From a virus, in IMG/VR virus record IMGVR_UViG_2565956771_000001, positions 24-64,023 of that record: a stretch of 64,000 bases of DNA. One strand, 5' to 3'. Position 1 is the stretch's first letter. Every line of letters starts with the position of its first letter. This document shows, piece by piece, positions 1 through 64,000 of the stretch. The translations under genes and the position numbers were made by a program. Under the pieces are notes generated by a model, which saw only the letters and a list, made by a program, of their open reading frames with translations, searched no databases and was not told where the DNA came from.

Positions 1-593
1 ACGGGGCGGACACGGAGCTCGTCGTACTTGCCGTAGTCGTACTGAATGCCATCATCGAAGAGCATGACGAATGCGTAGTAGGCTGAGCGCTGCGAACTCG
101 ACCAGTAGTAACAGTCTTTGGCGAACACCTCAGGGCAGTTCAGCCAGCCCTGATACAGCTCGGCCGCGGCTGGCAGGTAGAAGTCATGGTGACCATCAGC
201 CTTGTACTCGGCGCAGGCATCGGCAGCCGGATACTTCCGTTCGTCATCGTTGCCGATCAACACCTGGGTATTGGTGTAGCCGTCAGTCTTGCTCAGGCCT
301 TTCACCTCAACTCCACGCCCGCCCCACTCATGGGCCCCAACGTCATTGGCGGCGATGATCAGGTAATGCGCAGGCACTTCACCGCGGGCTTGAACGTACC
401 CGCCGTTGAGACCGCCCTGGCCCGGCCATGGCTGGCCGATTTGCGGGGTGTCGGAGTGCGCAACCGGCTGAACGTTCGCCGCCGGCGGCAGCACTTGGGC
501 GAACACGCTGGCCATGGCCAGTTTTGCCAGGGAGGAAGCGGGCATCTTGATAGACGCGTCACCGTGCTTCAGGGTGATCATTTCGGTTTTCAT
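1..593 (-). CDS. DUF1566/Lcl-C (C-type lectin fold) protein, 3' end off the window; probable DGR target
   Basis: Translated by hand (absent from the ORF track because it has no stop in the window): RBS GAGG, ATG at 593, MKTEMITLKHG...PQIGQPWPGQGGLNGG...FYLPAAAELY...YYWSSSQRSAYYAFVMLFDDGIQYDYGKYDELRVRPV. Confidence 0.8.
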   Translation of the reverse strand, partial: MKTEMITLKHGDASIKMPASSLAKLAMASVFAQVLPPAANVQPVAHSDTPQIGQPWPGQGGLNGGYVQARGEVPAHYLIIAANDVGAHEWGGRGVEVKGLSKTDGYTNTQVLIGNDDERKYPAADACAEYKADGHHDFYLPAAAELYQGWLNCPEVFAKDCYYWSSSQRSAYYAFVMLFDDGIQYDYGKYDELRVRP

Positions 594-650
594 GCGGTTA
601 CCTCAGATAGGCGCCGCCCTCCGGATTCCGGATGCAGCGAGTAGGGTGGG

Positions 651-1016
651 TTACGCTGGTGTTTCGATTTCGTCGTCAGGCTCGGGTGGGTCGTCGGCGA
701 GCGACTTCAGGCCCGCCGCCTTGATGATCTGCGACACCTTTTCAGTTACTAAAAAAGGTGTCGTGACACACTTGAGCATCTGCGCCGCAGTTTCGAAGTC
801 GGCGGCGATTACGTTGCGCAGCAGGGTCTGGTGTACCTCCTGCTGATTGTTGAAGCCGTGCTGCTTCATCAGGCGTTTGAGGTCGGCCTTGAAGATGCCG
901 GCCACCTCAATCGTAAATTTCTCGACGCCCAATGCAGCATCCTTCGCTGCCGCTTTCTCGCGCTTGCGGCGTTGCTTCAAGGCTTCCGCCGTCGGCTGCT
1001 GCTCTTCCTCGGCCAT
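651..1016 (-). CDS. Phage hypothetical protein (early-left operon)
   Basis: 121-aa ORF, co-oriented with its neighbours, charged helical N-terminus. Confidence 0.7.
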   Translation of the reverse strand: MAEEEQQPTAEALKQRRKREKAAAKDAALGVEKFTIEVAGIFKADLKRLMKQHGFNNQQEVHQTLLRNVIAADFETAAQMLKCVTTPFLVTEKVSQIIKAAGLKSLADDPPEPDDEIETPA

Positions 1017-1097
1017 TGCTTGATTCCTCTATTCCACTTGCCGGCAACGCCAGCCAGGTCGGTCTGCGCCGCGCGGCGGCTATCTTGCAGATGCGTC

Positions 1098-1412
1098 TCA
1101 TGGGGTGTCGGCGAACTTGAAGCCGTTCTCTTGGGCGATCAGCGTCACGCGCTTGATGTGCATGCCCAGGTTCTTTGCTGCAACGCTGGCCACGACGCCC
1201 TTAGCTGCTTCGGCGCGTACGGCCGGTGCAAGCTTGTCGCGTTCTTTGCGCAGGCGTTCGTGGTGCGCCGTGGTGCCGTTGTAGGGACCGTCAACACCAA
1301 CGCCGTTCGGGATGATCTGGGCTTTCTTGCCTGAACCGAAGAAGGCGTCCAACTGCTGGTTCAGGTTGTCGATAATCGAGTGCCTTGGATCCGGCATTGG
1401 CTCGCCGATCAT
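1098..1412 (-). CDS. Phage hypothetical protein, possible C-terminal HTH
   Basis: 104-aa ORF overlapping the upstream gene by 4 nt; C-terminus VAAKNLGMHIKRVTLIAQENGF looks HTH-like. Confidence 0.7.
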   Translation of the reverse strand: MIGEPMPDPRHSIIDNLNQQLDAFFGSGKKAQIIPNGVGVDGPYNGTTAHHERLRKERDKLAPAVRAEAAKGVVASVAAKNLGMHIKRVTLIAQENGFKFADTP

Positions 1413-1690
1413 TTCGCACCGCCTGACAGCGTCACCTTCACGCCGTCTGCACGCGCTTCAAGAGCCTGGGCAAAGTTGCTTGCCTCCTTCCACGTCCAGC
1501 GGAAGCCCTTCACCTTGTCGGTGGCGAGCTCCACGATGTGGTAAGCGTTGCCGACATTGCGGATTTGGAATCGAACTTTCTGCGCCGGCGGCTCTTTGCC
1601 GATAATGGCGTAGAGCTCGGCGGTGGCCAGGCGAGAGCGCATGTGCAGGGCCGCAACCCCGTCTACGCGCTGTTGAATTGATGCGTGCAT
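1409..1690 (-). CDS. Phage hypothetical protein
   Basis: 93 aa, RBS GAGGT upstream, coupled to the next ORF. Confidence 0.7.
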   Translation of the reverse strand: MHASIQQRVDGVAALHMRSRLATAELYAIIGKEPPAQKVRFQIRNVGNAYHIVELATDKVKGFRWTWKEASNFAQALEARADGVKVTLSGGAK

Positions 1691-1791
1691 GGTGGATACC
1701 TCAGTGGGTTGCGTTTATTCGTCAGCACCCTGACCGCCTGGTATGTGCCGGTGGGCCCAGGGGAGGGTGCTGACGGGTAAAGGCGAGGCGT

Positions 1792-1819
1792 AAAAAAGCC
1801 CAGTCGAAACCGGGCTTTC
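1792..1819 (-). terminator. Intrinsic terminator in the early-left operon
   Basis: Minus strand reads AAAGCCCGGTTTCGACTGGGCTTTTTTA (hairpin plus U-tract). Confidence 0.7.
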
Positions 1820-2161
1820 AGTGCGATTCGTAGACCTCCCTACGTCACGCGGTAGACGCTGTGGCGTCTAGGGTTCGTTGTGGTTCACATGGCTGCCAAT
1901 CCTCCCTCTGTTCGCTCACTGGGTTGGCAGTGGCTACCGTTCTCTAGGCTTGTTGGATGCAGGTGGCCGGCGCGTGCCGGATGTTCGTCCGCATCGGGGT
2001 GTGATCTGTCGTCCGGTCTGGGCTGCCCGGATTACTGGCTTTCGCCTCCCATATTCCTCCGCTCCGGCTTCCCATTGCTGGGCCCACCCATTGCGGGGCA
2101 AACACATCACACTCCGATGCGGCCTGGTGCTGAGGAGTACCAGGTGCTCGGGCAGTTTGCG

Positions 2162-2467
2162 TCAGGCTGACGTCGCGCTGGTTGTTCCTGCTGCGAGCTT
2201 CAGTGCCTTCTTCAGCGCACGCTCGAAGCTCTCGAAGTAATAGGTCTTATCCGGCTTGAAAACGCTGCCGATGATGATCATGGTGGCCGCCGGGTCGTCT
2301 GGCCCCCGGCCCCCTACGAAAGCACGCGGGCGGGTATCGACCAGCAAGATCCCACCCTTGGGCATTTTCTCGGCGAAGCCCAGTACGGATACGCCTGCTG
2401 CTTTACAAACCTCCTGCCGCTCAGGCTTTAGAGCAAGGAGGCCATCCTTTCGTGTGAAGAGGTTCAT
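2162..2467 (-). CDS. Phage hypothetical protein
   Basis: ATG at 2467 (MNLFTRK) with GAGGA RBS; the ORF track start at 2497 is probably too far upstream. Confidence 0.65.
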   Translation of the reverse strand: MNLFTRKDGLLALKPERQEVCKAAGVSVLGFAEKMPKGGILLVDTRPRAFVGGRGPDDPAATMIIIGSVFKPDKTYYFESFERALKKALKLAAGTTSATSA

Positions 2468-2524
2468 GGTTTGTCCTCGGTTGTCATCCCGCTGCACCCT
2501 GTCGCCAAGGTGCAGCAGTGATGC

Positions 2525-2686
2525 TTATTCAGCCTTGAGCGCTTCGATTGCCTTGCGGTAGTCGGCAGCGTTGGATCGGTTGGTAGCGGCACTTTCGTGT
2601 TCGCCTTCGCGCTCCTGGATGGCTGCGTTGTTTTCGCAGTTGGATGCGTGGATTTCGAGCTGGGAGATTGCTGTTGCGTGCTTCAT
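2525..2686 (-). CDS. Small phage protein (53 aa)
   Basis: Hand translation MKHATAISQLEIHASNCENNAAIQEREGEHESAATNRSNAADYRKAIEALKAE; GAGG RBS; below the ORF-track length cutoff. Confidence 0.6.
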   Translation of the reverse strand: MKHATAISQLEIHASNCENNAAIQEREGEHESAATNRSNAADYRKAIEALKAE

Positions 2687-2709
2687 GGTGGGTGCCTCTG
2701 GTGGATGAA

Positions 2710-3093
2710 TTATGCGAGCAACACGGGTTGTTCGGCCCGGCGCACCATCCGCACCTGGGCCGTACGGCGTTCCGGTACTCGGCGATCACGACGCATTGAG
2801 TCGTCACCGATCATTGCGTGCATGGCGATCAGGCTGGCCAGGACGAAGCACATCGGCGAGATGATCTGCCGGCGCATGGCTTCGGCGACCGCCGCTGTCT
2901 GGCGGGTCACGCCAAGCTTGAACATGGCGCAGGAAAGACGCTTGGCCACGGTGCAGGCCGCCACGTCGAACTGGCGGGCAATCTCTTTCGCTGTCTTGCC
3001 CTGGGCGGTGCCCAGCAGGTACTGAACTTCCTTTGGCGCAAGGCCGCGTCCGAGATGACCCTTCCATGCGCCGCTGACGATTGTTGCTTCCAT
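2710..3093 (-). CDS. LuxR-type HTH transcriptional regulator (first gene after PL)
   Basis: LAPKEVQYLLGTAQGKTAKEIARQFDVAACTVAKRLSCAMFKLGV is a LuxR C-terminal HTH; start at ATG 3093 with GGGAG RBS. Confidence 0.85.
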   Translation of the reverse strand: MEATIVSGAWKGHLGRGLAPKEVQYLLGTAQGKTAKEIARQFDVAACTVAKRLSCAMFKLGVTRQTAAVAEAMRRQIISPMCFVLASLIAMHAMIGDDSMRRDRRVPERRTAQVRMVRRAEQPVLLA

Positions 3094-3283
3094 CAATGTG
3101 ACTCCCGGTTGGTTTCCCGTCTGGCCCTGTTGCCAAGGCCAGCCAGTGAAATCTTCCGTTCTGTTTAAAGAGCTTGATCCAGTCGGTCCCGCTTTCCGGG
3201 GCTGGGAGATCACTTCGCTGATCCCGTGCTATCTGGCGGCTTCACCAGTCGTGTATTGCCGAGTGCTGCTCGGCGATGGAGTG

Positions 3284-3312
3284 AATTTAGAAAACTAAAC
3301 AGAATTCGTCAA
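3284..3312 (-). promoter_or_regulatory. PL early-left promoter
   Basis: Minus strand TTGACG-17 bp-TAAATT, overlapped by an operator palindrome. Confidence 0.75.
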
Positions 3313-3334
3313 CAGTTATTTTAGATATCTTAAC
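3285..3334. promoter_or_regulatory. OL operators (2 sites, consensus GTTTAG-N4-CTAAAC)
   Basis: ATTTAG-AAAA-CTAAAC (3285-3300) and TTTTAG-ATAT-CTTAAC (3319-3334); the same palindrome occurs three times between cI and cro. Confidence 0.75.
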
Positions 3335-3417
3335 TATTGTGACGGCGAGGTACGCTCGAACGCTGACTGCGTCAAGACTTACGCGATTAGAAAAGTTCGG
3401 ATAGTCTGCGTATAAAC

Positions 3418-3433
3418 CTGTATGGATATACAG
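3418..3433. promoter_or_regulatory. LexA (SOS) box upstream of the DUF1654 gene
   Basis: CTGTATGGATATACAG is a perfect CTGT-N8-ACAG, ending 17 bp before ATG 3451. Confidence 0.8.
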
Positions 3434-3450
3434 CAACCAAGGAGCAGCCG

Positions 3451-3768
3451 ATGGCGAGCCCGCAGAAGAAAACCCAACAGCAAACGCCCGTATCGGGAGT
3501 TGAGCGCCTTACGCTCAGAGTTTCCAGCATGATCAACCATCCCATCGCTCAGGACCGGAAGTGGGCAACCATCCACAGGATTGATAGCGATGGGGATCGT
3601 GAGTGGGAGGAGGTTATGGGCGTGCTCGCCGACGTTGACGGTATTGAGATGACTTTCAACGACGAAGATGAGTCGGTTACTTTGAGCTGGGAAGCCGCGG
3701 CCGAGGAAGATCCTCGAGTTCAAGATCATGGTGAGTTAGATGCGATTGAAGAGGTCGCGCCATTCTGA
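3451..3768 (+). CDS. DUF1654-family protein
   Basis: ERLTLRVSSMINHPIAQDRKWATIHRIDSDGDREWEEV resembles Pseudomonas DUF1654 proteins; acidic C-terminus. Confidence 0.65.
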   Translation: MASPQKKTQQQTPVSGVERLTLRVSSMINHPIAQDRKWATIHRIDSDGDREWEEVMGVLADVDGIEMTFNDEDESVTLSWEAAAEEDPRVQDHGELDAIEEVAPF

Positions 3769-3774
3769 AGGACA

Positions 3775-3806
3775 TAAAAAAGCCCGCTGGTGGCGGGCTT
3801 TTTGTT
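3775..3806. terminator. Bidirectional terminator between the convergent DUF1654 and cI genes
   Basis: AAAAAAGCCCGC-TGGTG-GCGGGCTTTTT. Confidence 0.85.
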
Positions 3807-4632
3807 AAGCCTTACGGGCATTCCAGATCAACAGCACCTTGGCGTGGATCGTCACGTCGTCAATTCGAGCCGTTTGGTTTTCATAGTGTTTGTTGTCCGA
3901 TATCAGCCTGTAGCACTCTTCATCCAGGCGCATTACGCGCTTGATGTACAGTTCTCCATGCCAAGTGAGAACGTATATCCCCTCACCGATGAAATCCTTT
4001 ACACCCTTGTCGACTATCACCAGGTCTTTGTCGTTGATCGTCCCGGCCATGCTCTCGCCCCAGCCGTTGATCATGCCAAGCGATGACGCGGAGGTATAAG
4101 TGACCCCTTTCTCTCGGAGAATTTCCTCACGCACCACGAGATTTCGAACGACCTCGGTATAGTCTGGTGGCACCTGTCCGTGCCCCATGGCGGCTCGGAT
4201 ATCGTATTGAGGAATGACAATTTCCTCATTCGTTGGTCGAAGGCCAGCTAGATGACTAGGGACGTAACTCCCGCCTTGCTCGACTGGGCTATCTGCTTGC
4301 TCCGCTGCAGCGAGCATCGTCTCCCGAGCTTTTTCTGAAAGATTCTTTCCAGCCCTGGACGCAAGCATTTTAGCCATCAACTCAACCGTGGACATGCCGG
4401 CCTTGGTGTCATCGGCAAATGACTGATCCGGTGTACCGACACCGTCGGACAACCAGTCCGGCGAGCAATCCAAAGCCTTCGCCAGCGCCAAAAGGTTTTT
4501 GCCCTTCGCGCCATTCGTTCCGCTCACCCAGAAACTGACCGTCGCCTTCGATACGCCAGTCAGTTTGCTGATGTCGGTGGCGCTGAGATTGAGCGCCTTC
4601 ATGCGTGAGGTCACGCGGTCTTTAAAGTCCAT
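3805..4632 (-). CDS. cI: CI-like repressor (HTH plus S24 peptidase)
   Basis: N-terminal XRE HTH (LSATDISKLTGVSKATVSFWVSG); S24 motifs GWGESM and YIKRV; divergent from cro; start probably ATG 4632. Confidence 0.93.
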   Translation of the reverse strand: MDFKDRVTSRMKALNLSATDISKLTGVSKATVSFWVSGTNGAKGKNLLALAKALDCSPDWLSDGVGTPDQSFADDTKAGMSTVELMAKMLASRAGKNLSEKARETMLAAAEQADSPVEQGGSYVPSHLAGLRPTNEEIVIPQYDIRAAMGHGQVPPDYTEVVRNLVVREEILREKGVTYTSASSLGMINGWGESMAGTINDKDLVIVDKGVKDFIGEGIYVLTWHGELYIKRVMRLDEECYRLISDNKHYENQTARIDDVTIHAKVLLIWNARKA

Positions 4633-4696
4633 ATTTAGGATTCTAAACATTTCATTGTTTAGATAACTTGCCTTGTGTTGTTAAGAACTCTAAACT
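4633..4696. promoter_or_regulatory. OR operators (3 sites) with PR and PRM
   Basis: Sites at 4633-4648, 4657-4672 and 4680-4695 match GTTTAG-N4-CTAAAC; PR = TTGCCT(4668)-17 bp-TAAACT(4691); minus-strand TAGAAT lies 7 nt before the cI ATG. Confidence 0.78.
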
Positions 4697-4722
4697 CGGC
4701 AGAGACAACGGAGACGCACCCC

Positions 4723-4929
4723 ATGACCTTTGACGAAGCCCTGAAATATTTCCGCACCGGTCGCGCCATCGGTGACGCGCTCCGCGTTAGCGGTAGCCGT
4801 GTCTCCCAGTGCCGTGCGGCAGGTGGATTTTCGTACCCAATGCAGTGCGTTCTTGAAAAGGAGTCCGACGGTGCATTGGTTGCCAAGCGAGACGATGACC
4901 CAGCGCAGCCAATGAAACAGTCCGCTTAA
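4723..4929 (+). CDS. cro: Cro-like regulator
   Basis: MTFDEALKYFRTGRAIGDALRVSGSRVSQCR is a Cro/CII-type HTH; first gene after PR. Confidence 0.85.
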   Translation: MTFDEALKYFRTGRAIGDALRVSGSRVSQCRAAGGFSYPMQCVLEKESDGALVAKRDDDPAQPMKQSA

Positions 4930-5079
4930 CCTTGATGACGCCATTTTCCGCTGAAGCGGGCAGGGCAGGTAGAGACTCTGGATCAGCTGTTAATTCATCC
5001 AGTATCTAAATCACAGACATAAAAAAACCGCCTGGCAGGGCGGTCCTTTCAACAACTTGTAAAACACAGTGGGGCCATT

Positions 5080-5823
5080 ATGAACACCAATACCGCTCCA
5101 GGCAATACCCCCCATGTCGCGACACTTTTTCGTCATGAACAAAACGTGTCGCGACACACTATGTCTTCACGCGAAATCGCCGAGCTGACCGGCAGCACGC
5201 ACGACAACGTGCTGAAAACCGTCCGGGCCTTGGTTGCAAAGGGTGTCGTTTCTTCAAACGACACCCCCTATATCCACCCGCAGAACGGTCAGGTCTATCG
5301 GGAGTTCCTGCTTTCCCAGCGCGACACTCTGGTGGTGGTCTCCGGCTACAACGTCGAACTGCGCGCGCGGATCATTGATCGCTGGCAGGATCTGGAGGCG
5401 AGGGCGGATCAGTTCCAAATTCCGGCGACCTACGCAGAGGCACTTCAGGCGGCCGCCGACCAAGCCAAGGAAAACCAGTCTCTTCGACTGGTTATTCTGG
5501 ATCAGGCGCCGAAGGTCGCTGCCATCAAGCGCCTGGCATCGGCCTGCGGCGCGATCTGCATTAGCGATGCCGCCAAACAACTTCAGGTTCCGCCGTCCCG
5601 GCTGTTCCTGTGGCTGGAGAAGAACCGGTGGATCTTCCACCGTGGTGGTTCCAAACGTTGGACCGCCTACCAGCCGCGCATCACCTCCGGCTATCTGGTC
5701 CACAAGGTCACGGCGCTGAAGAGCGACCCCGAGACCGGCGAGGATCGTGCAGCCTTCCAACCCCTTGTGACACCCAAAGGCCTGGCCTATTTGGCTGAAA
5801 AGAATATCGGAGCTTCGCTGTGA
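5080..5823 (+). CDS. Phage antirepressor (Rha-type N-terminus plus KilA-C/ANT C-terminus)
   Basis: TMSSREIAELTGSTHDNVLKTVRAL (Rha-like) and QAPKVAAIKRLASACGAICISDAAKQL...VTPKGLAYL (ANT-like). Confidence 0.88.
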   Translation: MNTNTAPGNTPHVATLFRHEQNVSRHTMSSREIAELTGSTHDNVLKTVRALVAKGVVSSNDTPYIHPQNGQVYREFLLSQRDTLVVVSGYNVELRARIIDRWQDLEARADQFQIPATYAEALQAAADQAKENQSLRLVILDQAPKVAAIKRLASACGAICISDAAKQLQVPPSRLFLWLEKNRWIFHRGGSKRWTAYQPRITSGYLVHKVTALKSDPETGEDRAAFQPLVTPKGLAYLAEKNIGASL

Positions 5824-6611
5824 GCGTTCAAGCAATGTCATGGGCGCTCTCTTTGCCCGTTCAAACCCTCAAAGACTCCAGCGCTCGGCATGTGCTGCTG
5901 TGCCTGGCCAACTATGCCGGCTCCAACGGTGCCGGCGCCTTTCCATCTGCTTCCACCCTGGCCCAAGACACAGGACTATCCGAGCGTACCGTACGTTACA
6001 AGCTGGACGATCTGGAGAAGTCCGGGCTGATCCAGAAGGGCAATCAGGCTATCGCGGCTGTGCATATCGATCGTCATGACCGCCGCCCAGTCGTTTACGA
6101 CCTTCAGATATCGCGGGGTGCAAATCCTGCACCCCGTACAAAACGGGGTGCAGATGACGCAACGGGGTGCAACCCACAACAGAACGGGGTGCAGCCTGGA
6201 ACAGAGCGGGGTGCAGCAGCTGCACCCAATCCACCACTTAACCATCAAGGAACCGAAGAGCAGCTGCAGCAGCGCGAGATTGATGCCGCTCTCGCCGAAC
6301 AGAACAGCGCTGCCATCGAACCGCAGGATGATCGCCAGCGCTTCGCCATGTTCGCCACCTGGGTTCCGAGCGAGAAGGGGCTGTCGGATCAAATCACTAT
6401 CGCCGGGCTTCCTGCCGATGCGGTCCCTGAAGCGGCGATCCGGGCGTTCATGGGGTTCTTCGTCGCCAAGCCAGCAACCATTGATACATCGGCCGGCTGG
6501 TGCTACCGCCTGGTTCAGTGGGTCAAGCGCGAACGCGTCAAAGCTTCGGGGCAGGGCAAGGCGCCTGAATTCGATGACACCAGCTGGGCGAATGATCTGG
6601 GGGACCTGTGA
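5820..6611 (+). CDS. Replication initiator (O-like; HTH_36 plus DnaT-like domain)
   Basis: MSVQAMSWAL...VLLCLANYA...PSASTLAQDTGLSERTVRYKLDDLEKSGLI; contains internal iterons. Confidence 0.88.
   Translation: MSVQAMSWALSLPVQTLKDSSARHVLLCLANYAGSNGAGAFPSASTLAQDTGLSERTVRYKLDDLEKSGLIQKGNQAIAAVHIDRHDRRPVVYDLQISRGANPAPRTKRGADDATGCNPQQNGVQPGTERGAAAAPNPPLNHQGTEEQLQQREIDAALAEQNSAAIEPQDDRQRFAMFATWVPSEKGLSDQITIAGLPADAVPEAAIRAFMGFFVAKPATIDTSAGWCYRLVQWVKRERVKASGQGKAPEFDDTSWANDLGDL
6114..6227. repeat. Replication-origin iterons inside the O-like gene
   Basis: CGGGGTGCA at 6114, 6144, 6163, 6185 and 6207, with inverted copies at 6128 and 6221. Confidence 0.85.
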
Positions 6612-7372
6612 TGGAAGTCAAGAAGCCACGCAGCACCGAACAATTGCTCAGCACGATGGGCAATCTTCCTCCGGTAACGTTGGTTCAGCCGAAGCAGTTG
6701 CCGCCGGGTACCGCCGATGTCGTGAACGCGCTGTTCAAAGAGTTGCAGGCGATTTTCCCTGCATGGAAACAGGCTTGGCCTGACGCCGAATCGCTGAATG
6801 CCGCCAAGCGCAGCTGGATCAAGGCGTTCATCGTTGCGGGGATCACAACGCTTGAGCAGATCCGGTACGGCCTGCAGAACTGCCGGCAGATCGGAGGTGA
6901 CTTCGCGCCAAGCGTCGGCAAGTTCATCAAATGGTGCCAGCCGACACTCGAGATGCTGGGCATCCCTTCCCACGACAAGGCGTTCCGCGAGGCGCTCGAA
7001 AACTCCCACCCAAGCCGTTTTGGTGCGCGCACCTGGTCTCACCCGGCGGTCCGTCACGCTGCTTTGCAGTGCGAACTGCATAACCTCGGCGAATTGATCC
7101 CCGAGAAGGCCAGCAAGGTGTTTGACCGGGCTTACGACATAACAATTCGCCGCTTGGTGCAGGGGCTTCCGCTTGAAGAAATCGCCGTGGGCATTGGTTA
7201 CGACGGCAACAAGTCGGCCGCCGAGCTGGCTTCGGAGCTCACCGAGCGAGTTGCCTGTGCGCAGGTCGCCCGGATGGGTATCAAGACGGATGGCAAGGCC
7301 GCCCGCCAAGAGTTGCTGGCCAGATTCGGTATCGGGAGGCGCAATGAGCAAGCTTACGAAGGCCGCGCGTGA
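6608..7372 (+). CDS. Replication protein P-like (helicase loader)
   Basis: VVNALFKELQAIFPAWKQAW...QIRYGLQNCRQIGGDFAPSVGKFIKWC; follows O with a 4-nt overlap. Confidence 0.85.
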   Translation: MMEVKKPRSTEQLLSTMGNLPPVTLVQPKQLPPGTADVVNALFKELQAIFPAWKQAWPDAESLNAAKRSWIKAFIVAGITTLEQIRYGLQNCRQIGGDFAPSVGKFIKWCQPTLEMLGIPSHDKAFREALENSHPSRFGARTWSHPAVRHAALQCELHNLGELIPEKASKVFDRAYDITIRRLVQGLPLEEIAVGIGYDGNKSAAELASELTERVACAQVARMGIKTDGKAARQELLARFGIGRRNEQAYEGRA

Positions 7373-7640
7373 TCGTGATTGCCAGGTTCGGTTCCCTGGC
7401 TGTTCTTGCGAGCCGTCCACCACCGTCCTGGCGCACTACCGCCTGGCCGGGACCTGCGGCATGGGCATGAAACCCAACGACTTCCAAGCGGCCTGGGCCT
7501 GTGGCTACTGCCACGACATTGCCGACGGACGCCTGCGTGCGCCCGGGGAGTTGACCAAATACGAGGTCCGCCTGTTCCTCGCCGAAGGCGTCATGCGCAC
7601 CCAAGACATCCTGATCAGTGAAGGGAAGGTAAAACTTTGA
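7344..7640 (+). CDS. DUF1364-family (YbcO-like) phage protein
   Basis: MSKLTKAARDRDCQVRFPGC...TTVLAHYR...AAWACGYCHDIADGR. Confidence 0.82.
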   Translation: MSKLTKAARDRDCQVRFPGCSCEPSTTVLAHYRLAGTCGMGMKPNDFQAAWACGYCHDIADGRLRAPGELTKYEVRLFLAEGVMRTQDILISEGKVKL

Positions 7641-8053
7641 AGCCATTCATTGCGAAGCCAGTGCGCGCCAGGTCCATCGACCGTGAGGGCCTGGAGCAGG
7701 CCGCGCTGCTCAAGGAAGTCGCGCTGCGTTACCCAGTCGCCGCCAAGCTCATTTTTCACGTCCCGAACGGTGGGCACCGGCACAAGTTGGTGGCGATCAA
7801 GCTGAAAGAGCAGGGCGTGAAGGCTGGCGTGCCCGATCTGGTGCTTCCCATGGCCCGCGGGGGTTACTTCGGGCTGTACATCGAATTCAAGGCCACGGCG
7901 CCGCATGACGCCGCCGTTTCCCCGGCCCAGGACGCATACCTGCAGGCGCTGACCGATCAGGGTTACCTGGCCATCGTCTGCCGCGGGCACTTCGACGCCA
8001 TCGAGGCGATCCGAGCCTACCTTCTCCAACCTCAGACCAAGGCCGCCGCATGA
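7637..8053 (+). CDS. VRR-NUC family nuclease
   Basis: IFHVPNGG...GVKAGVPDL...LYIEFKA...Q (PD-(D/E)XK VRR-NUC motifs). Confidence 0.88.
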   Translation: MKPFIAKPVRARSIDREGLEQAALLKEVALRYPVAAKLIFHVPNGGHRHKLVAIKLKEQGVKAGVPDLVLPMARGGYFGLYIEFKATAPHDAAVSPAQDAYLQALTDQGYLAIVCRGHFDAIEAIRAYLLQPQTKAAA

Positions 8054-9330
8054 CCCAGACAATGCTCACTTCGTTTACCGATGCGGAGATCCGTCGCCAG
8101 GCCAGCAACAGCGCAGTGCGTGACCTGCGCGACGCTCGGTACCCGGGCGTGTACTTCCGTTTCCATCAAAACCGCGAGCGCGGTACCTGGTACCTGGTGT
8201 CGGGTGGCAAGTGGGACAAGATCGCCGCGTTTCCTCAACTGCCGGTGAAGGGGTTGATCGTCGCGTTGCCGAAGATCCGCGAGCGTCTGGCCGCTGATCC
8301 AAAGGCCTCGGCCGCCGCTGGAACCTTGCAGACTGTCGGCGAGCTGCTCGACTGGTTCACCGCCCGCCAGGCCGTGGACCGGAGTCTTTCAGCCAAGCGC
8401 CGTTCTACCAATACCTCGATCATCTCGTGCCACCTGAAGCCACGACTTGGCACCCTGGTGGTGGAGGATGTTGACCGGTCAACGCTCGACAAGCTGGTCA
8501 TGTGGCCCATGCAGGCCGAAATGTCGCTGTCCTACGTCCGCCTGATGTGGGGCGTGCTGGTCGTCGCCTTCCGTCAGGCCGAGAAGCTGCGCCTGATCAC
8601 CACCAACCCCATCGCCGGGTTCAAGTTCACCGACTTCACCAAGGCCCGCATCCAGCCGAAGCCTTCTCGCTTGCGTGCGGTGCAGCTCGAGGAAGTGATC
8701 GGTCAACTGGCTGCCGGGTTTGATCAGCACCCGCAGGACTGCATGCTGGCCCTGATGATGCTGTGCCACGGGACGCGTGCCGGTGAGACCAGGCAGGCGC
8801 AGTGGTCCCATTTGACCCTGGGTGAGCAGGGCGAATGGTTCATTCCGACCGAGAACACCAAGACCCGCTGCGAGCATCACTTGCCATTGACCCATCAGGT
8901 GTGTGCGCTGCTGGAGCGGTACCGGGACTGGCAGTCGGGCAAAGGCTACAAGGGCACCTACCTATTCCCTGCCCGTGTCCGTGGCCCGATGAGTGACAGC
9001 CAGGCCTGTGCCGTGTTCACGCGCCTGGGCAAGGGTGAGTGGACCAGCCACGACCTGCGCAAGGTTGCACGCACTGGCTGGACCGACCTGGGTGTCGACT
9101 TCCTGATCGGCGAGATGCTGGTGAACCACACCATGACCCGCAACGTGCAGACATACATCCATACCTCGGCGGAACTGCTCAAGCGCGAGGCGCTGAACAA
9201 GTGGCATGACTGGTTAGACGGGAAGGGTTTCAACCTGATTCACCGCTCGACCATGACTAGAAACGGAAATTCGCACAATGACGCCGAGGCCTTGAATGGC
9301 GCGGCCTCTAGCCAAATTCAGAAACCATAA
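8050..9330 (+). CDS. Tyrosine recombinase/integrase in the nin-like region
   Basis: Arm-binding N-terminus (DLRDARYPGVYFR); catalytic set GTRAGE, HDLRKVAR, VNHT, TYIH intact. Confidence 0.88.
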   Translation: MTQTMLTSFTDAEIRRQASNSAVRDLRDARYPGVYFRFHQNRERGTWYLVSGGKWDKIAAFPQLPVKGLIVALPKIRERLAADPKASAAAGTLQTVGELLDWFTARQAVDRSLSAKRRSTNTSIISCHLKPRLGTLVVEDVDRSTLDKLVMWPMQAEMSLSYVRLMWGVLVVAFRQAEKLRLITTNPIAGFKFTDFTKARIQPKPSRLRAVQLEEVIGQLAAGFDQHPQDCMLALMMLCHGTRAGETRQAQWSHLTLGEQGEWFIPTENTKTRCEHHLPLTHQVCALLERYRDWQSGKGYKGTYLFPARVRGPMSDSQACAVFTRLGKGEWTSHDLRKVARTGWTDLGVDFLIGEMLVNHTMTRNVQTYIHTSAELLKREALNKWHDWLDGKGFNLIHRSTMTRNGNSHNDAEALNGAASSQIQKP

Positions 9331-9346
9331 AAGGCGAGGTTTAAAA

Positions 9347-9559
9347 ATGGCATTTCATCACGCTATTGCCTGCAAATCTTGCAATGCAATCAGCCGCGTC
9401 GACCGCCACTGCGCCGACTTCTACAACTCCTTTGAGAGCCTAAAGCTGTGCGGGCACTGCGGGACAAGGAATGGCTGGCGGGACACCGTTGTGGTCTGGG
9501 TGCCTCGGTGGCGGTGGTTCAACCCTTTGACCTGGGGCTCTGGAGAATGGATCGAATGA
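9347..9559 (+). CDS. Small Cys-rich (zinc-finger-like) protein
   Basis: CKSC...CGHC; GAGG RBS; 4-nt overlap with the next gene. Confidence 0.6.
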   Translation: MAFHHAIACKSCNAISRVDRHCADFYNSFESLKLCGHCGTRNGWRDTVVVWVPRWRWFNPLTWGSGEWIE

Positions 9560-9882
9560 GCATTATGAAGAAGTCCCACGGCCCAGCGTTCCGCGCCGCG
9601 CAGCTTGACCTGGCCAAGTGCCCGGCATGCCGCGGTCGCGCGGTGATCAAGGGCGTCTTCCATGAACTGGCCTGCGTGCAGTGCAACGCCTCGGGATGGG
9701 TTACCGCCGAAACCGGCGAGGCGCTGCCGCTGGAGGTGCTGGTGACGCAGCTGAGCATTCGGCTCCAGGCTGCCGAGCACCAGATCACCCAGTTCAACTG
9801 CTTCAAGCCTGCCGGTGCTGAAGCGCAATACAACGAGAACAACCGCCGTGGCGCAGGTGCCACCAACTTCACAGGGGATTGA
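9556..9882 (+). CDS. Phage zinc-ribbon protein
   Basis: MKKSHGPAF...CPACRG...CVQCNASG; sits immediately before Q. Confidence 0.72.
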   Translation: MSIMKKSHGPAFRAAQLDLAKCPACRGRAVIKGVFHELACVQCNASGWVTAETGEALPLEVLVTQLSIRLQAAEHQITQFNCFKPAGAEAQYNENNRRGAGATNFTGD

Positions 9883-9885
9883 GCC

Positions 9886-10239
9886 ATGGCCTTCACACCG
9901 AGCTTTAGAGAACGCACTGCCGAGGATCTGCTGGAGCATTGGGGCCGCTGGGTTGTACTGGGCTCTGGTGTGTCGTGCTGCGCCTCACGCGAGAACACCG
10001 TCCTGTCGCCAATGATCACCGATGACGATGCCCTGATGATCGATGGTTTGATGGGCCGACTGCTCAAGCGCTACCCGGAATGTGGCCAGGTGCTGATGAA
10101 GTATTACACCAGGCTCGACAGCTCCTTAATGGAGGTCGGTAAGAAGATGGGATTCGGGGAAGAGAAGACGCGGCAGCTCTGGAAGGCAGGTGTCGCGTGG
10201 ATTGACGGCGCTTTAGATATTCGCCGCCAGGCCGCTTGA
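9886..10239 (+). CDS. Q: Late antiterminator Q
   Basis: AEDLLEHWGRWV...YY...GVAWIDGAL pattern; followed directly by a late promoter and holin. Confidence 0.82.
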   Translation: MAFTPSFRERTAEDLLEHWGRWVVLGSGVSCCASRENTVLSPMITDDDALMIDGLMGRLLKRYPECGQVLMKYYTRLDSSLMEVGKKMGFGEEKTRQLWKAGVAWIDGALDIRRQAA

Positions 10240-10264
10240 CAGCCCCGGTCCCTGCATATAGATT
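10236..10264 (+). promoter_or_regulatory. Late promoter PR'
   Basis: TTGACA-17 bp-TAGATT overlapping the Q stop codon. Confidence 0.72.
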
Positions 10265-10291
10265 TCAGTTACTTTGCGGTTTTTCCGCGAG

Positions 10292-10322
10292 CAAAGCCCG
10301 ACCCTAGAGTTGGGCTTTTTGC
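10292..10322 (+). terminator. tR'-like terminator after the late promoter
   Basis: AAAGCCCGAC-CCTAGA-GTTGGGCTTTTT. Confidence 0.7.
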
Positions 10323-10549
10323 TTTCTGGAGATGATCAAAGCCCGGCGGCAACGTGCAGGGGTAACAGTCAGCGTGGGGACTGGGGGGAAACGCCACGAC
10401 AGAGACCTGACAGGGTCTCCATCTTCACCCACATTGAGCCTCGGCATTTGCCGGGGCTTTTTCGTTTTCGGCTCCACCACACCCATCGCGCTGAGATGGG
10501 AGTGCTGTTGGGGCTGATCTATTCACTCCCCGAAAGGGAGGAACCTGAG

Positions 10550-10882
10550 ATGTCGAACATGCCAGACAAACCAGATACCTGGCTCATCGTGCTTGCATGG
10601 CTGAGTCAGCATTCGCCGACTCTATATGCCGCAGGCTTATCTGCATTGATGGCTGGTATCAGGATCATCTACGGCGGCGGGACCCGGCGCCAGGCTCTGC
10701 TCGAGGCCGCAATCTGCACCTTGATCACGATAGGACTGATCCCGGTCCTTGAGTACTTCGGACTGCCGCAGAACCTTGCGACGGCGGCCGGTGTGTTTAT
10801 CGGATTCTTGGGTGTTAAGAAGCTGGCCGACTTTGCTGATCGGGTTGCGGAGTTCAAGTTTCCCAGTCGCAAGTCTGAGTGA
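10550..10882 (+). CDS. Holin, lambda-S family
   Basis: MSNMPDKPDTW..., three hydrophobic segments, basic C-terminus; position after Q. Confidence 0.85.
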   Translation: MSNMPDKPDTWLIVLAWLSQHSPTLYAAGLSALMAGIRIIYGGGTRRQALLEAAICTLITIGLIPVLEYFGLPQNLATAAGVFIGFLGVKKLADFADRVAEFKFPSRKSE

Positions 10883-10942
10883 TGGCTTGCAGTGGATGCG
10901 CCGCCCGGCGCGAATGGTTCAACAAGATGAAGAGGCTGGCCT

Positions 10943-11125
10943 ATGAGCGAGCAAGCGAATTGCTTACAGGCCGAGATGTTGGCCGAGATGAAGAAACAGA
11001 CCGCGCTGCTGGAGCGGATGGAGGAGCACCAAGCGCTACTGATCCAGGCGCTGGCAGAGGATCAGGCCGAGCAGGACCCTGATGCCCGCCCGCTGACGTA
11101 CATGGATGGCACCCCGTGCCGCTGA
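10943..11125 (+). CDS. Small phage protein
   Basis: 60 aa coiled-coil-like, ending YMDGTPCR; overlaps the HNH start. Confidence 0.6.
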   Translation: MSEQANCLQAEMLAEMKKQTALLERMEEHQALLIQALAEDQAEQDPDARPLTYMDGTPCR

Positions 11126-11490
11126 GACCGCAGAAGCCGTGCAATGCCCAGGGCTGCAACACCCTGACCCGTAACCCTCGGTACTGTGATGATCACGCTC
11201 ACCTACTCAAGAGCTCGACCTGGGCGAAGCCCCGAGAGAGCAGCACCAAGCGCCACTACAACTATAAGTGGCAGCAGGCCCGGGCTGGTTGGCTGGCCAA
11301 GCATCCGCTGTGCAGATTCTGCGAGCAGGGAGGCAAGGTGGTCGCAGCGACGGATGTTGACCACATCATCCCGCACAAAGGTGACATGACCCTGTTCTGG
11401 GATCGTGACAACTGGCAGAGCCTGTGTGGTCCGTGCCACTCCAGCAAAACGGCCTCCGAGGACGGTGGTTTCGGCAATTCCCGGCGCTGA
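11116..11490 (+). CDS. HNH endonuclease (terminase-associated, HK97 gp74-like)
   Basis: CRFC...VDHIIPHKGD...NWQSLCGPCHSSKT; lies just upstream of terS. Confidence 0.92.
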   Translation: MPLRPQKPCNAQGCNTLTRNPRYCDDHAHLLKSSTWAKPRESSTKRHYNYKWQQARAGWLAKHPLCRFCEQGGKVVAATDVDHIIPHKGDMTLFWDRDNWQSLCGPCHSSKTASEDGGFGNSRR

Positions 11491-11649
11491 AAACAGAAAA
11501 ATTGCCGAAAAGCAGTGGAAAACGACCAAATGAGAACGATTTGCGCAGAAAGGGAGGGGGAGGGTCGAAAGTCTGGGCCTTTTCGCTTCTAGACCGCGCC
11601 CTCAATCGTTTTTTTACACCCGCGAAATTAAAAATTCAGGAGTTGCGCG

Positions 11650-12135
11650 ATGGGAGGCACCGCCACGGTCGCCGGCCGTGGTCGCAAACCCAAGCCAACG
11701 GCCAAAAAAGCGCTCGCCGGAAACCCAGGCAAGCGCGCGCTGAACACAGCCGAGCCGCAGTTTTCAAAGATTACCCAGATCGATCCGCCCGAGTGGTTCA
11801 CCCCTCGGGCCGCCACTATGTGGAACATGATTGTCCCTGAGCTGCTGCGCGAGAACGTGGTGGCTATCACGGACCTGCACAACGTCGAGGCCTTCTGTAG
11901 CGCCTACGACAACTGGCGGCTGGCCCAAGAGTCGATCCAGCAGCATGGCATCGTCGTTACCGGTGCCACCGGTGGCCCGATGAAGAACCCTGCACTTACC
12001 GCCGCCAATGAAACGATGCGCCAGATGGTTACGTTCGGTTCGATGCTGGGCTTGGACCCGGCGAGCCGCACACGGCTGATCGGCGGCAACAAGGAGAAAG
12101 AAACCAACGAATTTGCCAACCTGCTGAGAACCTGA
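11650..12135 (+). CDS. terS: Terminase small subunit, P27 family
   Basis: [22 protein letters not shown]...NPALT...[11 protein letters not shown]. Confidence 0.92.
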
Positions 12136-13862
12136 TGACCAAATCTGCCCACCCCAATGTCGACAAGGCGACGGCGTGGGGTCGGTCATTGCTTCGCGGT
12201 AAGGTCCCGGCGTGCCGTTATATCCACCAGGCGGTGCAGCGTCACTTCGACGACCTGGCCGCCAGTCGCAAGCGTGGGTTCAAATACAAGTTCGACGCTG
12301 CCAAAGCTGAGAAGAAGCTCAGGCTGATCCAGCTTCTGCCACACACGAAAGGCGAGTGGGCATTCAAGCGTCAGCTGATTAGCCTTGAGCCCTGGCAGTT
12401 GTTCGGCCTGGCCGTCACGTTTGGTTGGGTCAAAAAGAAAGGCGGCCACCGTCGGTTCCGTGAAAGCTACTGGGAAGTGCCACGAAAGAACGGCAAATCC
12501 GTTGTCGCAGGCGGCGTGGGCATCAGCATGTTCGTTGCCGACGGCGAGTTCGGCGCCGAAGTGTATGCCGGTGCGACCACCGAGAAGCAGGCGTGGGAGG
12601 TATTCCGCCCGGCCAAGTTGATGGTGAGCAAGTCGCCCATGCTGATTCAGGCCGCGGGCATCGAGGTCAACGCCTCGAACATGAACATCCCATCCGACTT
12701 CAGCCGCTTCGAACCACTCATTGGCAACCCAGGGGACGGCGCTTCACCCAGCTGCGCGATCGTCGACGAATACCACGAACACCCAACGTCGGCCCAATAC
12801 GACACCATGCTCACCGGTATGGGGGCACGCAGGCAGCCGCTGATGTTTATCATCACCACCGCCGGCGCCGATATCGAAGGCCCTTGCTACGACAAGCGCC
12901 GTCAGGTCGTTGAGATGCTGGCCGGCACCGTGCCTGACGAAGAGTTGTTCGGCTGGATATGGACGCTCGACGAAGGCGACGACTGGACCGATCCGAAGAT
13001 GCTCGCCAAGGCCAACCCGAACCACGGCGTCTCGGTGTTCCAAGAGTACTTGGAGAGCCAGCAAGCCAGGGCGATACGTTCGGCGCGGTTCGCAAACACC
13101 TTCAAAACGAAGCACTTAAACCTTTGGGTGAGTGCAAAGTCCGGCTTCTTCAACATGGAAGACTGGAGATCCTGTGAGGACACCACGCTCACGCTCGAGC
13201 AGTTCGAGGGGCAGGAGTGGATCGCTGGTTTCGACTTGGCCCGCAAGCTGGACATGAACTCAAGGGCGCGCCTGTTTTGGCGAGTGATTGACGGGAAGAT
13301 CCACTACTACAGTGTCGCGCCAAAGTTCTGGGTGCCCTATGACACCGCGTACGACAGCGACAACAAGCGCATGTCTGAACGGTTCCAAGCTTGGATCAAT
13401 TCCAAGCATCTGGAAATCACCGATGGCGCCGAGATCGATTACCGCGAAATCTTCGAAGACACAAAGGAAGCCAATCACCAGGCGCCGGTCCGCGAGTGCC
13501 CGATTGACCCGCACGGCGCAACGGGCCTCAGCCACGATCTTGATGACGAAGGCTTCAGCCCGATCACGATCACGCAGAACTACACCAACATGTCCGATCC
13601 CATGAAGGAGCTCGAGGCGGCCATCACCGCCGGCAGGTTCCATCACGATGGTCACCCGATCATGACCTGGTGTATCGCCAACGTGATCGGTAAACACATG
13701 CCCGGCAACGACGATGTCGTGCGGCCCATCAAGCAGGGCGACGACAATAAGATCGACGGCGCCGTCGCGCTGATTATGGCTATAGGCAGGGCGCTAATCC
13801 TCGCCAACGACAACAGCGGCAACATCAGCGATTTCTTTTCGAAACCTATCATTGTTGGATAA
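12135..13862 (+). CDS. terL: Terminase large subunit
   Basis: Walker A VPRKNGKS, Walker B IVDEYH, nuclease GFDLA and KIDGAVA. Confidence 0.96.
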
Positions 13863-13869
13863 ATCACCC

Positions 13870-14034
13870 ATGGATACTGGCCTGATCCTCTTCATTGTGG
13901 CGGCCGTCGCCGCGCTGTGCCTGTTTGTCGCCGGCGTATTTGTCTTGGTCGGTCTCGGCTGGGCACTCATCGCCTGCGCTGCTTCTTTCTTGGCTGCGGC
14001 TGGATTCATCCGTAAGGGGTTGACTGGTGAATAA
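13870..14034 (+). CDS. Small membrane protein between terL and portal
   Basis: 54 aa with two hydrophobic helices; typical HK97-like position. Confidence 0.65.
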   Translation: MDTGLILFIVAAVAALCLFVAGVFVLVGLGWALIACAASFLAAAGFIRKGLTGE

Positions 14035-15364
14035 ACCTATCAAGTCAGTCCTGCGCCAGGCTCTATTCAAATCCGCCGAGCCTGGATTTGTGAAGTCCTC
14101 GCTTGCTGGCTGGGTAGGTCGGCGCATTGGCCTGGGTGACGCTTCATTCTGGAATGGTTACTACGGCACTGATTCCGCGTCGGGAAAAACGGTGAGCCAG
14201 CAGACAGCGCTTCAGTTATCGACGGTGTGGGCTTGCGTACGCCTCATCGCCGAAACCCTGGCCACCCTCCCGATCGCACTTTACGAAAATAAGAACGGTG
14301 TGCCAGAGGTGGCCGCTTCGCACCCCGTACACCGGGTGATCAGCGAGCAGCCGAACGCCGACCAAACCCCCGTTGAGTTCTGGGAATGCGTGGTGGCCAG
14401 CTTGCTGCTCAGCGGCAACAGTTTTAATGAGCCTCATTTGGTGGGGCGCGATCTGTCTTCGTTGGAGTTTATCCTCCCTCAGTCGGTTTCTCCGCCTCGG
14501 CGCACTAGCAGCGGAGCGATCGAATACCGGTTCATCGACAGCGAGGGTAAGCCTCATACGCTACTCGATGAGCAAATGATGCACACGCGTGGGTTCGGGA
14601 CCGATCCCATGTGCGGCTTGAGCCCGCTTGCCATGGGTCGCAATGTATTCGGCGCTGCTATGGCTGCCGATGAGTCGGCCAGCAAGATGTTTGCCAACGG
14701 CATGAAACTCGGCGGCGTTCTGTCCACAGACCAGATTCTCAACAAAGCCCAGCGGGAGGACATCCGAGAGGACATGGCTGCCAAGTTCGCCGGCGCGGTG
14801 AACACCGGCAAGACGATGGTGCTGGAAGCTGGCATGAAATATCAGCAGGTGTCCATGACGCCCGAAGATGCACAAATGCTCCAAACCCGAGCCTTCAACG
14901 TCGAAGAGATCTGCCGGTGGTTTCGTGTTCCTCCTTGGATGGTGGGCCACACGTCGAATAGCACCAGCTGGGGCACCGGTATGGAACAGCAGATGCTCGG
15001 GTTCCTGAGCTTCACTCTACTTCCCTGGATGAAACGCATCGAGCAGAGCATTAATCGTCGCCTTCTGCGCCCTGATGAGCGCCGCCGATTTTACGCAAAG
15101 TTCAATCCAGAGGGCTTGCTTCGTGCCGATAGCGCAGCTCGCGCAGCGTTCTATAGCTCCATGACACAAAACGGTATCTATACCCGAGACGACTGCCGGA
15201 TCAAGGAAAACCTTGCACCCATGGGCGGTAACGCGGCGAAGCTCACCGTCCAATCCAACATGCTGCCAATCGACAAGCTTGGCGAGGGCTCTGGTGATGC
15301 CCAGCAAGCGCGTTCCGCGCTGCTGGACTGGCTCAACGAAACCCCCAAGGGGAACCAGGAATGA
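14027..15364 (+). CDS. Portal protein, HK97 family
   Basis: TALQLSTVWACVRLIAETLATLP...PNADQTPVEFWE...ICRWFRVPP. Confidence 0.95.
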   Translation: MNKPIKSVLRQALFKSAEPGFVKSSLAGWVGRRIGLGDASFWNGYYGTDSASGKTVSQQTALQLSTVWACVRLIAETLATLPIALYENKNGVPEVAASHPVHRVISEQPNADQTPVEFWECVVASLLLSGNSFNEPHLVGRDLSSLEFILPQSVSPPRRTSSGAIEYRFIDSEGKPHTLLDEQMMHTRGFGTDPMCGLSPLAMGRNVFGAAMAADESASKMFANGMKLGGVLSTDQILNKAQREDIREDMAAKFAGAVNTGKTMVLEAGMKYQQVSMTPEDAQMLQTRAFNVEEICRWFRVPPWMVGHTSNSTSWGTGMEQQMLGFLSFTLLPWMKRIEQSINRRLLRPDERRRFYAKFNPEGLLRADSAARAAFYSSMTQNGIYTRDDCRIKENLAPMGGNAAKLTVQSNMLPIDKLGEGSGDAQQARSALLDWLNETPKGNQE

Positions 15365-16062
15365 AACGGAAAGACCAGTCCCTGGCGGTGAAGTACCGCT
15401 CATTTGATTACGACGTAAAGGCTGTCAGCGATGACGGCCTTTTTTCTGGCTACGGATCGGTGTTCGGTGTCGTCGACAGCTACAACGAGGTGGTCGCGCC
15501 TGGCGCTTTCCTCGACTCAATCGCTGAACACAAGGCCAAATCCCGATCCTTGCCGGTGCTTTGGCAGCACCGAACTGGCGAGCCCATCGGTGATTGGTCC
15601 ATGGAATCGTTGAAGGAAGACGAGCGCGGTCTTTTTGGCGACGGTTCGCTGTGGATGGCTGAAGCGCCATATGCGCGAATTGCTTATCGCGGGATGAAAA
15701 CTCGTTCTATCACCGGCCTTTCCATCGGCTATTACGTTCGGGAATCCACGTTCGACGAAAAAACCCGGATCAGAACCCTGACCAAACTCGACCTGGTCGA
15801 GATTTCCATCGTGACCGTGCCGGCCAATGATGAGGCCCGAACCGACACGATTAAGTCGAAGCTGGCCCATGGCGGCCTGCCTTCACTTCCTGAATTTGAG
15901 CTGCTCCTGCGTGAGGCAGGCTTCTCGAAAACTCAGTCCGCGGTGATTGCCAATCGCGGCCTGCAGCATCTGCTCCGGAGCGAGTCCGCGGGCGACCTGG
16001 CAGCAATTGAAGTGGTCGAGGCGCTCAAGTCGCGCCCAGCACTGTCCCTCCCTTCGTTTTGA
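15361..16062 (+). CDS. HK97-family prohead protease
   Basis: FSGYGSVFG...LWQH...GLSIGY...LVEISIVTVPAN. Confidence 0.93.
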   Translation: MKRKDQSLAVKYRSFDYDVKAVSDDGLFSGYGSVFGVVDSYNEVVAPGAFLDSIAEHKAKSRSLPVLWQHRTGEPIGDWSMESLKEDERGLFGDGSLWMAEAPYARIAYRGMKTRSITGLSIGYYVRESTFDEKTRIRTLTKLDLVEISIVTVPANDEARTDTIKSKLAHGGLPSLPEFELLLREAGFSKTQSAVIANRGLQHLLRSESAGDLAAIEVVEALKSRPALSLPSF

Positions 16063-16071
16063 GGATTCACC

Positions 16072-17325
16072 ATGCATAACGCCATGAGCAACCAGGCTCG
16101 CGCCGAAAACCGTCAGATGCAACGCAAGGAGCACTCCGACGACAAGGTCCAGCTGAAAGCGGTAACCGAACTGCTGGACCAGCGCGACCAGGAAATCAAA
16201 GCGTTCGCTGAGAAGGCGAACAAAGAAATCAAAGAGCACGGCACCATTCTGGCCGATACCAAGACCGTTCTCGACGGCCTGGTAAAGGATGGCCTGGGCT
16301 TGCAGGATCGCCTGCAGGACATCGAGCAGAAGCTGGCTCGCCGCTTTGCGGCGAACGATCCAACTGACGCCAAGTCGGTAGGCGAAGAGCTGTCCGACTC
16401 GGAGGACTTCAAGGCCCTGCAAACTCGCGGCCGTGGCATCGCCCGCATTGGTCGCAAGGCCGTCACCAACATCACCAGCGCAACCTCCGGTACTGGCGGC
16501 GTGGGCGTTGGCATCCAGCCCACGCGGGTACCTGGCATCGTTGCAGATCCGGAGCGTCAATTCGTCATCCGCGATTTGATCATGCCTGGCCGGACCGGCT
16601 CCAACGCTGTCGAGTTCGTGCAAGAAAGCGGCTTCCAGAACATGGCGGCGATCCAGGCCACTGAAGGCGCAGCGAAAGCCCAGTCGGATATCTCGTTCGC
16701 TTTGAAAACCACCAACGTGGTGACCATCGCGCACTGGTTCCGCGCCTCCAAGCAGGTTCTGTCCGATATCCCGCTGTTGCAGAGCTACATCAACGGCCGC
16801 GCGATCTACGGCCTGAAGTACAAGGAAGAAGAGCAGATCCTCGCCGGTAACGGCGTGGGCGGGAACATGCTCGGCCTGATCCCTCAGGCATCCGCTTTCA
16901 ACAACGCCCTTCGCAAAGCCGGCGATACCAAGATCGATACGCTGCGTCGCGCCATCCTGCAGGTACGGATCGCCGAATACCGCGCCTCGGCGATCGCACT
17001 CAACCCCGTCGACTGGGCTGATATCGAGCTGACCAAGGACAGCACGGGCTCCTACATCTGGGTCAACGTCCAGGAAGGCGGCGCACAACGTCTGTGGAAG
17101 CTGCCTGTTGTGGACAGCAACGCTGTTCCAGAGGGTGAATTCCTGGTGGGCGCCATGAACATCGCGGCTCAGATTTTCGACCGCGAAGAGGCGGCCGTCG
17201 AAGTTTCGACTGAAGACGGCGATAACTTCCGTACCAACATGGTCACGATTCGCGCGGAAGAGCGCCTGGCTATGGCTGTGTACCGTGAAGAATCCTTCGT
17301 CCACGGTGAATTCGACGCGCCGTAA
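16072..17325 (+). CDS. Major capsid protein, HK97 fold with N-terminal delta domain
   Basis: Coiled-coil N-terminus; TIAHWFRASKQVLSD; NFRTNMVTIRAEERLA. Confidence 0.95.
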   Translation: MHNAMSNQARAENRQMQRKEHSDDKVQLKAVTELLDQRDQEIKAFAEKANKEIKEHGTILADTKTVLDGLVKDGLGLQDRLQDIEQKLARRFAANDPTDAKSVGEELSDSEDFKALQTRGRGIARIGRKAVTNITSATSGTGGVGVGIQPTRVPGIVADPERQFVIRDLIMPGRTGSNAVEFVQESGFQNMAAIQATEGAAKAQSDISFALKTTNVVTIAHWFRASKQVLSDIPLLQSYINGRAIYGLKYKEEEQILAGNGVGGNMLGLIPQASAFNNALRKAGDTKIDTLRRAILQVRIAEYRASAIALNPVDWADIELTKDSTGSYIWVNVQEGGAQRLWKLPVVDSNAVPEGEFLVGAMNIAAQIFDREEAAVEVSTEDGDNFRTNMVTIRAEERLAMAVYREESFVHGEFDAP

Positions 17326-17375
17326 GGCTTCGACACCTCATAGGAGCGCACCTGGGAAACCGGGTGCGAACACCG

Positions 17376-17618
17376 ATGCCAGACATCACTGTAAAAGCGA
17401 TCAAAGGCTTCAATACCGACGGCCTGGATTCAGGCGAAAAGTATGTGAAGCGTGGTGCGGAATTCACCGTGGATGAATCGGTGGCGCGCGATCTCCGCCG
17501 TAATGGCCTGATCGAGGAATACGACGTGAAGAATTCTGCTTCCCCGGAAAACAAGCAGGCCCCAACCCCTTCGAATAAAGCTGCGCCAAAACCCGCAGCC
17601 AAGAAAAAGGCCGACTGA
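17376..17618 (+). CDS. Small head-associated protein
   Basis: 80 aa, Lys/Pro/Ala-rich tail, follows the capsid gene. Confidence 0.7.
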   Translation: MPDITVKAIKGFNTDGLDSGEKYVKRGAEFTVDESVARDLRRNGLIEEYDVKNSASPENKQAPTPSNKAAPKPAAKKKAD

Positions 17619-17620
17619 CC

Positions 17621-18097
17621 ATGAGCGTGATCGACATCGGACTAGCCATGAAGCATCTGCTTGCAGAGCCTGAGGATCAGGACCTGGTGCAGTCGCAATT
17701 GGACGGCGCCGAGGAGGCTGCTCAGCAGTTCCTGCAACGCCGGTTCTTTGCCGATCAGGCCTCTGTGGATCTCGCAAAGTCCACCACTCTTCAGCGGAAC
17801 CAGGCGGCGCGCGCCACTTACCGCGCCGCGCTGCTGGTGGCTGATGCCCCTGAAAACTCTGACGACCGGTGCCGGCTGCGTGAACGTGCTCGCCAGACCC
17901 TGGCGGATACCTTCGAGGCAATCGACATGGACGAGTACGGGATTGTGATCAACAAGGGCATTGAGGCGGCTTGCCTGCTCAAGCTCGGCCACCTATTTGC
18001 GAACAGGGAGGAGGTGGTGACGGGCACTATTGCTACTGAGCTTCCGCTGACCAGCAAGGCGTTGCTGATGCCTTACCGCATCCGGATGGGTGTGTAA
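17621..18097 (+). CDS. Head-tail connector (gp6-like)
   Basis: MKHL...ACLLKLGHLFANRE...LLMPYR. Confidence 0.88.
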   Translation: MSVIDIGLAMKHLLAEPEDQDLVQSQLDGAEEAAQQFLQRRFFADQASVDLAKSTTLQRNQAARATYRAALLVADAPENSDDRCRLRERARQTLADTFEAIDMDEYGIVINKGIEAACLLKLGHLFANREEVVTGTIATELPLTSKALLMPYRIRMGV

Positions 18098-18414
18098 TGC
18101 GCGCCGGCAAGTTGAGGCATCGAATTACCATCCAGCGCCCCAGCTTTGTGCAAGATCCAGTGACAGGCGAAATGGTGAAGACATGGATCGACGCCTGGGT
18201 GAGCGTTCCTTCGGATGTTGACCCCGTATCTGTAACGCAGTTTGTAGCCGCTGCGGCACCGCAGAACAAAGTTACCGCCCGCGTGGTGATTCGTTACCGT
18301 GCTGGCGTGGATGGGACGATGCGCATACTTCATAGAGGCAAGGTCTACGATATTCAGGGCGTGCTGCCGGATACTGAAAGCGGGCTTGACTATCTGACGA
18401 TGCCCTGCAGCTAG
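18097..18414 (+). CDS. Head-closure / head-tail adaptor
   Basis: MRAGKLRHRITIQ...VIRYRAGVDGTMRILHRGKVYDI; stops at TAG six codons before the probable family end. Confidence 0.88.
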   Translation: MRAGKLRHRITIQRPSFVQDPVTGEMVKTWIDAWVSVPSDVDPVSVTQFVAAAAPQNKVTARVVIRYRAGVDGTMRILHRGKVYDIQGVLPDTESGLDYLTMPCS

Positions 18415-18424
18415 GGTGTGAACG

Positions 18425-18916
18425 ATGGCTGATGGTATGGAGTTCAGCATCACCGGCTTAGATTCATTGCTCGGCAAGCTTGAGGCGGTGACCTACGACC
18501 TAAAGCGCAAAGGTGGGCGCTCCGCGTTGCGCAAGGCTGCGCAGTTGGTTGCCAACAAGGCAAAGGAGGGCGCCGAGAAGCTGGACGACTCGGCTACCGG
18601 CCGGTCGATCGCCAAAAATATCGCGCTTCGCTGGAATGGACGACTGTTCAAGCGGAGCGGTGACCTGGCCTTTCGAGTGGGCGTTCTGCATGGCGCCGTA
18701 CTGCCAAAGAGGGGCTCCAGCCCCGACCTTTCGGCCAATGCGCCAACCCCGCACTGGAGACTCCTGGAATTCGGCACCGAGAAAATGCGGGCCACGCCAT
18801 TCATGCGCAAAGCCCTTGCGGACAACATCAGCGTGGCGACTGACGCGTTTGTCACTGAGTACGAGAAAGCAATCGACCGCGCTATCAAGCGCGCAGCCAA
18901 AAAGGCCGCTCAATGA
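18425..18916 (+). CDS. HK97 gp10-family tail component
   Basis: ITGLDSLLGKL...HWRLLEFGTEKMRATPFMRKAL. Confidence 0.9.
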   Translation: MADGMEFSITGLDSLLGKLEAVTYDLKRKGGRSALRKAAQLVANKAKEGAEKLDDSATGRSIAKNIALRWNGRLFKRSGDLAFRVGVLHGAVLPKRGSSPDLSANAPTPHWRLLEFGTEKMRATPFMRKALADNISVATDAFVTEYEKAIDRAIKRAAKKAAQ

Positions 18917-19281
18917 AGTACCCACCAATCTTTCAGGTTGCTACCGCTGATCCTGGTGTTACTACGCTGCTGGGTACGAATCCGACCCGGCTCTATTTGT
19001 TCGGCCTGGCTCCGGATAATCCAGTGGGCACGTATTGCGTCTGGCAGATTGTCAACGGATCACCTGATAACTACCTGGCAGGCCGGCCGGACGTCGAGAG
19101 TCACGCGCTGCAGATCGATGTCTATGCTGCCACAGCGGCTGAGGCTCGCGCCGCCGGCCAGGCTTTGGAGTACGCCGTCGAGCTTTCTGCCTCCGTGGCC
19201 AGCTACAACGGCGAAAACCGCGACACTGAAACAGGCCGATACCGCTATAGCTTCAGCGTGGACTGGATCGTCCGCCGATAA
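18913..19281 (+). CDS. Tail terminator (DUF3168-like)
   Basis: PPIFQV...CVWQIV...LQIDVYA; position in the tail module. Confidence 0.82.
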
Positions 19282-19343
19282 CCAAACCTCAAACCCAGCC
19301 CGCCAAGTGCGGGTATTTTTTTGCCCGACATTTGGAGAATGCC

Positions 19344-19841
19344 ATGTCGATCCTTTCCCAAGGAACCCAGATCTACGCACTGGTCCCGCCGCTTTCCGGC
19401 ACCGGGCCTATGACGGTTATGGAAGTTGAGTGTGCCACCAGCTTCGACCCGGGCGGCTCCCCTGCCGAGCAGATCGAAGACACCTGTCTCAGCGCCGATG
19501 AGCGCAGCTACAAGAAAGGCTTGCGCACCCCTGGCCAGGCCTCGCTCGGCCTCAACGCTGACCCAAACAACGCGAGTCATATTCGTCTGCATCAGCTGTC
19601 GGAAGCCAATGGCGATACCACCATCAAATGGGTTGTGGGTTGGTCGGATGGCAAGGACATCGTGCCGACGATCAGCACCGAGGGCGATGACTTCGAGCTG
19701 CCGCCGACGCGAACCTGGTTTGCCTTCCAAGGCTACGTGGCCGACTTCCCATTCACCTTCGCGCAAAATGCCGTGGTTGCTTCGACCGTGTCGATTCAGC
19801 GCTCGGGCGGTTCCGCCTGGATTCGTAAGGTCCCCGCATAA
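19344..19841 (+). CDS. Major tail tube protein
   Basis: [11 protein letters not shown]...IEDTCL...[16 protein letters not shown]. Confidence 0.88.
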
Positions 19842-20176
19842 TGGAACTGAACATTGCGAACCTGAAAAAATCGAAGGCCTTCACCGCGCGGCCGGTGGCC
19901 AAGGAAATCGAGTGGGATGGCGCCAAATTCACCTGCTACGTCCGGCCACTCTCGTACCAGACCGCCGTTGGCGACATTGCTGCCCACCGTGGTGCTGACC
20001 CGCTGGCCTGCCGAATTGCCTCCAGCATCTGTGATGCCGATGGCAAGGCGGTGTTCACCGTGGCCGACATCACTGGCGAGGCCGATCCGGATAAGGGCGC
20101 ACTCGACCCTGACTTGACCAACCTGCTGCTTATCGCCATCGGCGAGGTGCAGAACTCGGGAAAGAAGAAGCGCTAG
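19841..20176 (+). CDS. Tail assembly chaperone (G-like)
   Basis: Follows the tail tube gene; ends in GGGAAAG slippery site. Confidence 0.85.
   Translation: MELNIANLKKSKAFTARPVAKEIEWDGAKFTCYVRPLSYQTAVGDIAAHRGADPLACRIASSICDADGKAVFTVADITGEADPDKGALDPDLTNLLLIAIGEVQNSGKKKR
20158..20164 (+). other. Programmed -1 ribosomal frameshift site GGGAAAG
   Basis: Same heptamer as lambda G-T; the -1 frame is open into the 20209 ORF. Confidence 0.85.
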
Positions 20177-20472
20177 ACCCATCTGATGAGCTTTGGTGCG
20201 AGCTGGTCATGAACGGAATCGGCGGCCGCACCATTGCCGAAGCGCAGGAGCGCATGACCTATTCCGAGTTTGTGGTCTGGATGAAGTTTCGCGCCAAGCG
20301 CGGATCGCTGCACCAGGGCATGCGCATCGAGATGGCTCTGGCGCAGTTTCAAGCTTTTTACGTCAACTCGAAGACCGGCAAGGATGCGCCTCGGCACTAT
20401 CAGCAGGACTTCGCGCCGCACATGGATCCGCGTGTCGAGTCGCTGGAGGAGGCTGTAGCGGGTTGGGCGTGA
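20158..20472 (+). CDS. Tail assembly chaperone GT extension (T-like)
   Basis: -1 frame reads KEEALDPSDELWCELVMNGIGGRTIAEAQERM... Confidence 0.8.
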   Translation, partial: GKEEALDPSDELWCELVMNGIGGRTIAEAQERMTYSEFVVWMKFRAKRGSLHQGMRIEMALAQFQAFYVNSKTGKDAPRHYQQDFAPHMDPRVESLEEAVAGWA

Positions 20473-20524
20473 TGATAGGCCTGGATGATGGTAGATTGGG
20501 GCTTTGTGGATAGGGAGATAGGTC

Positions 20525-20839
20525 ATGCGGAAGAGCGTTTTGTTGTTAGCGTCATGTGTCCTCGCGTCTTGCGCTACCCAATATGGAAAGCCAGTAACCC
20601 AGGCTCAGCTTGATCAGATAAAGCAAGGAGTGACGACAAAGAATGATTTGATCAGCAGCTTCGGAAGTCCACTGGCAACCTCCAGAAACTCCGACGGAAC
20701 GCAGGTAATGTCCTGGGGATATGCGAAAGTCGGTTTCGTCGGCTCCAGCTATAGCAATCAAGCTTTAAGCGTGATTCTCGACTCGTCTGGGAAAGTTGTC
20801 AGTTTTACAACGACCGAGACGGCGAACCCTTATCAATAG
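20525..20839 (+). CDS. Lipoprotein moron (SmpA/OmlA/BamE-like)
   Basis: Lipobox VLASC; VTQAQLDQIKQGVTTKNDLISSFGSP; has its own downstream terminator. Confidence 0.8.
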   Translation: MRKSVLLLASCVLASCATQYGKPVTQAQLDQIKQGVTTKNDLISSFGSPLATSRNSDGTQVMSWGYAKVGFVGSSYSNQALSVILDSSGKVVSFTTTETANPYQ

Positions 20840-20858
20840 GTTTTCAAATAAAACTTAT

Positions 20859-20884
20859 AAGCCCGCCTTGTGCGGGTTTTTTTA
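20859..20884 (+). terminator. Terminator after the lipoprotein moron
   Basis: AAGCCCGC-CTTGT-GCGGGTTTTTTT. Confidence 0.75.
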
Positions 20885-20899
20885 TGCCTGGAGTAAAAT

Positions 20900-23479
20900 A
20901 TGGCCGGCTCCCTTGGCACTCTAACGCTTGACTTGATTGCCAAGATCGGCGGATTTACTGGTCCACTTGATAAGGCATCAAGAAACGCAAAGAAAAATAA
21001 CAGTGAAATAGGAAAGTCTTTTGATAATTTAGCGAAGGTAGTGGGAGTTGCTATTGGCTCAATTCCTGCTGTTGTCACCGGTGTTGTAATAGCGAGTGCA
21101 TCCGCGGCAAAGGAGATAGGGAATCTAGCGGCATTGGCAGGGCTTGGCAGTGAAGAATTTCAGAAGCTCGCTGCTGGTGCTCGATCTGTAGGTGTAGATC
21201 AAGAAAAGCTGTCTGGTATATTTAAAGACACGAACGATAAAATTGGCGATTTCATTAATACGGGCGGAGGAGAATTAAAGGACTTCTTCGCCAATATCGC
21301 CCCTAAGGTCGGAGTAACAGCCGATCAGTTTAAAAAGCTCAATAGTCGCGATGCCCTGGCGTTGTATGTGACCAGCTTGGAAAAGGCAAATGTAAGCCAG
21401 GCTGAAATGACTTTCTACATGGAGGCCATCGCGAACGACTCAACGGCGCTTGTTCCGCTTCTCAGAAATAACGCCAAAGGATTTCAGGATCTTGGATCGG
21501 CAGCTGATGCTGCTGGCGTGATCATGAGCGACAGTACTATTTCTTCAGCAAAGAATTTCGGTTTTGAGCTTGATAACTTGCTCGGATATGTGAAGTCTGT
21601 GCAGATCGCACTCGCCGCCGAGTTCTCTCCACTGCTGCTTCAGGCGAGCAAGGACCTTAAACAGGCCGCAATCGACGCTGGCGGCGTAGGTCCAGCAATC
21701 AAGAAAAGTGCAGCCCAGGCGGTGGAGGCGATGGCATTCATCGTCGATGCGGGCGATAGCGCTGGACGTGTTTTCAGGGTTATTTCCGCCGAGTTTGATG
21801 GGCTGGTAGCGAGCGCAGCTGGCAGCATAATCGCTGGCGTGTACCAGACGTTAAGCCTCCTAAATAAGCTGCCCGGCGTCGATCTGTCCTCTCAGCTCGG
21901 AGAGTTAGAGAATAACTACACGTCCCAAGTGGCTGCTGCCACAGATGCTACGGAGCGGATGCGGTCAGCCCTTGAAACGCCATTGGCGGGTACAGCATTT
22001 CTTGATTATTACAAAAAGGCAAACGAGAACGCCAAAGAGCTTCTGGCAACGAATAATTCCTTAACCAAAGGAACCGGTAGCGGAGTTGATCCAGCCAAGA
22101 TCGCTGCCCGTGCCGCAGCCGAAAAAAAGTCTGCAAGTGAAGCTCTTTCAGCTGCCAAGAAGATTGATGACGCGTTCAAAGCGACTGAAATCGATTATAA
22201 GCGGCAGATTCAGCTTATTGAGGAGACTTCCGGAAAACAGGGCAAGGCTTCTGAAGTTGCACAACTCGCTTTCGAGCTGGAATCAGGAAAACTTAAGGGA
22301 GTCAGTGTAGAGCGGCAGAAGGTGCTCAAAGACTTAGCCTCCGAATTAGATTCAAAAATAAAGATCAAAAAGCAAAACGAACAAGATCTTAAACTTGCGA
22401 CTTTGGCGGCCAATCTTAAAGACAGCAACACAATTATTAAGCAAGGCTTCGAGATGGAGTTGGCAGGGGCGGGGTCAGGCGAAAAGCTCAGGGGGCGGCT
22501 TAAGGAAGATCTTGCGATTCAACAGGACTACGCTCAGCAAAGAGCCGAGATGTACAAACAGTACAAGGAGGCTGAACTGCAAGGGGATCCTGACGCTAAA
22601 AATACGTATGACGAAGAAACGGCATTGCTTGAAAAGGCGCTTTCTGAGCGCATGATTATTCAGCAAAACCACTACAGAAATCAGGATAAATCCCAGGAAA
22701 ATTGGATTGATGGTGTTAAGGATGCTTGGCGCAATTATGTTGATGCTGCTACCAATTACACTGCGATGGCCGCTGATGCGACTTCTTCGGTGCTTGATAA
22801 CGCTAAGAGCGGCCTCAGCACTTTCCTCTCGGATGTGGCGAGCGGAGCAGAAGATGCGGGTGATGCGCTGGGCGATTTGATTTCTAACTTTGCAAAGTCA
22901 ACATTGCAGGCCCTTTCCGATATGGCTTCCCAGTGGCTGGTGTACCAGGCCGTGCAGTTGCTGGTCGGAAAAACTACGCAGGCAAGTGCGGTCCCAACTC
23001 TGGTAGCCAATGCCCAGGCAACGGCGTTCCAGGCGAGCCTGGCAGCATTTGCGTCGACTGCCGCTATTCCTATCGTCGGTCCTGCCGCAGCCCCGGCCGC
23101 TGCGGCTGCCGCTGCAGCAGCAACTGCCCCCATGGTGGCTGGCGTTGCCAGTGCTGCCCTTGCTGGTATGGCTCACGACGGTATCGACGCGGTGCCCGAG
23201 ACGGGCACCTGGCTGCTTCAAAAGGGTGAGCGAGTCACAACGGCCGAGACCAGCGCCAAGTTGGACAGGACGCTTGACCAGCTACGCGCAAACTCAGGAG
23301 GCGGCGGTGGCGGAGGTCTCACCATCAATGCGCCCGTTAACGTTCAAGCCCAGCCAGGCATGAGCGGTGATGATGCGAGGAAGCAAGGCGAGGCGATGGG
23401 CCAGGGGCTAGTCTCGGAAATTCGTCGCGTTCTTCAGGGTGAAATGGGGCAGGGCGGCATGCTCTGGAGGCGAGTCTGA
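20900..23479 (+). CDS. Tape measure protein
   Basis: MAGSLGTLTLDLIAKIGGF; Ala-rich helical body; C-terminal GMAHDG motif. Confidence 0.93.
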   Translation: MAGSLGTLTLDLIAKIGGFTGPLDKASRNAKKNNSEIGKSFDNLAKVVGVAIGSIPAVVTGVVIASASAAKEIGNLAALAGLGSEEFQKLAAGARSVGVDQEKLSGIFKDTNDKIGDFINTGGGELKDFFANIAPKVGVTADQFKKLNSRDALALYVTSLEKANVSQAEMTFYMEAIANDSTALVPLLRNNAKGFQDLGSAADAAGVIMSDSTISSAKNFGFELDNLLGYVKSVQIALAAEFSPLLLQASKDLKQAAIDAGGVGPAIKKSAAQAVEAMAFIVDAGDSAGRVFRVISAEFDGLVASAAGSIIAGVYQTLSLLNKLPGVDLSSQLGELENNYTSQVAAATDATERMRSALETPLAGTAFLDYYKKANENAKELLATNNSLTKGTGSGVDPAKIAARAAAEKKSASEALSAAKKIDDAFKATEIDYKRQIQLIEETSGKQGKASEVAQLAFELESGKLKGVSVERQKVLKDLASELDSKIKIKKQNEQDLKLATLAANLKDSNTIIKQGFEMELAGAGSGEKLRGRLKEDLAIQQDYAQQRAEMYKQYKEAELQGDPDAKNTYDEETALLEKALSERMIIQQNHYRNQDKSQENWIDGVKDAWRNYVDAATNYTAMAADATSSVLDNAKSGLSTFLSDVASGAEDAGDALGDLISNFAKSTLQALSDMASQWLVYQAVQLLVGKTTQASAVPTLVANAQATAFQASLAAFASTAAIPIVGPAAAPAAAAAAAAATAPMVAGVASAALAGMAHDGIDAVPETGTWLLQKGERVTTAETSAKLDRTLDQLRANSGGGGGGGLTINAPVNVQAQPGMSGDDARKQGEAMGQGLVSEIRRVLQGEMGQGGMLWRRV

Positions 23480-23823
23480 TGGCGGAAACATTCAGCTACT
23501 GCGTTCAGCTCGGCGGAGATGGTGAGATCAGCCAGCGAACTTGGGAGAATGACTTCGGTGATGGGTACACCCAGGCCGGCGGTATCGGAATCAACACCAA
23601 GAGCCAGACCTGGAACCTGTCGCATACCGGCGCCCTGGCTGATGGTCAGGAACTCCCACTTGTTTGGGCTTTCCTAGACCGCCACGAGGGATACAAGTCG
23701 TTCCTCTGGACGCCGCCAGGTGGCGTGCAAGGCCGGTACCGTTGCAATGGCTACAAGCCGCGGCCTCTTGGTGCTGGCTTGTTTACCCTGACCTTCACTT
23801 TCAAACAGGTCTACACCCCCTGA
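23479..23823 (+). CDS. Minor tail protein (lambda gpM-like)
   Basis: FGDGYTQ...FLDRHEGYKSFLWTPP...FKQVY. Confidence 0.88.
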   Translation: MAETFSYCVQLGGDGEISQRTWENDFGDGYTQAGGIGINTKSQTWNLSHTGALADGQELPLVWAFLDRHEGYKSFLWTPPGGVQGRYRCNGYKPRPLGAGLFTLTFTFKQVYTP

Positions 23824-23877
23824 CCTTAACCATCACCAAGCCCCGCCAAGTGCGGGGTTTCTTGTTTTTGGGGCCCT

Positions 23878-24582
23878 ATGAATTACAACACTGATCTTCA
23901 AAAGCTCGAGCCCGGTAACCAGATCAGGCTTTACGAGTTGGACGCTACACGCCTGGGCGCTACGGTCTGGCGCTTCCATGGTCACGCCCATGAAGGCGAC
24001 ATCATCTGGCAGGGCCAACTCTACTCGCCGCTCCAGATCGAGGCCAAGGGCTTTGACATTCGCGGCGACGGGCGCCCAGCTACACCCACGCTGCAGGTGG
24101 ATGATGAGCTCGGCGGGGTGCGCGGTGCGATAACCGCTCTATGCTTCCAGTTCCGCGACCTGGCCGGTGCCCGGGTCAAAGTAATCGAGACGTTTCGCCA
24201 CTTCCTGGATGCTGCCAACTTTCCCGACGGCAACCCGGAAGCCAGCGACCAATCGAAAACGAACCTCTGGTTTATCGAGCAGAAGACCGAGGCGTTGCCG
24301 AGCATCTCGGTCACGTTCTCGCTGTCGAGCCCTACCGATATGGAAGGGCAAATGCTACCTGGCCAGCAGATCACCAAGCTCTGCCGGTGGGCCTGCCGTG
24401 GCGGGTACCGGCAGGAGGCTTGCGCCTACACAGGGGCTGCGATGTTCGATAAGAAGAACCAACCCACCGACAACCCCGCGCTCGACCGCTGTGGGGGCTG
24501 GTGGAGCAGTTGCAAGATCAGGGGCAACACCCGCCGGTTCGGTGGGTCCATGGGCGCAAGCCTAATCGCAAGCTCGAGGTAG
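23878..24582 (+). CDS. Minor tail protein L
   Basis: QKLEPG...Cys cluster CRW...C...C...C, FGG. Confidence 0.9.
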   Translation: MNYNTDLQKLEPGNQIRLYELDATRLGATVWRFHGHAHEGDIIWQGQLYSPLQIEAKGFDIRGDGRPATPTLQVDDELGGVRGAITALCFQFRDLAGARVKVIETFRHFLDAANFPDGNPEASDQSKTNLWFIEQKTEALPSISVTFSLSSPTDMEGQMLPGQQITKLCRWACRGGYRQEACAYTGAAMFDKKNQPTDNPALDRCGGWWSSCKIRGNTRRFGGSMGASLIASSR

Positions 24583-24584
24583 TC

Positions 24585-25367
24585 ATGCGCATCAACCAGA
24601 AATTGCAGGACGAGATCCGCGCACACGCCGAGCGTGCTTACCCGTCCGAGGCTTGCGGGGTGCTGGTGAAGTCTGCCGAGGGCCGCGAGTATGTGCCGTG
24701 CACGAACTTGGCCACCACGCCGCGAGAACACTTCCAGATTGATCACAGGGACATGGCCCGCGCCGAAGATCGGGGCGAAGTGCTGGCGATCATCCACAGC
24801 CACCCGGATAAAGCGCCGACGCCCAGCATGGCCGACCGGGTCAGCTGCGAGTTGCACGAGCTGCCCTGGGGCATCGTCGGCTGGCCTGGCGGTGACATTG
24901 AGTGGTTTAAGCCGTCCGGCTTCCAGGCACCGCTGCTGGGACGGGACTTTTCCCATGGGTTGCTTGATTGCTGGGCAGCTTGCCGGGACTGGTACGCCAG
25001 GGAGGCGGGCCTGCAGTTGCCGAACTTTGAGCGGGCCGACCTGTGGTGGGAATGCAAGGACGGCCCAAGCCTCTACGAGGACAACTTTGCAGCCACCGGC
25101 TTTTACCAGGTCAACGAGGCAAAGCGCGGCGACATGCTGGTGTTGCAGATCCCTACGCCAGGGCGGGAGTGCTATTTCCCGAACCATGCCGTGATTTATC
25201 TGGGCGATGAGCCTGCGCTGATCAGCGAGCCGGGGCCCAAGCTCGGCGGGTCAGGCCCGTTCATTTACCACCACATGCCTGGCCGCCTGGCTGCCCGTGA
25301 AGTCTACGGCTGGTCGATGGCGAACAGGGTGAAACTGATCCTCCGGCACAGGGACTACCGCCCATGA
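24585..25367 (+). CDS. Tail assembly protein K (JAB/MPN plus NlpC/P60)
   Basis: PSEACG, IHSHPD, DCWAAC, NHAVIYLG, HH. Confidence 0.92.
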   Translation: MRINQKLQDEIRAHAERAYPSEACGVLVKSAEGREYVPCTNLATTPREHFQIDHRDMARAEDRGEVLAIIHSHPDKAPTPSMADRVSCELHELPWGIVGWPGGDIEWFKPSGFQAPLLGRDFSHGLLDCWAACRDWYAREAGLQLPNFERADLWWECKDGPSLYEDNFAATGFYQVNEAKRGDMLVLQIPTPGRECYFPNHAVIYLGDEPALISEPGPKLGGSGPFIYHHMPGRLAAREVYGWSMANRVKLILRHRDYRP

Positions 25368-25951
25368 CCATGCGCACCATCAAGCTCGGCGGGGTGCTGG
25401 GCAAAAAGTTCGGCAAAGAGTACCGACTCGACCTGAACGGGTTTCATGACGCCACCGCGGCGCTGTGCGCGATGAAACCCGGTTTCGAGAAGTTCATGCG
25501 GACCGCACACGAGCGGGGCCTGGTATTCGCTGTGTTTGTTGATGAGCGGAACATCAGCGCGCAGGAGCTTGAGCTTGTCGGCCGTGCCGAAGGCGACATT
25601 CGCATACAGCCGATTATCCAGGGCAGCAAGCAGGCGGGCATGTTTCAGACATTGCTCGGCGTGGTGCTGATCGTGGCCGGCCTGTTCACAGGTGGTACGT
25701 CCTCTGCGCTCGGTATGGGCCTTCTTGCCGCCGGCGCCGCAGTGGGGTTGGGTGGTGTTGTGCAGATGCTTTCGCCGACTACCAAGGCAACCGCCGAAGG
25801 CAAGAACGACGACGGCAACAACCCGAGCTACGGCTTCGGTGGCGCGGTGACCACAATTGCCCAGGGCAACCCTTACCCGCTGCTTTACGGCGAGCGCGAG
25901 GTAGGCGGCGCCGTCGAATCTGGCGGGGTGTACACACAGGACAACATCTGA
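25364..25951 (+). CDS. Tail assembly protein I
   Basis: IKLGGVLGKKFG...GNPYPLLYGER. Confidence 0.9.
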   Translation: MTMRTIKLGGVLGKKFGKEYRLDLNGFHDATAALCAMKPGFEKFMRTAHERGLVFAVFVDERNISAQELELVGRAEGDIRIQPIIQGSKQAGMFQTLLGVVLIVAGLFTGGTSSALGMGLLAAGAAVGLGGVVQMLSPTTKATAEGKNDDGNNPSYGFGGAVTTIAQGNPYPLLYGEREVGGAVESGGVYTQDNI

Positions 25952-26004
25952 TTCAGCTTAAACAATGAACCCGCTCCGGCGGGTTTTTGCATTCTGGAGG
26001 GCGC

Positions 26005-29000
26005 ATGAGCGCAGTAGCAAAGAAGACGTCCCGTGCCGCAGCTCGCACCCGCCGCGCCGTGATCGGCAGCAAAGGCGGCCAGGCCAAAGAGAAAAAGCCA
26101 AGCATTGCGCAGAATAGCGTTCCTTCGATTTCTACCGCACGCATCCTCTACATGTGGAGCTGGGGACCAATTGTTGGCCCGGTTGATGGCCTGCGCTCGA
26201 TCAAGCTGGACGGCACCCCAATCCAGGGGCCGGACGGCACGTTGAACTACCCCGGCGTCAAATGGCAGTTCCGTAACGGTGAGCTGAATCAGGCTCGCCT
26301 GGAGGGCAATACCGAGTCCAGCAACGAGATCGACGTCAAGCAGGAGCTGATCTTTGGCACTCCCTGGCTGCACAGCATCGCCAACCCGGTACTCGACGCG
26401 GTGCGCCTGCGCCTGAGCTGGCCAGTGCTTCGCAGCCAAGATGCAGCCGGCAACATCAACGGCGTGCGCATTGATTACGCGGTGGATATTTCTACTGACA
26501 ATGGCCCCTACCTGGAAGCGCTGGTCTCGTTTGTCGACCGGAAGAACGTTACCGAGTACGAGCGAGCTCATCGGCTTGAGCTTCCCGCCGGCAACCGGTG
26601 GACAGTTCGTGTGCGTCGTCTGACCCCGAATGCCAACTCCGACCTGGTGGCCGACCAGATGGTGGTAAAGGCCATCGCAGAGGTGGTCGATAGCGATCAG
26701 GAATATCCGCTCACCGCTGTAAGCAGCATCGAGTACGACGCCCAGACCTTCGGCGGCGACATCGCTAAGATTGCCGTGCTGATGCGCGGTCGCATCATTC
26801 GGGTTCCCACCAACTACAACCCGGAGACACGCACGTACTCAACATCTGGCACGGGTACGAGCAACGGCATTTGGGATGGCACGTTCAAAGAGGCCTATAC
26901 CAACAACCCGGCGTGGATCTTCTACGACCTGGTGCTGCACCCGTACTACGGCCTCGGCGACCGCATCGACGCAACAATGGTTGATCGCTGGTCGCTCTAT
27001 CGCATCGCGCAGTACTGCGACCAGATGGTGCCGGACGGAAAGGGGGGCATGGAGCCGCGTTTCACCTGCAACCTTTATTTCCAGAAGCAAGCCGAAGCTT
27101 ACGCGGTGCTCCAGGACCTGGCCTCTATCTTCCATGGCCTGGCCTACTGGGATGGCAGCCAGATCGTGGTCAACGCCGATATGCCGGGCGACCCGGTGTA
27201 CACCTACAACCAGACGCAGATCCTGCACAACGGCGCCATCAAGTACGAAGGCACCCGAGCGCGTGATCGGCACACCTTGTACATGGTCGGCTGGGACAAC
27301 CCAGACCAGGGCTTTGAAACTGACAAAGAGCCTGTGTTCGACGATGAGGCCATGATCGAGCTGGGCGGTATCGTTCGGGAAACCTCGGTTGGCGCTATTG
27401 GCTGCACGTCCCTTGGCCAGGCGCAGCGCGCAGGGCAGTGGGCAGCGCTGACCGAGAAGCTACAAACCCAGGGCGGAGTGTTTCGTGTCGGCCTTGACGG
27501 CGACATTCCTAAGCCTGGGCAGGTCATCGCGGTGGCCGATCCAATGTTGGTGGGCCGCAAAAACGGCGGGCGTATTGCCGCGGCGGCGGGCAGGGTGGTA
27601 ACGCTGGATCGCGACACTGTGGTGCCGGTCGGTGCCCGCCTGATGGTCAACCTTCCCAGCGGCAAGTCAGAGGGCCGGGTGGTCAAATCTGTGGCAGGGC
27701 GAGATGTTACCGTCATGGCCGACTTCAGTGAGCAGCCGCAGGCAGAGTGCGGGTGGATTCTCGACTACGAAGACTTGAAGCTGATGCAATTCTACGTCCG
27801 CAACGTCACGCGGCCGGAGTGGCACCAGTTCCAGCTCGAGGTGATCCAGCACGACCCTAGCAAGTTTGACGCTATCGACAACGGCGCCGTAGTGGATCCT
27901 CGCCCAATCACTGGCATACCCATTGGGAGCCAGGACGCACCGGCCCGCGTCATGCTCAGTCAGCACGTCGTGATTGAGCAGGGCATCGCCTTCACGGTGA
28001 TGTCGATCGCCTGGGACGCCGCGCCAAACGCCGTCGCTTATGACGTGGAATGGAAGTGGGGTGCCCGTGAGTGGGTCAGGGTTCCGCGCACCGCTGAGCA
28101 AATGATCGATGTCCGTGGTATTTACTCGGGGCAGTACATGGCCAGGGTGCGGGCTGTGAGCGCGCTCAACGTTTCGTCGATCCCGGTAACCTCTGCGCTG
28201 ACCAACCTGGAAGGCAAGACCGGCTTGCCGCCGGCGGTGTCGTTCCTGACCACCACCAGCGAGCTGTTCGGCATCGGCATCAAGTGGGGCTTCCCTGCTG
28301 GCGCCGAGGATACTCAGCGCACCGAGCTTTGGTATGGCCAGGCGAATAACCTGGATGCCGCGACCAAGCTGGCCGACCTGGCATATCCGCAGGCCGACTA
28401 CCGTATGCAGTCTCTGCTGGGGGGCGCGACACTGTTCTTCTGGGCGCGCCTGGTGGACCGTACCGGCAACATCGGTCCGTTCTATCCGGTGGTGAATGGG
28501 GTGATGGGCCAGGCCAGCTCGGATGCTGGGCCGATCCTTGAGCAGATCAAAGGGCAGATCGACGAGACGTCCCTGGGGCAACTGCTGAATGAGCGCATCA
28601 ACCTTATCGACGGCAATGGCCCTGGCTCGGTCAATGGGCGCATCGAAGCGGCCAAGGATGAGCTGGAAGGTTTGATTGACCAGATCGTCGACGCGCTTGA
28701 GTACGTCCCTTCCAAGGCTTATACCCTTGGCAATATCGTCCGAGTTGGCCAGCACTTATATCAGGCAAAGGGTGATGTACCTGCGGGCGCGGCGCCCCCA
28801 AATGCTACTTATTGGGTTGATATCGGTACGGTGGTGCAGACCGTTGACGCTCTGGTCCTTCAGGTCCAGCAGAATTCCGCGACGATCACGCAACACGGTC
28901 AGGACATTACCGCCCAGGCTTCGCAATTGAACGCCGTCAAATCCACAGTGAATGATCCTGTCACCGGGGTGGTTGCGACTGCAAGCGGCCTGAGCACGCT

Positions 29001-29889
29001 CAAGACCACGGTCACCACGCTAGATGGCAAGGTGACCACCACGGCAGAGCGGGTTGACGGCATTTACCTGCAGGTCAATCCGCCGCTCCAGGGCGATAGC
29101 GGTTCGATGATGGGGTCGGAGGCAAGCTATGTGGGTGTCTGGTCTACCCAGTCCGCGCTGATCGAGGGCGACTTGGTACAAGGCCAGCGCACAGATGCGG
29201 TCGAGGTAAAAACCTCGGCGAACGCTGCTGCCGTGCTGTCTGAGCAAACCGCTCGCATCAATGCGGATGGTGCTCTTTCCACTCGGATCGACACCGTTAC
29301 AGCGCAGACGGCGAGTAATGCCTCGGCGGTCCAGGCAGAAATCATTGCTCGGACGAATGCTGATCAGGCTCTCGGCCAGCGCATCGACACCGTTCAGACG
29401 ACGGTGGGCGGGAATACGCTCGCAATCCAGACCAACGCCACAGCCATACAAACGGTCGACGGCAAGGTCACCGGGAGCTGGTCGGTGCGTATGCAGTACG
29501 AAAGTGCCAGCGGCTTGTACAAGTACGCGGGTATCGGCCTGGGCCTGGAGAACGGTCCCGGTGGGTTGCAGTCGCAGTTCATTATCGACGCCGACAGGTT
29601 CGCTATCGGCCAGGCCGGGACTGTGCCGTTCGCAGTCACGGGTGGGCAGACCTTCATCAAGGCTGCGTTCATCCAGGATGGCACGATCACCAACGCCAAG
29701 ATCGGTAACTACATCCAGTCGAACAACTACGACCCGCAAAAGGCTGGATGGAAGCTGTTCTTCGACGGGACGTTCGAAATCAACGGCGTAGCTCCAGGTC
29801 AAGGACGATCAATGATGACAAATCGGTCGCTGCGCTTTTGGGATGCGGGCGGTGTAAAGCGCCTACAGCTTGGAGATCAAACCGAATGA
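26005..29889 (+). CDS. Host-specificity / central tail tip protein J
   Basis: GSKGG, YTNNPAWIFYD, EPRFTCN, FN3 region, coiled coil, DUF1983-type C-terminus. Confidence 0.94.
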   Translation: MSAVAKKTSRAAARTRRAVIGSKGGQAKEKKPSIAQNSVPSISTARILYMWSWGPIVGPVDGLRSIKLDGTPIQGPDGTLNYPGVKWQFRNGELNQARLEGNTESSNEIDVKQELIFGTPWLHSIANPVLDAVRLRLSWPVLRSQDAAGNINGVRIDYAVDISTDNGPYLEALVSFVDRKNVTEYERAHRLELPAGNRWTVRVRRLTPNANSDLVADQMVVKAIAEVVDSDQEYPLTAVSSIEYDAQTFGGDIAKIAVLMRGRIIRVPTNYNPETRTYSTSGTGTSNGIWDGTFKEAYTNNPAWIFYDLVLHPYYGLGDRIDATMVDRWSLYRIAQYCDQMVPDGKGGMEPRFTCNLYFQKQAEAYAVLQDLASIFHGLAYWDGSQIVVNADMPGDPVYTYNQTQILHNGAIKYEGTRARDRHTLYMVGWDNPDQGFETDKEPVFDDEAMIELGGIVRETSVGAIGCTSLGQAQRAGQWAALTEKLQTQGGVFRVGLDGDIPKPGQVIAVADPMLVGRKNGGRIAAAAGRVVTLDRDTVVPVGARLMVNLPSGKSEGRVVKSVAGRDVTVMADFSEQPQAECGWILDYEDLKLMQFYVRNVTRPEWHQFQLEVIQHDPSKFDAIDNGAVVDPRPITGIPIGSQDAPARVMLSQHVVIEQGIAFTVMSIAWDAAPNAVAYDVEWKWGAREWVRVPRTAEQMIDVRGIYSGQYMARVRAVSALNVSSIPVTSALTNLEGKTGLPPAVSFLTTTSELFGIGIKWGFPAGAEDTQRTELWYGQANNLDAATKLADLAYPQADYRMQSLLGGATLFFWARLVDRTGNIGPFYPVVNGVMGQASSDAGPILEQIKGQIDETSLGQLLNERINLIDGNGPGSVNGRIEAAKDELEGLIDQIVDALEYVPSKAYTLGNIVRVGQHLYQAKGDVPAGAAPPNATYWVDIGTVVQTVDALVLQVQQNSATITQHGQDITAQASQLNAVKSTVNDPVTGVVATASGLSTLKTTVTTLDGKVTTTAERVDGIYLQVNPPLQGDSGSMMGSEASYVGVWSTQSALIEGDLVQGQRTDAVEVKTSANAAAVLSEQTARINADGALSTRIDTVTAQTASNASAVQAEIIARTNADQALGQRIDTVQTTVGGNTLAIQTNATAIQTVDGKVTGSWSVRMQYESASGLYKYAGIGLGLENGPGGLQSQFIIDADRFAIGQAGTVPFAVTGGQTFIKAAFIQDGTITNAKIGNYIQSNNYDPQKAGWKLFFDGTFEINGVAPGQGRSMMTNRSLRFWDAGGVKRLQLGDQTE

Positions 29890-30215
29890 GTTCTGCCTTA
29901 AGGATCTGGTCTTCGTCGGGGGTGCTGGAGTTCGATACGAGTGTCGCCACATACAGGATTGTTTTATCTGTTCTGGTTTCTTATTCGTCGGGCCCAGCAG
30001 GAACTCGAGAGTTTTCGGTGCTGGGTTGCAATACAAGCAACTCGATATGCTTTTTTTTGCCGATAAATAACGATACCTCGCAAGTTTCTGAAAATAGACA
30101 GTTGGAGTGCGAGATGGGTCAGGATGTGGTTTATACACGAAACTTCCTGAAAGGCAGCCCGTCTGGGTCTTTTTCATCCGCAACAATGCGGCTAATAGTT
30201 GCGAGGTGGGGGTGA
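29886..30215 (+). CDS. Tail-tip accessory protein
   Basis: MSSALRIWSSSGVLEFDT...; 4-nt overlap with the J stop. Confidence 0.72.
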   Translation: MSSALRIWSSSGVLEFDTSVATYRIVLSVLVSYSSGPAGTREFSVLGCNTSNSICFFLPINNDTSQVSENRQLECEMGQDVVYTRNFLKGSPSGSFSSATMRLIVARWG

Positions 30216-30862
30216 TGACCTATGGCTTGAGCGTTGTTAACGATGCTGGAGCGATCTCCCTAGACTCTGAGTACGCAAGGCTATGTGTTTTTCATAAAGG
30301 CACCTACAGCGCTGGCGTCACAGTCACATTCCAAAATGTGGTTGATACACAGGAACCACCGCTAATTTTCATCAGGCCGCCTGACAATGGATCGCTTATA
30401 CAGTTAGGCGTTCTGCTTGAGGGTTCTGCGGGGGCTTGGACTGGCGCTACTGTTGTGTCCGGGCAAGTCCACTCGGGCAATATTTTCGTGGGGGCGTTTT
30501 CGTCGAAGCCCTTAGCATCGTACGGGCTAAGAATGTGGGATGCCAATGGCAAGCAAATCTTCGATTCTGGTACTCAAGCAGCAGTATTTACCAGATCGTT
30601 ACAAAATTGGACTTACACGCATACTACGTATAGCGCCCAAGGATTGCCGACTAATTGGTATTCTGTTCCGCTGAGTTATGAGCTCGGCGATTACTTGATG
30701 ATTAATAACGCCAGAATGCCGATGATGGCAGGAAATAATGAGTCTCGTGGAACGGGACTTAGATATGACTTTCCTGCTGGGCTTATAAGATTCAGCGTGA
30801 CCACCGTGACGAACCCATTTTACTTCTCCCTTGCTGCAGTTTTTGGGAAGGTGGTTGTTTAA
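30215..30862 (+). CDS. Tail-tip accessory protein
   Basis: MTYGLSVVNDAG...SYGLRMWDANGKQIFDS repeated motif typical of proteins following J. Confidence 0.75.
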   Translation: MTYGLSVVNDAGAISLDSEYARLCVFHKGTYSAGVTVTFQNVVDTQEPPLIFIRPPDNGSLIQLGVLLEGSAGAWTGATVVSGQVHSGNIFVGAFSSKPLASYGLRMWDANGKQIFDSGTQAAVFTRSLQNWTYTHTTYSAQGLPTNWYSVPLSYELGDYLMINNARMPMMAGNNESRGTGLRYDFPAGLIRFSVTTVTNPFYFSLAAVFGKVVV

Positions 30863-30890
30863 ATTTAAGTCATCATAAGGATGCAAGCAC

Positions 30891-31421
30891 ATGGCAAGAC
30901 AAGAGATAAACCTTGGTACGGCCCCTACTGGTGTAGGCGGGGATACCACTCGTACGGCTGGCGTCAAGATCAACGCCATGACAGATGAGATATATAAGAA
31001 CTTCTATCAGAGGTCGAATATTCTCGCTGATGTTGCTGATTTAAACGGCCTTCCGAACGGCGGTATTATCGAGACAAAAACAAACTCAAACGGAACCTAT
31101 ACGAAATTTGCAGACGGCACTCTAATTTGCTTTAACACGTTTATCGTAACTGCGACCGTTAACCCTGGCGCGTCTGTGGTGCCATCTGTAGTTATGCCGT
31201 ACGCTTTTTCAGGCTCGCCTTATATTGCCAATTCTCTGATTTTTTATACGGCGGGGCAGGGCGCGCAGATATACTCATCCAAGCAAAACTATGGTTTGAT
31301 TGGGGTGTTCATAAACACTGGTGTGTCTGCATCTTCATCGTTCCCGAGCTTTACGACACTAGGAACTAATATTTCTTATTCCTATGAATATCGCTATTTG
31401 GCAATAGGGAGGTGGAAATAA
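30891..31421 (+). CDS. Short tail fibre (gp53-like C-terminal domain)
   Basis: MARQEINLGTAPTGVGGDTTR...; TNSNGTYTKFADGTLIC...AIGRWK. Confidence 0.8.
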   Translation: MARQEINLGTAPTGVGGDTTRTAGVKINAMTDEIYKNFYQRSNILADVADLNGLPNGGIIETKTNSNGTYTKFADGTLICFNTFIVTATVNPGASVVPSVVMPYAFSGSPYIANSLIFYTAGQGAQIYSSKQNYGLIGVFINTGVSASSSFPSFTTLGTNISYSYEYRYLAIGRWK

Positions 31422-31711
31422 TGATAATCAAATTATCGCCGCAGCGTCGGGATGATCAGCTGGTCGTCAGTAAGCGGAATGATGTGCTGACAATCAACGG
31501 TGAACGGTTCGACTTCCGAGAACTTCCTGAAGGTGCAGTCTTGCCAGCATCTGCTGTGGCTTGCGAATTCGTCGTCGGCGACGTTATGAGGCTCAACGGA
31601 GATCTGATCATAACCTTGCTCCTTCCGTGCGGACCTGAAGCAAGCAACTCAGCTTGCTTCCCTGCCGATATCGTCGCCCCACCGAACGGTAATGTGAGTC
31701 TTCCCCTATGA
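31421..31711 (+). CDS. Tail fibre assembly-associated protein
   Basis: MIIKLSPQRRDD...LTINGERFDF...GDLIITLLLP. Confidence 0.7.
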   Translation: MIIKLSPQRRDDQLVVSKRNDVLTINGERFDFRELPEGAVLPASAVACEFVVGDVMRLNGDLIITLLLPCGPEASNSACFPADIVAPPNGNVSLPL

Positions 31712-31962
31712 GTAATATCGATTTCAGCAAGATGGTTACCGCCGAGCAACGTCATGCGGATGAAGAGCGTGCCGCCCTTGAGTCCGTTCTGTCATCGCGT
31801 CGCGCTGCCTACCTGTCCGAGTCCGACCCGCTCAGGCTGGAAGCCGACTACGACGCGTTGAGCCGTGGCCTGGAGCCTGACTACACCGCCTGGCTGGCCT
31901 CAGTGGCCGCGATCAAGGCGCGTTTCCCTTTACCGGTGAGCGCTTCCGCCTTAGACGCCTAA
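31708..31962 (+). CDS. Tail fibre assembly-associated protein
   Basis: NIDFSKMVT...RRAAYLSESDPL...IKARFP. Confidence 0.7.
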   Translation: MSNIDFSKMVTAEQRHADEERAALESVLSSRRAAYLSESDPLRLEADYDALSRGLEPDYTAWLASVAAIKARFPLPVSASALDA

Positions 31963-32018
31963 AGCCAGCAGTACACCGCCACCCGCCTTGAGCGGGTTTT
32001 TTATTGCCTGGAGAAAAT

Positions 32019-32444
32019 ATGAACGCATCCGAGAAAGACCGGGACATTCTGACGCGCACGCTCTGGGGTGAGGCCCGCGGCGAAGGACTGGCCGGACAGA
32101 TCGCCGTGGCCTGGACCATCCGCAACCGCGTATTCGATGGAAAGGCCAAGTCCTGGTGGGGGGAGGGTTACGCCGGCGTTTGCCTGAAACCCTGGCAGTT
32201 CAGCTGCTGGAACCAGAACGACCCGAACCACGCGTACCTGAGTGGCGCCAAGCCGATTCCTGCAGCTCAGTTCGCCCAGGCGCAGCGTGCAGCTGACCAG
32301 GTGATGGCGGGCGTGGTGCCGGATCCAACCGGCGGCGCCACGCACTACTACGCAACCACGATGCCCAAGGCCCCGGCCTGGGCGGCGAAGGCCACGCAGA
32401 CGCTGCGCCTTGGTCACCATGTCTTCTTCAAGGATGTGCCGTGA
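32019..32444 (+). CDS. Endolysin, SleB-like cell wall hydrolase
   Basis: RTLWGEARGE...VAWTIRNR...WQFSCWN...DPTGGATHYY...HVFF. Confidence 0.9.
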   Translation: MNASEKDRDILTRTLWGEARGEGLAGQIAVAWTIRNRVFDGKAKSWWGEGYAGVCLKPWQFSCWNQNDPNHAYLSGAKPIPAAQFAQAQRAADQVMAGVVPDPTGGATHYYATTMPKAPAWAAKATQTLRLGHHVFFKDVP

Positions 32445-32971
32445 TGACGCCGATGCAGAAGCTGATCGGCCTGGGGCTGGCAATCCTGCTGGCGCTGGGC
32501 ATCGGCTTTGGCGGGGCATGGCAGGTTCAGGACTGGCGTCTGGGCAAGAAGCTGGCTGAGCGTATTGCGGAGCAGGGCGCCCGCCACCAGACGGAACTGG
32601 ATGCAATCACTGGCGAGGCCTGGCGTCAGCAGGCGGCCGAACAGGATAAGCGCCTGGCCACCGAGCAACAGCTCGCGATCCAGGACCAACACCACACCAA
32701 GGAATTATTCGATGTCCAACGCAACCAGGCTCGCCTGCGTGACCAGCTTGCTACTGCTGATGTCCGGCTGTCAGTCCTCCTCGCCGAGGATCCAGCCAGT
32801 AGCTGCAACGTGCCTACCGCCCCCGGCGCCGTCGGCGTGGTTCATGCAGCCCTTCGAGCCCCACTTGACCCAGCGCATGCGCAACGAATTGTCGCCATCA
32901 CCGACGACGGGGACAACGCCATAATCGCCTTGCGTGCGTGCCAGGCGTACGTCAGGGCTGTGGCTCCTTGA
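32441..32971 (+). CDS. Rz: i-spanin Rz
   Basis: N-terminal TM helix, coiled coil, ALRACQAYVR end. Confidence 0.88.
   Translation: MMTPMQKLIGLGLAILLALGIGFGGAWQVQDWRLGKKLAERIAEQGARHQTELDAITGEAWRQQAAEQDKRLATEQQLAIQDQHHTKELFDVQRNQARLRDQLATADVRLSVLLAEDPASSCNVPTAPGAVGVVHAALRAPLDPAHAQRIVAITDDGDNAIIALRACQAYVRAVAP
32712..32924 (+). CDS. Rz1: o-spanin Rz1 nested in Rz (+1 frame)
   Basis: MSNATRLACVTSLLLLMSGC lipobox followed by a Pro-rich segment. Confidence 0.82.
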   Translation: MSNATRLACVTSLLLLMSGCQSSSPRIQPVAATCLPPPAPSAWFMQPFEPHLTQRMRNELSPSPTTGTTP

Positions 32972-33311
32972 GTGCCCGCAGCTCTTCCAGCAATCGCTGG
33001 TTTTCCCTGAGAAGGTGGTCCCTCTGTTCCGTGATTATCGCCAACCCGTTTAACTTGCGGCCCTGGCGTGAGGTTTCCAGGTTCAGGGCAGCTACTTGGG
33101 ATAGGGCGTCTTTCAAGGAGGTCTCCGCCTGATCCTTTCCTGTCATCAGCAGATCATTCATCTGCACTAGGCCGGCAATATTCGCCCGCGCTCGACGCAG
33201 CATGCGCTCAGTCTCCACCAACTCATCCACGAGGATGGAGCACTGGTGCTGGTACATCTCCAGCTGAGTGGGGCAGCCGAGCCAATCATCGGTGTCCATG
33301 TCTACGTTCAT
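32952..33311 (-). CDS. Coiled-coil hypothetical protein at the prophage right end, SOS box upstream
   Basis: 119 aa ORF (WLGCPTQLEMY...); LexA box 17 bp upstream. Confidence 0.7.
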   Translation of the reverse strand: MNVDMDTDDWLGCPTQLEMYQHQCSILVDELVETERMLRRARANIAGLVQMNDLLMTGKDQAETSLKDALSQVAALNLETSRQGRKLNGLAIITEQRDHLLRENQRLLEELRALKEPQP

Positions 33312-33326
33312 AGCGTGAATCTCAAG

Positions 33327-33346
33327 TACTGTATGTGCTTACAGTA
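33327..33346. promoter_or_regulatory. LexA (SOS) box
   Basis: TACTGTATGTGCTTACAGTA = TA-CTGT-N8-ACAG-TA. Confidence 0.8.
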
Positions 33347-33513
33347 ATCGAGGTGGTGCAGGTTTGGGGAGTGGTGTTCGTCGGCAGGACGCCGGGGCGG
33401 GTGCGTGACATTTGCGTGACTCTCTCACGCGCTTGTAAGCTCTTGTGGGCAGTCGATTGCAGCGAGCGCCAATAAAAACAGCTACTTAACAAGGTCTCAC
33501 AGGTTTACTGCGT

Positions 33514-33560
33514 GCATGGGGTGCTAGGGGTCGAGTGTTCGAATCACTCCGTCCCGACCA
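33514..33560 (+). other. attR: 3' portion of tRNA-Pro(GGG) from the anticodon arm to CCA
   Basis: GCATGGGGTGCTAGGGGTCGAGTGTTCGAATCACTCCGTCCCGACCA contains anticodon loop ATGGGGT, T-arm GTTCGAATC and CCA; the 5' half of the tRNA is absent. Confidence 0.85.
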
Positions 33561-33575
33561 TATTTTTCAATGACT

Positions 33576-33604
33576 TAGCCCAATCTTCACAGGTTGGGCT
33601 TTTT
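33576..33604 (+). terminator. Terminator downstream of the tRNA remnant
   Basis: AGCCCAA-TCTTCACAGG-TTGGGCT-TTTT. Confidence 0.65.
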
Positions 33605-34076
33605 CATGTCTGAAAAAATACTCCCACATTTACTCCCACGGATATTCTAGATCTAGGTAGCTTTGGTATCTCAAGGGCTGTGAGCTAGCGACAGCTTTGG
33701 CATAAGCAGCAACGTGGGCGTTAGTTGAAATCAGGAACTTCGGGTCCTTTTTCGGTGCGCCCAGCATGGGCGCAATCTTGTGGGAGAAGATCCCGCCGTA
33801 ATGCAAAGCCAAGCAGCAGGCGAAAGATGTGATTCATCTCTGTCGTGGAGACGCAAAGCAAGCGGCCGAGATCTATAGCCCAATAGAGGTGGTCGCTGAA
33901 CCTATGACTGCCTGGAAGCCAGGCTACGTGTACGATCCGGGGGCCTTCGACACCAACTAGTGGTCTTGATCCTAGCTCTAGCATGTGATGGGCATACTGA
34001 TAGCCATTTACCATCGGCATGGTGGTCGTTATCCTGAAGACACGAGAACAACCGGTTGTTATTTCAGGGAAAGGAT

Positions 34077-36407
34077 ATGAAGGACGTCATTGGCTTTTTT
34101 GCTTACGCGTCAACGCCTGCCGAGATAGGGCAAACCATTGAGAGTGCTGTTGCTACCAGCTCAAGAACCAATACGAAAACGGTTGTGTCTACCTGGAGGG
34201 CCTTGGACATCGTCGGTCACTTCATCTCTGACGAAGTGCTGGCAAGTATTGATGCAGCCGATTTCCTGGTTGCTGACATCAGTGAGCTAAATTTCAACGT
34301 CACGTATGAAATTGGCTACGCCCTTGGTAAATCAAAGCGCGTTCTGCTTGTCAAAAACAAAAGCCTCCAGTCGCAGGGGTTGAAAATTTCCGATGTCGGT
34401 ATTTTTGACACCCTTGGGTTTCAGGAATACCAGAACTCGCCTGAGCTGAGCGGTTTCTTGAACAACGCGTCAGCCTGGAAATCGATTGACGTGTCTGCTG
34501 CGCTCAATCTCAAGGCACCGGTTTATTTGTTGGATACACCGCACAAAACCGACTGGTCGACCCGCATCATCTCGAGAATCAAAAAGGGCGGCTTCATCTT
34601 CCGTAACTTTGATCCAAACGAAACTCCCAGGCTTTCGGCCTATGACGCGATCAATCAGGTCGCACAATCCTATGGAGTTGTGGTTCCGTTGCTATCTACT
34701 GGGGCGACAGGAGCGGCCATCCACAACATGCGAGCCGCCTTCATTGCTGGTTTGGCCGATGGCATGGGCAAGGCGATGTGCATTCTTCAGTCAGGCGATG
34801 AGCCGGTCCCAGTGGATTATCGAGACTTTGTCCAGGTTACCTACCATCCGAATGATGTTAACCGCGCCATTGAGGTGTTTGCGTCCGATGTGACCCAAGC
34901 GTTTCAGCAGCTTGAGGCTTCTGGCGCGAAACCCGAGCGGTCATTTATCAAAAAACTCAACCTCGGCGCGACATCTGCCGAGAACGAAATGCGGGATCTC
35001 GAACGTTATTATCTGGAGACCGATCAGTTTCTGAAATCGTTGCGTGGCGAGGCGCATTTGGTCGTCGGTCGTAAGGGTTCTGGAAAATCAGCCATCTTTC
35101 TTCAAATCAGGGATGCCGAGCGCGACAAAAACCGTAACAAGAATATCGTTTTGGATTTGAAGCCAGACGGCTACAAACTCATCAAATTCAAAGAACGCAT
35201 CCTTCAGTTTCTTTCCGAAGGCACCTACCAGCACACAATCACGGCGTTTTGGGAGTACGTGCTACTGCTGGAAATTTGCTACAAGATTTTGGAAAAAGAC
35301 AAACAGCGTCACATCCATGATCATAGGCTGTATGAAGGCTATCGCGAGCTCGCCGAGCTGTATCGGGGAGAAGATTACGATTCAGAAGGCGATTTTTCTG
35401 AGCGCATGTCGATGCTCATGGAGAAAATCTACTCCGAATACCAATCCAAGTACGGTTCAACCAAAAGCGTCAATCTGAGCTCATTCGAAGTGACCGAACT
35501 CCTGTACAAGCATGACGTAAAGCAACTCAAACAAAAGCTGGGACGTTACCTTGAGAACAAGCAGGTGCTATGGCTTCTCTTCGACAATATTGATAATGGC
35601 TGGCCAACGTCCGGACTGAAGCATGAAGACCTGCTTATGGTCAGAGCTTTGATCGACGCTACGCGAAAAATTGAACGTCAGTTCAGCAGCGACAACATCA
35701 AGGTGCGCTCGGTAGTGTTCCTACGCAACGACGTCTACGAGCTGCTGGTCAAGGAGACGTCTGACCGCGGCAAGGAAGCCAGTGTGGTGCTGGATTGGAC
35801 GGATTCTGACTTGTTACGCGAGCTCGTTCGTTTGCGAATCGTGTCCAACGGTCTTGAAGAAGACCTGGACTTCAAGTCGGCCTGGCTGCGGCTTTTTGTA
35901 AGCCATTACAAGGGCGAGGAAACGTCTCAGTTTCTGATAGAGCGTTCCTTGATGAGACCACGCTTTCTCTTGAATCTGATCAATCATTGCAAGAGCTTTG
36001 CCATCAACCTCAACCACGAGATTATCGAAGGCAGCGACATTGAGAAAGGCATCGCGGCCTATTCAGCGGATCTGCTGCGCGATATTGGCTACGAGCTTCA
36101 GGACGTGTCCGATGAGACTGAAGGCCTTCTCTACGCTTTCGTCGCATCATCCGCCGACCTTTCTGAGCAGCAGGTGATGGATACTCTCCTTAAGTCTGGG
36201 CTTGATCAGCAGAAGGCGAGTCGCGCGGTAGATCTGCTGCTTTGGTATGGATTCCTGGGCATTCGAATCAACTCGGACGATCCTAAGTTTATTTATGATT
36301 TTAGCTACAACAAAGCGCTCATGGACGGGGTTAAGAAGAACTCGAACCAAGCGGTCAGTCTTGTAATTAACCAGGCGTTTTGGCCAGCATTGATGATCAA
36401 CCAATAA
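34077..36407 (+). CDS. P-loop ATPase (Sll1717/FunZ-like) with two N-terminal NDT/TIR-like domains
   Basis: ADFLVADISELNFNVTYEIGYALG (NDT-like); second copy near HNMRAAFIAGLADGMGK; Walker A VVGRKGSGKS; Walker B LLFDNID; C-terminal wHTH-like LLWYGFLG. Confidence 0.82.
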   Translation: MKDVIGFFAYASTPAEIGQTIESAVATSSRTNTKTVVSTWRALDIVGHFISDEVLASIDAADFLVADISELNFNVTYEIGYALGKSKRVLLVKNKSLQSQGLKISDVGIFDTLGFQEYQNSPELSGFLNNASAWKSIDVSAALNLKAPVYLLDTPHKTDWSTRIISRIKKGGFIFRNFDPNETPRLSAYDAINQVAQSYGVVVPLLSTGATGAAIHNMRAAFIAGLADGMGKAMCILQSGDEPVPVDYRDFVQVTYHPNDVNRAIEVFASDVTQAFQQLEASGAKPERSFIKKLNLGATSAENEMRDLERYYLETDQFLKSLRGEAHLVVGRKGSGKSAIFLQIRDAERDKNRNKNIVLDLKPDGYKLIKFKERILQFLSEGTYQHTITAFWEYVLLLEICYKILEKDKQRHIHDHRLYEGYRELAELYRGEDYDSEGDFSERMSMLMEKIYSEYQSKYGSTKSVNLSSFEVTELLYKHDVKQLKQKLGRYLENKQVLWLLFDNIDNGWPTSGLKHEDLLMVRALIDATRKIERQFSSDNIKVRSVVFLRNDVYELLVKETSDRGKEASVVLDWTDSDLLRELVRLRIVSNGLEEDLDFKSAWLRLFVSHYKGEETSQFLIERSLMRPRFLLNLINHCKSFAINLNHEIIEGSDIEKGIAAYSADLLRDIGYELQDVSDETEGLLYAFVASSADLSEQQVMDTLLKSGLDQQKASRAVDLLLWYGFLGIRINSDDPKFIYDFSYNKALMDGVKKNSNQAVSLVINQAFWPALMINQ

Positions 36408-36663
36408 TCTAAAAATCATCCGCCAGATGGTAGGGATAGCCCCGTTGTCTGCCTTAGCCGCCGTTGGCCTGACAGACCTCAAAACAATGCTCTATGTGCG
36501 TCGCACGATTCAGATTTGCCCTTTTGCCGGAGATCGAATTCGTGGTTGCTTCATATCTTTCGAGGGCTCATCAATGAGCCTTGCATGGGCTTAGCTTGTG
36601 CTCGAACAGGATCGATAGACAGCCGCGATTTTGATCAAACATTTTTGCGAGTAAGAGATCGCT

Positions 36664-37920
36664 GTGATGAAGTTATGCTTTGTCGTGATGGGGTATGGCA
36701 AGAAAACCGAGTATGAGTCTGGTCGCACGCTCGACCTGAATGCAACGTACGAAACGATTATCGAGCCCGCTGTCACCAGCCGCGGCTTACGCTGCGTTCG
36801 GGCTGACGAGATCATGCAGTCGGGACTTATCGACGTAAAAATGTACGACCTGCTGCTCAGGGCTGATCTGGTCATCGCCGATATTTCCACGGGAAACGTA
36901 AACGCCGTCTACGAACTGGGAGTACGTCACGCGCTGAGACCGAATTCGACCATCGTCATGAGCGAGGACAAGGGCAAGCTGTACTTTGACCTCAATCACA
37001 TCAGCACTTTCCAGTATTCGCATTTTGGTGAGGACATTCTTGCACGTGAGGCGCGGCGCGCCACGGAGGCCCTGGGTAACCTGATTGAGGCCGTGATGGC
37101 CGCCCAGGCTATCGACAGTCCAGTTTATACGTTCCTGCCCAGGTTGCGCTCGCCGAGTATGTCGGATGAAGAGTTTGAAGAGTTGGTCGATGAAGCAGAA
37201 GCCGCTCAACAACGACTTTTTCATCACATGCGCGAAGGTGAAAAGTTGATGCGGCAGAGTCAACATCATGCTGCCAGCGTAGAGTTTGCTGCTGCAAGGG
37301 ATATGAAGCCTGGTGAGCCTGATATTTTGCAAAAGCTTGCACTGAGCACCTATAAGTCAAAGATTCCTAATGAGCTCGCCGCGCTGCGAGCTGCCATGGA
37401 AGTGCTTAGCCCCCTCAATCCTGAAAGCTCGAATGACCCCGAGACTGTTGGCATTGCGGGAGCGATCGTCAAGCGAATCTGGCTGCTTGAGGGTGATAGA
37501 GCTTCACTTGACTCCGCCATTGCTTTTTATCGCCGAGGCTTTGAGGTCAAGCGTGACTATTACAACGGCGAAAACCTTGCGCTGTGCTTCGAGTTTCGAG
37601 CGCAAATACAAACAGAAGACGCGGAGAGAATGTTCGACTTCATGTGCGCGCAGAAAATCCGTGAAGCGATTTTGAGGATTCTGTTGCCTGTGCTGGAGTC
37701 TCCCGATTTCATTGAACGCAGCGACAGACGCTGGGTGTATGCGACTTTGGCCAACTGCTATTTTGCGGTCGGAGACGCCACGCAAGCCGAGACGTTCGAG
37801 AATCATTTTATGGGAGCCTTCATTGCTCAATGGGAGGTTGATACTTATCAGGCGGGCAAAAGTCACGTGTTAGCAACCCGAGAGAAACGGCTCGCAGCGG
37901 TGGCCCCGTCTCAGCACTGA
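36664..37920 (+). CDS. NDT-like domain plus DUF4071/TRAF-binding-type TPR protein
   Basis: LCFVVMGYG...ADLVIADISTGNVNAVYELGVRHALR; helical repeats DPETVGIAGAIVKR, YYNGENLA. Confidence 0.8.
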   Translation: MMKLCFVVMGYGKKTEYESGRTLDLNATYETIIEPAVTSRGLRCVRADEIMQSGLIDVKMYDLLLRADLVIADISTGNVNAVYELGVRHALRPNSTIVMSEDKGKLYFDLNHISTFQYSHFGEDILAREARRATEALGNLIEAVMAAQAIDSPVYTFLPRLRSPSMSDEEFEELVDEAEAAQQRLFHHMREGEKLMRQSQHHAASVEFAAARDMKPGEPDILQKLALSTYKSKIPNELAALRAAMEVLSPLNPESSNDPETVGIAGAIVKRIWLLEGDRASLDSAIAFYRRGFEVKRDYYNGENLALCFEFRAQIQTEDAERMFDFMCAQKIREAILRILLPVLESPDFIERSDRRWVYATLANCYFAVGDATQAETFENHFMGAFIAQWEVDTYQAGKSHVLATREKRLAAVAPSQH

Positions 37921-37975
37921 CCGTTTGAGGTTATCGACAATGCTCAACCAACGACTTCAAGAAAGGAACAGCGAA

Positions 37976-38455
37976 ATGGGGTTGCCCAGAACATTCGTCG
38001 GCTTCAGCAGCACAGACCGACACATGTATGAACTGATGGGGGCGTGGAAGAAAAACACTCGGATCGATTTTGATTTCGCCGACTGCCAGTTGAACATGGC
38101 GTTGAACTCGGAAGACGAGGATTACATCAAGCGCAAATGCCGGGAAAGGATTGATATGGCCGGCACCTTCGCACTGCTGATTGGCAGGGACACGCGTTCG
38201 AAACACAAATACGTGCGTTGGGAGATACAGGTAGCGATAGAGAAGGGGTGCAAGCTCATCGGCATCAACCTGGACGGAGCCCGCCAGGTGAATGCTGATC
38301 TTTGCCCTCCCATCCTGCAGGACGTTGGGGCAGTGTTCGTCCCGTATTCCCCTGCCATTATTGCTCATGCCCTGGCGAACCCCACGGCAAGTGAGCGTGG
38401 CAACTATTTCTATCCGCCAGCCGTGTATCAAAAACTCGGCTATGAGGTTCCTTGA
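37976..38455 (+). CDS. TIR-domain protein (ThsB/DUF1863-like)
   Basis: RTFVGFSSTD...EDEDYIKRKCRERI...LLIGRDT...YVRWEIQVA (catalytic Glu). Confidence 0.88.
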   Translation: MGLPRTFVGFSSTDRHMYELMGAWKKNTRIDFDFADCQLNMALNSEDEDYIKRKCRERIDMAGTFALLIGRDTRSKHKYVRWEIQVAIEKGCKLIGINLDGARQVNADLCPPILQDVGAVFVPYSPAIIAHALANPTASERGNYFYPPAVYQKLGYEVP

Positions 38456-39318
38456 TGCAGATTTCTGATTTCCCTGGTCTCTATCAGGCCGCCGATGAGC
38501 TGTCGGGTTCCGCTCAGAAGCATTTTCTTGCCGCGCTGCTCACTAACCTGGCGCTGTTGGTGGTGGCCGCAGTCGTCTCGGTTATCAATTATCCTCACTG
38601 GGGTGCAGCGGCCCTGCAGGCGGCTCTTTTAGCCGGCGCATTAGCCAGCTCTGTGTATTTGGCGACACAGCGGCCTGAGCGGCTTTGGTATTCGGGGCGT
38701 GCCGTCGCCGAATCAATCAAAACCATGGTGTGGCGCTACGTGTCCCGCGCAGAGCCTTTTCATGAAAGCGACGAGGCGGCCAAGAAGCATTTGCTGGCAA
38801 AGCTTACGCAAGTGGTTGAGCAAAACCCAGGCGTGTCGAACAAGCTGCTCACGCATCTGCCGGCCCAGCAAATTACGTACAAGATGAAGCTGATGAGGGC
38901 CGGTGATTTCGAAACCCGGCGCGATACGTACATCGAATCCCGGATCAACGACCAACTGGGATGGTATTCACGTAAAGCTAACTTCAACGCCCAGGCCGCC
39001 AAGTATTTCTTCATTACATTGATCGCCGTTAACGCCATCGCTTTTGGATGTGCGCTGATCAAGATCGCCAACGTGGAATACCAATACTTTCCGACTGACG
39101 TGCTGATCGCTGTTGCAGCAAGTATTCTGACGTGGATGCAGGCAAAACGCTTCACTGAGCTATCGGCGTCTTACGCACTGACTGCGCATGAGATTACGCT
39201 TATACGTGAACAGGCCGATGAGCTGAAAAAAGATGAGCATTTGTCGACATTTGTAGGTGACGCTGAGAACGCATTTTCTCGTGAGCACACTCAGTGGGAG
39301 GCAAGGAAGGACAACTGA
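38455..39318 (+). CDS. SLATT/DUF4231 membrane effector (two 2-TM modules)
   Basis: Four hydrophobic segments; WYSGRAVAESIK; RINDQLGWY; ENAFSREHTQW; start overlaps the TIR stop. Confidence 0.87.
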   Translation: MQISDFPGLYQAADELSGSAQKHFLAALLTNLALLVVAAVVSVINYPHWGAAALQAALLAGALASSVYLATQRPERLWYSGRAVAESIKTMVWRYVSRAEPFHESDEAAKKHLLAKLTQVVEQNPGVSNKLLTHLPAQQITYKMKLMRAGDFETRRDTYIESRINDQLGWYSRKANFNAQAAKYFFITLIAVNAIAFGCALIKIANVEYQYFPTDVLIAVAASILTWMQAKRFTELSASYALTAHEITLIREQADELKKDEHLSTFVGDAENAFSREHTQWEARKDN

Positions 39319-39395
39319 CAGCGCCTCGCGTGCGAACGACTACTGGCAGGAGTAGGGCGCTAGTTTCAGAAGCTAAACACCTTCCTGCCGGCAGC

Positions 39396-39866
39396 TTATT
39401 TAAGCTCGTCGGAGAGCTTCGACCAGGGTACGGTTTTGATCTTGTGTTCCGATACCCATTTAGGCTCAGCTGCGCCGAACTGCTTACCGGAATGCACAGC
39501 TACAACCTTCTTGCCAAGCTCTAGGCTCTTTTCTACCTCCCATTTCACCCACTTGCTCTGGGCAGTGTCCTTGGAAATGAAGACCACAGTGATAGATGAG
39601 CGGTTGATGCGCTCGGCGATCTTGCGCTTGATGTACTCCGCCTGCTCACTGTCGTAGGGTTCGCGGACTGAATGATCATTGAACTCGATGTCATTGTTAT
39701 CGTTTTTTGCCTGTCCCCTGAGCAGATTGACCTCAGCCATGTCCTCAGTGGCAAAACTGATGAACACGTTGCGCTTGCCCTCATTTAGAGCAGCCTTGGC
39801 TTTTTGCTCCAGTGACCTGACATCACCGAGTCGGCTCCATCCACCTGTGCTGCTACCGCCCATCAT
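39396..39866 (-). CDS. TIR-domain protein (ThsB-like) with a Gly-rich N-terminal tail
   Basis: (M)MGGSSTGGWS...; NVFISFATED...AEYIKRKIAERINRSSITVVFIS...WVKWEVEKS; GAGGG RBS inside the end of the queC-like gene. Confidence 0.88.
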   Translation of the reverse strand: MMGGSSTGGWSRLGDVRSLEQKAKAALNEGKRNVFISFATEDMAEVNLLRGQAKNDNNDIEFNDHSVREPYDSEQAEYIKRKIAERINRSSITVVFISKDTAQSKWVKWEVEKSLELGKKVVAVHSGKQFGAAEPKWVSEHKIKTVPWSKLSDELK

Positions 39867-40455
39867 TGGCACCCTCAAATTTGAATTCGTTGCAGGCGAT
39901 ACAGTTGCCGCACGGCTGTTCTTCACCCAGGTGGCACGAGTAGGTCTGAGAGATGCCTTTCTCGGCTGCCAGCGTCACGACGTCAGGTTTGGTGAACGAT
40001 GAGAGCGGTGCAAGCACCTTGATATTCCGGCCCATGCATAGAGTTATCATGCGCTCAGCCTCCTCGAGGAATCCGGAGGTCTGATCAGGAAAAAGGCTGG
40101 TGCTTTCGTGAAGCAATCCGATGGAGATCGCATCGGCGTTTTTCTGATGGGCGTAAGCGGCGGCGGTCAACAGAAAAAGCATGTTCCGGCCGGGAGTGAA
40201 GGCGTCGTCAATGATGTGCAAGGTCGGGTCGGTGAGTCCCGAGCGAATCAACCTGCCAAATCCCGACAGACCGGCAATTTCGGGCTCAGGAAGTCCAAGC
40301 TTCTGCATGGCCAGCTTGCAGGCTGCGAGCTCTCGGTCGCGGGCGCGTTGACCATAATCTACAAAGAGTGGAAATATCTGCAGGCCTTGCTCCTGTGCCA
40401 ACTTGGCGACGAGCGTAGAGTCTAGGCCTCCGGAAACCAGTGTCACGATACTCAT
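39853..40455 (-). CDS. QueC-like PP-loop ATPase (7-cyano-7-deazaguanine synthase family; Cap9/QatC-like)
   Basis: SGGLDS, FVDYGQR, PGRNMLFL, zinc site SCHLGEEQPCGNCIAC. Confidence 0.92.
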   Translation of the reverse strand: MSIVTLVSGGLDSTLVAKLAQEQGLQIFPLFVDYGQRARDRELAACKLAMQKLGLPEPEIAGLSGFGRLIRSGLTDPTLHIIDDAFTPGRNMLFLLTAAAYAHQKNADAISIGLLHESTSLFPDQTSGFLEEAERMITLCMGRNIKVLAPLSSFTKPDVVTLAAEKGISQTYSCHLGEEQPCGNCIACNEFKFEGANDGR

Positions 40456-41150
40456 ACTAAAACAGCCTCCTGCTTGCGATTTGCAACGCGCATAACGATC
40501 CATATGGCCCAATCCAAAAGACCAACCGGGCAATCCATTTCCCGGGCATGGTCACGAAGCCTGTCTTCATGCCTGCCATACTGATTCAATCCGGATATGG
40601 ATACCTGAGTGCCTGAATATATCCCCTGAGCAGACATGTAATTGAGCACGTGCCGATCAAGGATTGCCAAGTCATAAGTAACCCCGCAATTGCGCAAAAA
40701 CATACTGGCTTGCTTGGGCCCCATACCGGATGCATGGGCCACTAGCCACGCGCGTACATCACTGACGTCACCACTGATCAGCGCCTTGAGTGAGCCGCCA
40801 ATGCTTGCTACGGCCGCCCACGTGGACGCTAAGTGACCGGCTTTTGCCCTGGGAAACCTGTAAGTGCGCATTTTGCCGTCGACAACGAGAGGGGTTCTGA
40901 GCACTTCAAACAATTTCTCGGCAAGGTGCTCGCTGTGTTGTTTGTTGTGATAAAGATAGCCACGTTCATCGATGGCATCGGCGGCTGCCATAGCGAGCGG
41001 GTAGGGGACCTGGCTACTGAGAATGCAGCAAGAAAGCTCCCACCATAGATGACGCTCGTCAGACACTGCGCCGGCTTCGATGCGTGTGCGAATATCTGGA
41101 CAGACCGCAGCGACAGCTCTGCAGAGCGCTTCAGCGCTATAAGTGGTCAT
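40452..41150 (-). CDS. OGG-like N-glycosylase/AP lyase (HhH; Cap11-like)
   Basis: ELSCCILSSQ, YRFPRAKA, GMGPKQASMFLRN, AILDRHVL, DWAIW. Confidence 0.85.
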   Translation of the reverse strand: MTTYSAEALCRAVAAVCPDIRTRIEAGAVSDERHLWWELSCCILSSQVPYPLAMAAADAIDERGYLYHNKQHSEHLAEKLFEVLRTPLVVDGKMRTYRFPRAKAGHLASTWAAVASIGGSLKALISGDVSDVRAWLVAHASGMGPKQASMFLRNCGVTYDLAILDRHVLNYMSAQGIYSGTQVSISGLNQYGRHEDRLRDHAREMDCPVGLLDWAIWIVMRVANRKQEAVLV

Positions 41151-42529
41151 AGAAAAATTCCTGGGAATAGCGATCGAAGCTCGGCGCTTTTCATGCCGGT
41201 AACTCCCATGGCGAACGGTTCTTCGCGGCCTTTCGAATACATGTCACGCATGATTCGGCCAAACTCCGCATAATACTCTAGATTGTGGAACGCAACCTTG
41301 CCTGCGTAGCCTATGTTGTTGTTTGCCATCACCCTATCCATAAATTCACTTCGGATCCTTTTCGTTTTGAAAAAGTCGAAGTGTTGGAAGTGGTGAAGCC
41401 GCTCAAGCTCAGGATCTACCGCAAACCGACACCACTCAAGACCGTCGAACGTGTCCGCGCCAGCGGCCGCCAGTAGTGCAATGCTCCACGGGTTTCCAGT
41501 GCCCAGTAGATGAATGGGTTGATAATAGGGCAGCTTGTCCAGTTCATCCCTGATATGTCTGACAGTCAATGCACGCTGCGCAAGGCCCGCACCCAGTTCC
41601 CTTTCCGGAATGGCGATGATAGGCGGTTGCAGGTGCTCGGATATCGCCCTGACGATCCGAGGAAGTCTTTCGAGCCCCTTAGGGGTCTGCTTGACGTGAA
41701 TGATGGGTAGCACCGGAGCAGAGGTGTGCTTGGCGTCGCGCTCCACTGCTTTTATGACCTGCCTGACCGCCACTTCGAATTTGTCACTGGGGGTCATGTT
41801 GTCAAAACAGAACGCCCAATCGTGTGGCGTATCGGTTAGCGCGCGCTTCAGGTTCGATGGCTTCCACTGTTTGTCATTCAGGCGGTAAGCCTCATAATTG
41901 CCCGAGTCGATGAGAACAAAACCGCCTAGGTCTCGATAGGTCGTTATTTCAGCAATCATCTTGTGTCGCGATTCAGAATTAACCAGGTCATAGGCAGAAA
42001 CAAGAATCGAGCGCGTCGGATACACCGTTAATGCTTCCAACGCTTCTACGGGATCGAACTGTGTCTCGTGTGACGAAACAGACATGAAGACATTAGGAAG
42101 GGCAAGCGCACCGTCAGCTATCGTGGCTAACCGGACGGGCTTACCCTGAGGAGGTACAACGAGCCCGATTTTCTTCTGCAGCAACTGAAAGCATGAGTGA
42201 TCTGCTTCGCCCTGCCATGACCGGAAATCAACACTGCTGAAGTGACCATATGGGTACGGCGGATCACTGTCATCCAAAATGAGAGGGACGACCTTCTTTT
42301 GATATTTTTCTGCCAAGCTCAACTCGCCAGTGATGGTGTGCTTGTGAGCAAATGAGGAATATAGAGCAACGACGCATTTCGCTTCTTTGAGATTTTCTGT
42401 AATCGCGACACTGAAGTCGCCAACTATCAAATCGTCTAGCCACACGCTCCAGGACGCGGAGAGGAGATCGCGAACCTTCAGCGCTGTCTTGCTATTTTCT
42501 TTGGCATATATGATATAGACGTCCGCCAT
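41147..42529 (-). CDS. TIR domain fused to a tRNA-guanine transglycosylase (TGT)-like barrel (Cap10-like)
   Basis: N-terminal DVYIIYA...VWLD...VVALYS...GEL; TGT motifs LIDSGNYE, FCFD, PIIH, IHLLGTG, ADTFDG. Confidence 0.82.
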   Translation of the reverse strand: MADVYIIYAKENSKTALKVRDLLSASWSVWLDDLIVGDFSVAITENLKEAKCVVALYSSFAHKHTITGELSLAEKYQKKVVPLILDDSDPPYPYGHFSSVDFRSWQGEADHSCFQLLQKKIGLVVPPQGKPVRLATIADGALALPNVFMSVSSHETQFDPVEALEALTVYPTRSILVSAYDLVNSESRHKMIAEITTYRDLGGFVLIDSGNYEAYRLNDKQWKPSNLKRALTDTPHDWAFCFDNMTPSDKFEVAVRQVIKAVERDAKHTSAPVLPIIHVKQTPKGLERLPRIVRAISEHLQPPIIAIPERELGAGLAQRALTVRHIRDELDKLPYYQPIHLLGTGNPWSIALLAAAGADTFDGLEWCRFAVDPELERLHHFQHFDFFKTKRIRSEFMDRVMANNNIGYAGKVAFHNLEYYAEFGRIMRDMYSKGREEPFAMGVTGMKSAELRSLFPGIFL

Positions 42530-42602
42530 GGATCGATCTGGCCTCAGCTGGTTACATTCCGTTGCATGACCCTGCGGGCGATGCCGATTATTGTTTTATC
42601 TT

Positions 42603-43757
42603 TCAGTGAGTGGCAGCGGCTTCGCCAGCAGCCCAGACTGCGAGGTACATTGCTGTCGTGAAGTCATCCGTTGTCTCTGTTGCAACGGTTAATACACTCG
42701 CGGCAGTAGTGCGCTCGTGGAGTGTGATGATCGGAATTGATCGGGCTCGGTCTTCTGCAATTCGTGCCAGGGACTCCACCGACAACTCATCATTTATTAC
42801 CAAGGTCGCATCCGTATTCCAGCCAGCGTTTGCCACTTCAATCTGTGGACATGTCACATCAACACCCAGTTCGCGCAATGCAAACCGGGCTTCTTCCATC
42901 GTGTATCGCTGTCCTAGTGAATCAACACCACCTTCAAGACGAACCCTGCCACCTCTCCAAGATGAGATAGGCTGACGTTGCTTGAGGATGGATTCATCAA
43001 ACTCGAACGCACGGGTATCGCAATAGACAGATACCGACCGTGACGCCAGATCTGCAGCTTGGTGAGGCGGCAGTTCGCCTTGCGCCCAATGAACCGCAAA
43101 TACGGCAGTAAATATGTCACCTGTTCCGATTTTAAAAACACTGCTGGAACGATAAGCCGGTATGTGTGAAATCTTGCCTACACCCTCGTAAACTGAGGCG
43201 CCACGTGCACCTTGTTTGATCACGACAACCTGTGCGCGTTGTTTTTTCAGCAGGTGTTGCGCCGCTAAGTGCAACTCATCGATTCCAGTTATCTGGCGCA
43301 CTTCCAGTTCATTCATTACTAGGGCCAATTCTCTGGCCGTCGACCCATTGGCTCCAAACGATGGCGGGTTATGCCAGGTTTGCGGGTCGTATACGGCCCG
43401 ATTCGCCGTGACCACCGCATCTCCCTCAAGAAAGCCGAAGCGCAAAACGGCGTTCCCAGTCACCGATATCGAGTTTTCGCGGTTGATGGACGCGCGGGGT
43501 GGCTCAATATGGGGCGAAGAAAGGGGGTGGAAATACGCAAAGACTATTGGCGATGGCCTGGTAGCGGCATGCGTGATGATTCCCTGCGACTCCAGCGAAA
43601 CCAATGCGGAGCGATCAGCGGGGGAGGCATAAGTGGAAAACTCGACACCCGAAGCCAGTGCGTTGGCGGCCAAGGCAGCGCGACCTCCAGAGCCCAGCGT
43701 AGAGTCCCAGAACGGTACATCACATAACTCGCGATATAGACCACCAACGATGTGCAT
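42603..43757 (-). CDS. PfkB/ribokinase-family kinase with a C-terminal degenerate NDT-like domain
   Basis: MHIVGG...LGSGGRAA; VVIKQGARG; FKIGTGDIFTA; tail LGQRYTMEEARFALRELGVDVTCP. Confidence 0.82.
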   Translation of the reverse strand: MHIVGGLYRELCDVPFWDSTLGSGGRAALAANALASGVEFSTYASPADRSALVSLESQGIITHAATRPSPIVFAYFHPLSSPHIEPPRASINRENSISVTGNAVLRFGFLEGDAVVTANRAVYDPQTWHNPPSFGANGSTARELALVMNELEVRQITGIDELHLAAQHLLKKQRAQVVVIKQGARGASVYEGVGKISHIPAYRSSSVFKIGTGDIFTAVFAVHWAQGELPPHQAADLASRSVSVYCDTRAFEFDESILKQRQPISSWRGGRVRLEGGVDSLGQRYTMEEARFALRELGVDVTCPQIEVANAGWNTDATLVINDELSVESLARIAEDRARSIPIITLHERTTAASVLTVATETTDDFTTAMYLAVWAAGEAAATH

Positions 43758-44155
43758 TCCGTGCCCTCGGTCAGTCTTACGTCGGATCGGCAGCCAATGC
43801 ATCGCTTCAGAGACTGAAGTTCAGATGATTTGCTCTTTAACGCATATCGCATCATGCCCTACAAAAAAAGCCTGAAAACCAGCAGCCACATAGTCGCTGC
43901 GCGGCGAACGACAACGATCGTCGATTGACACTTCGGTCGATCAAGCTCACGTCCTCGAGGCCCGATGATGCTGCACGAGTATAGGTGTCATGATGATATT
44001 ATCGTCAAGCAGGGCGCCCCAAAAAACTTTGAGACTAAGCCAATCAACCATCGAACTCTATGAGCTCCTGGAGAGCGGCAACGGAACGGTTCAGTAATGA
44101 GCGCTGCCCCGAGTTGATTGTGCATGTCGAGCACCCAATGGGATGCTACGGAGAT

Positions 44156-45886
44156 TTAAGCTTTTTCGAGCTTAAGAAAGGGATTATCGGTAGGTACGGC
44201 CGCAGCTTTGAACAATAGTGCTGGTTCTTCTAGCAAATAGCCTTTGAGTTTTGCCTTCTTACGGGGACCTTCGACCTGACAAGCCCAGATATTTAGACCG
44301 TCGTCACGCTTCCTGTGGACCTTCAATTTTTCGAATTGCTTCTGCACCCAACGCCATTCTTCAGTCTCTTGATTGGCACCCTGAGAGATACCAGGGAACT
44401 CCTGCGCATAGCGTTGGAAGAGACCAGGCGTGACCAGAAATACGCTGCCACTCACCGTGTGGATTTTGGCCTTGCTGTCATTGATGACCAGTTTGTGGCT
44501 CAGGATGCTTTCCTTGACCCAATTCAAGAATGCCTGGCCAGGGTTATTCGAAGGAGGATTTGAGATTTCGAGAGCGTTTGCTGACGGTGCATCACGTGCC
44601 TCGGGTTCTGCCATTTCGAACATATCCAGCAACGCTCCTAAGTAGTCGGCATCTTCCGTGGCTACGGGATCTGGCTGTGATGGGCTTTGATCTGATCCTC
44701 TACTGACAACCTTGGGTGCTAGTGGCGATGCCGGAGCGTCAGTTGAGTGGTCATCGACTGCGAAGCTTACCGTTCCGCTGAAAGCTTCAGGTCGGTCTTC
44801 GTTCGCCCAAATCAACGCCGGTTGAAGGCGCAGAAAGGTAAAGCTCTGCTGCCAGTTTCCCTGCGTGACAAGCGCAGTCCAGATGGCTTTGCCTTCCGGC
44901 GTGGACTCAACCAATCCATGCGATTGCAGTTCGTCGAACACAGCAATGTTGGACGACGGAATGCCTTCTATCGCTTGTGAAAGCAAATAAGCTCGGAGTT
45001 TGTCCGTGACTGCCTTACTAACCAACCACAGGGAGTCCTGGGTCAGCCATCCCGCGGCCCCTGGCTGGTTGAGTTTCAGCTCGTGCTGAACGAGATGACG
45101 CAGTCCGCTGATCAAGTGATGTTGCAGCGTATGAATCGGCGCTTGCAACGCCTTGCTTGGGTTGCCACCGATGTTCTGTGCGGTGGAGACCCGGTCGGCT
45201 TGAATCACCAACTCGCCCAGCACGCCGGCGCGTTCATACTGGCCGGCTAGGACATACAGCAGACTCGCCCACAGCGGCGGAAAGCCACTCAGCCAATCGA
45301 GGATCGGTCGGTTGAGAATCTGGGTGTAGAGCAAGCCTGCGGCGGCGCCGTGCAGGTGATAATCGCGACCTTTGAGGTAGCGAAAGCGGTAGGGCTGATC
45401 CAGGGGACCCTGCCAAGGATGCCAAACACGGCCATCCTGGCGTTCGACTAGCAGGTCCACGGCGATCTTGCCGATGTCATGCAGAAGGGCACCATAAGCA
45501 ATACCCGCCGACCAGGCATCGGTCTGGGCGGCTTGGTCTTCGGGCGCAGCGCCGGTTGGCAGCAGATACGACTGACGCAGTTTCAAACTGCAAGCGACCA
45601 GTTCCAGTCCATGGTCGAGCATGCCGCCAAGGTAAGCATGGTGGTGCGTCTCGCTGGCAGGCAGTTGCTGGACCTGTTCGGCGTAGCGATGGATCGGATT
45701 TATATAGAGCTGGGTGAACTGCGCGTGGGAGAGGGCGGTGTACTGCCAGATGCGGTCGAGCAACTGGCGGCGGTGTTCCGCGGCTAACAAACTGTGAGCC
45801 GACTCGATGGGCAGGTAACCTTCGGCGACGTTGACGGTCGGTGGCGGAGGGGGCTTCTGCCTTTTGCGGCGAAACAGGCTGAGCAT
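44156..45886 (-). CDS. traI: MobH-family relaxase (TraI_2)
   Basis: LPASETHHHAYLGGMLDHGLE and LLHDIGK (HD domain); VWHPWQGPL. Confidence 0.93.
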   Translation of the reverse strand: MLSLFRRKRQKPPPPPTVNVAEGYLPIESAHSLLAAEHRRQLLDRIWQYTALSHAQFTQLYINPIHRYAEQVQQLPASETHHHAYLGGMLDHGLELVACSLKLRQSYLLPTGAAPEDQAAQTDAWSAGIAYGALLHDIGKIAVDLLVERQDGRVWHPWQGPLDQPYRFRYLKGRDYHLHGAAAGLLYTQILNRPILDWLSGFPPLWASLLYVLAGQYERAGVLGELVIQADRVSTAQNIGGNPSKALQAPIHTLQHHLISGLRHLVQHELKLNQPGAAGWLTQDSLWLVSKAVTDKLRAYLLSQAIEGIPSSNIAVFDELQSHGLVESTPEGKAIWTALVTQGNWQQSFTFLRLQPALIWANEDRPEAFSGTVSFAVDDHSTDAPASPLAPKVVSRGSDQSPSQPDPVATEDADYLGALLDMFEMAEPEARDAPSANALEISNPPSNNPGQAFLNWVKESILSHKLVINDSKAKIHTVSGSVFLVTPGLFQRYAQEFPGISQGANQETEEWRWVQKQFEKLKVHRKRDDGLNIWACQVEGPRKKAKLKGYLLEEPALLFKAAAVPTDNPFLKLEKA

Positions 45887-46108
45887 CGTGATCTCCGGGA
45901 AGTGGCTGGGTCATTGGCCTTTTAGCCTTTTCGGATAGCGCTCTTACCCTTGAGTGCCCATTCCCTTCCAACCCTTACCCGTCCTTTTGGCTCGTGTCCC
46001 TTTGTGAGGCAATCGGAATATGGATACTGCTAGGCATCATTTTTTTGGGGGCTAGTACGGAAAAGAAAAGAGTCGGTACACTGCGGTGCCTATTTTTTGG
46101 GTCTTGCC

Positions 46109-46303
46109 ATGAACCTTACTGACGCCACGCTCGTGCTGCTGCTCGCGGCACGTATCCATGGGACCGACGAAGCCGTCAGGGCCTCGGCGAAGAGCGTGGT
46201 CAAGAAGTTACCGCGCAGTAAACGCGATCTGATCTACAAGGTGATCGACAGCCGGAGTCCGCTCGAGCTGGTGGATTTTCTGGCGCAGAACCTGGATACA
46301 TAA
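46109..46303 (+). CDS. Small conserved Pseudomonas hypothetical protein
   Basis: MNLTDATLVLLLAARIHGTDEAVRASAKSVVKKLPRSKRDLI. Confidence 0.65.
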   Translation: MNLTDATLVLLLAARIHGTDEAVRASAKSVVKKLPRSKRDLIYKVIDSRSPLELVDFLAQNLDT

Positions 46304-46433
46304 CGGCATGCTGCGGGTGTGCGCCCCTCTCTTTTTCTTTGCGTGAGGGGCCCGCCGTCTGTTTTCTGGAAACAGAAAAAAGGGCTCAACTCGCGTTGGG
46401 CCCTGTGAAGCGTTTGCAGCGGTGAGGTAACGA

Positions 46434-47393
46434 TCAAGCTCCATCGTTCATGCATAGTGAGTCATCCAAGACCGCTTGCTTCAGTTGCTGCTCCAGGTTG
46501 AGTACATACTCCGAGGCGCTTCGGGCCTGGCCACTGGCGCGGAAGATCGCGCGTTTGTCAGCCTTGAGCAGGCCGAGCCAGGAGTCAATGTAGCCCTCGT
46601 GCCTAAGTTCTCCCTGTATACCGGTGTAGGCACATAAAAACGCAGCGCCCATCTCGGCGATCAACTCCTCAAACGCGTAGCCTGGCGAGCCGAACGGACA
46701 GGCTGACGTCATGCCTTCGCGCTGCAACCGAGAGTGATGCCCGGTCCAGTGCGTCAGCTCATGAAGTGCCGTGGCGTAGTACCCGCCTTCATCGTGAAAT
46801 TGTGCTTTTGTCGGCAGTTGGATGAGATCCCTGATCGGGTGGTAAAAGGCTTCGTCGGCAGGCCGATGAACGATGCGTGCACCTGAACTTAATAGCAGAT
46901 TTTCCGCGGCGCTGTTGGGCTGGAAGGGATCACTCTGTTCCGTCTCGAGCAGGGTTTCATTGAGCATTTCGAGCCCCTCCGTTTGCTCGATGTTGAACAG
47001 AAAATGTGTCCTGAGAATGCCGAAGTGAGCGACCTTGGGTTGACCGTTTTCATCGAGTACGGGTTGGCCTGACTCGGTCTGTTCCTCGCGCTCCATCGGC
47101 TTGTAGAGCACCGCCAGAGTGCTGTGCTCACCCTTACGAATGTGCCCACCGGTCTTTTTGGCTTGGTTGAAGGTCAGCCAACGATCTTGAGTGAACCCCT
47201 GCAACCTGGCCTCGGCCCAGAGCAGCGGTAAATTGATGCCCGAATACGGACGTCGTGTGATGGCGTTGACGGGGTAGGGTTGATGACCGATGTAAGCGGA
47301 GCCACTTGAGGACCAGGGTTTGATCCAGGGAGCAACGCCTTGGTCTAACGCGGTAACGATCTTGTCAGTTACGTCTTGGTAGATATCGCGCAT
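46434..47393 (-). CDS. ardC: ArdC antirestriction protein (DUF1738 plus zincin-like domain)
   Basis: DIYQDVTDKI...APWIKPW; YSGINL; WLTFNQA; ALHELTHWTGH; YAFEELIAE. Confidence 0.92.
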   Translation of the reverse strand: MRDIYQDVTDKIVTALDQGVAPWIKPWSSSGSAYIGHQPYPVNAITRRPYSGINLPLLWAEARLQGFTQDRWLTFNQAKKTGGHIRKGEHSTLAVLYKPMEREEQTESGQPVLDENGQPKVAHFGILRTHFLFNIEQTEGLEMLNETLLETEQSDPFQPNSAAENLLLSSGARIVHRPADEAFYHPIRDLIQLPTKAQFHDEGGYYATALHELTHWTGHHSRLQREGMTSACPFGSPGYAFEELIAEMGAAFLCAYTGIQGELRHEGYIDSWLGLLKADKRAIFRASGQARSASEYVLNLEQQLKQAVLDDSLCMNDGA

Positions 47394-47524
47394 GGCAATT
47401 TCCTCGAGAGAAAACGGAGGAACGCCTTGCCCGTCGGGGGAGGGTTCCCCGGTTGGGTGATGGGTTGGATTGATGCAGGTCTTGCATGCCGCCCGAATGT
47501 GGAGGTGGGCGCCGCCCATTGCGC

Positions 47525-47854
47525 TTAGCGCTGGTGTTCTCCTGCAAGCGCTATCAGCAAGGCGGCAGGCTGACCCGGTTCTTGGAGTAGGCTCAGACTC
47601 AATTGCAGCAACGGGTCGTGGTGTAAGTGATCGGTTGGTTCAATGTGGATTACCTCGAACAGCACGTAGGGCTTGTGTGGATAGGCCAGGTGGGCTTCGA
47701 AGGCTGCGCGCAATACGTGGCTCAACCGATCGACCTGCAGCTTCTCAGCGTGATCGGATTGCTCGAGCAGTACTGCGCGTTGCCACGCGCCAGGGGTGAA
47801 CACGATGGGCAACCGAAGGGTGTTCAGTGTTTGCGGTGTAAGTGAGTCGGGCAT
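47525..47854 (-). CDS. ICE hypothetical protein
   Basis: 109 aa, GGAG RBS, preceded by the same repeat element as ardC. Confidence 0.65.
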   Translation of the reverse strand: MPDSLTPQTLNTLRLPIVFTPGAWQRAVLLEQSDHAEKLQVDRLSHVLRAAFEAHLAYPHKPYVLFEVIHIEPTDHLHHDPLLQLSLSLLQEPGQPAALLIALAGEHQR

Positions 47855-48310
47855 GGTATGTCTCCGTTGAATACGCGAAGAAACCTGCCCTGTGCGGGGA
47901 AAGATTTCCCCGCAGTGGGTTGAAGAAAATCAAGAGGGCTTATCTCACGAGCAGCGCTCGAAAGGCGCTCAGGAGAGCAGTAGGCGTTCATCATCGTAGC
48001 AACGGTCACCGTGCGAGCCACCGAACGCTAATCGCACTTGGGGAGAACCATCATCGAAGTGACGGAGCCTTGAAGGTTCTGGCTACCTGGGAAAGTGCTG
48101 TCGATAACAGCGATCCGTACCTTGTATTTAGCTGGACGATTTATCTGGGTCAATCACTGTAGATAGGCTTTTTCACGGGGCTTGTCTTCTGTCTTCCAGT
48201 GAAGATTTTTTCGGCTGGGCAAACTGATAAACGGTCAGGCACGGACAGTTTTCAGTAGTAGGCTGTTACTCCTGTCTCAACCATGAAAACGCTCAGAAGA
48301 GTGCGAGAGC

Positions 48311-48709
48311 ATGCCGACTCAGCAACCTGTTCAGAATTCACGTGGCCACAGCTGGGCGTACGCATGTGGCACGTCGGTAAAGCGTGGTTATCGCAAATTG
48401 CAAGCGTTTGAGTCCCGCCTGGCTGAGCGTGCGGTGACGGCAGGTATGCCCGCAGGTAAATTACTTGTTCGCGGGAGCTTTCTGATTGCCAAACTGGCAT
48501 TGATCGGAGGATTGCTCTTTGTCAGTGTTTGGCTGGTTACTTTTTTTGTGATGATGCTGGCTGTCATCACTTTGCTATGGTTCAGGGCTTTTGTTGGTTC
48601 CGATCATCAAGAGGAAAGTCCAGGGCCAGACTACCTAGGTGCTGATCTCTACATCGGTGACTTCGATGACAATGGGCATTATATAGGCGACAGCAAGTCA
48701 TCTAATTGA
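48311..48709 (+). CDS. DUF3742-family ICE membrane protein
   Basis: Family-like N-terminus, two TM segments, acidic tail; convergent with traG. Confidence 0.65.
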   Translation: MPTQQPVQNSRGHSWAYACGTSVKRGYRKLQAFESRLAERAVTAGMPAGKLLVRGSFLIAKLALIGGLLFVSVWLVTFFVMMLAVITLLWFRAFVGSDHQEESPGPDYLGADLYIGDFDDNGHYIGDSKSSN

Positions 48710-50239
48710 ACGTTTTGCAGCACCCAATATTTGATCCGTACCTTTGCTCGCTGAATCACTTGCGGCTTTGCTACCGTTCGCCAACATGCCTTGAATCCCG
48801 TTGCCGACTGAATATCCTGCCCAGCTCATGGCCCCTAGAAACAGCATTGGTAGCACGATGAACATCGCCCCCATCACATACTCGATCACCTGTGCCGTGA
48901 CGGTTCCATCCATGAAGCCGGATGTGGGCAGCGATAACAGCACTTGATTGGAAGCCGAAACCTGGTTGTACAGCGTATCGAGCATGCTGGAGTCGATCCA
49001 GCGAGCGAGTTCCCACCAGAAGCTCAGCATGTGTAAGGTGAACAGCGCGAACGTCACGGTCATGACAGTTTTCAACTGGTAGGTACTGACCAGCAGGATC
49101 AGCGGCAAGCTGATGATGACGCCCATGATCAGGAACGCCTGCACCATCGGCAAGGCGGCGCGTAGTGCATTCATTGCCGGGAAGTTGCTGAAGGAACCGA
49201 GGGCCAGCCCGGTATTGGTGGCTAGGTTATTGAGCCCCTGATTGATCGAGCCGCCACGAGCGCTGGAACCATAGTCCTGGTACACCTGTCCGGGCGACAT
49301 GGACATCGATTGCTGGCGCGGACTGACCAGTTCGCGCAGGGTGGCATCCTCGATGTCGTTGCTCGAGCGGCCAGTCAGCCAATTTTTCAGCTGAGTCAGC
49401 AGAGAGGGATCAACCTGCTGGATCAACTGCTCGCGCAAGCCAACACCGCTGTCGCTCCACCACTGCTTGCAAGTGGGGTAGCCCGCGGCACTCTCCAGCC
49501 GCGGCAAGGAAACATCGCGGCTTTCGTCATACGGCCAACTGATTCGCGGTGTGCGTGAACGATCCGTGTCGTAGTAGCCGGGCGTGTCGAGAAGATAGCT
49601 TGAGCCGATCCAGGACGCGTCGTGACTTTGTGCCTTGTCCAGTTGCGGGCGATTGGTAAACAACCGAGAACGGGAATAGCCATAACAGTCGCGGGTGAAG
49701 TCGGCGACTTCCTGCAGCAGTACCTGGCTGTTGATACGCGAGCTGTCGATCTCCATGCGCATCTGCCGAATATCCGGTGCGCAGGGAATGGAGGCGGTGG
49801 CTGCGGCGGTTACTCCTTTGCTCAAGGCATGCACTAGAAACCACCAGATCGGTACGTTGGCGGAGCGTTCGCCGATGGTATTGAAGGTTGTCCCCCAGGC
49901 GGTTTCCGCTGGCTTGGCCACATTTACGCCGCAGCGCTGACTTGCCGCATCATCGAACGTCATTGACGAGAGGCTCAACGGAAAGACCGGCGCGCAGCCG
50001 AACAATACGACGATGTAGGCCAGCCACAACCGGTTCTCGATCCGTGGCACCGAGAGCAATCCCTTGTTTCCCTCATCCGCGCCTTGCTGACGGGCTGACA
50101 GCCATTCCTGGAGGATGATCGCGCCAAAGGGCGCGGCGAACAGTCCGGTGTCGGACAGGACGCTCCAGAGTCCGTTGTTGATGATCCAGGCCAGCAGGGA
50201 GAGGTAAAACTCCAAGTAGCTGTTGGTGCTCATGAGCAT
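48698..50239 (-). CDS. traG: TraG N-terminal-domain mating-pair protein
   Basis: YLEFYLSLLAWIINNGLW; VPIWW; SFWWELARWIDS. Confidence 0.9.
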   Translation of the reverse strand: MLMSTNSYLEFYLSLLAWIINNGLWSVLSDTGLFAAPFGAIILQEWLSARQQGADEGNKGLLSVPRIENRLWLAYIVVLFGCAPVFPLSLSSMTFDDAASQRCGVNVAKPAETAWGTTFNTIGERSANVPIWWFLVHALSKGVTAAATASIPCAPDIRQMRMEIDSSRINSQVLLQEVADFTRDCYGYSRSRLFTNRPQLDKAQSHDASWIGSSYLLDTPGYYDTDRSRTPRISWPYDESRDVSLPRLESAAGYPTCKQWWSDSGVGLREQLIQQVDPSLLTQLKNWLTGRSSNDIEDATLRELVSPRQQSMSMSPGQVYQDYGSSARGGSINQGLNNLATNTGLALGSFSNFPAMNALRAALPMVQAFLIMGVIISLPLILLVSTYQLKTVMTVTFALFTLHMLSFWWELARWIDSSMLDTLYNQVSASNQVLLSLPTSGFMDGTVTAQVIEYVMGAMFIVLPMLFLGAMSWAGYSVGNGIQGMLANGSKAASDSASKGTDQILGAAKRSIR

Positions 50240-50249
50240 GGTGGTGACC

Positions 50250-50558
50250 TCACAGTCGGGTGAGTTCGACGAAGGTAAAGAGCACGAGCCCTAATGCCCC
50301 GATGCGTTTCACGCGCAGTCGATCCTGTGGTCGATGTCGGTAGCGCCGAAGCAGATCCACCCACAGCGCGAAGAGGGCGCCGTAGAGCAGGGCACGCCAC
50401 CACTGCAGATAGGGCCTTACGGATTCGAATGCCTGCTGCCAGACCTCGAAGCTGCCCAGCGCAGCGTGGCCGATCCATGCGACCAGTGCGGCGGTCAGGA
50501 TCATCACTGCGGCAATCCCCAGACTCGAAAGCAAAGTGAATAGCGGTGAGCGTTTCAT
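50250..50558 (-). CDS. ICE membrane protein
   Basis: 102 aa, hydrophobic, between the PFL_4711-like gene and traG. Confidence 0.7.
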   Translation of the reverse strand: MKRSPLFTLLSSLGIAAVMILTAALVAWIGHAALGSFEVWQQAFESVRPYLQWWRALLYGALFALWVDLLRRYRHRPQDRLRVKRIGALGLVLFTFVELTRL

Positions 50559-50561
50559 GGC

Positions 50562-51944
50562 TCACTTGCGCCTGGCGTCAGCGTCATTGAGTCGGCCCGG
50601 CTCAGGGTCGCCTTGCTCGACGGTGCGCGAAGCATCAGCACCGCCGGCATGCCGATCGAGCACTAGGCTGGCGGTATTGGTGGCCAGCATCTGCCGGACC
50701 TGCAGTTCGGTCTGCAGCAGGCGGATTTCGCGCTCCAGAGCGTCGATGTTTTTCGTCAAGGCGGTTTGGGCCGGCTCGGCGGAGGCGATGTTCGGTTCGT
50801 GACTGCCCGCCAACAGGGTGCGCAGTAGCAGCAACGCTTTGTCGAGCACACTGGACAAGGCCGTCTCACTGGCCAGGCGCCGTGCCAACAGATCCTGGTC
50901 GGGATCGTCGCGCAGGGCTTCGACCACGCCACGGGTTACCGGCAGCATTGGGCTGGAGGCTTTAGCCAGATTGTCAGGGGTAGGCGGCAGTGAGCCAGAC
51001 AGCAGCCCTTGCAGGGCCTTGAGGCGTTCGCTGTAGGCCTCCTGGATCAGCGGCGTCAGTCCGCTGCCAGCGGTCGCACGCAGGGTTTCGCAGGTATCGC
51101 AGGTCGTGACTTCAGTTTCGCCCAGCACGCGAACGGCCCATTCGGATTCCTCCTGGGGCGAAGCCCAGGTCTGGCAAATGGCCCCACCCAGGCAATCGCT
51201 ATTACTAATCGAGGCATTGTCATCCATCGACCGGTTATGCAGCAGGTTGTAGCCCGCGCGCACTACGTCGGCGGTCACCCGAATGGGCGTCTGCCCATCA
51301 CCGCCAGCCTTCGAGCCGCCGACCCAGGACACCCCCTTGTTGCCGTTATGGGCCTCGGTGTTTTTCACCGCGGCCACCGCATCACCGCCGGTTTGCTCCA
51401 GATTGCCCTGCATCTCCTGGTTCTTGGCCAGCGCGCCCCAGCCGGCTTGACCGACCTTGTCCGCCATCTTCTCGGCCATGGCCTGGCAGGTCAGCTTCGA
51501 GCGGTCGAAGTCGATACGCCCCTGCATCACCCCGTTGCTCAACAACTCATAGAGGCCGGGGTTGGCGCGTTGGATGATCAACGCCGGCAGCGACATCACG
51601 GCTTGGGTCGCGTTCTGCACGATGCTGCCCATGATCTGCTGGAAACCTTCGGTGACGCCGTTCAGCTGGTTTTGCAGGGTGTTGGTGAGGCTCATGTTTC
51701 CGCACATCATGTTCGCCCGCCATGACCCGCCGACACCGAGACCACTGGGTCGGTAGAGCGAGCTCGGTGAGCCGACTGCCGAGCCGCCACCAATGGTGTA
51801 CATCACTCGGTCGTCGAGTACTTCACCTTGAGTACCCAGACGGTAATCGCCCTCGGCGGCGTAGGCATGTGTGGCAATGGCGAGCAGTCCACAGAGCAAC
51901 AGACTCATCGTGCCCAACCAGGGCCGCGCGAGAAGCCGACTCAT
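50562..51944 (-). CDS. ICE protein, PFL_4711 family
   Basis: YTIGGGSAV; MMCGNM; IIQRANPGLYELL; FDRSKLTCQ. Confidence 0.88.
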   Translation of the reverse strand: MSRLLARPWLGTMSLLLCGLLAIATHAYAAEGDYRLGTQGEVLDDRVMYTIGGGSAVGSPSSLYRPSGLGVGGSWRANMMCGNMSLTNTLQNQLNGVTEGFQQIMGSIVQNATQAVMSLPALIIQRANPGLYELLSNGVMQGRIDFDRSKLTCQAMAEKMADKVGQAGWGALAKNQEMQGNLEQTGGDAVAAVKNTEAHNGNKGVSWVGGSKAGGDGQTPIRVTADVVRAGYNLLHNRSMDDNASISNSDCLGGAICQTWASPQEESEWAVRVLGETEVTTCDTCETLRATAGSGLTPLIQEAYSERLKALQGLLSGSLPPTPDNLAKASSPMLPVTRGVVEALRDDPDQDLLARRLASETALSSVLDKALLLLRTLLAGSHEPNIASAEPAQTALTKNIDALEREIRLLQTELQVRQMLATNTASLVLDRHAGGADASRTVEQGDPEPGRLNDADARRK

Positions 51945-52897
51945 GAAGCACCTCCTTCGAAGTCGATGCTGAACAGGAAGGTCTGTCCCTCACGTTTGCA
52001 GCAGCTATAGGGACGCCACAGCGACCAGGCGTAGCCGCCATCCGCGCTCTGTACCGGATCGCTGGGGAAGATGGCGCACGTGGGCTGCACCTGGGGGTAG
52101 AGCAATTGCCATTTGTGGGTCGAAGCGTCGTTTTCAACGATCGGGCCAGGCGGCCAGTAGCCGTCGCGTTTGGCGGGCGTGAGTGGTAAGTACACATGCG
52201 GCTGCCAGTTGTGGGTAATCACATCGCCGGCGCGTTGCGCCATGACTGCGGCCGCCTTGAAATCGTCGGGCTGTACCAGAAAGCCCTGCCGGGGATAAAC
52301 GTTGCCCCACATGTTTCCCGAGACCTGACGACCAATTTCACGGATCCCCGGCATGAGCGATTCGGGGTAGAAACTTTCTGGGATGCCATGGCGCCAGGCC
52401 AGTGAGTCCAGGGTACTCAGGTAGTAAGGCATTAATGCAGTTGCACCGCTGGCGCAGGCATAGCCGGATTGCGAAGCCAATTGCGTTGCGACCCAGCCAC
52501 CGGGGTGGCCGATGCCATCAACGTTCTTGAATCGAGGCAGGTTGTCGCGGCGGGCGTTCGGCGTGATCAGGTTGCCGCCACCTTCTGCACCGCTGATGGG
52601 AGCGGAGAGGGTGGTCATCTCGGTCCAGGGGTTATTGCCGGTGGTGGCGTAGCTCGAGACGACCAGTTCAGGAATGAAATGACGAACCTTGGTCGAGGTT
52701 TTGACTGTGCAGCCGAAGGGCGTGCAGAGTAGCCAGAAACAAATGCCGACGACCCTGTATTCGAGACAGTTTGGCGAAAGCACGGAGGAGGTGATGCTGA
52801 CGGTGTCCAGCGCCATGCTTGGGCCGCACGCCAGCAGAATGCTTAGCGCCAAGGGCCTTAGTTTTGTGGGCGGAAGTGACGAGCAGGCAACAGGCAT
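51941..52897 (-). CDS. ICE protein, TIGR03756/PFL_4710 (TraU-like)
   Basis: CLEYRVVGICFWL; WGNVYPRQG; WRPYSCC. Confidence 0.88.
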   Translation of the reverse strand: MPVACSSLPPTKLRPLALSILLACGPSMALDTVSITSSVLSPNCLEYRVVGICFWLLCTPFGCTVKTSTKVRHFIPELVVSSYATTGNNPWTEMTTLSAPISGAEGGGNLITPNARRDNLPRFKNVDGIGHPGGWVATQLASQSGYACASGATALMPYYLSTLDSLAWRHGIPESFYPESLMPGIREIGRQVSGNMWGNVYPRQGFLVQPDDFKAAAVMAQRAGDVITHNWQPHVYLPLTPAKRDGYWPPGPIVENDASTHKWQLLYPQVQPTCAIFPSDPVQSADGGYAWSLWRPYSCCKREGQTFLFSIDFEGGAS

Positions 52898-53002
52898 TAT
52901 CCAGGCTCTCGGTGTATGGCCTGGGCAGGTTCGGTTAGGGACTGAAGACTGTCAGTGGGAATTATGAAGGCGGATCTATCGGATTTGTGAGGCGTGGGTC
53001 TA

Positions 53003-53257
53003 TTATTTGACGTGAAGGGAGCTGCGCAGGGTATCGGCGTCTACAAGTAGTTGATCTGTGGTGATTTCGAAAATATTGGCGAGTTTGCACAGGACCAACA
53101 GCGAGGGGTTGCCCGCGCATCGTTCGATTTGGCTGACGTAGGTGCGATCCACCTCGGCCATGAGCGCCAGCTGCTCCTGGGTAAGGTTCTTTACGCGCCG
53201 CATCCAGCGGATGTTCTCCGCCAGTTGCAGACGAAGTTGTTCGTAGTCTTGAGTCAT
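53003..53257 (-). CDS. XRE-family HTH regulator
   Basis: NLTQEQLALMAEVDRTYVSQIERCAGNPSL. Confidence 0.9.
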   Translation of the reverse strand: MTQDYEQLRLQLAENIRWMRRVKNLTQEQLALMAEVDRTYVSQIERCAGNPSLLVLCKLANIFEITTDQLLVDADTLRSSLHVK

Positions 53258-53426
53258 GCGCGCAAATTGCGCCTTGAGGGACTCTCAATCCACGGGATAT
53301 AGTCTACATTGGCATTCAACTAGGCCATTTGGTGTTCATGCCTGGTATCGAGCGTTCATTTGGTGTCGTTACGCTTTTCGAAGCTGCGCCCAGCATCTAA
53401 CAATAAATCAGAAATTTAGGGTGTGT

Positions 53427-53684
53427 ATGGACCAAAACTACATTTCAATTCCTGCGGCGGATGGTTGCCCAAGTCTTCTGACACCTTGGGGCAGCGAATT
53501 TTCGCCGATGATCGAGCGTGGTGTGCAATGTGCCCAGGCTTGGCTTGAGGCAACGACCGATATTCCTTTGTGGTGGGAACTGGCGCAAACGCGCAAGACC
53601 TTTCCTGTCGGTGACTGCCAAGATGCCTTCGAAGCCGGTTTTCTGTTGAGAATTCAGCAACGGCTTCGGAGCGTGTCACAGTAA
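53427..53684 (+). CDS. QslA-like (LasR antiactivator family) protein
   Basis: IPAADGCP...GVQCAQAWL...LWWEL...DAFEAGFLLRIQQRL resembles the QslA family as recalled. Confidence 0.6.
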   Translation: MDQNYISIPAADGCPSLLTPWGSEFSPMIERGVQCAQAWLEATTDIPLWWELAQTRKTFPVGDCQDAFEAGFLLRIQQRLRSVSQ

Positions 53685-54049
53685 CCCTGTTGCTTATGGG
53701 CGATTGCATCGTCTTGATCGCCCGTTTGCACTCAACCTGGCTGCATCGACACAGACCATGCAGTTTAAGAACGATTGCCGCTTCGCTGGCGCGTTTTTTC
53801 CACCGGCTGAACAACTCGGTGGGGGATTGTGCTTCCCTTATTTGGGCGCTGCACCAAGGGCGGCACTTGCTTCAAATGCCACCGGTCATGCATCGAACGT
53901 GAAAATCTCTTGAAAGGTATGGTTCCAGACGCCATTCCTCTAGAATGAAGGCTGACAGAAGTAGCTTTCGCCCTGTTACAAACAGGTTTACGTAGCTAAG
54001 ATTCTGATTAAGTGCAGATTCTGCACGCTCTGAGAACGTGGAGCGCGAT

Positions 54050-54298
54050 ATGAAAGCCAAACGAGTGTTGAGTGACGATCTGGTGAGCCGACTGGAGGAT
54101 AAGATCCCGGTCATGGCTGAAGGCGCCATCAATACCGCCTATATCAACGCCCTGGCTGCCGGCCGCAGTGTGATGGAAGTCATGAACGGCATGCTTGTTG
54201 AAACGACTGCTGACGGTAAGCACAAAGTCATTCGGGTGGCCAAGCCCAAGCACAAAGTGACTCTGGGTGGCGTCATTAAGGTGCGCCGTTGCTCATGA
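54050..54298 (+). CDS. Small protein coupled to the zeta-like kinase (candidate antitoxin)
   Basis: 82 aa; ATGA overlap with the downstream gene. Confidence 0.65.
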   Translation: MKAKRVLSDDLVSRLEDKIPVMAEGAINTAYINALAAGRSVMEVMNGMLVETTADGKHKVIRVAKPKHKVTLGGVIKVRRCS

Positions 54299-55029
54299 CT
54301 GTCCCTCGGTTGAGGGTCTTTGCTGGACCCAACGGCTCCGGCAAGAGCACGATGAAGAGTGCCATCCCTTCCCACCTGATCGGTATCTACATTAACCCGG
54401 ATGAAATCGAGAAGGCTGCCAAAGACAGCGGTCGTCTGGAGTTCAGTGATTTTCAACTGGAAGTTGAGGGTGATGAGGTCCTCGGTTTCATTAGGGAGCA
54501 TCGGCTGGTCAGGTCTGCCCGGCTCGATGAGGAGGCGACCAACATAGGCTTTAGCAGCAACGGCCTGAATTTCCAGACGGTCGCGATGAACTCCTATTTT
54601 GCCTCCGTGCTCTCTGACTTCATCCGGAACAAGCTCCTCGAAGACCAGCTGTCTTTCACCTTCGAAACGGTGATGTCTAGCGACGACAAAATCGCTTTTA
54701 TGCTCAAGGCAAGAGAGTCTGGATACCGAACCTACCTGTACTTTGTGGCAACTGAAGACCCTGACATCAATATCAACAGGGTCAGGAACCGTGTCGCGGC
54801 AGGTGGGCACCCAGTTCCCACAGAAAAAATTGTACAGCGCTACGGCCGTTGCCTGAGCCTGCTGCCTGTGGCTATTGCTGCTTCGGACCGGGCCTACATC
54901 TTCGATAACTCCGGTGCCGATCTGGTGCTGCTGGCCGAAGTTACGGATGGGACGGACCTTGAGTTCAAGGTTGATGAGGTCCCTGACTGGTTCATGGATG
55001 CCTACGTTGAAAAGGTGTCCAACGGCTAG
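54295..55029 (+). CDS. Zeta-toxin-like P-loop kinase
   Basis: VFAGPNGSGKST, INPDEI, SFTFETV, RVRNRVAAGGHPVP, IFDNS. Confidence 0.85.
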   Translation: MTVPRLRVFAGPNGSGKSTMKSAIPSHLIGIYINPDEIEKAAKDSGRLEFSDFQLEVEGDEVLGFIREHRLVRSARLDEEATNIGFSSNGLNFQTVAMNSYFASVLSDFIRNKLLEDQLSFTFETVMSSDDKIAFMLKARESGYRTYLYFVATEDPDININRVRNRVAAGGHPVPTEKIVQRYGRCLSLLPVAIAASDRAYIFDNSGADLVLLAEVTDGTDLEFKVDEVPDWFMDAYVEKVSNG

Positions 55030-55066
55030 CTGCCGGATTGGCCAAGCTGGGAGCGCCACACCTCCC

Positions 55067-57820
55067 TTATATGGGCTCTATTCCTCGTGCGCTATCGATC
55101 CGTTCAGCTACCCGGTAAGCCGCTTCCAACTCCGAACAGCCATTCTCCTGCATCAGTGTCCAGCGTTCGGCTTTTTCCTCGGGCTCTGTCATGGCCAAAG
55201 CGAGGTAAAGACTGGGTGGCACGGCTCGAAACAGCGTCTCGAGCTTTTTCGACAGCACCACTCCCTCGGTGTATTTCCCCGGCTCTTTGCTGGCGGAGAG
55301 CAACAGGGCTTTCTGCGCAGGTGAAAGCTTCTTGAACCGTGCGATTTCTTCGATTTCCGCGGGCGGCATATTCAAACAAATCCACCATTCGATCATGTTG
55401 AGCATGGTCTGCGCAGCCGTGGGAAAATCAGCAAGGTTCTGCGTCGCCAGCCAGAACCAAGCGCCGAGCTTGCGCCACATCTTCGTCCCCTTGACCACGA
55501 ACGGCGCCAGCAACGGGTTCTTGGTGATGATATGACCCTCGTCGGTGACCATGATGATCGGTCGGCCCAGGTACTGGTCGCGCTCGGCGAGGTTGTTCAC
55601 GGTGTTCATCAAGCTGATGTAGCTGATGGACATCTGTGCCTCGTAGCCTTCGCGCGCGTAAGTGGCAAGGTCGACAATGGTCACATCGCTCTCGGGCCAA
55701 GGCGTGCCTTCGCGATCGAACAGTTCACCCTCGAAACCCTGGCAAAATAGGTCGATGGACTCGCCCATTTCCTGGGCACGCTCGCGACGTTTCTCCGGCA
55801 AGTGCGGGTCGGCGGCGATGCCCAGCAAGGCGTCGCGTACGTCGCGGGTCAGTACCTGGCGACCCGCCGCGACGCAGGTCTGCGCCGCATCGAGAATGCA
55901 CTCGCGGATCAAGCTGCGATCGGCTCGACTCATGCGCGCCTCTTCTTTGGCCTCGCCGCCGGTGATCATCAGGCGGGCAGTGATTTCCAGTTCGCCGAGA
56001 ACATCGCGCTGGTCTTCGTGACTGGTTACCACCTCATCGTCCAGCTCATCGATCGACAGACTCGCCACCTGATCCGGCTGCTCGACCAGGCGCCAAGCAT
56101 CGGCGAACGGGGCGAGACAGACCGAGGCGCCAGGTTTCAATTGGACCTTGTTGACCGACAGGCCCTGTGTCGCGAAGTAGTCTCCCTGCAAGCCGAATGA
56201 GTTGCCGGCCTCTACGATAAACAGGCGAGGGCGGTACACGGCCATGACCTGCATCAGTAGGGTGACCAAGGTCGCCGACTTCCCGGCACCGGTGGGGCCG
56301 AACAACAGCAGATGACCGTTCATGGCCCGATCCAGGCGTGACAATGGGTCGAAGCTCAATGGCGAGCCGCCGCGGTTGAACAGGGTGATGCCCGGGTGGC
56401 CGGTGCCGGTGCTGCGGCCCCAGACCGGAACCAGGTTCGCTAGGTGCTGGGCGAACATCAGGCGGGTGTACCAGTTACGCGTGTCGCGGGCCGGGTTGTA
56501 AGCCATCGGTAACCAACGCAGGTAGCTGTTGCAGGCGGCGACCTCATCGCCTTCACTTACCGGTTGCAGCCCCGCGCCCAACAGCGCGTTGGCCAGGCTG
56601 ACCGAGCGCTGGTGCAATTGCTGTTCATCGTGACCGCGTACGTAGAACGCCAGGGTTCCTCGGTACAGCTTGTGCTGGCGGCCGATGATCGCGCGAGCCT
56701 CTTCGACATCCTGACGAGTCTGGGTCGAGGCCAGGTTTTCACCGATGGCTTTGCGAGCTAGGCGGTTCAACTGATCCTCGAGTACATCCTGTGGTTTGAC
56801 CATTAAGGTCAGACTCGTCACCGTACCTTCGGGTAACTGGTCGAACAGCGCATTCACCGCGTCACCCTTGCGGGTTTCGCCGGTGAGTTGACCAATCGAT
56901 GGTGCCCGCCGCAGTTTGTCCACCACTATCACCCGGTGGGGTTGATCGTCGAAAAACCAGAGTCCGTGCTGCACATCCGAACGCGGTTCGTTGAAGAACA
57001 GCCGCTCGGCAAAGTCATGATCGAAGGGCAGATCCAGCGACTCACCGTCACCCGACTCCGGATAGGCCACGCGGCGGTAGAAATTTTCGGGCGCTTCATC
57101 AGTGAGCCTGGGGGCCGGATTGAACCAGGGCAATAACCAGGCATACAGACCTCGGCCATCGACTCGCGTTGAGTGCACCCCGCACGCCTGCAACGAAGCA
57201 CGGATACGTTCGCAAGCCTGTTGCAGGGATTGCACCGGGGTGAGTCCCGTCTCCTCAGCGTCAGATTCAAGCCAGCGATAGACCACCAGACGCACCCGTC
57301 GGTTATTGCCGCGCCAGGGCAGGCGCGTCACCACCTGATCCTCAAACAGACCACCGGGCTTGGCGATGGCCTTCAGATGACGGCGGCTGAGCTGCAAATA
57401 CGCCTCGGTGAAGACCGTACCTCGCGCGCTGTTCTGAATATAATCGGTGAGCTGGGTCAGGTAGGGTGTGAAGTCGTTGTCGTCTTGACAGAAAAACTGC
57501 GCCACCCAAGGCGCTTGATCCAGCTCGTCAAAGCTATCTTGCAGGGCGTCTTCGAGGGCGTCGCGGACCGCCATCAGCCAATCGGGTTCGCGCCCTTCGG
57601 TGCCGATGGGCAGCAACTCGAACACCGCACCCACCGAGCGATTGTCATCCAGTAGAAAACACTGCTGAGTGTCGAGGTATTCGACCCAAGGCAGGTAATC
57701 GGTGAAGCTGGGGTTGTGCGCATAGAGTGCGGCCTCATCGGCCAAGGTCGCGCGAGGGCGCAATGGATTGCGCCAGCCTTTCCACGTGGGAGTGCGATTG
57801 CCCGAATCGCCGCTACGCAC
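55067..57820 (-). CDS. virB4: Conjugative VirB4-type ATPase (PFL_4706 family)
   Basis: LLFGPTGAGKSA; VTDEGHII; KMWRKLGAW. Confidence 0.93.
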   Translation of the reverse strand: MRSGDSGNRTPTWKGWRNPLRPRATLADEAALYAHNPSFTDYLPWVEYLDTQQCFLLDDNRSVGAVFELLPIGTEGREPDWLMAVRDALEDALQDSFDELDQAPWVAQFFCQDDNDFTPYLTQLTDYIQNSARGTVFTEAYLQLSRRHLKAIAKPGGLFEDQVVTRLPWRGNNRRVRLVVYRWLESDAEETGLTPVQSLQQACERIRASLQACGVHSTRVDGRGLYAWLLPWFNPAPRLTDEAPENFYRRVAYPESGDGESLDLPFDHDFAERLFFNEPRSDVQHGLWFFDDQPHRVIVVDKLRRAPSIGQLTGETRKGDAVNALFDQLPEGTVTSLTLMVKPQDVLEDQLNRLARKAIGENLASTQTRQDVEEARAIIGRQHKLYRGTLAFYVRGHDEQQLHQRSVSLANALLGAGLQPVSEGDEVAACNSYLRWLPMAYNPARDTRNWYTRLMFAQHLANLVPVWGRSTGTGHPGITLFNRGGSPLSFDPLSRLDRAMNGHLLLFGPTGAGKSATLVTLLMQVMAVYRPRLFIVEAGNSFGLQGDYFATQGLSVNKVQLKPGASVCLAPFADAWRLVEQPDQVASLSIDELDDEVVTSHEDQRDVLGELEITARLMITGGEAKEEARMSRADRSLIRECILDAAQTCVAAGRQVLTRDVRDALLGIAADPHLPEKRRERAQEMGESIDLFCQGFEGELFDREGTPWPESDVTIVDLATYAREGYEAQMSISYISLMNTVNNLAERDQYLGRPIIMVTDEGHIITKNPLLAPFVVKGTKMWRKLGAWFWLATQNLADFPTAAQTMLNMIEWWICLNMPPAEIEEIARFKKLSPAQKALLLSASKEPGKYTEGVVLSKKLETLFRAVPPSLYLALAMTEPEEKAERWTLMQENGCSELEAAYRVAERIDSARGIEPI

Positions 57821-58236
57821 TACAGGTCTTCCTGACGTTCACCAGGTAATGCGTACTGCACACGTTGGTAGAACGGAAAGACGGTCGAGTAACCTGGGAT
57901 CGGTGCCTGCTCGGTACCACTCAGATGCGGATACACGTATAGCACCAGATCGGGATTGGGCAAGCGAGGGAACAGGTTGCGGATCTCGTTCGCCGCTGTG
58001 CGAGTGTACGGTTCCTGGAGAGAAAAGGAGAAATCTGCTTGAGCCAACGGGCGGCGTAACTGCTGCCGAGCATCCAGCAGTTGCTGCTGAGTGCCTTGCG
58101 AACCGGCGCCGTTCCAGATGTCCAGCATGGTTTGCTCTCCATGGGGCAGAAGCGTCTCCTTGTCGGTGGAGCACCCCGCCAGGACCCAGCAGAACACGCT
58201 AATCCAGGTCAGGCAGGGAGGCATGGTCTTTTTCAT
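57820..58236 (-). CDS. Conjugal transfer lipoprotein (TIGR03751)
   Basis: Lipobox VLAGC; FPRLPNPDLVLYVYPHL. Confidence 0.88.
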   Translation of the reverse strand: MKKTMPPCLTWISVFCWVLAGCSTDKETLLPHGEQTMLDIWNGAGSQGTQQQLLDARQQLRRPLAQADFSFSLQEPYTRTAANEIRNLFPRLPNPDLVLYVYPHLSGTEQAPIPGYSTVFPFYQRVQYALPGERQEDL

Positions 58237-59719
58237 GGCGAACGCTCCGGCCCTTGGGCTCGTAGTCGATGGTGATCTCATGGTCGAGGTGCAGCGCGAC
58301 TTGTGCTGCCGGTGGCACGTACACGGCAGCAAAGGCTTCGCCATACAGCTTGTTGACCCACTCGCGGATGTCGCTGACCCCGCCGCTGAGAATTGAATTC
58401 AGCGCGCTGTTGCCACTGCTACTGGTGACCCCGAGGGTACTGCCGCCTGAACTGATTACGCTGCTGTTGTTCCGCTCATCCCCGAGCAGGGCGGCGACAC
58501 CGGCGCCGGCGGCAGTGATCAGGCTCTGGCTGCCGAGGTATTGCTGAGCGTTCGAGCGGCGCTCGCCAGCGATGCAAGGAATGCCATACGGATCGGACAG
58601 GTAACCGAGTCCGCCGCGGATCTTGTCGGTGTTTGAGCTCTGGGTGGTGGAGGCAGTGCGGCTGGCTACTGCTTTCGGCTGAGGTACCGTGCGGATGGTG
58701 CCATCGGTAAACACAAAGGTGATTGACTCGACCTGTCCACGTACGCAAGACAGGGTCCAGTCACCGGACGCGGTGCCGCTCATTACGGCACCCGCGACGT
58801 CTGGCAGGTCGATGCCGTTGGCGGTCAGGTTCTCAGGGCCGACCAGCACTTTGAAGGGATAGGGATCATTCACAGTGCCGTCCACCGGGACGCGGCCGAT
58901 CAGCGCGGTCATGGCGACTGAGCCCATCAATGTCGCGTTTTCGGGGATGGTGTAGACCGGCTTCGCCCCTTCGGTTCGGTCAACGGATCGCGTCAGGTCA
59001 CGCTCACCCTTGGTGACTGCACGTAGCTGTTTCTGGCTGCGATCAATAGGATTGTCTTTCAAGCCTTCCAGTGAGTTGAAGGCGGTAGGCAGACTCAATG
59101 CGAGGGAGGAGGTCTTGGTTTTGCCTCGGGTGTCGGTGCCCGAAGCATCCGAGGGTTCAATCCACTGCAGCGCATCATTGGCAGGATGCTGTCCGTCAAA
59201 CTGAGCACCGTCGCCAGGCTCGAGCCCCAATCCGATTGGCATATCCTTGCCTTTGCCGGTCAGCCCCGACAACTGATCCTGCAATTGCGTGAGCAGGCCG
59301 CGAGCCTGACGACTGTCTTGTTCCGCTTTGAGTCGGGCCTCGTTGGCTTGGCGGCGGCCTTCGTCGACCTGCTGGGTCACACTGCCAAGCGCGGTCTGGA
59401 TACGCGAATCGACACTGTTTTCCCGCTCGCGTAGGCGGTTGTTTTCCGTCTGCAGTGAGTCATTGTGTTTCTTCAAACCGAGCATGTCGCTGCGCATGGC
59501 CTTCACCTGGCCGACCAGGGTGGCGACCGTGTCGCGTGGGGTATCGCCCGCAATGCCGAGCGACTTGGCTTGCTCGGCGGATAATTGAATATTGCCCTGA
59601 TCAACTGGGTGCTCTGGAGAAGGTGTGCTGCCACCCGGGACCCAGGTTTTCAGGATGATCAGTACCACGCCCAGCAGCGCAGCCGGTACCAGCCATTTGA
59701 GCAAGGCGTTAGCTTTCAT
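58199..59719 (-). CDS. ICE VirB10-like protein (TIGR03752/PFL_4705)
   Basis: YTIPENATLMGSVAMTALIGRVP; ASGDWTLSCVRG. Confidence 0.88.
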   Translation of the reverse strand: MKANALLKWLVPAALLGVVLIILKTWVPGGSTPSPEHPVDQGNIQLSAEQAKSLGIAGDTPRDTVATLVGQVKAMRSDMLGLKKHNDSLQTENNRLRERENSVDSRIQTALGSVTQQVDEGRRQANEARLKAEQDSRQARGLLTQLQDQLSGLTGKGKDMPIGLGLEPGDGAQFDGQHPANDALQWIEPSDASGTDTRGKTKTSSLALSLPTAFNSLEGLKDNPIDRSQKQLRAVTKGERDLTRSVDRTEGAKPVYTIPENATLMGSVAMTALIGRVPVDGTVNDPYPFKVLVGPENLTANGIDLPDVAGAVMSGTASGDWTLSCVRGQVESITFVFTDGTIRTVPQPKAVASRTASTTQSSNTDKIRGGLGYLSDPYGIPCIAGERRSNAQQYLGSQSLITAAGAGVAALLGDERNNSSVISSGGSTLGVTSSSGNSALNSILSGGVSDIREWVNKLYGEAFAAVYVPPAAQVALHLDHEITIDYEPKGRSVRHEKDHASLPDLD

Positions 59720-60521
59720 CGTCAGCACCTCGCGCAACGGGCGGTAGCAGCACGGCTTGCTCGAGGCCGGCACCGCGGGTGACAAGGTAGGCGATCGTGG
59801 TGTCTTCAGCGCTGCCGACAGGCCCGAGGAAAGCATGCTGGAAGGCCGCGGCGAACAGCTTGGCCTGAAGTCGACGTGGATCGAGTTGCACCGTCTCTGA
59901 ACCACGATTGCGCAATTTCACCGCCGTCACCCAGTAATCACCGAGTCGCCAGACGGCGATGGGTGTGCTGGACACGTTTTCGGTCGGCAGCAGGGTCGGC
60001 AGTTCGGTACGCAGCTTGAGCGGGACGCGGCGTACACCGGGCAGGGACTCCACGGTGCGCAGCGGCGCGTACAGGCTTTGCGCGGCGTAGCGCGTCAAAG
60101 CGACCGGGATCGGTGTGCGTTCTGGAACAGGGACGGTGCTAGATTCAGCCTCGGTAGCTTGCCCCTGAGCATTCTTGAGAATACGTACGGGCTCCAGCGG
60201 TTGATCGCCGGGAGTGGCCGCGATATCCAGGAGGATGATCTCGCCCGTCGTGACCGATTGCAGCTGCAGTCGGGTCGGTGCAATGGCTTCCGACGCTCGC
60301 AGGTACAGCGTGCCGCCGGTTGATTGCACACGCAGCTTGCCGGTCAGGGTTGAGGGCACACCGACGCGAACAGCCTCATCGATAAAGACCACTCGTTCCT
60401 GATTGATCACCAGCGGGACCGCGAGGGGGAGGCGTTCCCAGTGCATCAGCTCGACGGCCTGCGCTACAGCTCCCCATAGCATCAGTGCAACGGTGAGTCC
60501 CAGGGTAGAAATCCGCTTCAT
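59709..60521 (-). CDS. ICE protein (TIGR03749/PFL_4704)
   Basis: WERLPLAVPL; ALTRYAAQSLYAPLRTVE. Confidence 0.88.
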   Translation of the reverse strand: MKRISTLGLTVALMLWGAVAQAVELMHWERLPLAVPLVINQERVVFIDEAVRVGVPSTLTGKLRVQSTGGTLYLRASEAIAPTRLQLQSVTTGEIILLDIAATPGDQPLEPVRILKNAQGQATEAESSTVPVPERTPIPVALTRYAAQSLYAPLRTVESLPGVRRVPLKLRTELPTLLPTENVSSTPIAVWRLGDYWVTAVKLRNRGSETVQLDPRRLQAKLFAAAFQHAFLGPVGSAEDTTIAYLVTRGAGLEQAVLLPPVARGADDES

Positions 60522-61159
60522 GGCTCACCTCCAGGCAGGGAGATTTTTTGCGGAGTGCCCTGATAACAATCCAGTGCCAGCCCCCACTTATTGCGTTCGG
60601 GGTCCAGATCAAAACGCACCACGCGCAATGGATACCGCACCACCACCCGTTTCACCGGTTCGGCGGCGTAATATTCATCGGCATTGAGATCGAGCTTGAC
60701 CAGCCAGCTGTCGCGGTCGAGTTGCTTGACCCTGAGTTCCGGATCTTCGCTGTAGCCTCGGCCCAGAATTTCGTAGACGCCACGCACCCGCTGGCGCAGC
60801 TCGCCGGCGGCCTTGCGGTACTCATAATCACCGTCGAGGAAGGCCTTGCAGGCGGGTGTCAGGTAGGACTGCAAGCCATAGATGGCGCGGCGATAATCCT
60901 GCTCGCCATCCGAAGGCCAGCGGTTGAGTTGGCCAAAGATGTACAGGGCAAAGGCATAGACATTCTCTGGGGGGACATCCCACCACTTGCGAGTGCTGCC
61001 CGAGCGCAGATCCGGGGGGACATGCACCGTCAGATCGGTCGGTGCCGAGCGCCAGCCATACCAAAGTCCGGCACAGACCAGGGCCAGAATCACTACCGCC
61101 AGACGCAGGCTGAAGATGTGGGCGTGTTGGGCATCCACCTTGTTCCGAAAACGATTCAT
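60518..61159 (-). CDS. ICE protein (TIGR03746/PFL_4703)
   Basis: VHVPPDLRSGSTRKWW; IFGQLNRWPSDGEQDY. Confidence 0.88.
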   Translation of the reverse strand: MNRFRNKVDAQHAHIFSLRLAVVILALVCAGLWYGWRSAPTDLTVHVPPDLRSGSTRKWWDVPPENVYAFALYIFGQLNRWPSDGEQDYRRAIYGLQSYLTPACKAFLDGDYEYRKAAGELRQRVRGVYEILGRGYSEDPELRVKQLDRDSWLVKLDLNADEYYAAEPVKRVVVRYPLRVVRFDLDPERNKWGLALDCYQGTPQKISLPGGEP

Positions 61160-61569
61160 GGTTGCCACCGGAACAGGGCAGGGCGCAGTCGACGCGAACG
61201 GCGAATCGTCCAGGCGCCGGAGTGGAGAATCAAACTTCCGCGCCCCAGGCGCCAACGGCTGGCGAGTATCCATTCGAGCTTGCGGTACAACCAGGTCTCG
61301 GGGCGAGCCCGTTTGGCCCGACGCAAAAGCGTACCACCGGCAAATAACACCAGCGCCATGCTTGCGATCATGCTGGTCGGCGCAACGGCAATAGACGAGG
61401 TGACGATCCCTAGAGGAACGCCCAGCAGCAGGCCAATGGCGGCGCCAGTGCCGAGAGCTACCCACATCTCATCATTGGTCAAACCGCGCAGTACGGCAGG
61501 ATCGCGGTTGAGTCGCTCCGGCAGAAAGACCAAGGTGCCGTCGGCAAGGCGTTCGATAGTGTCGTTCAT
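61156..61569 (-). CDS. Conjugal transfer protein (TIGR03750)
   Basis: DGTLVFLPERLNRDPAVLRGLT; KRARPETWL. Confidence 0.85.
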   Translation of the reverse strand: MNDTIERLADGTLVFLPERLNRDPAVLRGLTNDEMWVALGTGAAIGLLLGVPLGIVTSSIAVAPTSMIASMALVLFAGGTLLRRAKRARPETWLYRKLEWILASRWRLGRGSLILHSGAWTIRRSRRLRPALFRWQP

Positions 61570-61576
61570 GTCGACC

Positions 61577-61948
61577 TCACAGAATCGCGGCGGCCTTGGT
61601 CAGGAACCAGATGATGATCACCACCAACAGGGCGCCGATGCCGACCACCGCGCCGAGGTCCTTCCAGGTCTTGCGCTGGTTCTGCACGTCGGCATAGACA
61701 GTTAGGGAATGCCAAGCCACCCCGAGAAAAGCGAGCAGGGCGATCAACAAACCGAGCAGGATGCCGCCGTCATAGGCGTAGTTTTTGATCGTCTCGATCA
61801 ACCCGGAACCTTCACCACGCGAAGGAGCCTCCATGGTGGGAAGCTCGGCAAAAGCCAGGCTTGGGCCGAGCACCAACAGCAGGCCGATCAAGCGCTGGCT
61901 GGCACGATCACGCAGGTTGTTTTTTAGAGGGGTAAAGCACTTGAGCAT
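61577..61948 (-). CDS. ICE membrane protein / pilin-like (TIGR03745)
   Basis: AELPTMEAPSRG; TWKDLGAVVGIGALL. Confidence 0.85.
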   Translation of the reverse strand: MLKCFTPLKNNLRDRASQRLIGLLLVLGPSLAFAELPTMEAPSRGEGSGLIETIKNYAYDGGILLGLLIALLAFLGVAWHSLTVYADVQNQRKTWKDLGAVVGIGALLVVIIIWFLTKAAAIL

Positions 61949-61965
61949 GGCAGTGATCTCCTGGA

Positions 61966-62205
61966 TTAGGACAGCGTGAAGAACATCAGGACTAGTAGGG
62001 CGAGCAAAACACGTGCGGCGCTGCCGCCAAACGCGCCGAAGCGCACACTGCCGGTGGCCCAGCCCCGGTAAGCCGTCCACATCACCCAGGTGCACCAGAG
62101 CAAAGCCAGGACGAGAACCAGGGACAACCAGAGTGTCGAACTGCTCTGTGCCGAGAAACCGGAGGCGTTTTGGAACGCTGCGGTCTGAGCGTCGGTCATG
62201 CTCAT
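61966..62205 (-). CDS. ICE protein (TIGR03758/PFL_4701)
   Basis: MTDAQTAAFQNASG...LWCTW...YRGWA. Confidence 0.85.
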   Translation of the reverse strand: MSMTDAQTAAFQNASGFSAQSSSTLWLSLVLVLALLWCTWVMWTAYRGWATGSVRFGAFGGSAARVLLALLVLMFFTLS

Positions 62206-62537
62206 GGCGACGGTTCCACGGACGGGATGTCGAGGCGGTAATCGCCGACCAGCTCACCAGCGTCGTGAGGTTGAGCACGGGAGGGCGACAGATAGTTCTG
62301 CATTCCTTGGCGAATGCGTTGGATGTCCTGAGACAGGCGGGGATAGTCGAAGCGATAGCGTTCGTTTGGTTCGGAGGTCCTGGCTACCTTAGCTTGCGCC
62401 GCAAGGCGCTCAATAGTGTCGACCTGCTGCTGAACTAGGCTGAGCTGCTCGCGCTCATGAGCAGATGCGGCATAGCCGCCGCTATGGAACGTCATCAATA
62501 TGAGCAGTAGGCAGATTCGGAAAAATGTAGTCGGCAT
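62202..62537 (-). CDS. RAQPRD-family ICE protein
   Basis: RYRFDYPRL...YLSPSRAQPHD. Confidence 0.85.
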   Translation of the reverse strand: MPTTFFRICLLLILMTFHSGGYAASAHEREQLSLVQQQVDTIERLAAQAKVARTSEPNERYRFDYPRLSQDIQRIRQGMQNYLSPSRAQPHDAGELVGDYRLDIPSVEPSP

Positions 62538-62836
62538 GTGGATAGCCCATTTGGAGATGGGGCCAGCATTCAACTAACGTCCAGGACTCAGCAGTAAGAA
62601 ACACGAAACACGCTGCGTCATTTTATTTCGATACAGTCTCTGATCGTGGAGCGAGTTCGAACACCGTATCGAGAGCTACGAAACGCGGAAAAATGACACG
62701 ATTGGACCGCAAGTACAGCATTGGTTACTCATGAAAAACGATTAGTAGCCGTTAACTTTTGATTCCGCTAACAGCATTGTTAGCGGGGCGCAGATAAGCG
62801 CGGACGAAATCAGTTAACGAAGAGTGATAGCAGAGA

Positions 62837-63418
62837 GTGAACATCCAACAAGCAATTCGGCGGTACCGTATTCGACAGGCCGTGGGCTTCTCCTTGATGG
62901 TCTTCGGGGGGCTATTTTATTTGGTTTCATCGTTGATTTTTCTGCACCATCAAGCAGAGACTCTCGCGAGCACAAAATTTTTTGGGCATTTGGGAGGGGT
63001 TGTGCAAAATTTAGTAGCCGATGTTTACCAGGTCACATCACCCTACATCGGTTTTGTATGGGAGCACGCGCCTACCCTCAGCCAGGAAAACCCGCTCAGC
63101 TATGGAAATTTGCTGTTTTTCGGTTTGCTGGGTGTGATGATTATTGGAAAGCAAATTCTCCTTTCCGCTAGCCAACTCAAGAGGCGTGTTCAGGTTCAAT
63201 TCGAACGTCTTGAGGAAGCTCAGTGGCGCAACTCGATGCAAAATGGAGCAGCCACCCAAGTCAACGCAAATCAGATCGGGCAGATCAATTTTTATCAGCA
63301 GTCTATGCCGCCGTCCCCTAGCGGTGATTGGTGGCAGCGGCCGTTGGGTATTGTTGGTTTGTCTATTATTGGCGGTTATGTCGTCGCGATTTTGGCTAAA
63401 TTCACCGGAATGGTTTAA
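62837..63418 (+). CDS. Membrane protein, weakly YniB-like, inserted antisense to the transfer operon
   Basis: MNIQQA...TM...FVWEHAP...TM...LSASQLKRR; three hydrophobic segments. Confidence 0.55.
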   Translation: MNIQQAIRRYRIRQAVGFSLMVFGGLFYLVSSLIFLHHQAETLASTKFFGHLGGVVQNLVADVYQVTSPYIGFVWEHAPTLSQENPLSYGNLLFFGLLGVMIIGKQILLSASQLKRRVQVQFERLEEAQWRNSMQNGAATQVNANQIGQINFYQQSMPPSPSGDWWQRPLGIVGLSIIGGYVVAILAKFTGMV

Positions 63419-63438
63419 CACGTCAGCGTTACATTTTA

Positions 63439-64000
63439 TTAAATGTATTTTTTAAACGTCGCCGCGGTGATGGCTGTCGTTATTCCGAGCATCATCGCGC
63501 AAGGCAAAAAGACGGCCATAGGATTGAGCGAAAAGGGCAGGGACAGATACATGATCCAGGGTACGAGCAGCAGGGGTATCACTGCTCGTTTAGCTCGGTG
63601 ATAGACAAAACTGCTTTCTCGCCCGGCTCCAAACTTGCGCAGGTCGCGGCGCATCAAACCATCGACAAAACCGGTGAACGAGGCCAACAAAAATAGCGGT
63701 GTGGCCAGAGCCAAGATGGTTAGGCGCACTACGAAGGTAAAGGTCACATACACCGCCGCCAGTACGAAATCCTCAATGCTCACGTAGAGCTGATTCGCCC
63801 AGCTCCAGAAGCCATTGCCCTGGCCCGAAACCCGCGCCTGCCGGGCAAAATCCTCAAAGCCAGTCTTGACCAGCAGCCACTGATTGAGGAGCTCCAGCCA
63901 CTGGACAATTGTTTTCCCAGGCTGTTGGATGAGAAGTGAAGCTTTGAAGTGCTCGCTGAGCCAGCCCAACTCACTGGTTAGCATAGCCTGACTATGCCGC
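63439..64000 (-). CDS. ICE membrane protein (TIGR03747/PFL_4697), 5' end off the window
   Basis: DGLMRRDLRKFGAGRESSFVYHRAK; ATFKKYI. Confidence 0.88.
   Translation of the reverse strand, partial: RHSQAMLTSELGWLSEHFKASLLIQQPGKTIVQWLELLNQWLLVKTGFEDFARQARVSGQGNGFWSWANQLYVSIEDFVLAAVYVTFTFVVRLTILALATPLFLLASFTGFVDGLMRRDLRKFGAGRESSFVYHRAKRAVIPLLLVPWIMYLSLPFSLNPMAVFLPCAMMLGITTAITAATFKKYI

What the first reader, a model, noticed from the sequence alone, without database searches (positions are those of the whole stretch)
39836..39876. TIR protein begins M-G-G-S-S-T-G-G: predicted N-terminal glycine acceptor for the neighbouring QueC-like enzyme
Seen: the minus strand reads GAGGG-TGCCA-ATG-ATG-GGC-GGT-AGC-AGC-ACA-GGT-GGA, with RBS and start embedded in the last codons of the QueC-like gene. 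The true start is therefore 39863/39866, not the ORF-track 39926. Removing Met would expose Gly on a flexible tail about 25-30 residues ahead of the TIR core. Established (from recall, verify): Cap9 in type IV CBASS conjugates a deazaguanine base to the N-terminal glycine of its cyclase, and QatB presents a Gly-starting N-terminal tail to QatC. Inference: this TIR is a new substrate class for nucleobase-protein conjugation.
Basis: partly seen in the sequence, partly recalled or inferred. Interest (0 to 1): 0.9.

Follow-up and report, generated by a model that had tools for sequence, protein, structure and literature searches.

The report
Glycine-tailed TIR beside QueC-like ligase
A small bacterial immune TIR enzyme really does begin Met-Gly-Gly on a floppy tail, right after a QueC-like gene. 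This is the arrangement in which a related enzyme is known to attach a deazaguanine base to a protein's first glycine, but a 2025 preprint already predicted such TIR operons, so this is a well-supported new example rather than a new kind.

Summary
The TIR gene starts at the second ATG (39863), giving a 155-aa protein that begins MGGSSTGGW. A GAGGG ribosome-binding site lies 8 nt upstream, inside the last codons of the QueC-like gene.

- **Conservation:** All 27 distinct QueC-linked TIR homologues examined, down to 33% identity and including an archaeal MAG, start MG(G/S). The TIR core begins about 27-43 residues further in.
- **Specificity:** None of 34 ThsB-like TIRs without a QueC neighbour has this start (Fisher p below 1e-15; the sequences are related, so this overstates independence).
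- **Operon:** The order is ribokinase-like, TIR-TGT, OGG, QueC, TIR, with no CD-NTase. The QueC keeps the catalytic motifs of Cap9. The TGT domain's best solved match is Cap10, and four of five Cap10 pocket or catalytic residues are invariant.
- **Most likely mechanism (0.72):** Met is removed, the QueC-like enzyme ligates 7-carboxy-7-deazaguanine to Gly2, and the tagged tail docks in the TGT domain. This would control a Thoeris-type signal to SLATT or TPR-S effectors.

No chemistry is shown, and complex modelling was not available. Yirmiya et al. (bioRxiv, Dec 2025) already report Thoeris operons with cap9/10/11 and model TIR-Cap9/10 binding. I therefore class this as a new member of a known, still untested kind. 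The scan's other notes on this locus come from this same window.

The parts
39396..39863 (-). ThsB-type TIR protein, 155 aa plus stop, beginning MGGSSTGGW. Proposed acceptor of the deazaguanine tag on Gly2.
   Evidence: Pfam ThsB_TIR 2.3e-25. M1, G2, G3 and the catalytic-motif W108 and E109 are invariant in 16 homologues. The start is fixed by comparison with homologous loci.
39774..39863 (-). N-terminal extension, residues 1-30: a Gly/Ser-rich tail (1-14) followed by an amphipathic helix (15-27), ahead of TIR strand beta-A.
   Evidence: AF2 model: coil 1-14, helix 15-27, pLDDT below 50 for residues 1-29. Solved ThsB TIR structures align only from residue 30-31 onward. In 50%-identity cluster representatives that start MGG, beta-A begins 27-43 residues from the start, where the motif was found (28 of 35).
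39872..39876 (-). Shine-Dalgarno-like GAGGG, 8 nt before ATG 39863, inside the QueC-like coding sequence.
   Evidence: Sequence read. A GAGG or GGAGG lies at the same distance in 18 loci.
39853..40455 (-). QueC-family (Cap9-like) ATP-dependent ligase, 200 aa. The true start is ATG 40455 (MSIVTLVSGGLDS), which overlaps the OGG stop as ATGA.
   Evidence: Pfam QueC 1.7e-39. PDB hits are QueC 2pg3 and Cap9 9nto. The score is below the NCBIfam QueC equivalog cut-off, 128.5 against 150.3 bits. The start is conserved in 16 loci.
40452..41150 (-). OGG-like HhH glycosylase (Cap11-like), 232 aa. Its start overlaps the TIR-TGT stop as ATGA.
   Evidence: Pfam Ogg-HhH 2.4e-24. Present in 16 of the 17 loci that cover its position, and missing in L014.
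41147..42529 (-). Fusion of an N-terminal TIR_2 domain (about residues 1-120) with a Cap10-like TGT barrel (about 140-460).
   Evidence: Pfam TIR_2 and TGT, and PADLOC TGT 1.6e-22. The best PDB match is Cap10 9ntn. D208, S209, D243, H340, D362 and the TIR residue E69 are invariant.
42603..43757 (-). Ribokinase-family (PfkB) protein with an extra C-terminal alpha/beta domain, 384 aa. The conserved start is MHIVGG, not the ORF-track start at 43802.
   Evidence: Pfam PfkB 3e-12. AF2 pLDDT 87, and Foldseek finds ribokinase, pseudouridine kinase and nucleoside kinase. The GTGD and NxxE motifs are invariant. It lies upstream of TIR-TGT in 16 of 16 loci with enough flank.
38452..39318 (+). SLATT_3 plus SLATT_1 two-transmembrane protein, the probable membrane effector (ThsH-like). 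It is convergent with the TIR gene, with the stops 77 nt apart.
   Evidence: Pfam 1.4e-43 and 1.2e-36. A homologue lies next to the Gly-tailed TIR in 12 of 18 loci, in either orientation, and directly downstream on the same strand in L006, L009, L016 and L018. In L053 a shorter SLATT_1/DUF4231 protein lies directly downstream.
37925..38455 (+). Second ThsB-type TIR (conserved start MGLPRTF) with no N-terminal tail, paired with SLATT. It serves as an internal negative control for the tail.
   Evidence: Pfam ThsB_TIR 2.6e-14 and PADLOC ThsB 2.2e-40. The N-termini of its homologues are shown.
36664..37920 (+). TPR-S protein of 418 aa, a possible second effector or sensor (ThsI-like).
   Evidence: Pfam TPR-S 1.8e-20. 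Homologous TPR-S proteins lie directly downstream of the Gly-tailed TIR in L011 and L012, and next to the second TIR in L002.

Best explanation
This is a Thoeris-type (TIR-signalling) anti-phage system that uses the ancillary machinery of type IV CBASS, with a ThsB-like TIR in place of the cyclase.

1. Translation of the TIR starts at ATG 39863 and is coupled to the end of the QueC-like gene. This is shown by sequence and comparison.
2. Methionine aminopeptidase removes Met1 and exposes Gly2 on a roughly 14-residue flexible tail followed by a helix. The Met-removal rule is established, and the tail comes from the model.
3. The QueC/Cap9-like enzyme adenylates 7-carboxy-7-deazaguanine supplied by the host queuosine pathway. 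It uses the Gly2 amine instead of ammonia as nucleophile, giving an N-terminal 7-amido-7-deazaguanine tag. This is inferred by analogy.
4. The tagged tail then binds the nucleobase pocket of the Cap10-like TGT domain of the TIR-TGT protein. That holds or primes the TIR until infection. The OGG-like protein acts as a reversing or negative regulator. This is inferred.
5. On activation the TIR makes a cADPR-type signal that opens the SLATT membrane effector or, in other loci, a TPR-S effector. This is inferred from Thoeris types VII and VIII.
For: **Start and tail**
- The start codon and ribosome-binding site are conserved in 18 loci, several of which have no alternative start.
- M1, G2 and G3 are invariant.
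- All of the 120 closest cluster representatives carry the MGG start, directly or after a short extra leader (a second Met in three, a longer called 5' extension in four).
- The tail matches the type IV CBASS cyclase motif M(G/S)G(G/S)GG. It has the same tail-plus-helix layout as CdnD, whose tail peptide is GGSGGSFGSGFDPR.

**Specificity**
- In 401 Pseudomonadota genomes, the 4 QueC-linked TIRs all start MGG, and 0 of 34 unlinked ThsB-like ORFs do.
- Five distant relatives at 33-44% identity that start MGG or MGS all lie directly after a QueC gene.
- A tail-less relative has no QueC neighbour.
- Fisher p is between 1.9e-16 and 1.6e-18.

**QueC-like enzyme**
- SGGLDS, GRN (Cap9 R86), PD (Cap9 D117) and four Zn cysteines are invariant.
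- Its YxQ(x)5E spacing lacks the canonical His, as in Cap9 (with motif definitions from PMC13329287).
- It scores below the NCBIfam QueC equivalog cut-off.
- Hosts G001 and G003 carry a separate canonical QueC.

**TGT domain**
- Its best solved match is Cap10. The equivalents of Cap10 D73, S74, D122, H226 and D248 are invariant.
- It has no CxCxxC zinc motif.

**Context**
- No CD-NTase was found in the 82.6-kb record or in the host genome of the near-identical locus L001 (G001).
- Independent AF3 modelling of such operons by Yirmiya et al. supports binding of the TIR to Cap9 and Cap10.
Against: - There is no chemical evidence for any modification on a TIR, here or in the literature.
- The complex could not be modelled.
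- By sequence the QueC-like protein is closer to canonical QueC (93 bits) than to Cap9 (62 bits), so free preQ0 synthesis is not excluded.
- Cap10 K154 has no aligned equivalent.
- This window has two adjacent ATGs. A product started at 39866 (MMGG) would not expose Gly.
- The linked and unlinked TIRs are not phylogenetically independent, so the p-value overstates the evidence.
- The role of the conserved ribokinase-like gene and of the TIR fused to TGT has no counterpart in the CBASS model.
Confidence: 0.72

Rival explanations
1. The QueC-like, TGT-like and OGG-like enzymes act on a free base or on nucleic acid, for example by making preQ0 and inserting or removing a 7-deazaguanine in DNA or RNA as Dpd-type systems do. 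The Gly-rich tail of the TIR would then be only a flexible docking arm that is not covalently modified.
For: - By sequence the QueC-like protein is nearer to canonical QueC than to Cap9.
- It keeps an FPD motif in place of YPD, and a Y-to-F change retains partial QueC activity (PMC13329287).
- OGG and TGT are nucleic-acid enzymes in their canonical forms.
Against: - The TGT domain's best solved match is Cap10, not a tRNA or DNA transglycosylase, and it lacks the zinc motif.
- The QueC scores below the equivalog cut-off and lacks the canonical His.
- The strict MG(G/S) start is kept while the rest of the tail drifts. A mere linker would not be expected to show this.
- The genes are translationally coupled.
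Confidence: 0.1
2. Gly2 is modified by the QueC-like enzyme, but with a different adduct or outcome from the one in type IV CBASS. For example, the tag could be elaborated onto a ribosyl compound by the TIR-TGT and ribokinase-like proteins, or a carboxylate other than CDG could be ligated.
For: - A ribokinase-fold protein with intact GTGD and NxxE motifs lies upstream in 16 of 16 loci of this subfamily.
- A TIR domain with an invariant Glu is fused to the TGT barrel.
- The target of Cap10 transfer is still unknown.
Against: - Deeper branches of the same TIR-QueC module lack both the kinase and the fusion, so these parts are not needed for the core reaction.
- The nucleobase-recognition residues of Cap10 are conserved.
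Confidence: 0.13
3. The MGG start is an annotation or chance feature. Translation would begin at GTG 39926 or ATG 39866, and the N-terminus would have no special role.
For: The longest ORF starts at 39926, and an ATG at 39866 also follows the GAGGG, at a distance of 5 nt.
Against: - In-frame stops lie 4-5 codons upstream of the MGG ATG in several homologues, with no other start between.
- Gene callers in public data give 155 aa products starting MGG in almost all clusters.
- The association with QueC is complete.
Confidence: 0.03

Closest known systems
Thoeris operons with cap9/cap10/cap11 ancillary genes (Yirmiya et al., bioRxiv 10.64898/2025.12.03.692087, Fig. 6G and S10B)
   Same: - A ThsB-type TIR and an effector sit next to QueC-like, TGT-like and OGG-like genes.
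- The TIR is predicted to bind Cap9 and Cap10 as the CBASS cyclase does.
- Their example comes from a Pseudomonadales bacterium.
   Different: - The held text of the preprint gives no N-terminal motif analysis, no experiment on these operons, and no mention of a ribokinase-like gene. It says nothing on whether a TIR is fused to Cap10.
- The present work adds the start-codon mapping, the exclusive link between the MG(G/S) start and QueC, and the residue-level comparison with Cap9 and Cap10.
Type IV CBASS (CD-NTase with Cap9, Cap10, Cap11; Wassarman et al. 2025, PDB 9nto and 9ntn)
   Same: - The ancillary trio is present.
- The acceptor has a Met-Gly-Gly Gly/Ser-rich tail followed by a helix.
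- Cap9 ATP-loop and base-contact residues are conserved.
- Cap10 pocket and catalytic residues are conserved.
   Different: - The signal synthase is a TIR, not a CD-NTase.
- The Cap10 homologue carries an extra N-terminal TIR domain.
- A ribokinase-like gene heads the operon.
- The QueC homologue is 200 aa and less reduced than Cap9.
QatABCD (QatC QueC-family enzyme acting on the QatB N-terminal MGTS tail)
   Same: A QueC-family enzyme is paired with a partner protein that needs a flexible tail starting with Gly2.
   Different: - QatC is about 400 aa with a remodelled active site and extra domains.
- No QatA ATPase or QatD TatD nuclease is present here.
- No TGT or OGG is present in Qat.
Thoeris types VII and VIII (ThsB with the SLATT effector ThsH, or with the CMP-hydrolase/TPR effector ThsI; signal is canonical cADPR)
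   Same: A ThsB TIR lies next to a SLATT protein and a TPR-S protein. These effectors recur beside the Gly-tailed TIR in other genomes.
   Different: - Those systems are two-gene operons without QueC, TGT or OGG, and their TIRs have no Gly tail.
- The signal made by the Gly-tailed TIR is unknown.
QueC family 'Cluster 4' of Libby et al. 2026 (PMC13329287), paired with a PfkB-Nuc_deoxyrib_tr protein and called purine salvage
   Same: A short QueC paralogue, mostly in Proteobacteria, sits in an operon with a PfkB-fold protein that carries a C-terminal nucleoside-deoxyribosyltransferase-like domain.
   Different: - The Cluster 4 zinc motif, CH(x)5CxxCxGCxK, differs from the CH(x)6CxxCxxC seen here.
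- Its listed neighbours do not include TIR, TGT or OGG.
- Whether the two groups are related could not be tested, because no sequences were available.

Membership tests
Type IV CBASS | CD-NTase (SMODS) signal synthase in the operon | tested here: not met
   No SMODS domain was found in any operon protein. PF18144 found nothing in the 82.6-kb record or in host genome G001.
Type IV CBASS | Cap9: QueC-fold enzyme with an SxGxDS loop, a Zn-cysteine motif and NDG-contact residues (R86, D117) | tested here: met
   S8, D12, S13, R90, D124, C174, C182, C185 and C188 are invariant in 14 homologues.
Type IV CBASS | Cap10: TGT-fold protein with nucleobase-reading D73, S74, D122 and K154, and the catalytic pair H226/D248 | tested here: met
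   D208, S209, D243, H340 and D362 align to D73, S74, D122, H226 and D248 and are invariant. K154 has no aligned Lys, so that one residue is inconclusive.
Type IV CBASS | Acceptor protein begins M(G/S)G(G/S)GG on a flexible N-terminal extension | tested here: met
   The window protein begins MGGSSTGG. M1, G2 and G3 are invariant, and the tail is unstructured in the model.
Type IV CBASS | Covalent 7-amido-7-deazaguanine on Gly2 (+176 Da) | not testable with these tools
   This needs mass spectrometry.
Thoeris with Cap9/10/11 (Yirmiya 2025) | ThsB-type TIR with a catalytic Glu, adjacent to cap9, cap10 and cap11 homologues | tested here: met
   ThsB_TIR 2.3e-25, and W108/E109 are invariant. The gene order is conserved in 16 loci and in deep branches.
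Thoeris with Cap9/10/11 (Yirmiya 2025) | Effector gene that responds to the TIR signal | tested here: inconclusive
   A SLATT gene is adjacent here and in 12 of 18 loci, and a TPR-S protein, a further TIR protein or a hydrolase is adjacent in others. Response to a signal was not testable.
Thoeris with Cap9/10/11 (Yirmiya 2025) | Predicted TIR-Cap9 and TIR-Cap10 complexes | not testable with these tools
Canonical QueC (preQ0 synthase) | Score above the NCBIfam TIGR00364 equivalog cut-off, and a YxQxHxxE motif | tested here: not met
   The score is 128.5 bits against a cut-off of 150.3. The motif reads YGQRARDRE: the His is replaced and the spacing is one residue longer, as in Cap9.
QatABCD | QatC of about 400 aa with N- and C-terminal extensions, plus QatA ATPase and QatD TatD nuclease | tested here: not met
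   The QueC-like protein is 200 aa, and no KAP NTPase or TatD is present in the operon.

The most novel reading that the evidence does not exclude
In this subfamily the Cap10-like barrel is fused to a TIR with a conserved catalytic-motif Glu, and the operon is always headed by an apparently active ribokinase-fold protein with a small C-terminal alpha/beta domain (not identified here; an earlier scan note read it as NDT-like). Every added part handles ribosyl or N-glycosidic bonds. The tagged TIR may therefore be joined through N9 of its deazaguanine to a ribosyl donor such as NAD+/ADP-ribose or a phosphoribosyl compound. That would make a protein-linked 7-deazaguanine nucleotide. It would also name the still unknown acceptor of Cap10 transfer in type IV CBASS.
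Probability: 0.12. Interest if true: 0.85.

Novelty: new member of a known kind. Interest (0 to 1): 0.45.

Why it matters
Protein deazaguanylation has so far been shown on one substrate, a CD-NTase, and is strongly suspected on a second, QatB.

If a TIR signal synthase is a third substrate, the tag would be a general way of priming bacterial immune-signal enzymes. It would parallel the way Cap2/Cap3 conjugation serves both CBASS and Thoeris.

This family is common: more than 1,400 clusters at 90% identity, from Pseudomonas, Klebsiella, Salmonella and Agrobacterium to Geobacter and an archaeal MAG. It is compact and carried on mobile elements, so it is a practical system for the missing experiment.

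Its extra parts, the ribokinase-like protein and the TIR fused to Cap10, may give a handle on the open question of what Cap10 transfers the tagged protein onto.

Tried and rejected
- **Complex prediction.** No verdict on binding was obtained.
- **Relatives of the window's genome.** These could not be drawn because the record is classed as a virus record. I used the genome of L001 as the centre instead.
- **PDB search with the N-terminal 44 residues.** It gave only spurious matches.
- **TIR, TGT or OGG neighbours in the supplement of the QueC-family paper.** None were found. Only the PfkB-Nuc_deoxyrib_tr pairing of its Cluster 4 turned up.
- **Other proteins as the acceptor.** The second ThsB (start MGLPRTF) also begins Met-Gly, but it has only about four residues before the TIR core, and its Met-Gly start is not kept in the Rhizobiales loci. 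The PfkB-like, TIR-TGT and OGG proteins start MH, MA and MT.
- **Start at 39926.** Rejected on the basis of conservation.
- **Tree of TIR-linked QueC against Cap9 and canonical QueC.** Not attempted, because no Cap9 sequences were available as session objects.
Full report
**1. Observation**

On the minus strand the sequence GAGGG-TGCCA-ATG-ATG-GGC-GGT-AGC-AGC-ACA-GGT-GGA is present at 39876-39840. The QueC-like reading frame runs through it and stops at TAG 39855-39853. The ribosome-binding site and the start of the TIR gene therefore lie inside the last QueC codons. The longest ORF (GTG 39926) is not the gene.

- In 18 related genome loci every TIR gene begins ATG-GGN-GG, with GAGG or GGAGG 7-9 nt upstream.
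- In several loci an in-frame stop lies only 4-5 codons upstream with no other start codon between.
- Nearly all homologues have a single Met and 155 residues.

The start in the window is therefore ATG 39863. The ATG at 39866 is a local extra that also occurs in L001 and L017. This matters because, under the established methionine-excision rule, Met-Gly is processed and Met-Met is not.

**2. Anatomy of the locus**

The minus-strand genes are, in order:

| Coordinates | Product | Size |
|---|---|---|
| 42603-43757 | PfkB/ribokinase-like protein with an extra C-terminal domain | 384 aa |
| 41147-42529 | TIR_2 domain fused to a TGT barrel | 460 aa |
| 40452-41150 | OGG-like glycosylase | 232 aa |
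| 39853-40455 | QueC-like protein | 200 aa |
| 39396-39863 | ThsB-type TIR | 155 aa |

The junctions TIR-TGT/OGG and OGG/QueC are ATGA overlaps, and QueC/TIR overlaps by 11 nt. The last four genes therefore look translationally coupled. No CD-NTase is present in the operon, in the 82.6-kb record, or in the host genome of the near-identical locus L001 (G001).

On the plus strand, converging on the TIR gene, are a TPR-S protein, a second ThsB TIR and a SLATT membrane protein. A TraI_2 relaxase lies upstream. The island therefore sits on conjugative-element DNA, even though the record is classed as viral.

**3. The tail is conserved and specific to QueC linkage**

The TIR family has 1,408 clusters at 90% identity. 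All of the best 120 carry MGG, directly at the called start or after a short extra leader, and nearly all then have Gly/Ser/Asn-rich residues and a Trp.

- In an alignment of 16 homologues M1, G2 and G3 are invariant, as are W108 and E109 of the TIR catalytic motif.
- The five-gene order is kept in 16 of 16 loci with enough flank, except that OGG is missing in L014. The hosts are Pseudomonas, Halomonas, Rhizobiales, Agrobacterium, Geobacter, Trichloromonas and Rhodobacteraceae. A short contig from an archaeal MAG (L018) keeps QueC, TIR and SLATT.
- Among the 150 nearest 50%-identity representatives, 35 start MGG. Where the beta-A motif was found (28 of the 35) it begins 27-43 residues from the start. 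Most of the remainder begin the TIR core within 1-8 residues.
- Five distant representatives that start MGG or MGS (33-44% identity) all lie directly after a QueC gene. Their contexts are TGT-OGG-QueC-TIR, TIR-TGT-OGG-QueC-TIR, or SLATT-like-TGT-QueC-TIR.
- A tail-less representative has no QueC nearby.
- In a sample of 401 Pseudomonadota genomes, 4 TIRs had QueC directly upstream and all start MGG. Thirty-four other ThsB-like ORFs had no QueC immediately upstream, and none starts MGG.
- Overall, 27 distinct linked proteins stand against 34 unlinked ones, with Fisher p below 1e-15.

The sequences are related, so this is not a true probability. Even so, the rest of the tail has diverged freely while MG(G/S) has not.

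The AF2 model shows coil at 1-14 and a helix at 15-27, both at low confidence, with the TIR core from residue 32. Solved ThsB structures align only from residue 30-31 onward.

**4. The neighbouring enzymes resemble Cap9 and Cap10**

The QueC-like protein matches QueC 2pg3 and Cap9 9nto.

- Invariant residues include the ATP loop S8/D12/S13 (Cap9 S18/D22/S23), G89-R90-N91 (Cap9 R86), P123-D124 (Cap9 D117) and four zinc cysteines.
- Its motif YGQRARDRE has the Cap9-type YxQ(x)5E spacing and lacks the His of the canonical YxQxHxxE. The motif definitions come from PMC13329287.
- It scores 128.5 bits against the NCBIfam QueC equivalog, whose cut-off is 150.3.
- Hosts G001 and G003 carry a separate canonical QueC.

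The TGT domain's best solved match is Cap10 9ntn, ahead of archaeosine TGT.

- The equivalents of Cap10 D73, S74, D122, H226 and D248 are D208, S209, D243, H340 and D362. All are invariant.
- K154 has no aligned Lys.
- There is no CxCxxC zinc site. Cap10 has likewise lost the TGT zinc site.

**5. What is known**

- Wassarman et al. showed that Cap9 ligates 7-carboxy-7-deazaguanine to Gly2 of the type IV CBASS cyclase. The tagged tail binds Cap10, all such cyclases begin M(G/S)G(G/S)GG, and G2D or tail deletion abolishes defence.
- QatB has an essential MGTS tail that sits in QatC.
- Yirmiya et al. (December 2025 preprint) report Thoeris operons with cap9, cap10 and cap11. Their AlphaFold3 models have ThsB bound to Cap10 (ipTM 0.79) and Cap9 (0.62). 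They did no experiment on these operons. The held text has no N-terminal motif analysis and mentions no ribokinase-like gene.
- The same paper assigns SLATT (ThsH) and CMP-hydrolase/TPR (ThsI) effectors to canonical cADPR signalling.
- No other paper in the library links TIR to deazaguanylation.

**6. Most likely mechanism (confidence 0.72)**

Translation starts at 39863 and Met1 is removed. The Cap9-like enzyme then ligates deazaguanine to Gly2, and the tagged tail docks in the Cap10-like barrel of TIR-TGT. The OGG-like protein acts as a regulator. Activation leads to a TIR-made signal that triggers SLATT or TPR-S effectors.

- Shown: the start, the tail, its conservation, its exclusive link to QueC, and the conserved catalytic residues.
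- Inferred: every chemical step, the signal and the effector.

**7. Rivals**

- The enzymes act on a free base or on nucleic acid, and the tail is only a docking arm (0.10).
- Gly2 is modified, but with a different or further elaborated adduct that involves the ribokinase-like and fused TIR parts (0.13).
- The start is wrong (0.03).

**8. Novelty and interest**

The locus is a new, well-characterised member of that predicted kind. New here are:

- the exact start;
- the quantitative link between the MG(G/S) start and QueC;
- the residue-level match to Cap9 and Cap10;
- the observation that this subfamily always adds a ribokinase-like protein and fuses a TIR to Cap10.

The pairing of a QueC paralogue with a PfkB-NDT protein echoes 'Cluster 4' of Libby et al., which they called purine salvage. 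That parallel may deserve a second look. I score interest at 0.45.

**9. Earlier scan notes**

They are not independent evidence. They gave me the lead to check the plus-strand genes.

Noticed in passing
window 42603-43757 (-): A ribokinase-fold protein (AF2 pLDDT 87; Foldseek finds ribokinase, pseudouridine kinase and nucleoside kinase) has invariant GTGD and NxxE motifs and an extra C-terminal alpha/beta domain of about 110 aa. It heads the operon in 16 of 16 loci of this subfamily, but is absent from the deeper TIR-QueC loci that have a stand-alone TGT. It resembles the PfkB-Nuc_deoxyrib_tr partner of QueC 'Cluster 4' in PMC13329287.
   Followed up: partly
window 41147-42529 (-): The Cap10-like TGT barrel carries an N-terminal TIR_2 domain with invariant W30, D32, S58 and E69, so that TIR may be catalytically active. 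Distant loci (L055-L058) have the barrel alone, while L054 has the fusion.
   Followed up: partly
window 36664-39318 (+): A cassette of TPR-S protein, tail-less ThsB TIR and SLATT converges on the Gly-tailed TIR gene. SLATT or TPR-S genes recur beside the Gly-tailed TIR in other genomes, sometimes without the second TIR. The effector may therefore be shared between the two operons.
   Followed up: partly
window 34056-36407 (+): A 783-aa protein has a weak Nuc_deoxyrib_tr match (residues 56-115) and a weak AAA_22 match. It may be a further defence gene in the same island.
   Followed up: no
window 44156-45886 (-) and 46434-47519 (-): A TraI_2 relaxase lies here, together with a protein that from its sequence alone looks ArdC-like (not checked against any family library). 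This part of a record classed as viral (82.6 kb, IMG/VR) is therefore conjugative-element DNA.
   Followed up: no
window 39853-40533 and 42603-43802 (-): The ORF-track starts of the QueC-like gene (TTG 40533) and the PfkB-like gene (ATG 43802) are too far upstream. The conserved starts are ATG 40455 (MSIVTLVSGG) and ATG 43757 (MHIVGG).
   Followed up: yes
L008:6074-7220: In the Pseudomonas sp. UBA5706 MAG the ribokinase-like gene matches in two frames, with the break near residue 150. This is either a frameshift or an assembly error.
   Followed up: no
P0127, P0270 (cluster representatives): P0127 (226 aa) reads from a QueC C-terminus into the TIR as one ORF. P0270 (283 aa) joins a TGT-like N-terminus to a TIR. 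These are either real fusions or gene-calling artefacts in the same family.
   Followed up: no

What the first reader, a model, noticed from the sequence alone, without database searches (positions are those of the whole stretch)
41147..42529. TIR-TGT fusion protein
Seen: about 120 N-terminal residues with a TIR_2-like pattern (DVYIIYA..VWLD..VVALYS..GEL) joined to a barrel keeping TGT aspartate motifs (DSGNYE, ADTFDG). Established: canonical TGTs and DpdA exchange guanine for deazaguanine in tRNA or DNA, and Cap10 is a TGT-fold partner in type IV CBASS. Inference: the TGT barrel may read the deazaguanylated N-terminus of the partner TIR and bring two TIR domains together into an active NADase assembly.
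Basis: partly seen in the sequence, partly recalled or inferred. Interest (0 to 1): 0.72.

Follow-up and report, generated by a model that had tools for sequence, protein, structure and literature searches.

The report
TIR-fused Cap10 in Thoeris operon
This gene really does fuse a TIR immune domain to a Cap10-type (tRNA-transglycosylase-like) barrel, and it sits in an anti-phage operon that probably tags a partner TIR enzyme with a 7-deazaguanine base; the operon type was noted in a 2025 preprint, but the fusion has not been studied.

Summary
The ORF at 41147-42529 (-) encodes 460 aa. Residues 1-122 are a TIR fold (Pfam TIR_2 E 2.9e-11; SARM1 TIR Z 16.8). Residues 133-460 are a TGT barrel whose best solved match is Cap10 of type IV CBASS (PDB 9ntn, Z 24.6).

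Three Cap10 pocket features are kept and invariant in the family: D73/S74, H226 and D248, here D208/S209, H340 and D362. The TGT zinc site is absent. The TIR catalytic Glu (E69) is invariant.

The gene is translationally coupled to an Ogg-like (Cap11), a QueC-like (Cap9) and a ThsB TIR gene beginning MGGSSTGG. In 66 distinct fused loci, QueC and ThsB are present in 66/66, Ogg in 65/66 and a PfkB kinase fusion in 58/66. SLATT or TPR-S effectors lie nearby. The ThsB begins MGG in 81 of 84 loci.

It is therefore the Cap10 component of a deazaguanylation-controlled Thoeris system. Yirmiya et al. 2025 mention this operon class, untested.

The idea that the two TIRs must pair is untested and weakened: sister operons carry Cap10 unfused or fused to a Schlafen/AlbA_2 domain.

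This scan has found the same fusion before on other DNA (e1-3153920).

The parts
41147..42529 (-). TIR-Cap10 (TIR-TGT) fusion gene, 460 aa
   Evidence: ORF and translation; Pfam TIR_2 plus TGT; PADLOC TGT; AF2 model pLDDT 89.5.
42155..42529 (-). N-terminal TIR domain (residues 1-125)
   Evidence: TIR_2 E 2.9e-11. SARM1 TIR Z 16.8, rmsd 1.9 over model residues 1-122. Nearest Atlas clusters are all TIR_2/ThsB.
42323..42325 (-). Codon of Glu69, the candidate catalytic glutamate of the fused TIR
   Evidence: Invariant in 30 homologues and kept in the divergent fused clade. Coordinates checked.
41150..42133 (-). Cap10-like TGT barrel (residues 133-460)
   Evidence: 9ntn_B Cap10 Z 24.6 over residues 133-460; Foldseek 9ntn E 1.4e-11; phmmer and profile hits to 9ntn.
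41903..41908 (-). Asp208-Ser209 (IDSGNYEA), equivalent to Cap10 D73-S74, which read the NDG base
   Evidence: Alignment to 9ntn_A positions 69-81; invariant; role taken from Wassarman et al..
41510..41512 (-). His340, equivalent to Cap10 H226 (hydrogen-bond partner of the nucleophile)
   Evidence: PIHLLG aligned to PIHVFG of 9ntn_A; invariant.
41444..41446 (-). Asp362, equivalent to the Cap10 D248 / TGT nucleophile
   Evidence: GADTFDGLEWCRFA aligned to GADVFDGLTWLRFA of 9ntn_A; invariant.
40452..41150 (-). Ogg-HhH glycosylase-like gene (Cap11 equivalent); its start overlaps the TIR-Cap10 stop by 4 nt
   Evidence: Pfam Ogg-HhH E 2.4e-24; present in 65 of 66 fused loci.
39853..40455 (-). QueC-like ligase (Cap9 equivalent); start at MSIVTLVSGG
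   Evidence: Pfam QueC E 1.7e-39; PDB Cap9 9nto E 8e-14; present in 66 of 66 loci.
39396..39863 (-). ThsB-type TIR protein beginning MGGSSTGG, the predicted substrate for N-terminal deazaguanylation
   Evidence: Pfam ThsB_TIR E 3e-25. MGG(G/S) start in 81 of 84 loci. W108/E109 invariant. The start region holds ATGATG with GAGG upstream.
42603..43757 (-). PfkB (ribokinase-fold) kinase with a C-terminal alpha/beta domain; first gene of the operon
   Evidence: Pfam PfkB. Ribokinase-family fold Z 26.5 over residues 1-265. GG, NxxE and GTGD motifs invariant. Present in 58 of 66 fused loci and in none of 12 unfused loci.
38452..39318 (+). SLATT_3+SLATT_1 membrane effector (ThsH-like), convergent with the operon
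   Evidence: Pfam. A SLATT or TPR-S gene lies within 7 kb in 59 of 66 fused loci.
36664..37920 (+). TIR/NDT-like plus TPR-S effector (ThsI-like)
   Evidence: Pfam TPR-S E 1.8e-20; PADLOC TIR effector model.
37925..38455 (+). Second ThsB TIR without a Gly tail, paired with the two effectors
   Evidence: Pfam ThsB_TIR; PADLOC ThsB E 2.2e-40.

Best explanation
The gene encodes the Cap10 component of a Thoeris (TIR-signalling) anti-phage system that has the Cap9/Cap10/Cap11 ancillary module known from type IV CBASS.

Inferred sequence of events:
1. The QueC-like Cap9 ligates 7-carboxy-7-deazaguanine to Gly2 of the small ThsB protein (tail MGGSSTGG), producing an N-terminal 7-amido-7-deazaguanine (NDG).
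2. The TGT barrel of the fusion protein takes this NDG tail into its nucleobase pocket (D208/S209, with the H340/D362 pair behind it). This tethers ThsB in a primed but controlled state, as Cap10 does with CdnD.
3. On infection ThsB is released or transferred and makes a cADPR-type signal that opens the SLATT and TPR-S effectors nearby.

The fused N-terminal TIR keeps its catalytic Glu. It is most likely an accessory module that contacts the tethered ThsB TIR, either holding or completing a TIR assembly. It is not a core requirement of the system.

Shown here: the two folds, the conserved residues, the operon conservation and the Gly tail. Inferred: the modification, the binding and the role of the TIR.
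For: - Domain split and folds.
- Cap10 is the best solved match (Z 24.6, above all tRNA TGTs and DpdA).
- Cap10 functional residues are conserved and invariant.
- No zinc-site cysteines.
- Four genes are translationally coupled.
- Across 66 distinct fused loci, QueC and ThsB are present in 66/66 and Ogg in 65/66.
- ThsB begins MGG(G/S) in 81 of 84 loci, matching the M(G/S)G(G/S)GG acceptor motif of type IV CBASS CD-NTases.
- Effectors are SLATT or TPR-S, the sensors of cADPR-type Thoeris types VII and VIII.
- Yirmiya et al. list Thoeris operons with cap9/10/11 and an AF3 ThsB-Cap10 model of ipTM 0.79.
- The TIR Glu is invariant in this family and present in eight other, independently fused TIR_2 domains.
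Against: - Nothing is biochemical: no mass evidence for NDG on ThsB, no binding data, no NADase data.
- Two of the four nucleobase-reading residues of Cap10 (D122, K154) could not be mapped with certainty. D243 and H278 are invariant candidates only.
- The role of the fused TIR is open. The catalytic Glu is strictly kept, which a pure scaffold would not need.
- Sister operons lack the TIR altogether or carry AlbA_2 instead.
- The conserved PfkB fusion has no counterpart in type IV CBASS and is not explained by this model.
Confidence: 0.7

Rival explanations
1. The barrel is a working transglycosylase rather than only a reader. Asp362 transfers the N9 of the ThsB-linked NDG onto a ribose-bearing target. 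The variable N-terminal domain (TIR, AlbA_2 or none) selects or supplies that target, such as NAD+-derived ribose or nucleic acid. Ogg and PfkB-NDT process or reverse the product. This extends the best explanation rather than excluding it.
For: - The H340/D362 pair is invariant across fused and unfused forms.
- In type IV CBASS the D248 mutant loses defence, and the authors propose transfer to an unknown target.
- Every extra domain in the operon acts on N-glycosidic bonds or ribose: TIR, TGT, Ogg, the NDT-like tail and the ribokinase fold.
- A different QueC cluster also travels with PfkB-PF05014 fusions.
- The N-terminal domain is swapped between TIR types and AlbA_2 in the same operon, as input or target modules often are.
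Against: No target is known even in the studied CBASS system. No chemistry was tested here. The PfkB gene is absent from 8 fused and all 12 unfused loci, so it cannot be essential to the core reaction.
Confidence: 0.15
2. The fused TIR is itself the killing effector. It would be an NAD+-depleting enzyme switched on when the Cap10 dimer rearranges or oligomerises, and the ThsB tail would merely regulate it.
For: - The catalytic Glu is invariant.
- The best structural match is the NADase SARM1 TIR (Z 16.8).
- The nearest feature clusters include CAP12/Pycsar effector TIRs.
Against: - Dedicated SLATT or TPR-S effectors accompany the operon in 59 of 66 loci.
- Both of the remaining loci that I inspected have divergent versions of these effectors.
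- The same operon exists with no TIR or with AlbA_2 on Cap10.
Confidence: 0.1
3. The protein is a Dpd-like or tRNA-type transglycosylase that inserts a 7-deazaguanine into DNA or tRNA independently of the TIR genes.
For: TGT fold with both Asp motifs retained. A QueC homologue lies next door.
Against: - Cap10 scores above the tRNA TGTs, and DpdA is much lower (Z 16.8 against 24.6).
- There are no zinc-site cysteines.
- NCBIfam TGT models score far below their cut-offs (27.7 bits against 350).
- The ORFs of 150 aa or more in the stretch I listed (28000-56000) hold no dpdB-K, queD, queE or folE gene.
- The gene is linked to a Gly-tailed ThsB in 66 of 66 loci.
Confidence: 0.03

Closest known systems
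Cap10 of type IV CBASS (Rhizobiales; PDB 9ntn; Wassarman et al. 2025, bioRxiv 10.1101/2025.04.06.647259)
   Same: - TGT-like barrel without a zinc site.
- Conserved DSG(G/N)YEA base-reading motif and the H...D catalytic pair.
- Encoded with a QueC-like Cap9 and an Ogg-like Cap11.
- The partner enzyme begins with a Gly-rich M(G/S)G(G/S)GG tail.
   Different: - The partner is a ThsB TIR protein, not a CD-NTase.
- Cap10 here carries an N-terminal TIR domain of about 125 residues.
- Sequence identity is only about 20-22 %.
- A PfkB kinase fusion heads the operon.
- The effectors are SLATT and TPR-S proteins.
Thoeris operons with cap9, cap10 and cap11 (Yirmiya et al. 2025, bioRxiv 10.64898/2025.12.03.692087, Fig. 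6G and S10B)
   Same: Same operon class: ThsB plus effector plus the QueC/TGT/Ogg triad. AF3 predicts ThsB-Cap10 and ThsB-Cap9 contacts. One example comes from a Pseudomonadales bacterium.
   Different: The preprint gives the class two sentences and no experiment. Its text and held supplements do not mention a TIR fused to Cap10, the PfkB gene or the Gly tail. I cannot see its figures, so the fusion may be drawn there.
Types VII and VIII Thoeris (ThsB with SLATT ThsH or TPR ThsI; canonical cADPR signal; Yirmiya et al. 2025)
   Same: The same effector families (SLATT_3/SLATT_1 and TPR-S) flank the operon. A plain ThsI-ThsB-ThsH cassette lies convergent to it in the window.
   Different: Those systems have no ancillary QueC/TGT/Ogg genes, and their ThsB has no Gly tail.
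Bacterial tRNA-guanine transglycosylase and DpdA
   Same: TIM-barrel fold and the two catalytic or recognition aspartates.
   Different: No zinc site, no nucleic-acid-modification gene context, and a weaker structural match than Cap10 gives.

Membership tests
Cap10 (TGT-like ancillary protein of type IV CBASS) | TGT-like (alpha/beta)8 barrel closest to solved Cap10 | tested here: met
   9ntn_B Z 24.6, rmsd 3.9, 288 aligned, top of 48,161 chains; Foldseek rank 1; PADLOC TGT E 1.6e-22.
Cap10 (TGT-like ancillary protein of type IV CBASS) | Nucleobase-reading D73/S74 and catalytic pair H226/D248 | tested here: met
   D208/S209, H340 and D362 align to these positions of 9ntn_A and are invariant.
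Cap10 (TGT-like ancillary protein of type IV CBASS) | Nucleobase-reading D122 and K154 | tested here: inconclusive
   The sequence alignments did not cover this stretch. D243 and H278 are invariant candidates, but no superposition was possible.
Cap10 (TGT-like ancillary protein of type IV CBASS) | Loss of the TGT zinc site | tested here: met
   The only cysteines are C52, C113, C241 and C367. There is no CxCxxC after the nucleophile.
Cap10 (TGT-like ancillary protein of type IV CBASS) | Operon with QueC-like Cap9 and a partner starting M(G/S)G(G/S)GG | tested here: met
   QueC in 66/66 loci and Ogg in 65/66. The partner starts MGG(G/S) in 81 of 84 loci.
Type IV CBASS (the whole system) | A CD-NTase as the signalling enzyme | tested here: not met
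   The Gly-tailed partner is a ThsB_TIR protein (Pfam E 3e-25) in all loci annotated. Annotation used only profiles of the window's own proteins, without a CD-NTase profile. I saw no unassigned ORF between the core genes, except a transposase insertion in L039.
Thoeris (TIR signal producer plus effector) | ThsB-type TIR with catalytic Glu next to an effector with a signal-sensing domain | tested here: met
   ThsB_TIR with invariant W108/E109. SLATT or TPR-S effectors in 59/66 loci, and divergent ones in the two further loci inspected.
TIR domain NADase/cyclase | TIR fold and conserved catalytic glutamate | tested here: met
   TIR_2 above the gathering score; SARM1 TIR Z 16.8; E69 invariant.
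TIR domain NADase/cyclase | NAD+ cleavage or cyclisation activity | not testable with these tools
   Needs an enzyme assay.
Canonical TGT / DpdA | Zinc site and nucleic-acid substrate context (dpd or queuosine genes) | tested here: not met
   No zinc motif. NCBIfam TGT models score far below cut-off. No dpd, queD or queE genes among the ORFs of 150 aa or more listed for 28000-56000.

The most novel reading that the evidence does not exclude
The operon builds a nucleotide on a protein. After QueC puts NDG on Gly2 of ThsB, the free N9 is glycosylated with an NAD+-derived ribose. This is done either through the barrel's Asp362 or through base exchange by the fused TIR. The PfkB-NDT fusion and the Ogg-like glycosylase act as further writer and eraser. 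A protein-linked deazaguanine nucleotide would then be the real switch of the immune system. The variable N-terminal domain of Cap10 (several TIR types, AlbA_2 or none) would be the module that chooses the ribose donor or target.
Probability: 0.1. Interest if true: 0.85.

Novelty: new variant of a known kind. Interest (0 to 1): 0.5.

Why it matters
Deazaguanylation, a nucleobase attached to a protein N-terminus, was described only in 2025 and only for a cGAS-like cyclase. Its final target and the way it activates the enzyme are unknown.

This family shows the same Cap9/10/11 machinery wired to TIR signalling. A second, catalytically intact TIR, or an AlbA_2 domain, is welded to the reader protein, and a ribokinase-fold fusion is added. 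These extra domains are natural clues to what Cap10 does after it binds the tag. The Pseudomonas-type operon is compact enough to test in laboratory strains.

If the fused TIR proves to control or complete the ThsB assembly, it would be a new way of gating TIR enzymes.

Tried and rejected
No complex was modelled.
- phmmer of residues 1-135 against PDB sequences found nothing. The TIR fold was established by Pfam and by structure instead.
- A profile-profile comparison of the fused TIR (A6) with the Gly-tailed ThsB (A4) was weak (hhalign probability 1 %, E 0.054). It did align E69 with ThsB E109. The two TIRs are therefore not close paralogues.
- I searched the Yirmiya supplements for TGT, PF01702, PF06508, PfkB and SP163 and found no occurrences.
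- I looked for Burroughs et al. 2015 (NAR), which I recall discussing QueC/TGT/OGG conflict systems. It is not held, so it is not used.
- I tested whether this QueC belongs to 'cluster 4' of the QueC network paper, which has PfkB-PF05014 neighbours. The cysteine motif differs: here CH-x6-C-x2-C-x2-C, there CH(x)5CxxCxGCxK. It is probably another family.
- tblastn against 50,697 phage records gave no match. Plasmids gave 13 full-length matches, mostly conjugative Rhizobium and Agrobacterium plasmids.
- The promoter and terminator scan of 39000-44300 found no more sites than shuffled sequence.
- I considered whether the three 'unfused' TGTs inside fused clades (L068, L072, L085) are real losses. 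L072 is cut by its contig end, L085 lies about 300 bases from its contig end, and L068 is split into adjacent TIR and TGT ORFs.
Full report
**The gene and its two domains.** The ORF at 41147-42529 on the minus strand is open and encodes 460 residues.
- Pfam places a TIR_2 domain on residues 4-108 (E 2.9e-11, above the curated cut-off). It gives only a borderline TGT match.
- The PADLOC model built for the CBASS 'TGT' protein matches residues 161-380 at E 1.6e-22.
- An AlphaFold2 model built on 30 homologues is confident: pLDDT 89.5 and pTM 0.88, so the two domains are predicted to pack in a fixed way.
- An exhaustive structural comparison splits the model cleanly. Residues 133-460 match Cap10 of type IV CBASS best (9ntn_B, Z 24.6, 288 residues), ahead of archaeosine TGT (22.1), bacterial TGT (20.8), QTRT2 (20.2) and DpdA (16.8).
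- Residues 1-122 match TIR domains: SARM1 Z 16.8 at 1.9 A, then IL-1RAcPb, MyD88, TIR-STING and ThsB.
- Foldseek also ranks Cap10 first.

**Active-site residues.** Sequence alignments to the Cap10 chain put IDSGNYEA on IDSGGYEA, so D208/S209 equal Cap10 D73/S74. They put PIHLLG on PIHVFG (H340 equals H226) and GADTFDGLEWCRFA on GADVFDGLTWLRFA (D362 equals D248).
- In the solved complex, D73/S74 read the 7-amido-7-deazaguanine and D248/H226 are the catalytic pair. D73 and D248 mutants lose defence.
- All four residues are invariant in 30 family members and kept in distant fused and unfused relatives.
- The protein has four cysteines, none forming the TGT zinc motif. Cap10 has also lost that site.
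- Two other Cap10 base-reading residues (D122, K154) could not be mapped. D243 and H278 are invariant candidates only.
- The TIR glutamate E69 is invariant in the family and in the most divergent fused clade.

**Operon.** On the same strand, with overlapping stop and start codons, follow three genes:
- an Ogg-HhH glycosylase-like gene (40452-41150);
- a QueC-like gene (39853-40455), which matches both QueC and solved Cap9;
- a ThsB-type TIR gene (39396-39863).

The ThsB reading frame holds ATGATG. From the second ATG the protein begins MGGSSTGG.

Upstream lies a PfkB kinase fusion (42603-43757). Convergent on the plus strand is a plain Thoeris cassette of TPR-S effector, ThsB and SLATT effector (36664-39318). 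This corresponds to the ThsI and ThsH effectors of the cADPR-using types VIII and VII.

**Relatives.** The fusion is a large, conserved family. A word-indexed search found 876 hits. Most of the 120 best listed are 450-490 residues long and carry TIR_2, usually with TGT as well; a few shorter, unfused or fragmentary entries are among them. Named sources include Pseudomonas, Stutzerimonas, Klebsiella, Aeromonas, Vibrio, Marinobacter, Paraburkholderia, Rhizobium and Agrobacterium.

In one genome per species, 170 genomes encode a relative. I annotated the 80 loci kept, plus loci from assemblies, using profiles of the window's own proteins. Among 66 distinct fused loci:

| Gene | Loci with it |
|---|---|
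| QueC-like | 66 |
| ThsB | 66 |
| Ogg-like | 65 |
| PfkB fusion | 58 |
| SLATT or TPR-S effector within 7 kb | 59 |

- Two of the seven remaining loci were inspected. They carry a divergent SLATT or a TPR-S-protease.
- The ThsB gene after QueC begins MGG(G/S) in 81 of 84 cases. The exceptions are a frameshifted gene, a likely non-ATG start and one MGNKSN. This is the acceptor motif described for type IV CBASS cyclases.
- The family also occurs on conjugative Rhizobium and Agrobacterium plasmids but not in the phage collection.

**What varies.** A maximum-likelihood tree of the barrel shows a main proteobacterial fused clade and a divergent fused clade. The latter spans Bacillota, Thermodesulfobacteriota, KSB1 and an archaeal MAG.
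- A single well-supported clade (100/100) of 12 truly unfused proteins has the operon SLATT-(ThsB)-TGT-Ogg-QueC-ThsB(Gly). Seven of these 12 loci carry a second small ThsB gene.
- Three 'unfused' rows inside fused clades are artefacts: L072 is cut by its contig end, L085 lies near one, and L068 is split into adjacent TIR and TGT ORFs.
- An exhaustive search with the barrel alone found 796 cluster representatives at E 0.001 or better and 189 at 1e-30.
- Of the best 150, 60 carry this TIR type. Eight more carry other TIR_2 domains, all with the Glu. Two carry a Schlafen/AlbA_2 domain. The rest are unfused or fragments.
- The other-TIR and AlbA_2 fusions sit in the same Ogg-QueC-ThsB(MGG)-SLATT operon.

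The N-terminal domain of Cap10 is thus a swappable accessory, although when it is a TIR it always looks catalytic.

**Interpretation.** The best reading is that this is the Cap10 of a deazaguanylation-controlled Thoeris system. QueC tags Gly2 of ThsB, the barrel binds the tag, and ThsB's signal goes to SLATT and TPR-S effectors.

This operon class is mentioned, without experiments, by Yirmiya et al. 2025, who report an AF3 ThsB-Cap10 model. Neither the fused TIR nor the PfkB gene appears in their text or held supplements. I cannot see their figures.

The second half, that two TIRs are brought together into an active NADase, remains untested. It cannot be a general requirement, given the unfused and AlbA_2 variants.

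Rivals are set out in the dedicated fields: a true transfer reaction with the N-terminal domain choosing the target; the fused TIR as effector; and a Dpd-like nucleic-acid role. The last is nearly excluded.

**PfkB fusion.** Its first 265 residues have a ribokinase-family fold (Z 26.5), with the GG, NxxE and GTGD motifs invariant. Residues 270-384 form a small alpha/beta domain that some sources name nucleoside 2-deoxyribosyltransferase. It accompanies only the proteobacterial fused clade. Its role is unknown. Together with TIR, TGT and Ogg, it makes the operon unusually rich in enzymes of ribose and N-glycosidic bonds. That is the basis of the low-probability 'nucleotide built on a protein' reading.

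**Earlier notes of this scan.** The same fusion and operon were already reported on other DNA (e1-3153920, e1-3153919), and the Gly tail on this window (e1-5343572). My own tests agree with them. The points I add here are the quantified operon census, the tree, and the other-TIR and AlbA_2 variants.

**Verdict.** It is a new variant of a kind known since 2025, of moderate interest, with a clear set of bench tests.

Noticed in passing
window 42603-43757 (-): A PfkB (ribokinase-fold) kinase with invariant GG, NxxE and GTGD motifs plus a C-terminal alpha/beta domain of about 115 aa heads the operon. It is present in 58 of 66 fused loci, in none of the unfused ones, and is not part of type IV CBASS. 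A different QueC cluster in PMC13082051 also travels with PfkB-PF05014 fusions.
   Followed up: partly
L090:232-1785 (also protein P0392): Schlafen/AlbA_2 domain fused to the Cap10-like barrel in place of the TIR, in the same Ogg-QueC-ThsB(MGG)-SLATT operon. Eight other representatives carry unrelated TIR_2 domains at that position.
   Followed up: partly
window 36664-39318 (+): A plain Thoeris cassette of TPR-S effector, ThsB and SLATT effector (ThsI/ThsH-like, types VIII/VII) lies convergent to the Cap operon. The stop codons of SLATT and the Gly-tailed ThsB are 77 bp apart. The same arrangement occurs in several Pseudomonas loci (L007, L009, L010, L013, L014).
   Followed up: partly
window 34056-36407 (+): A 783-aa protein with a weak nucleoside-deoxyribosyltransferase-like N-terminus and a P-loop ATPase region. 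It recurs next to the system in L007 and L012 only.
   Followed up: no
ThsB N-termini, window 39396-39863 and loci L001-L086: After the Gly tail, ThsB proteins of fused operons carry W-x-x-L-G-D (at least [LMI]-G-[DN]). Those of the unfused clade carry R-G-L-T-P-D-E-L. The tail-proximal motif thus co-varies with the form of Cap10.
   Followed up: no
window 25987-29889 and 44156-57820: The record is classed as a virus record of 82.7 kb. However, the defence island lies between phage tail genes and an ICE module (TraI_2 relaxase, ArdC, TraG-like ATPase). The cargo may therefore belong to the ICE rather than to the prophage.
   Followed up: no
L048:10498-13125: In Ruegeria the operon is followed by an alpha/beta-hydrolase and a TPR-S-trypsin-like protease instead of SLATT or ThsI. 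This is a possible further effector type for this Thoeris class.
   Followed up: no
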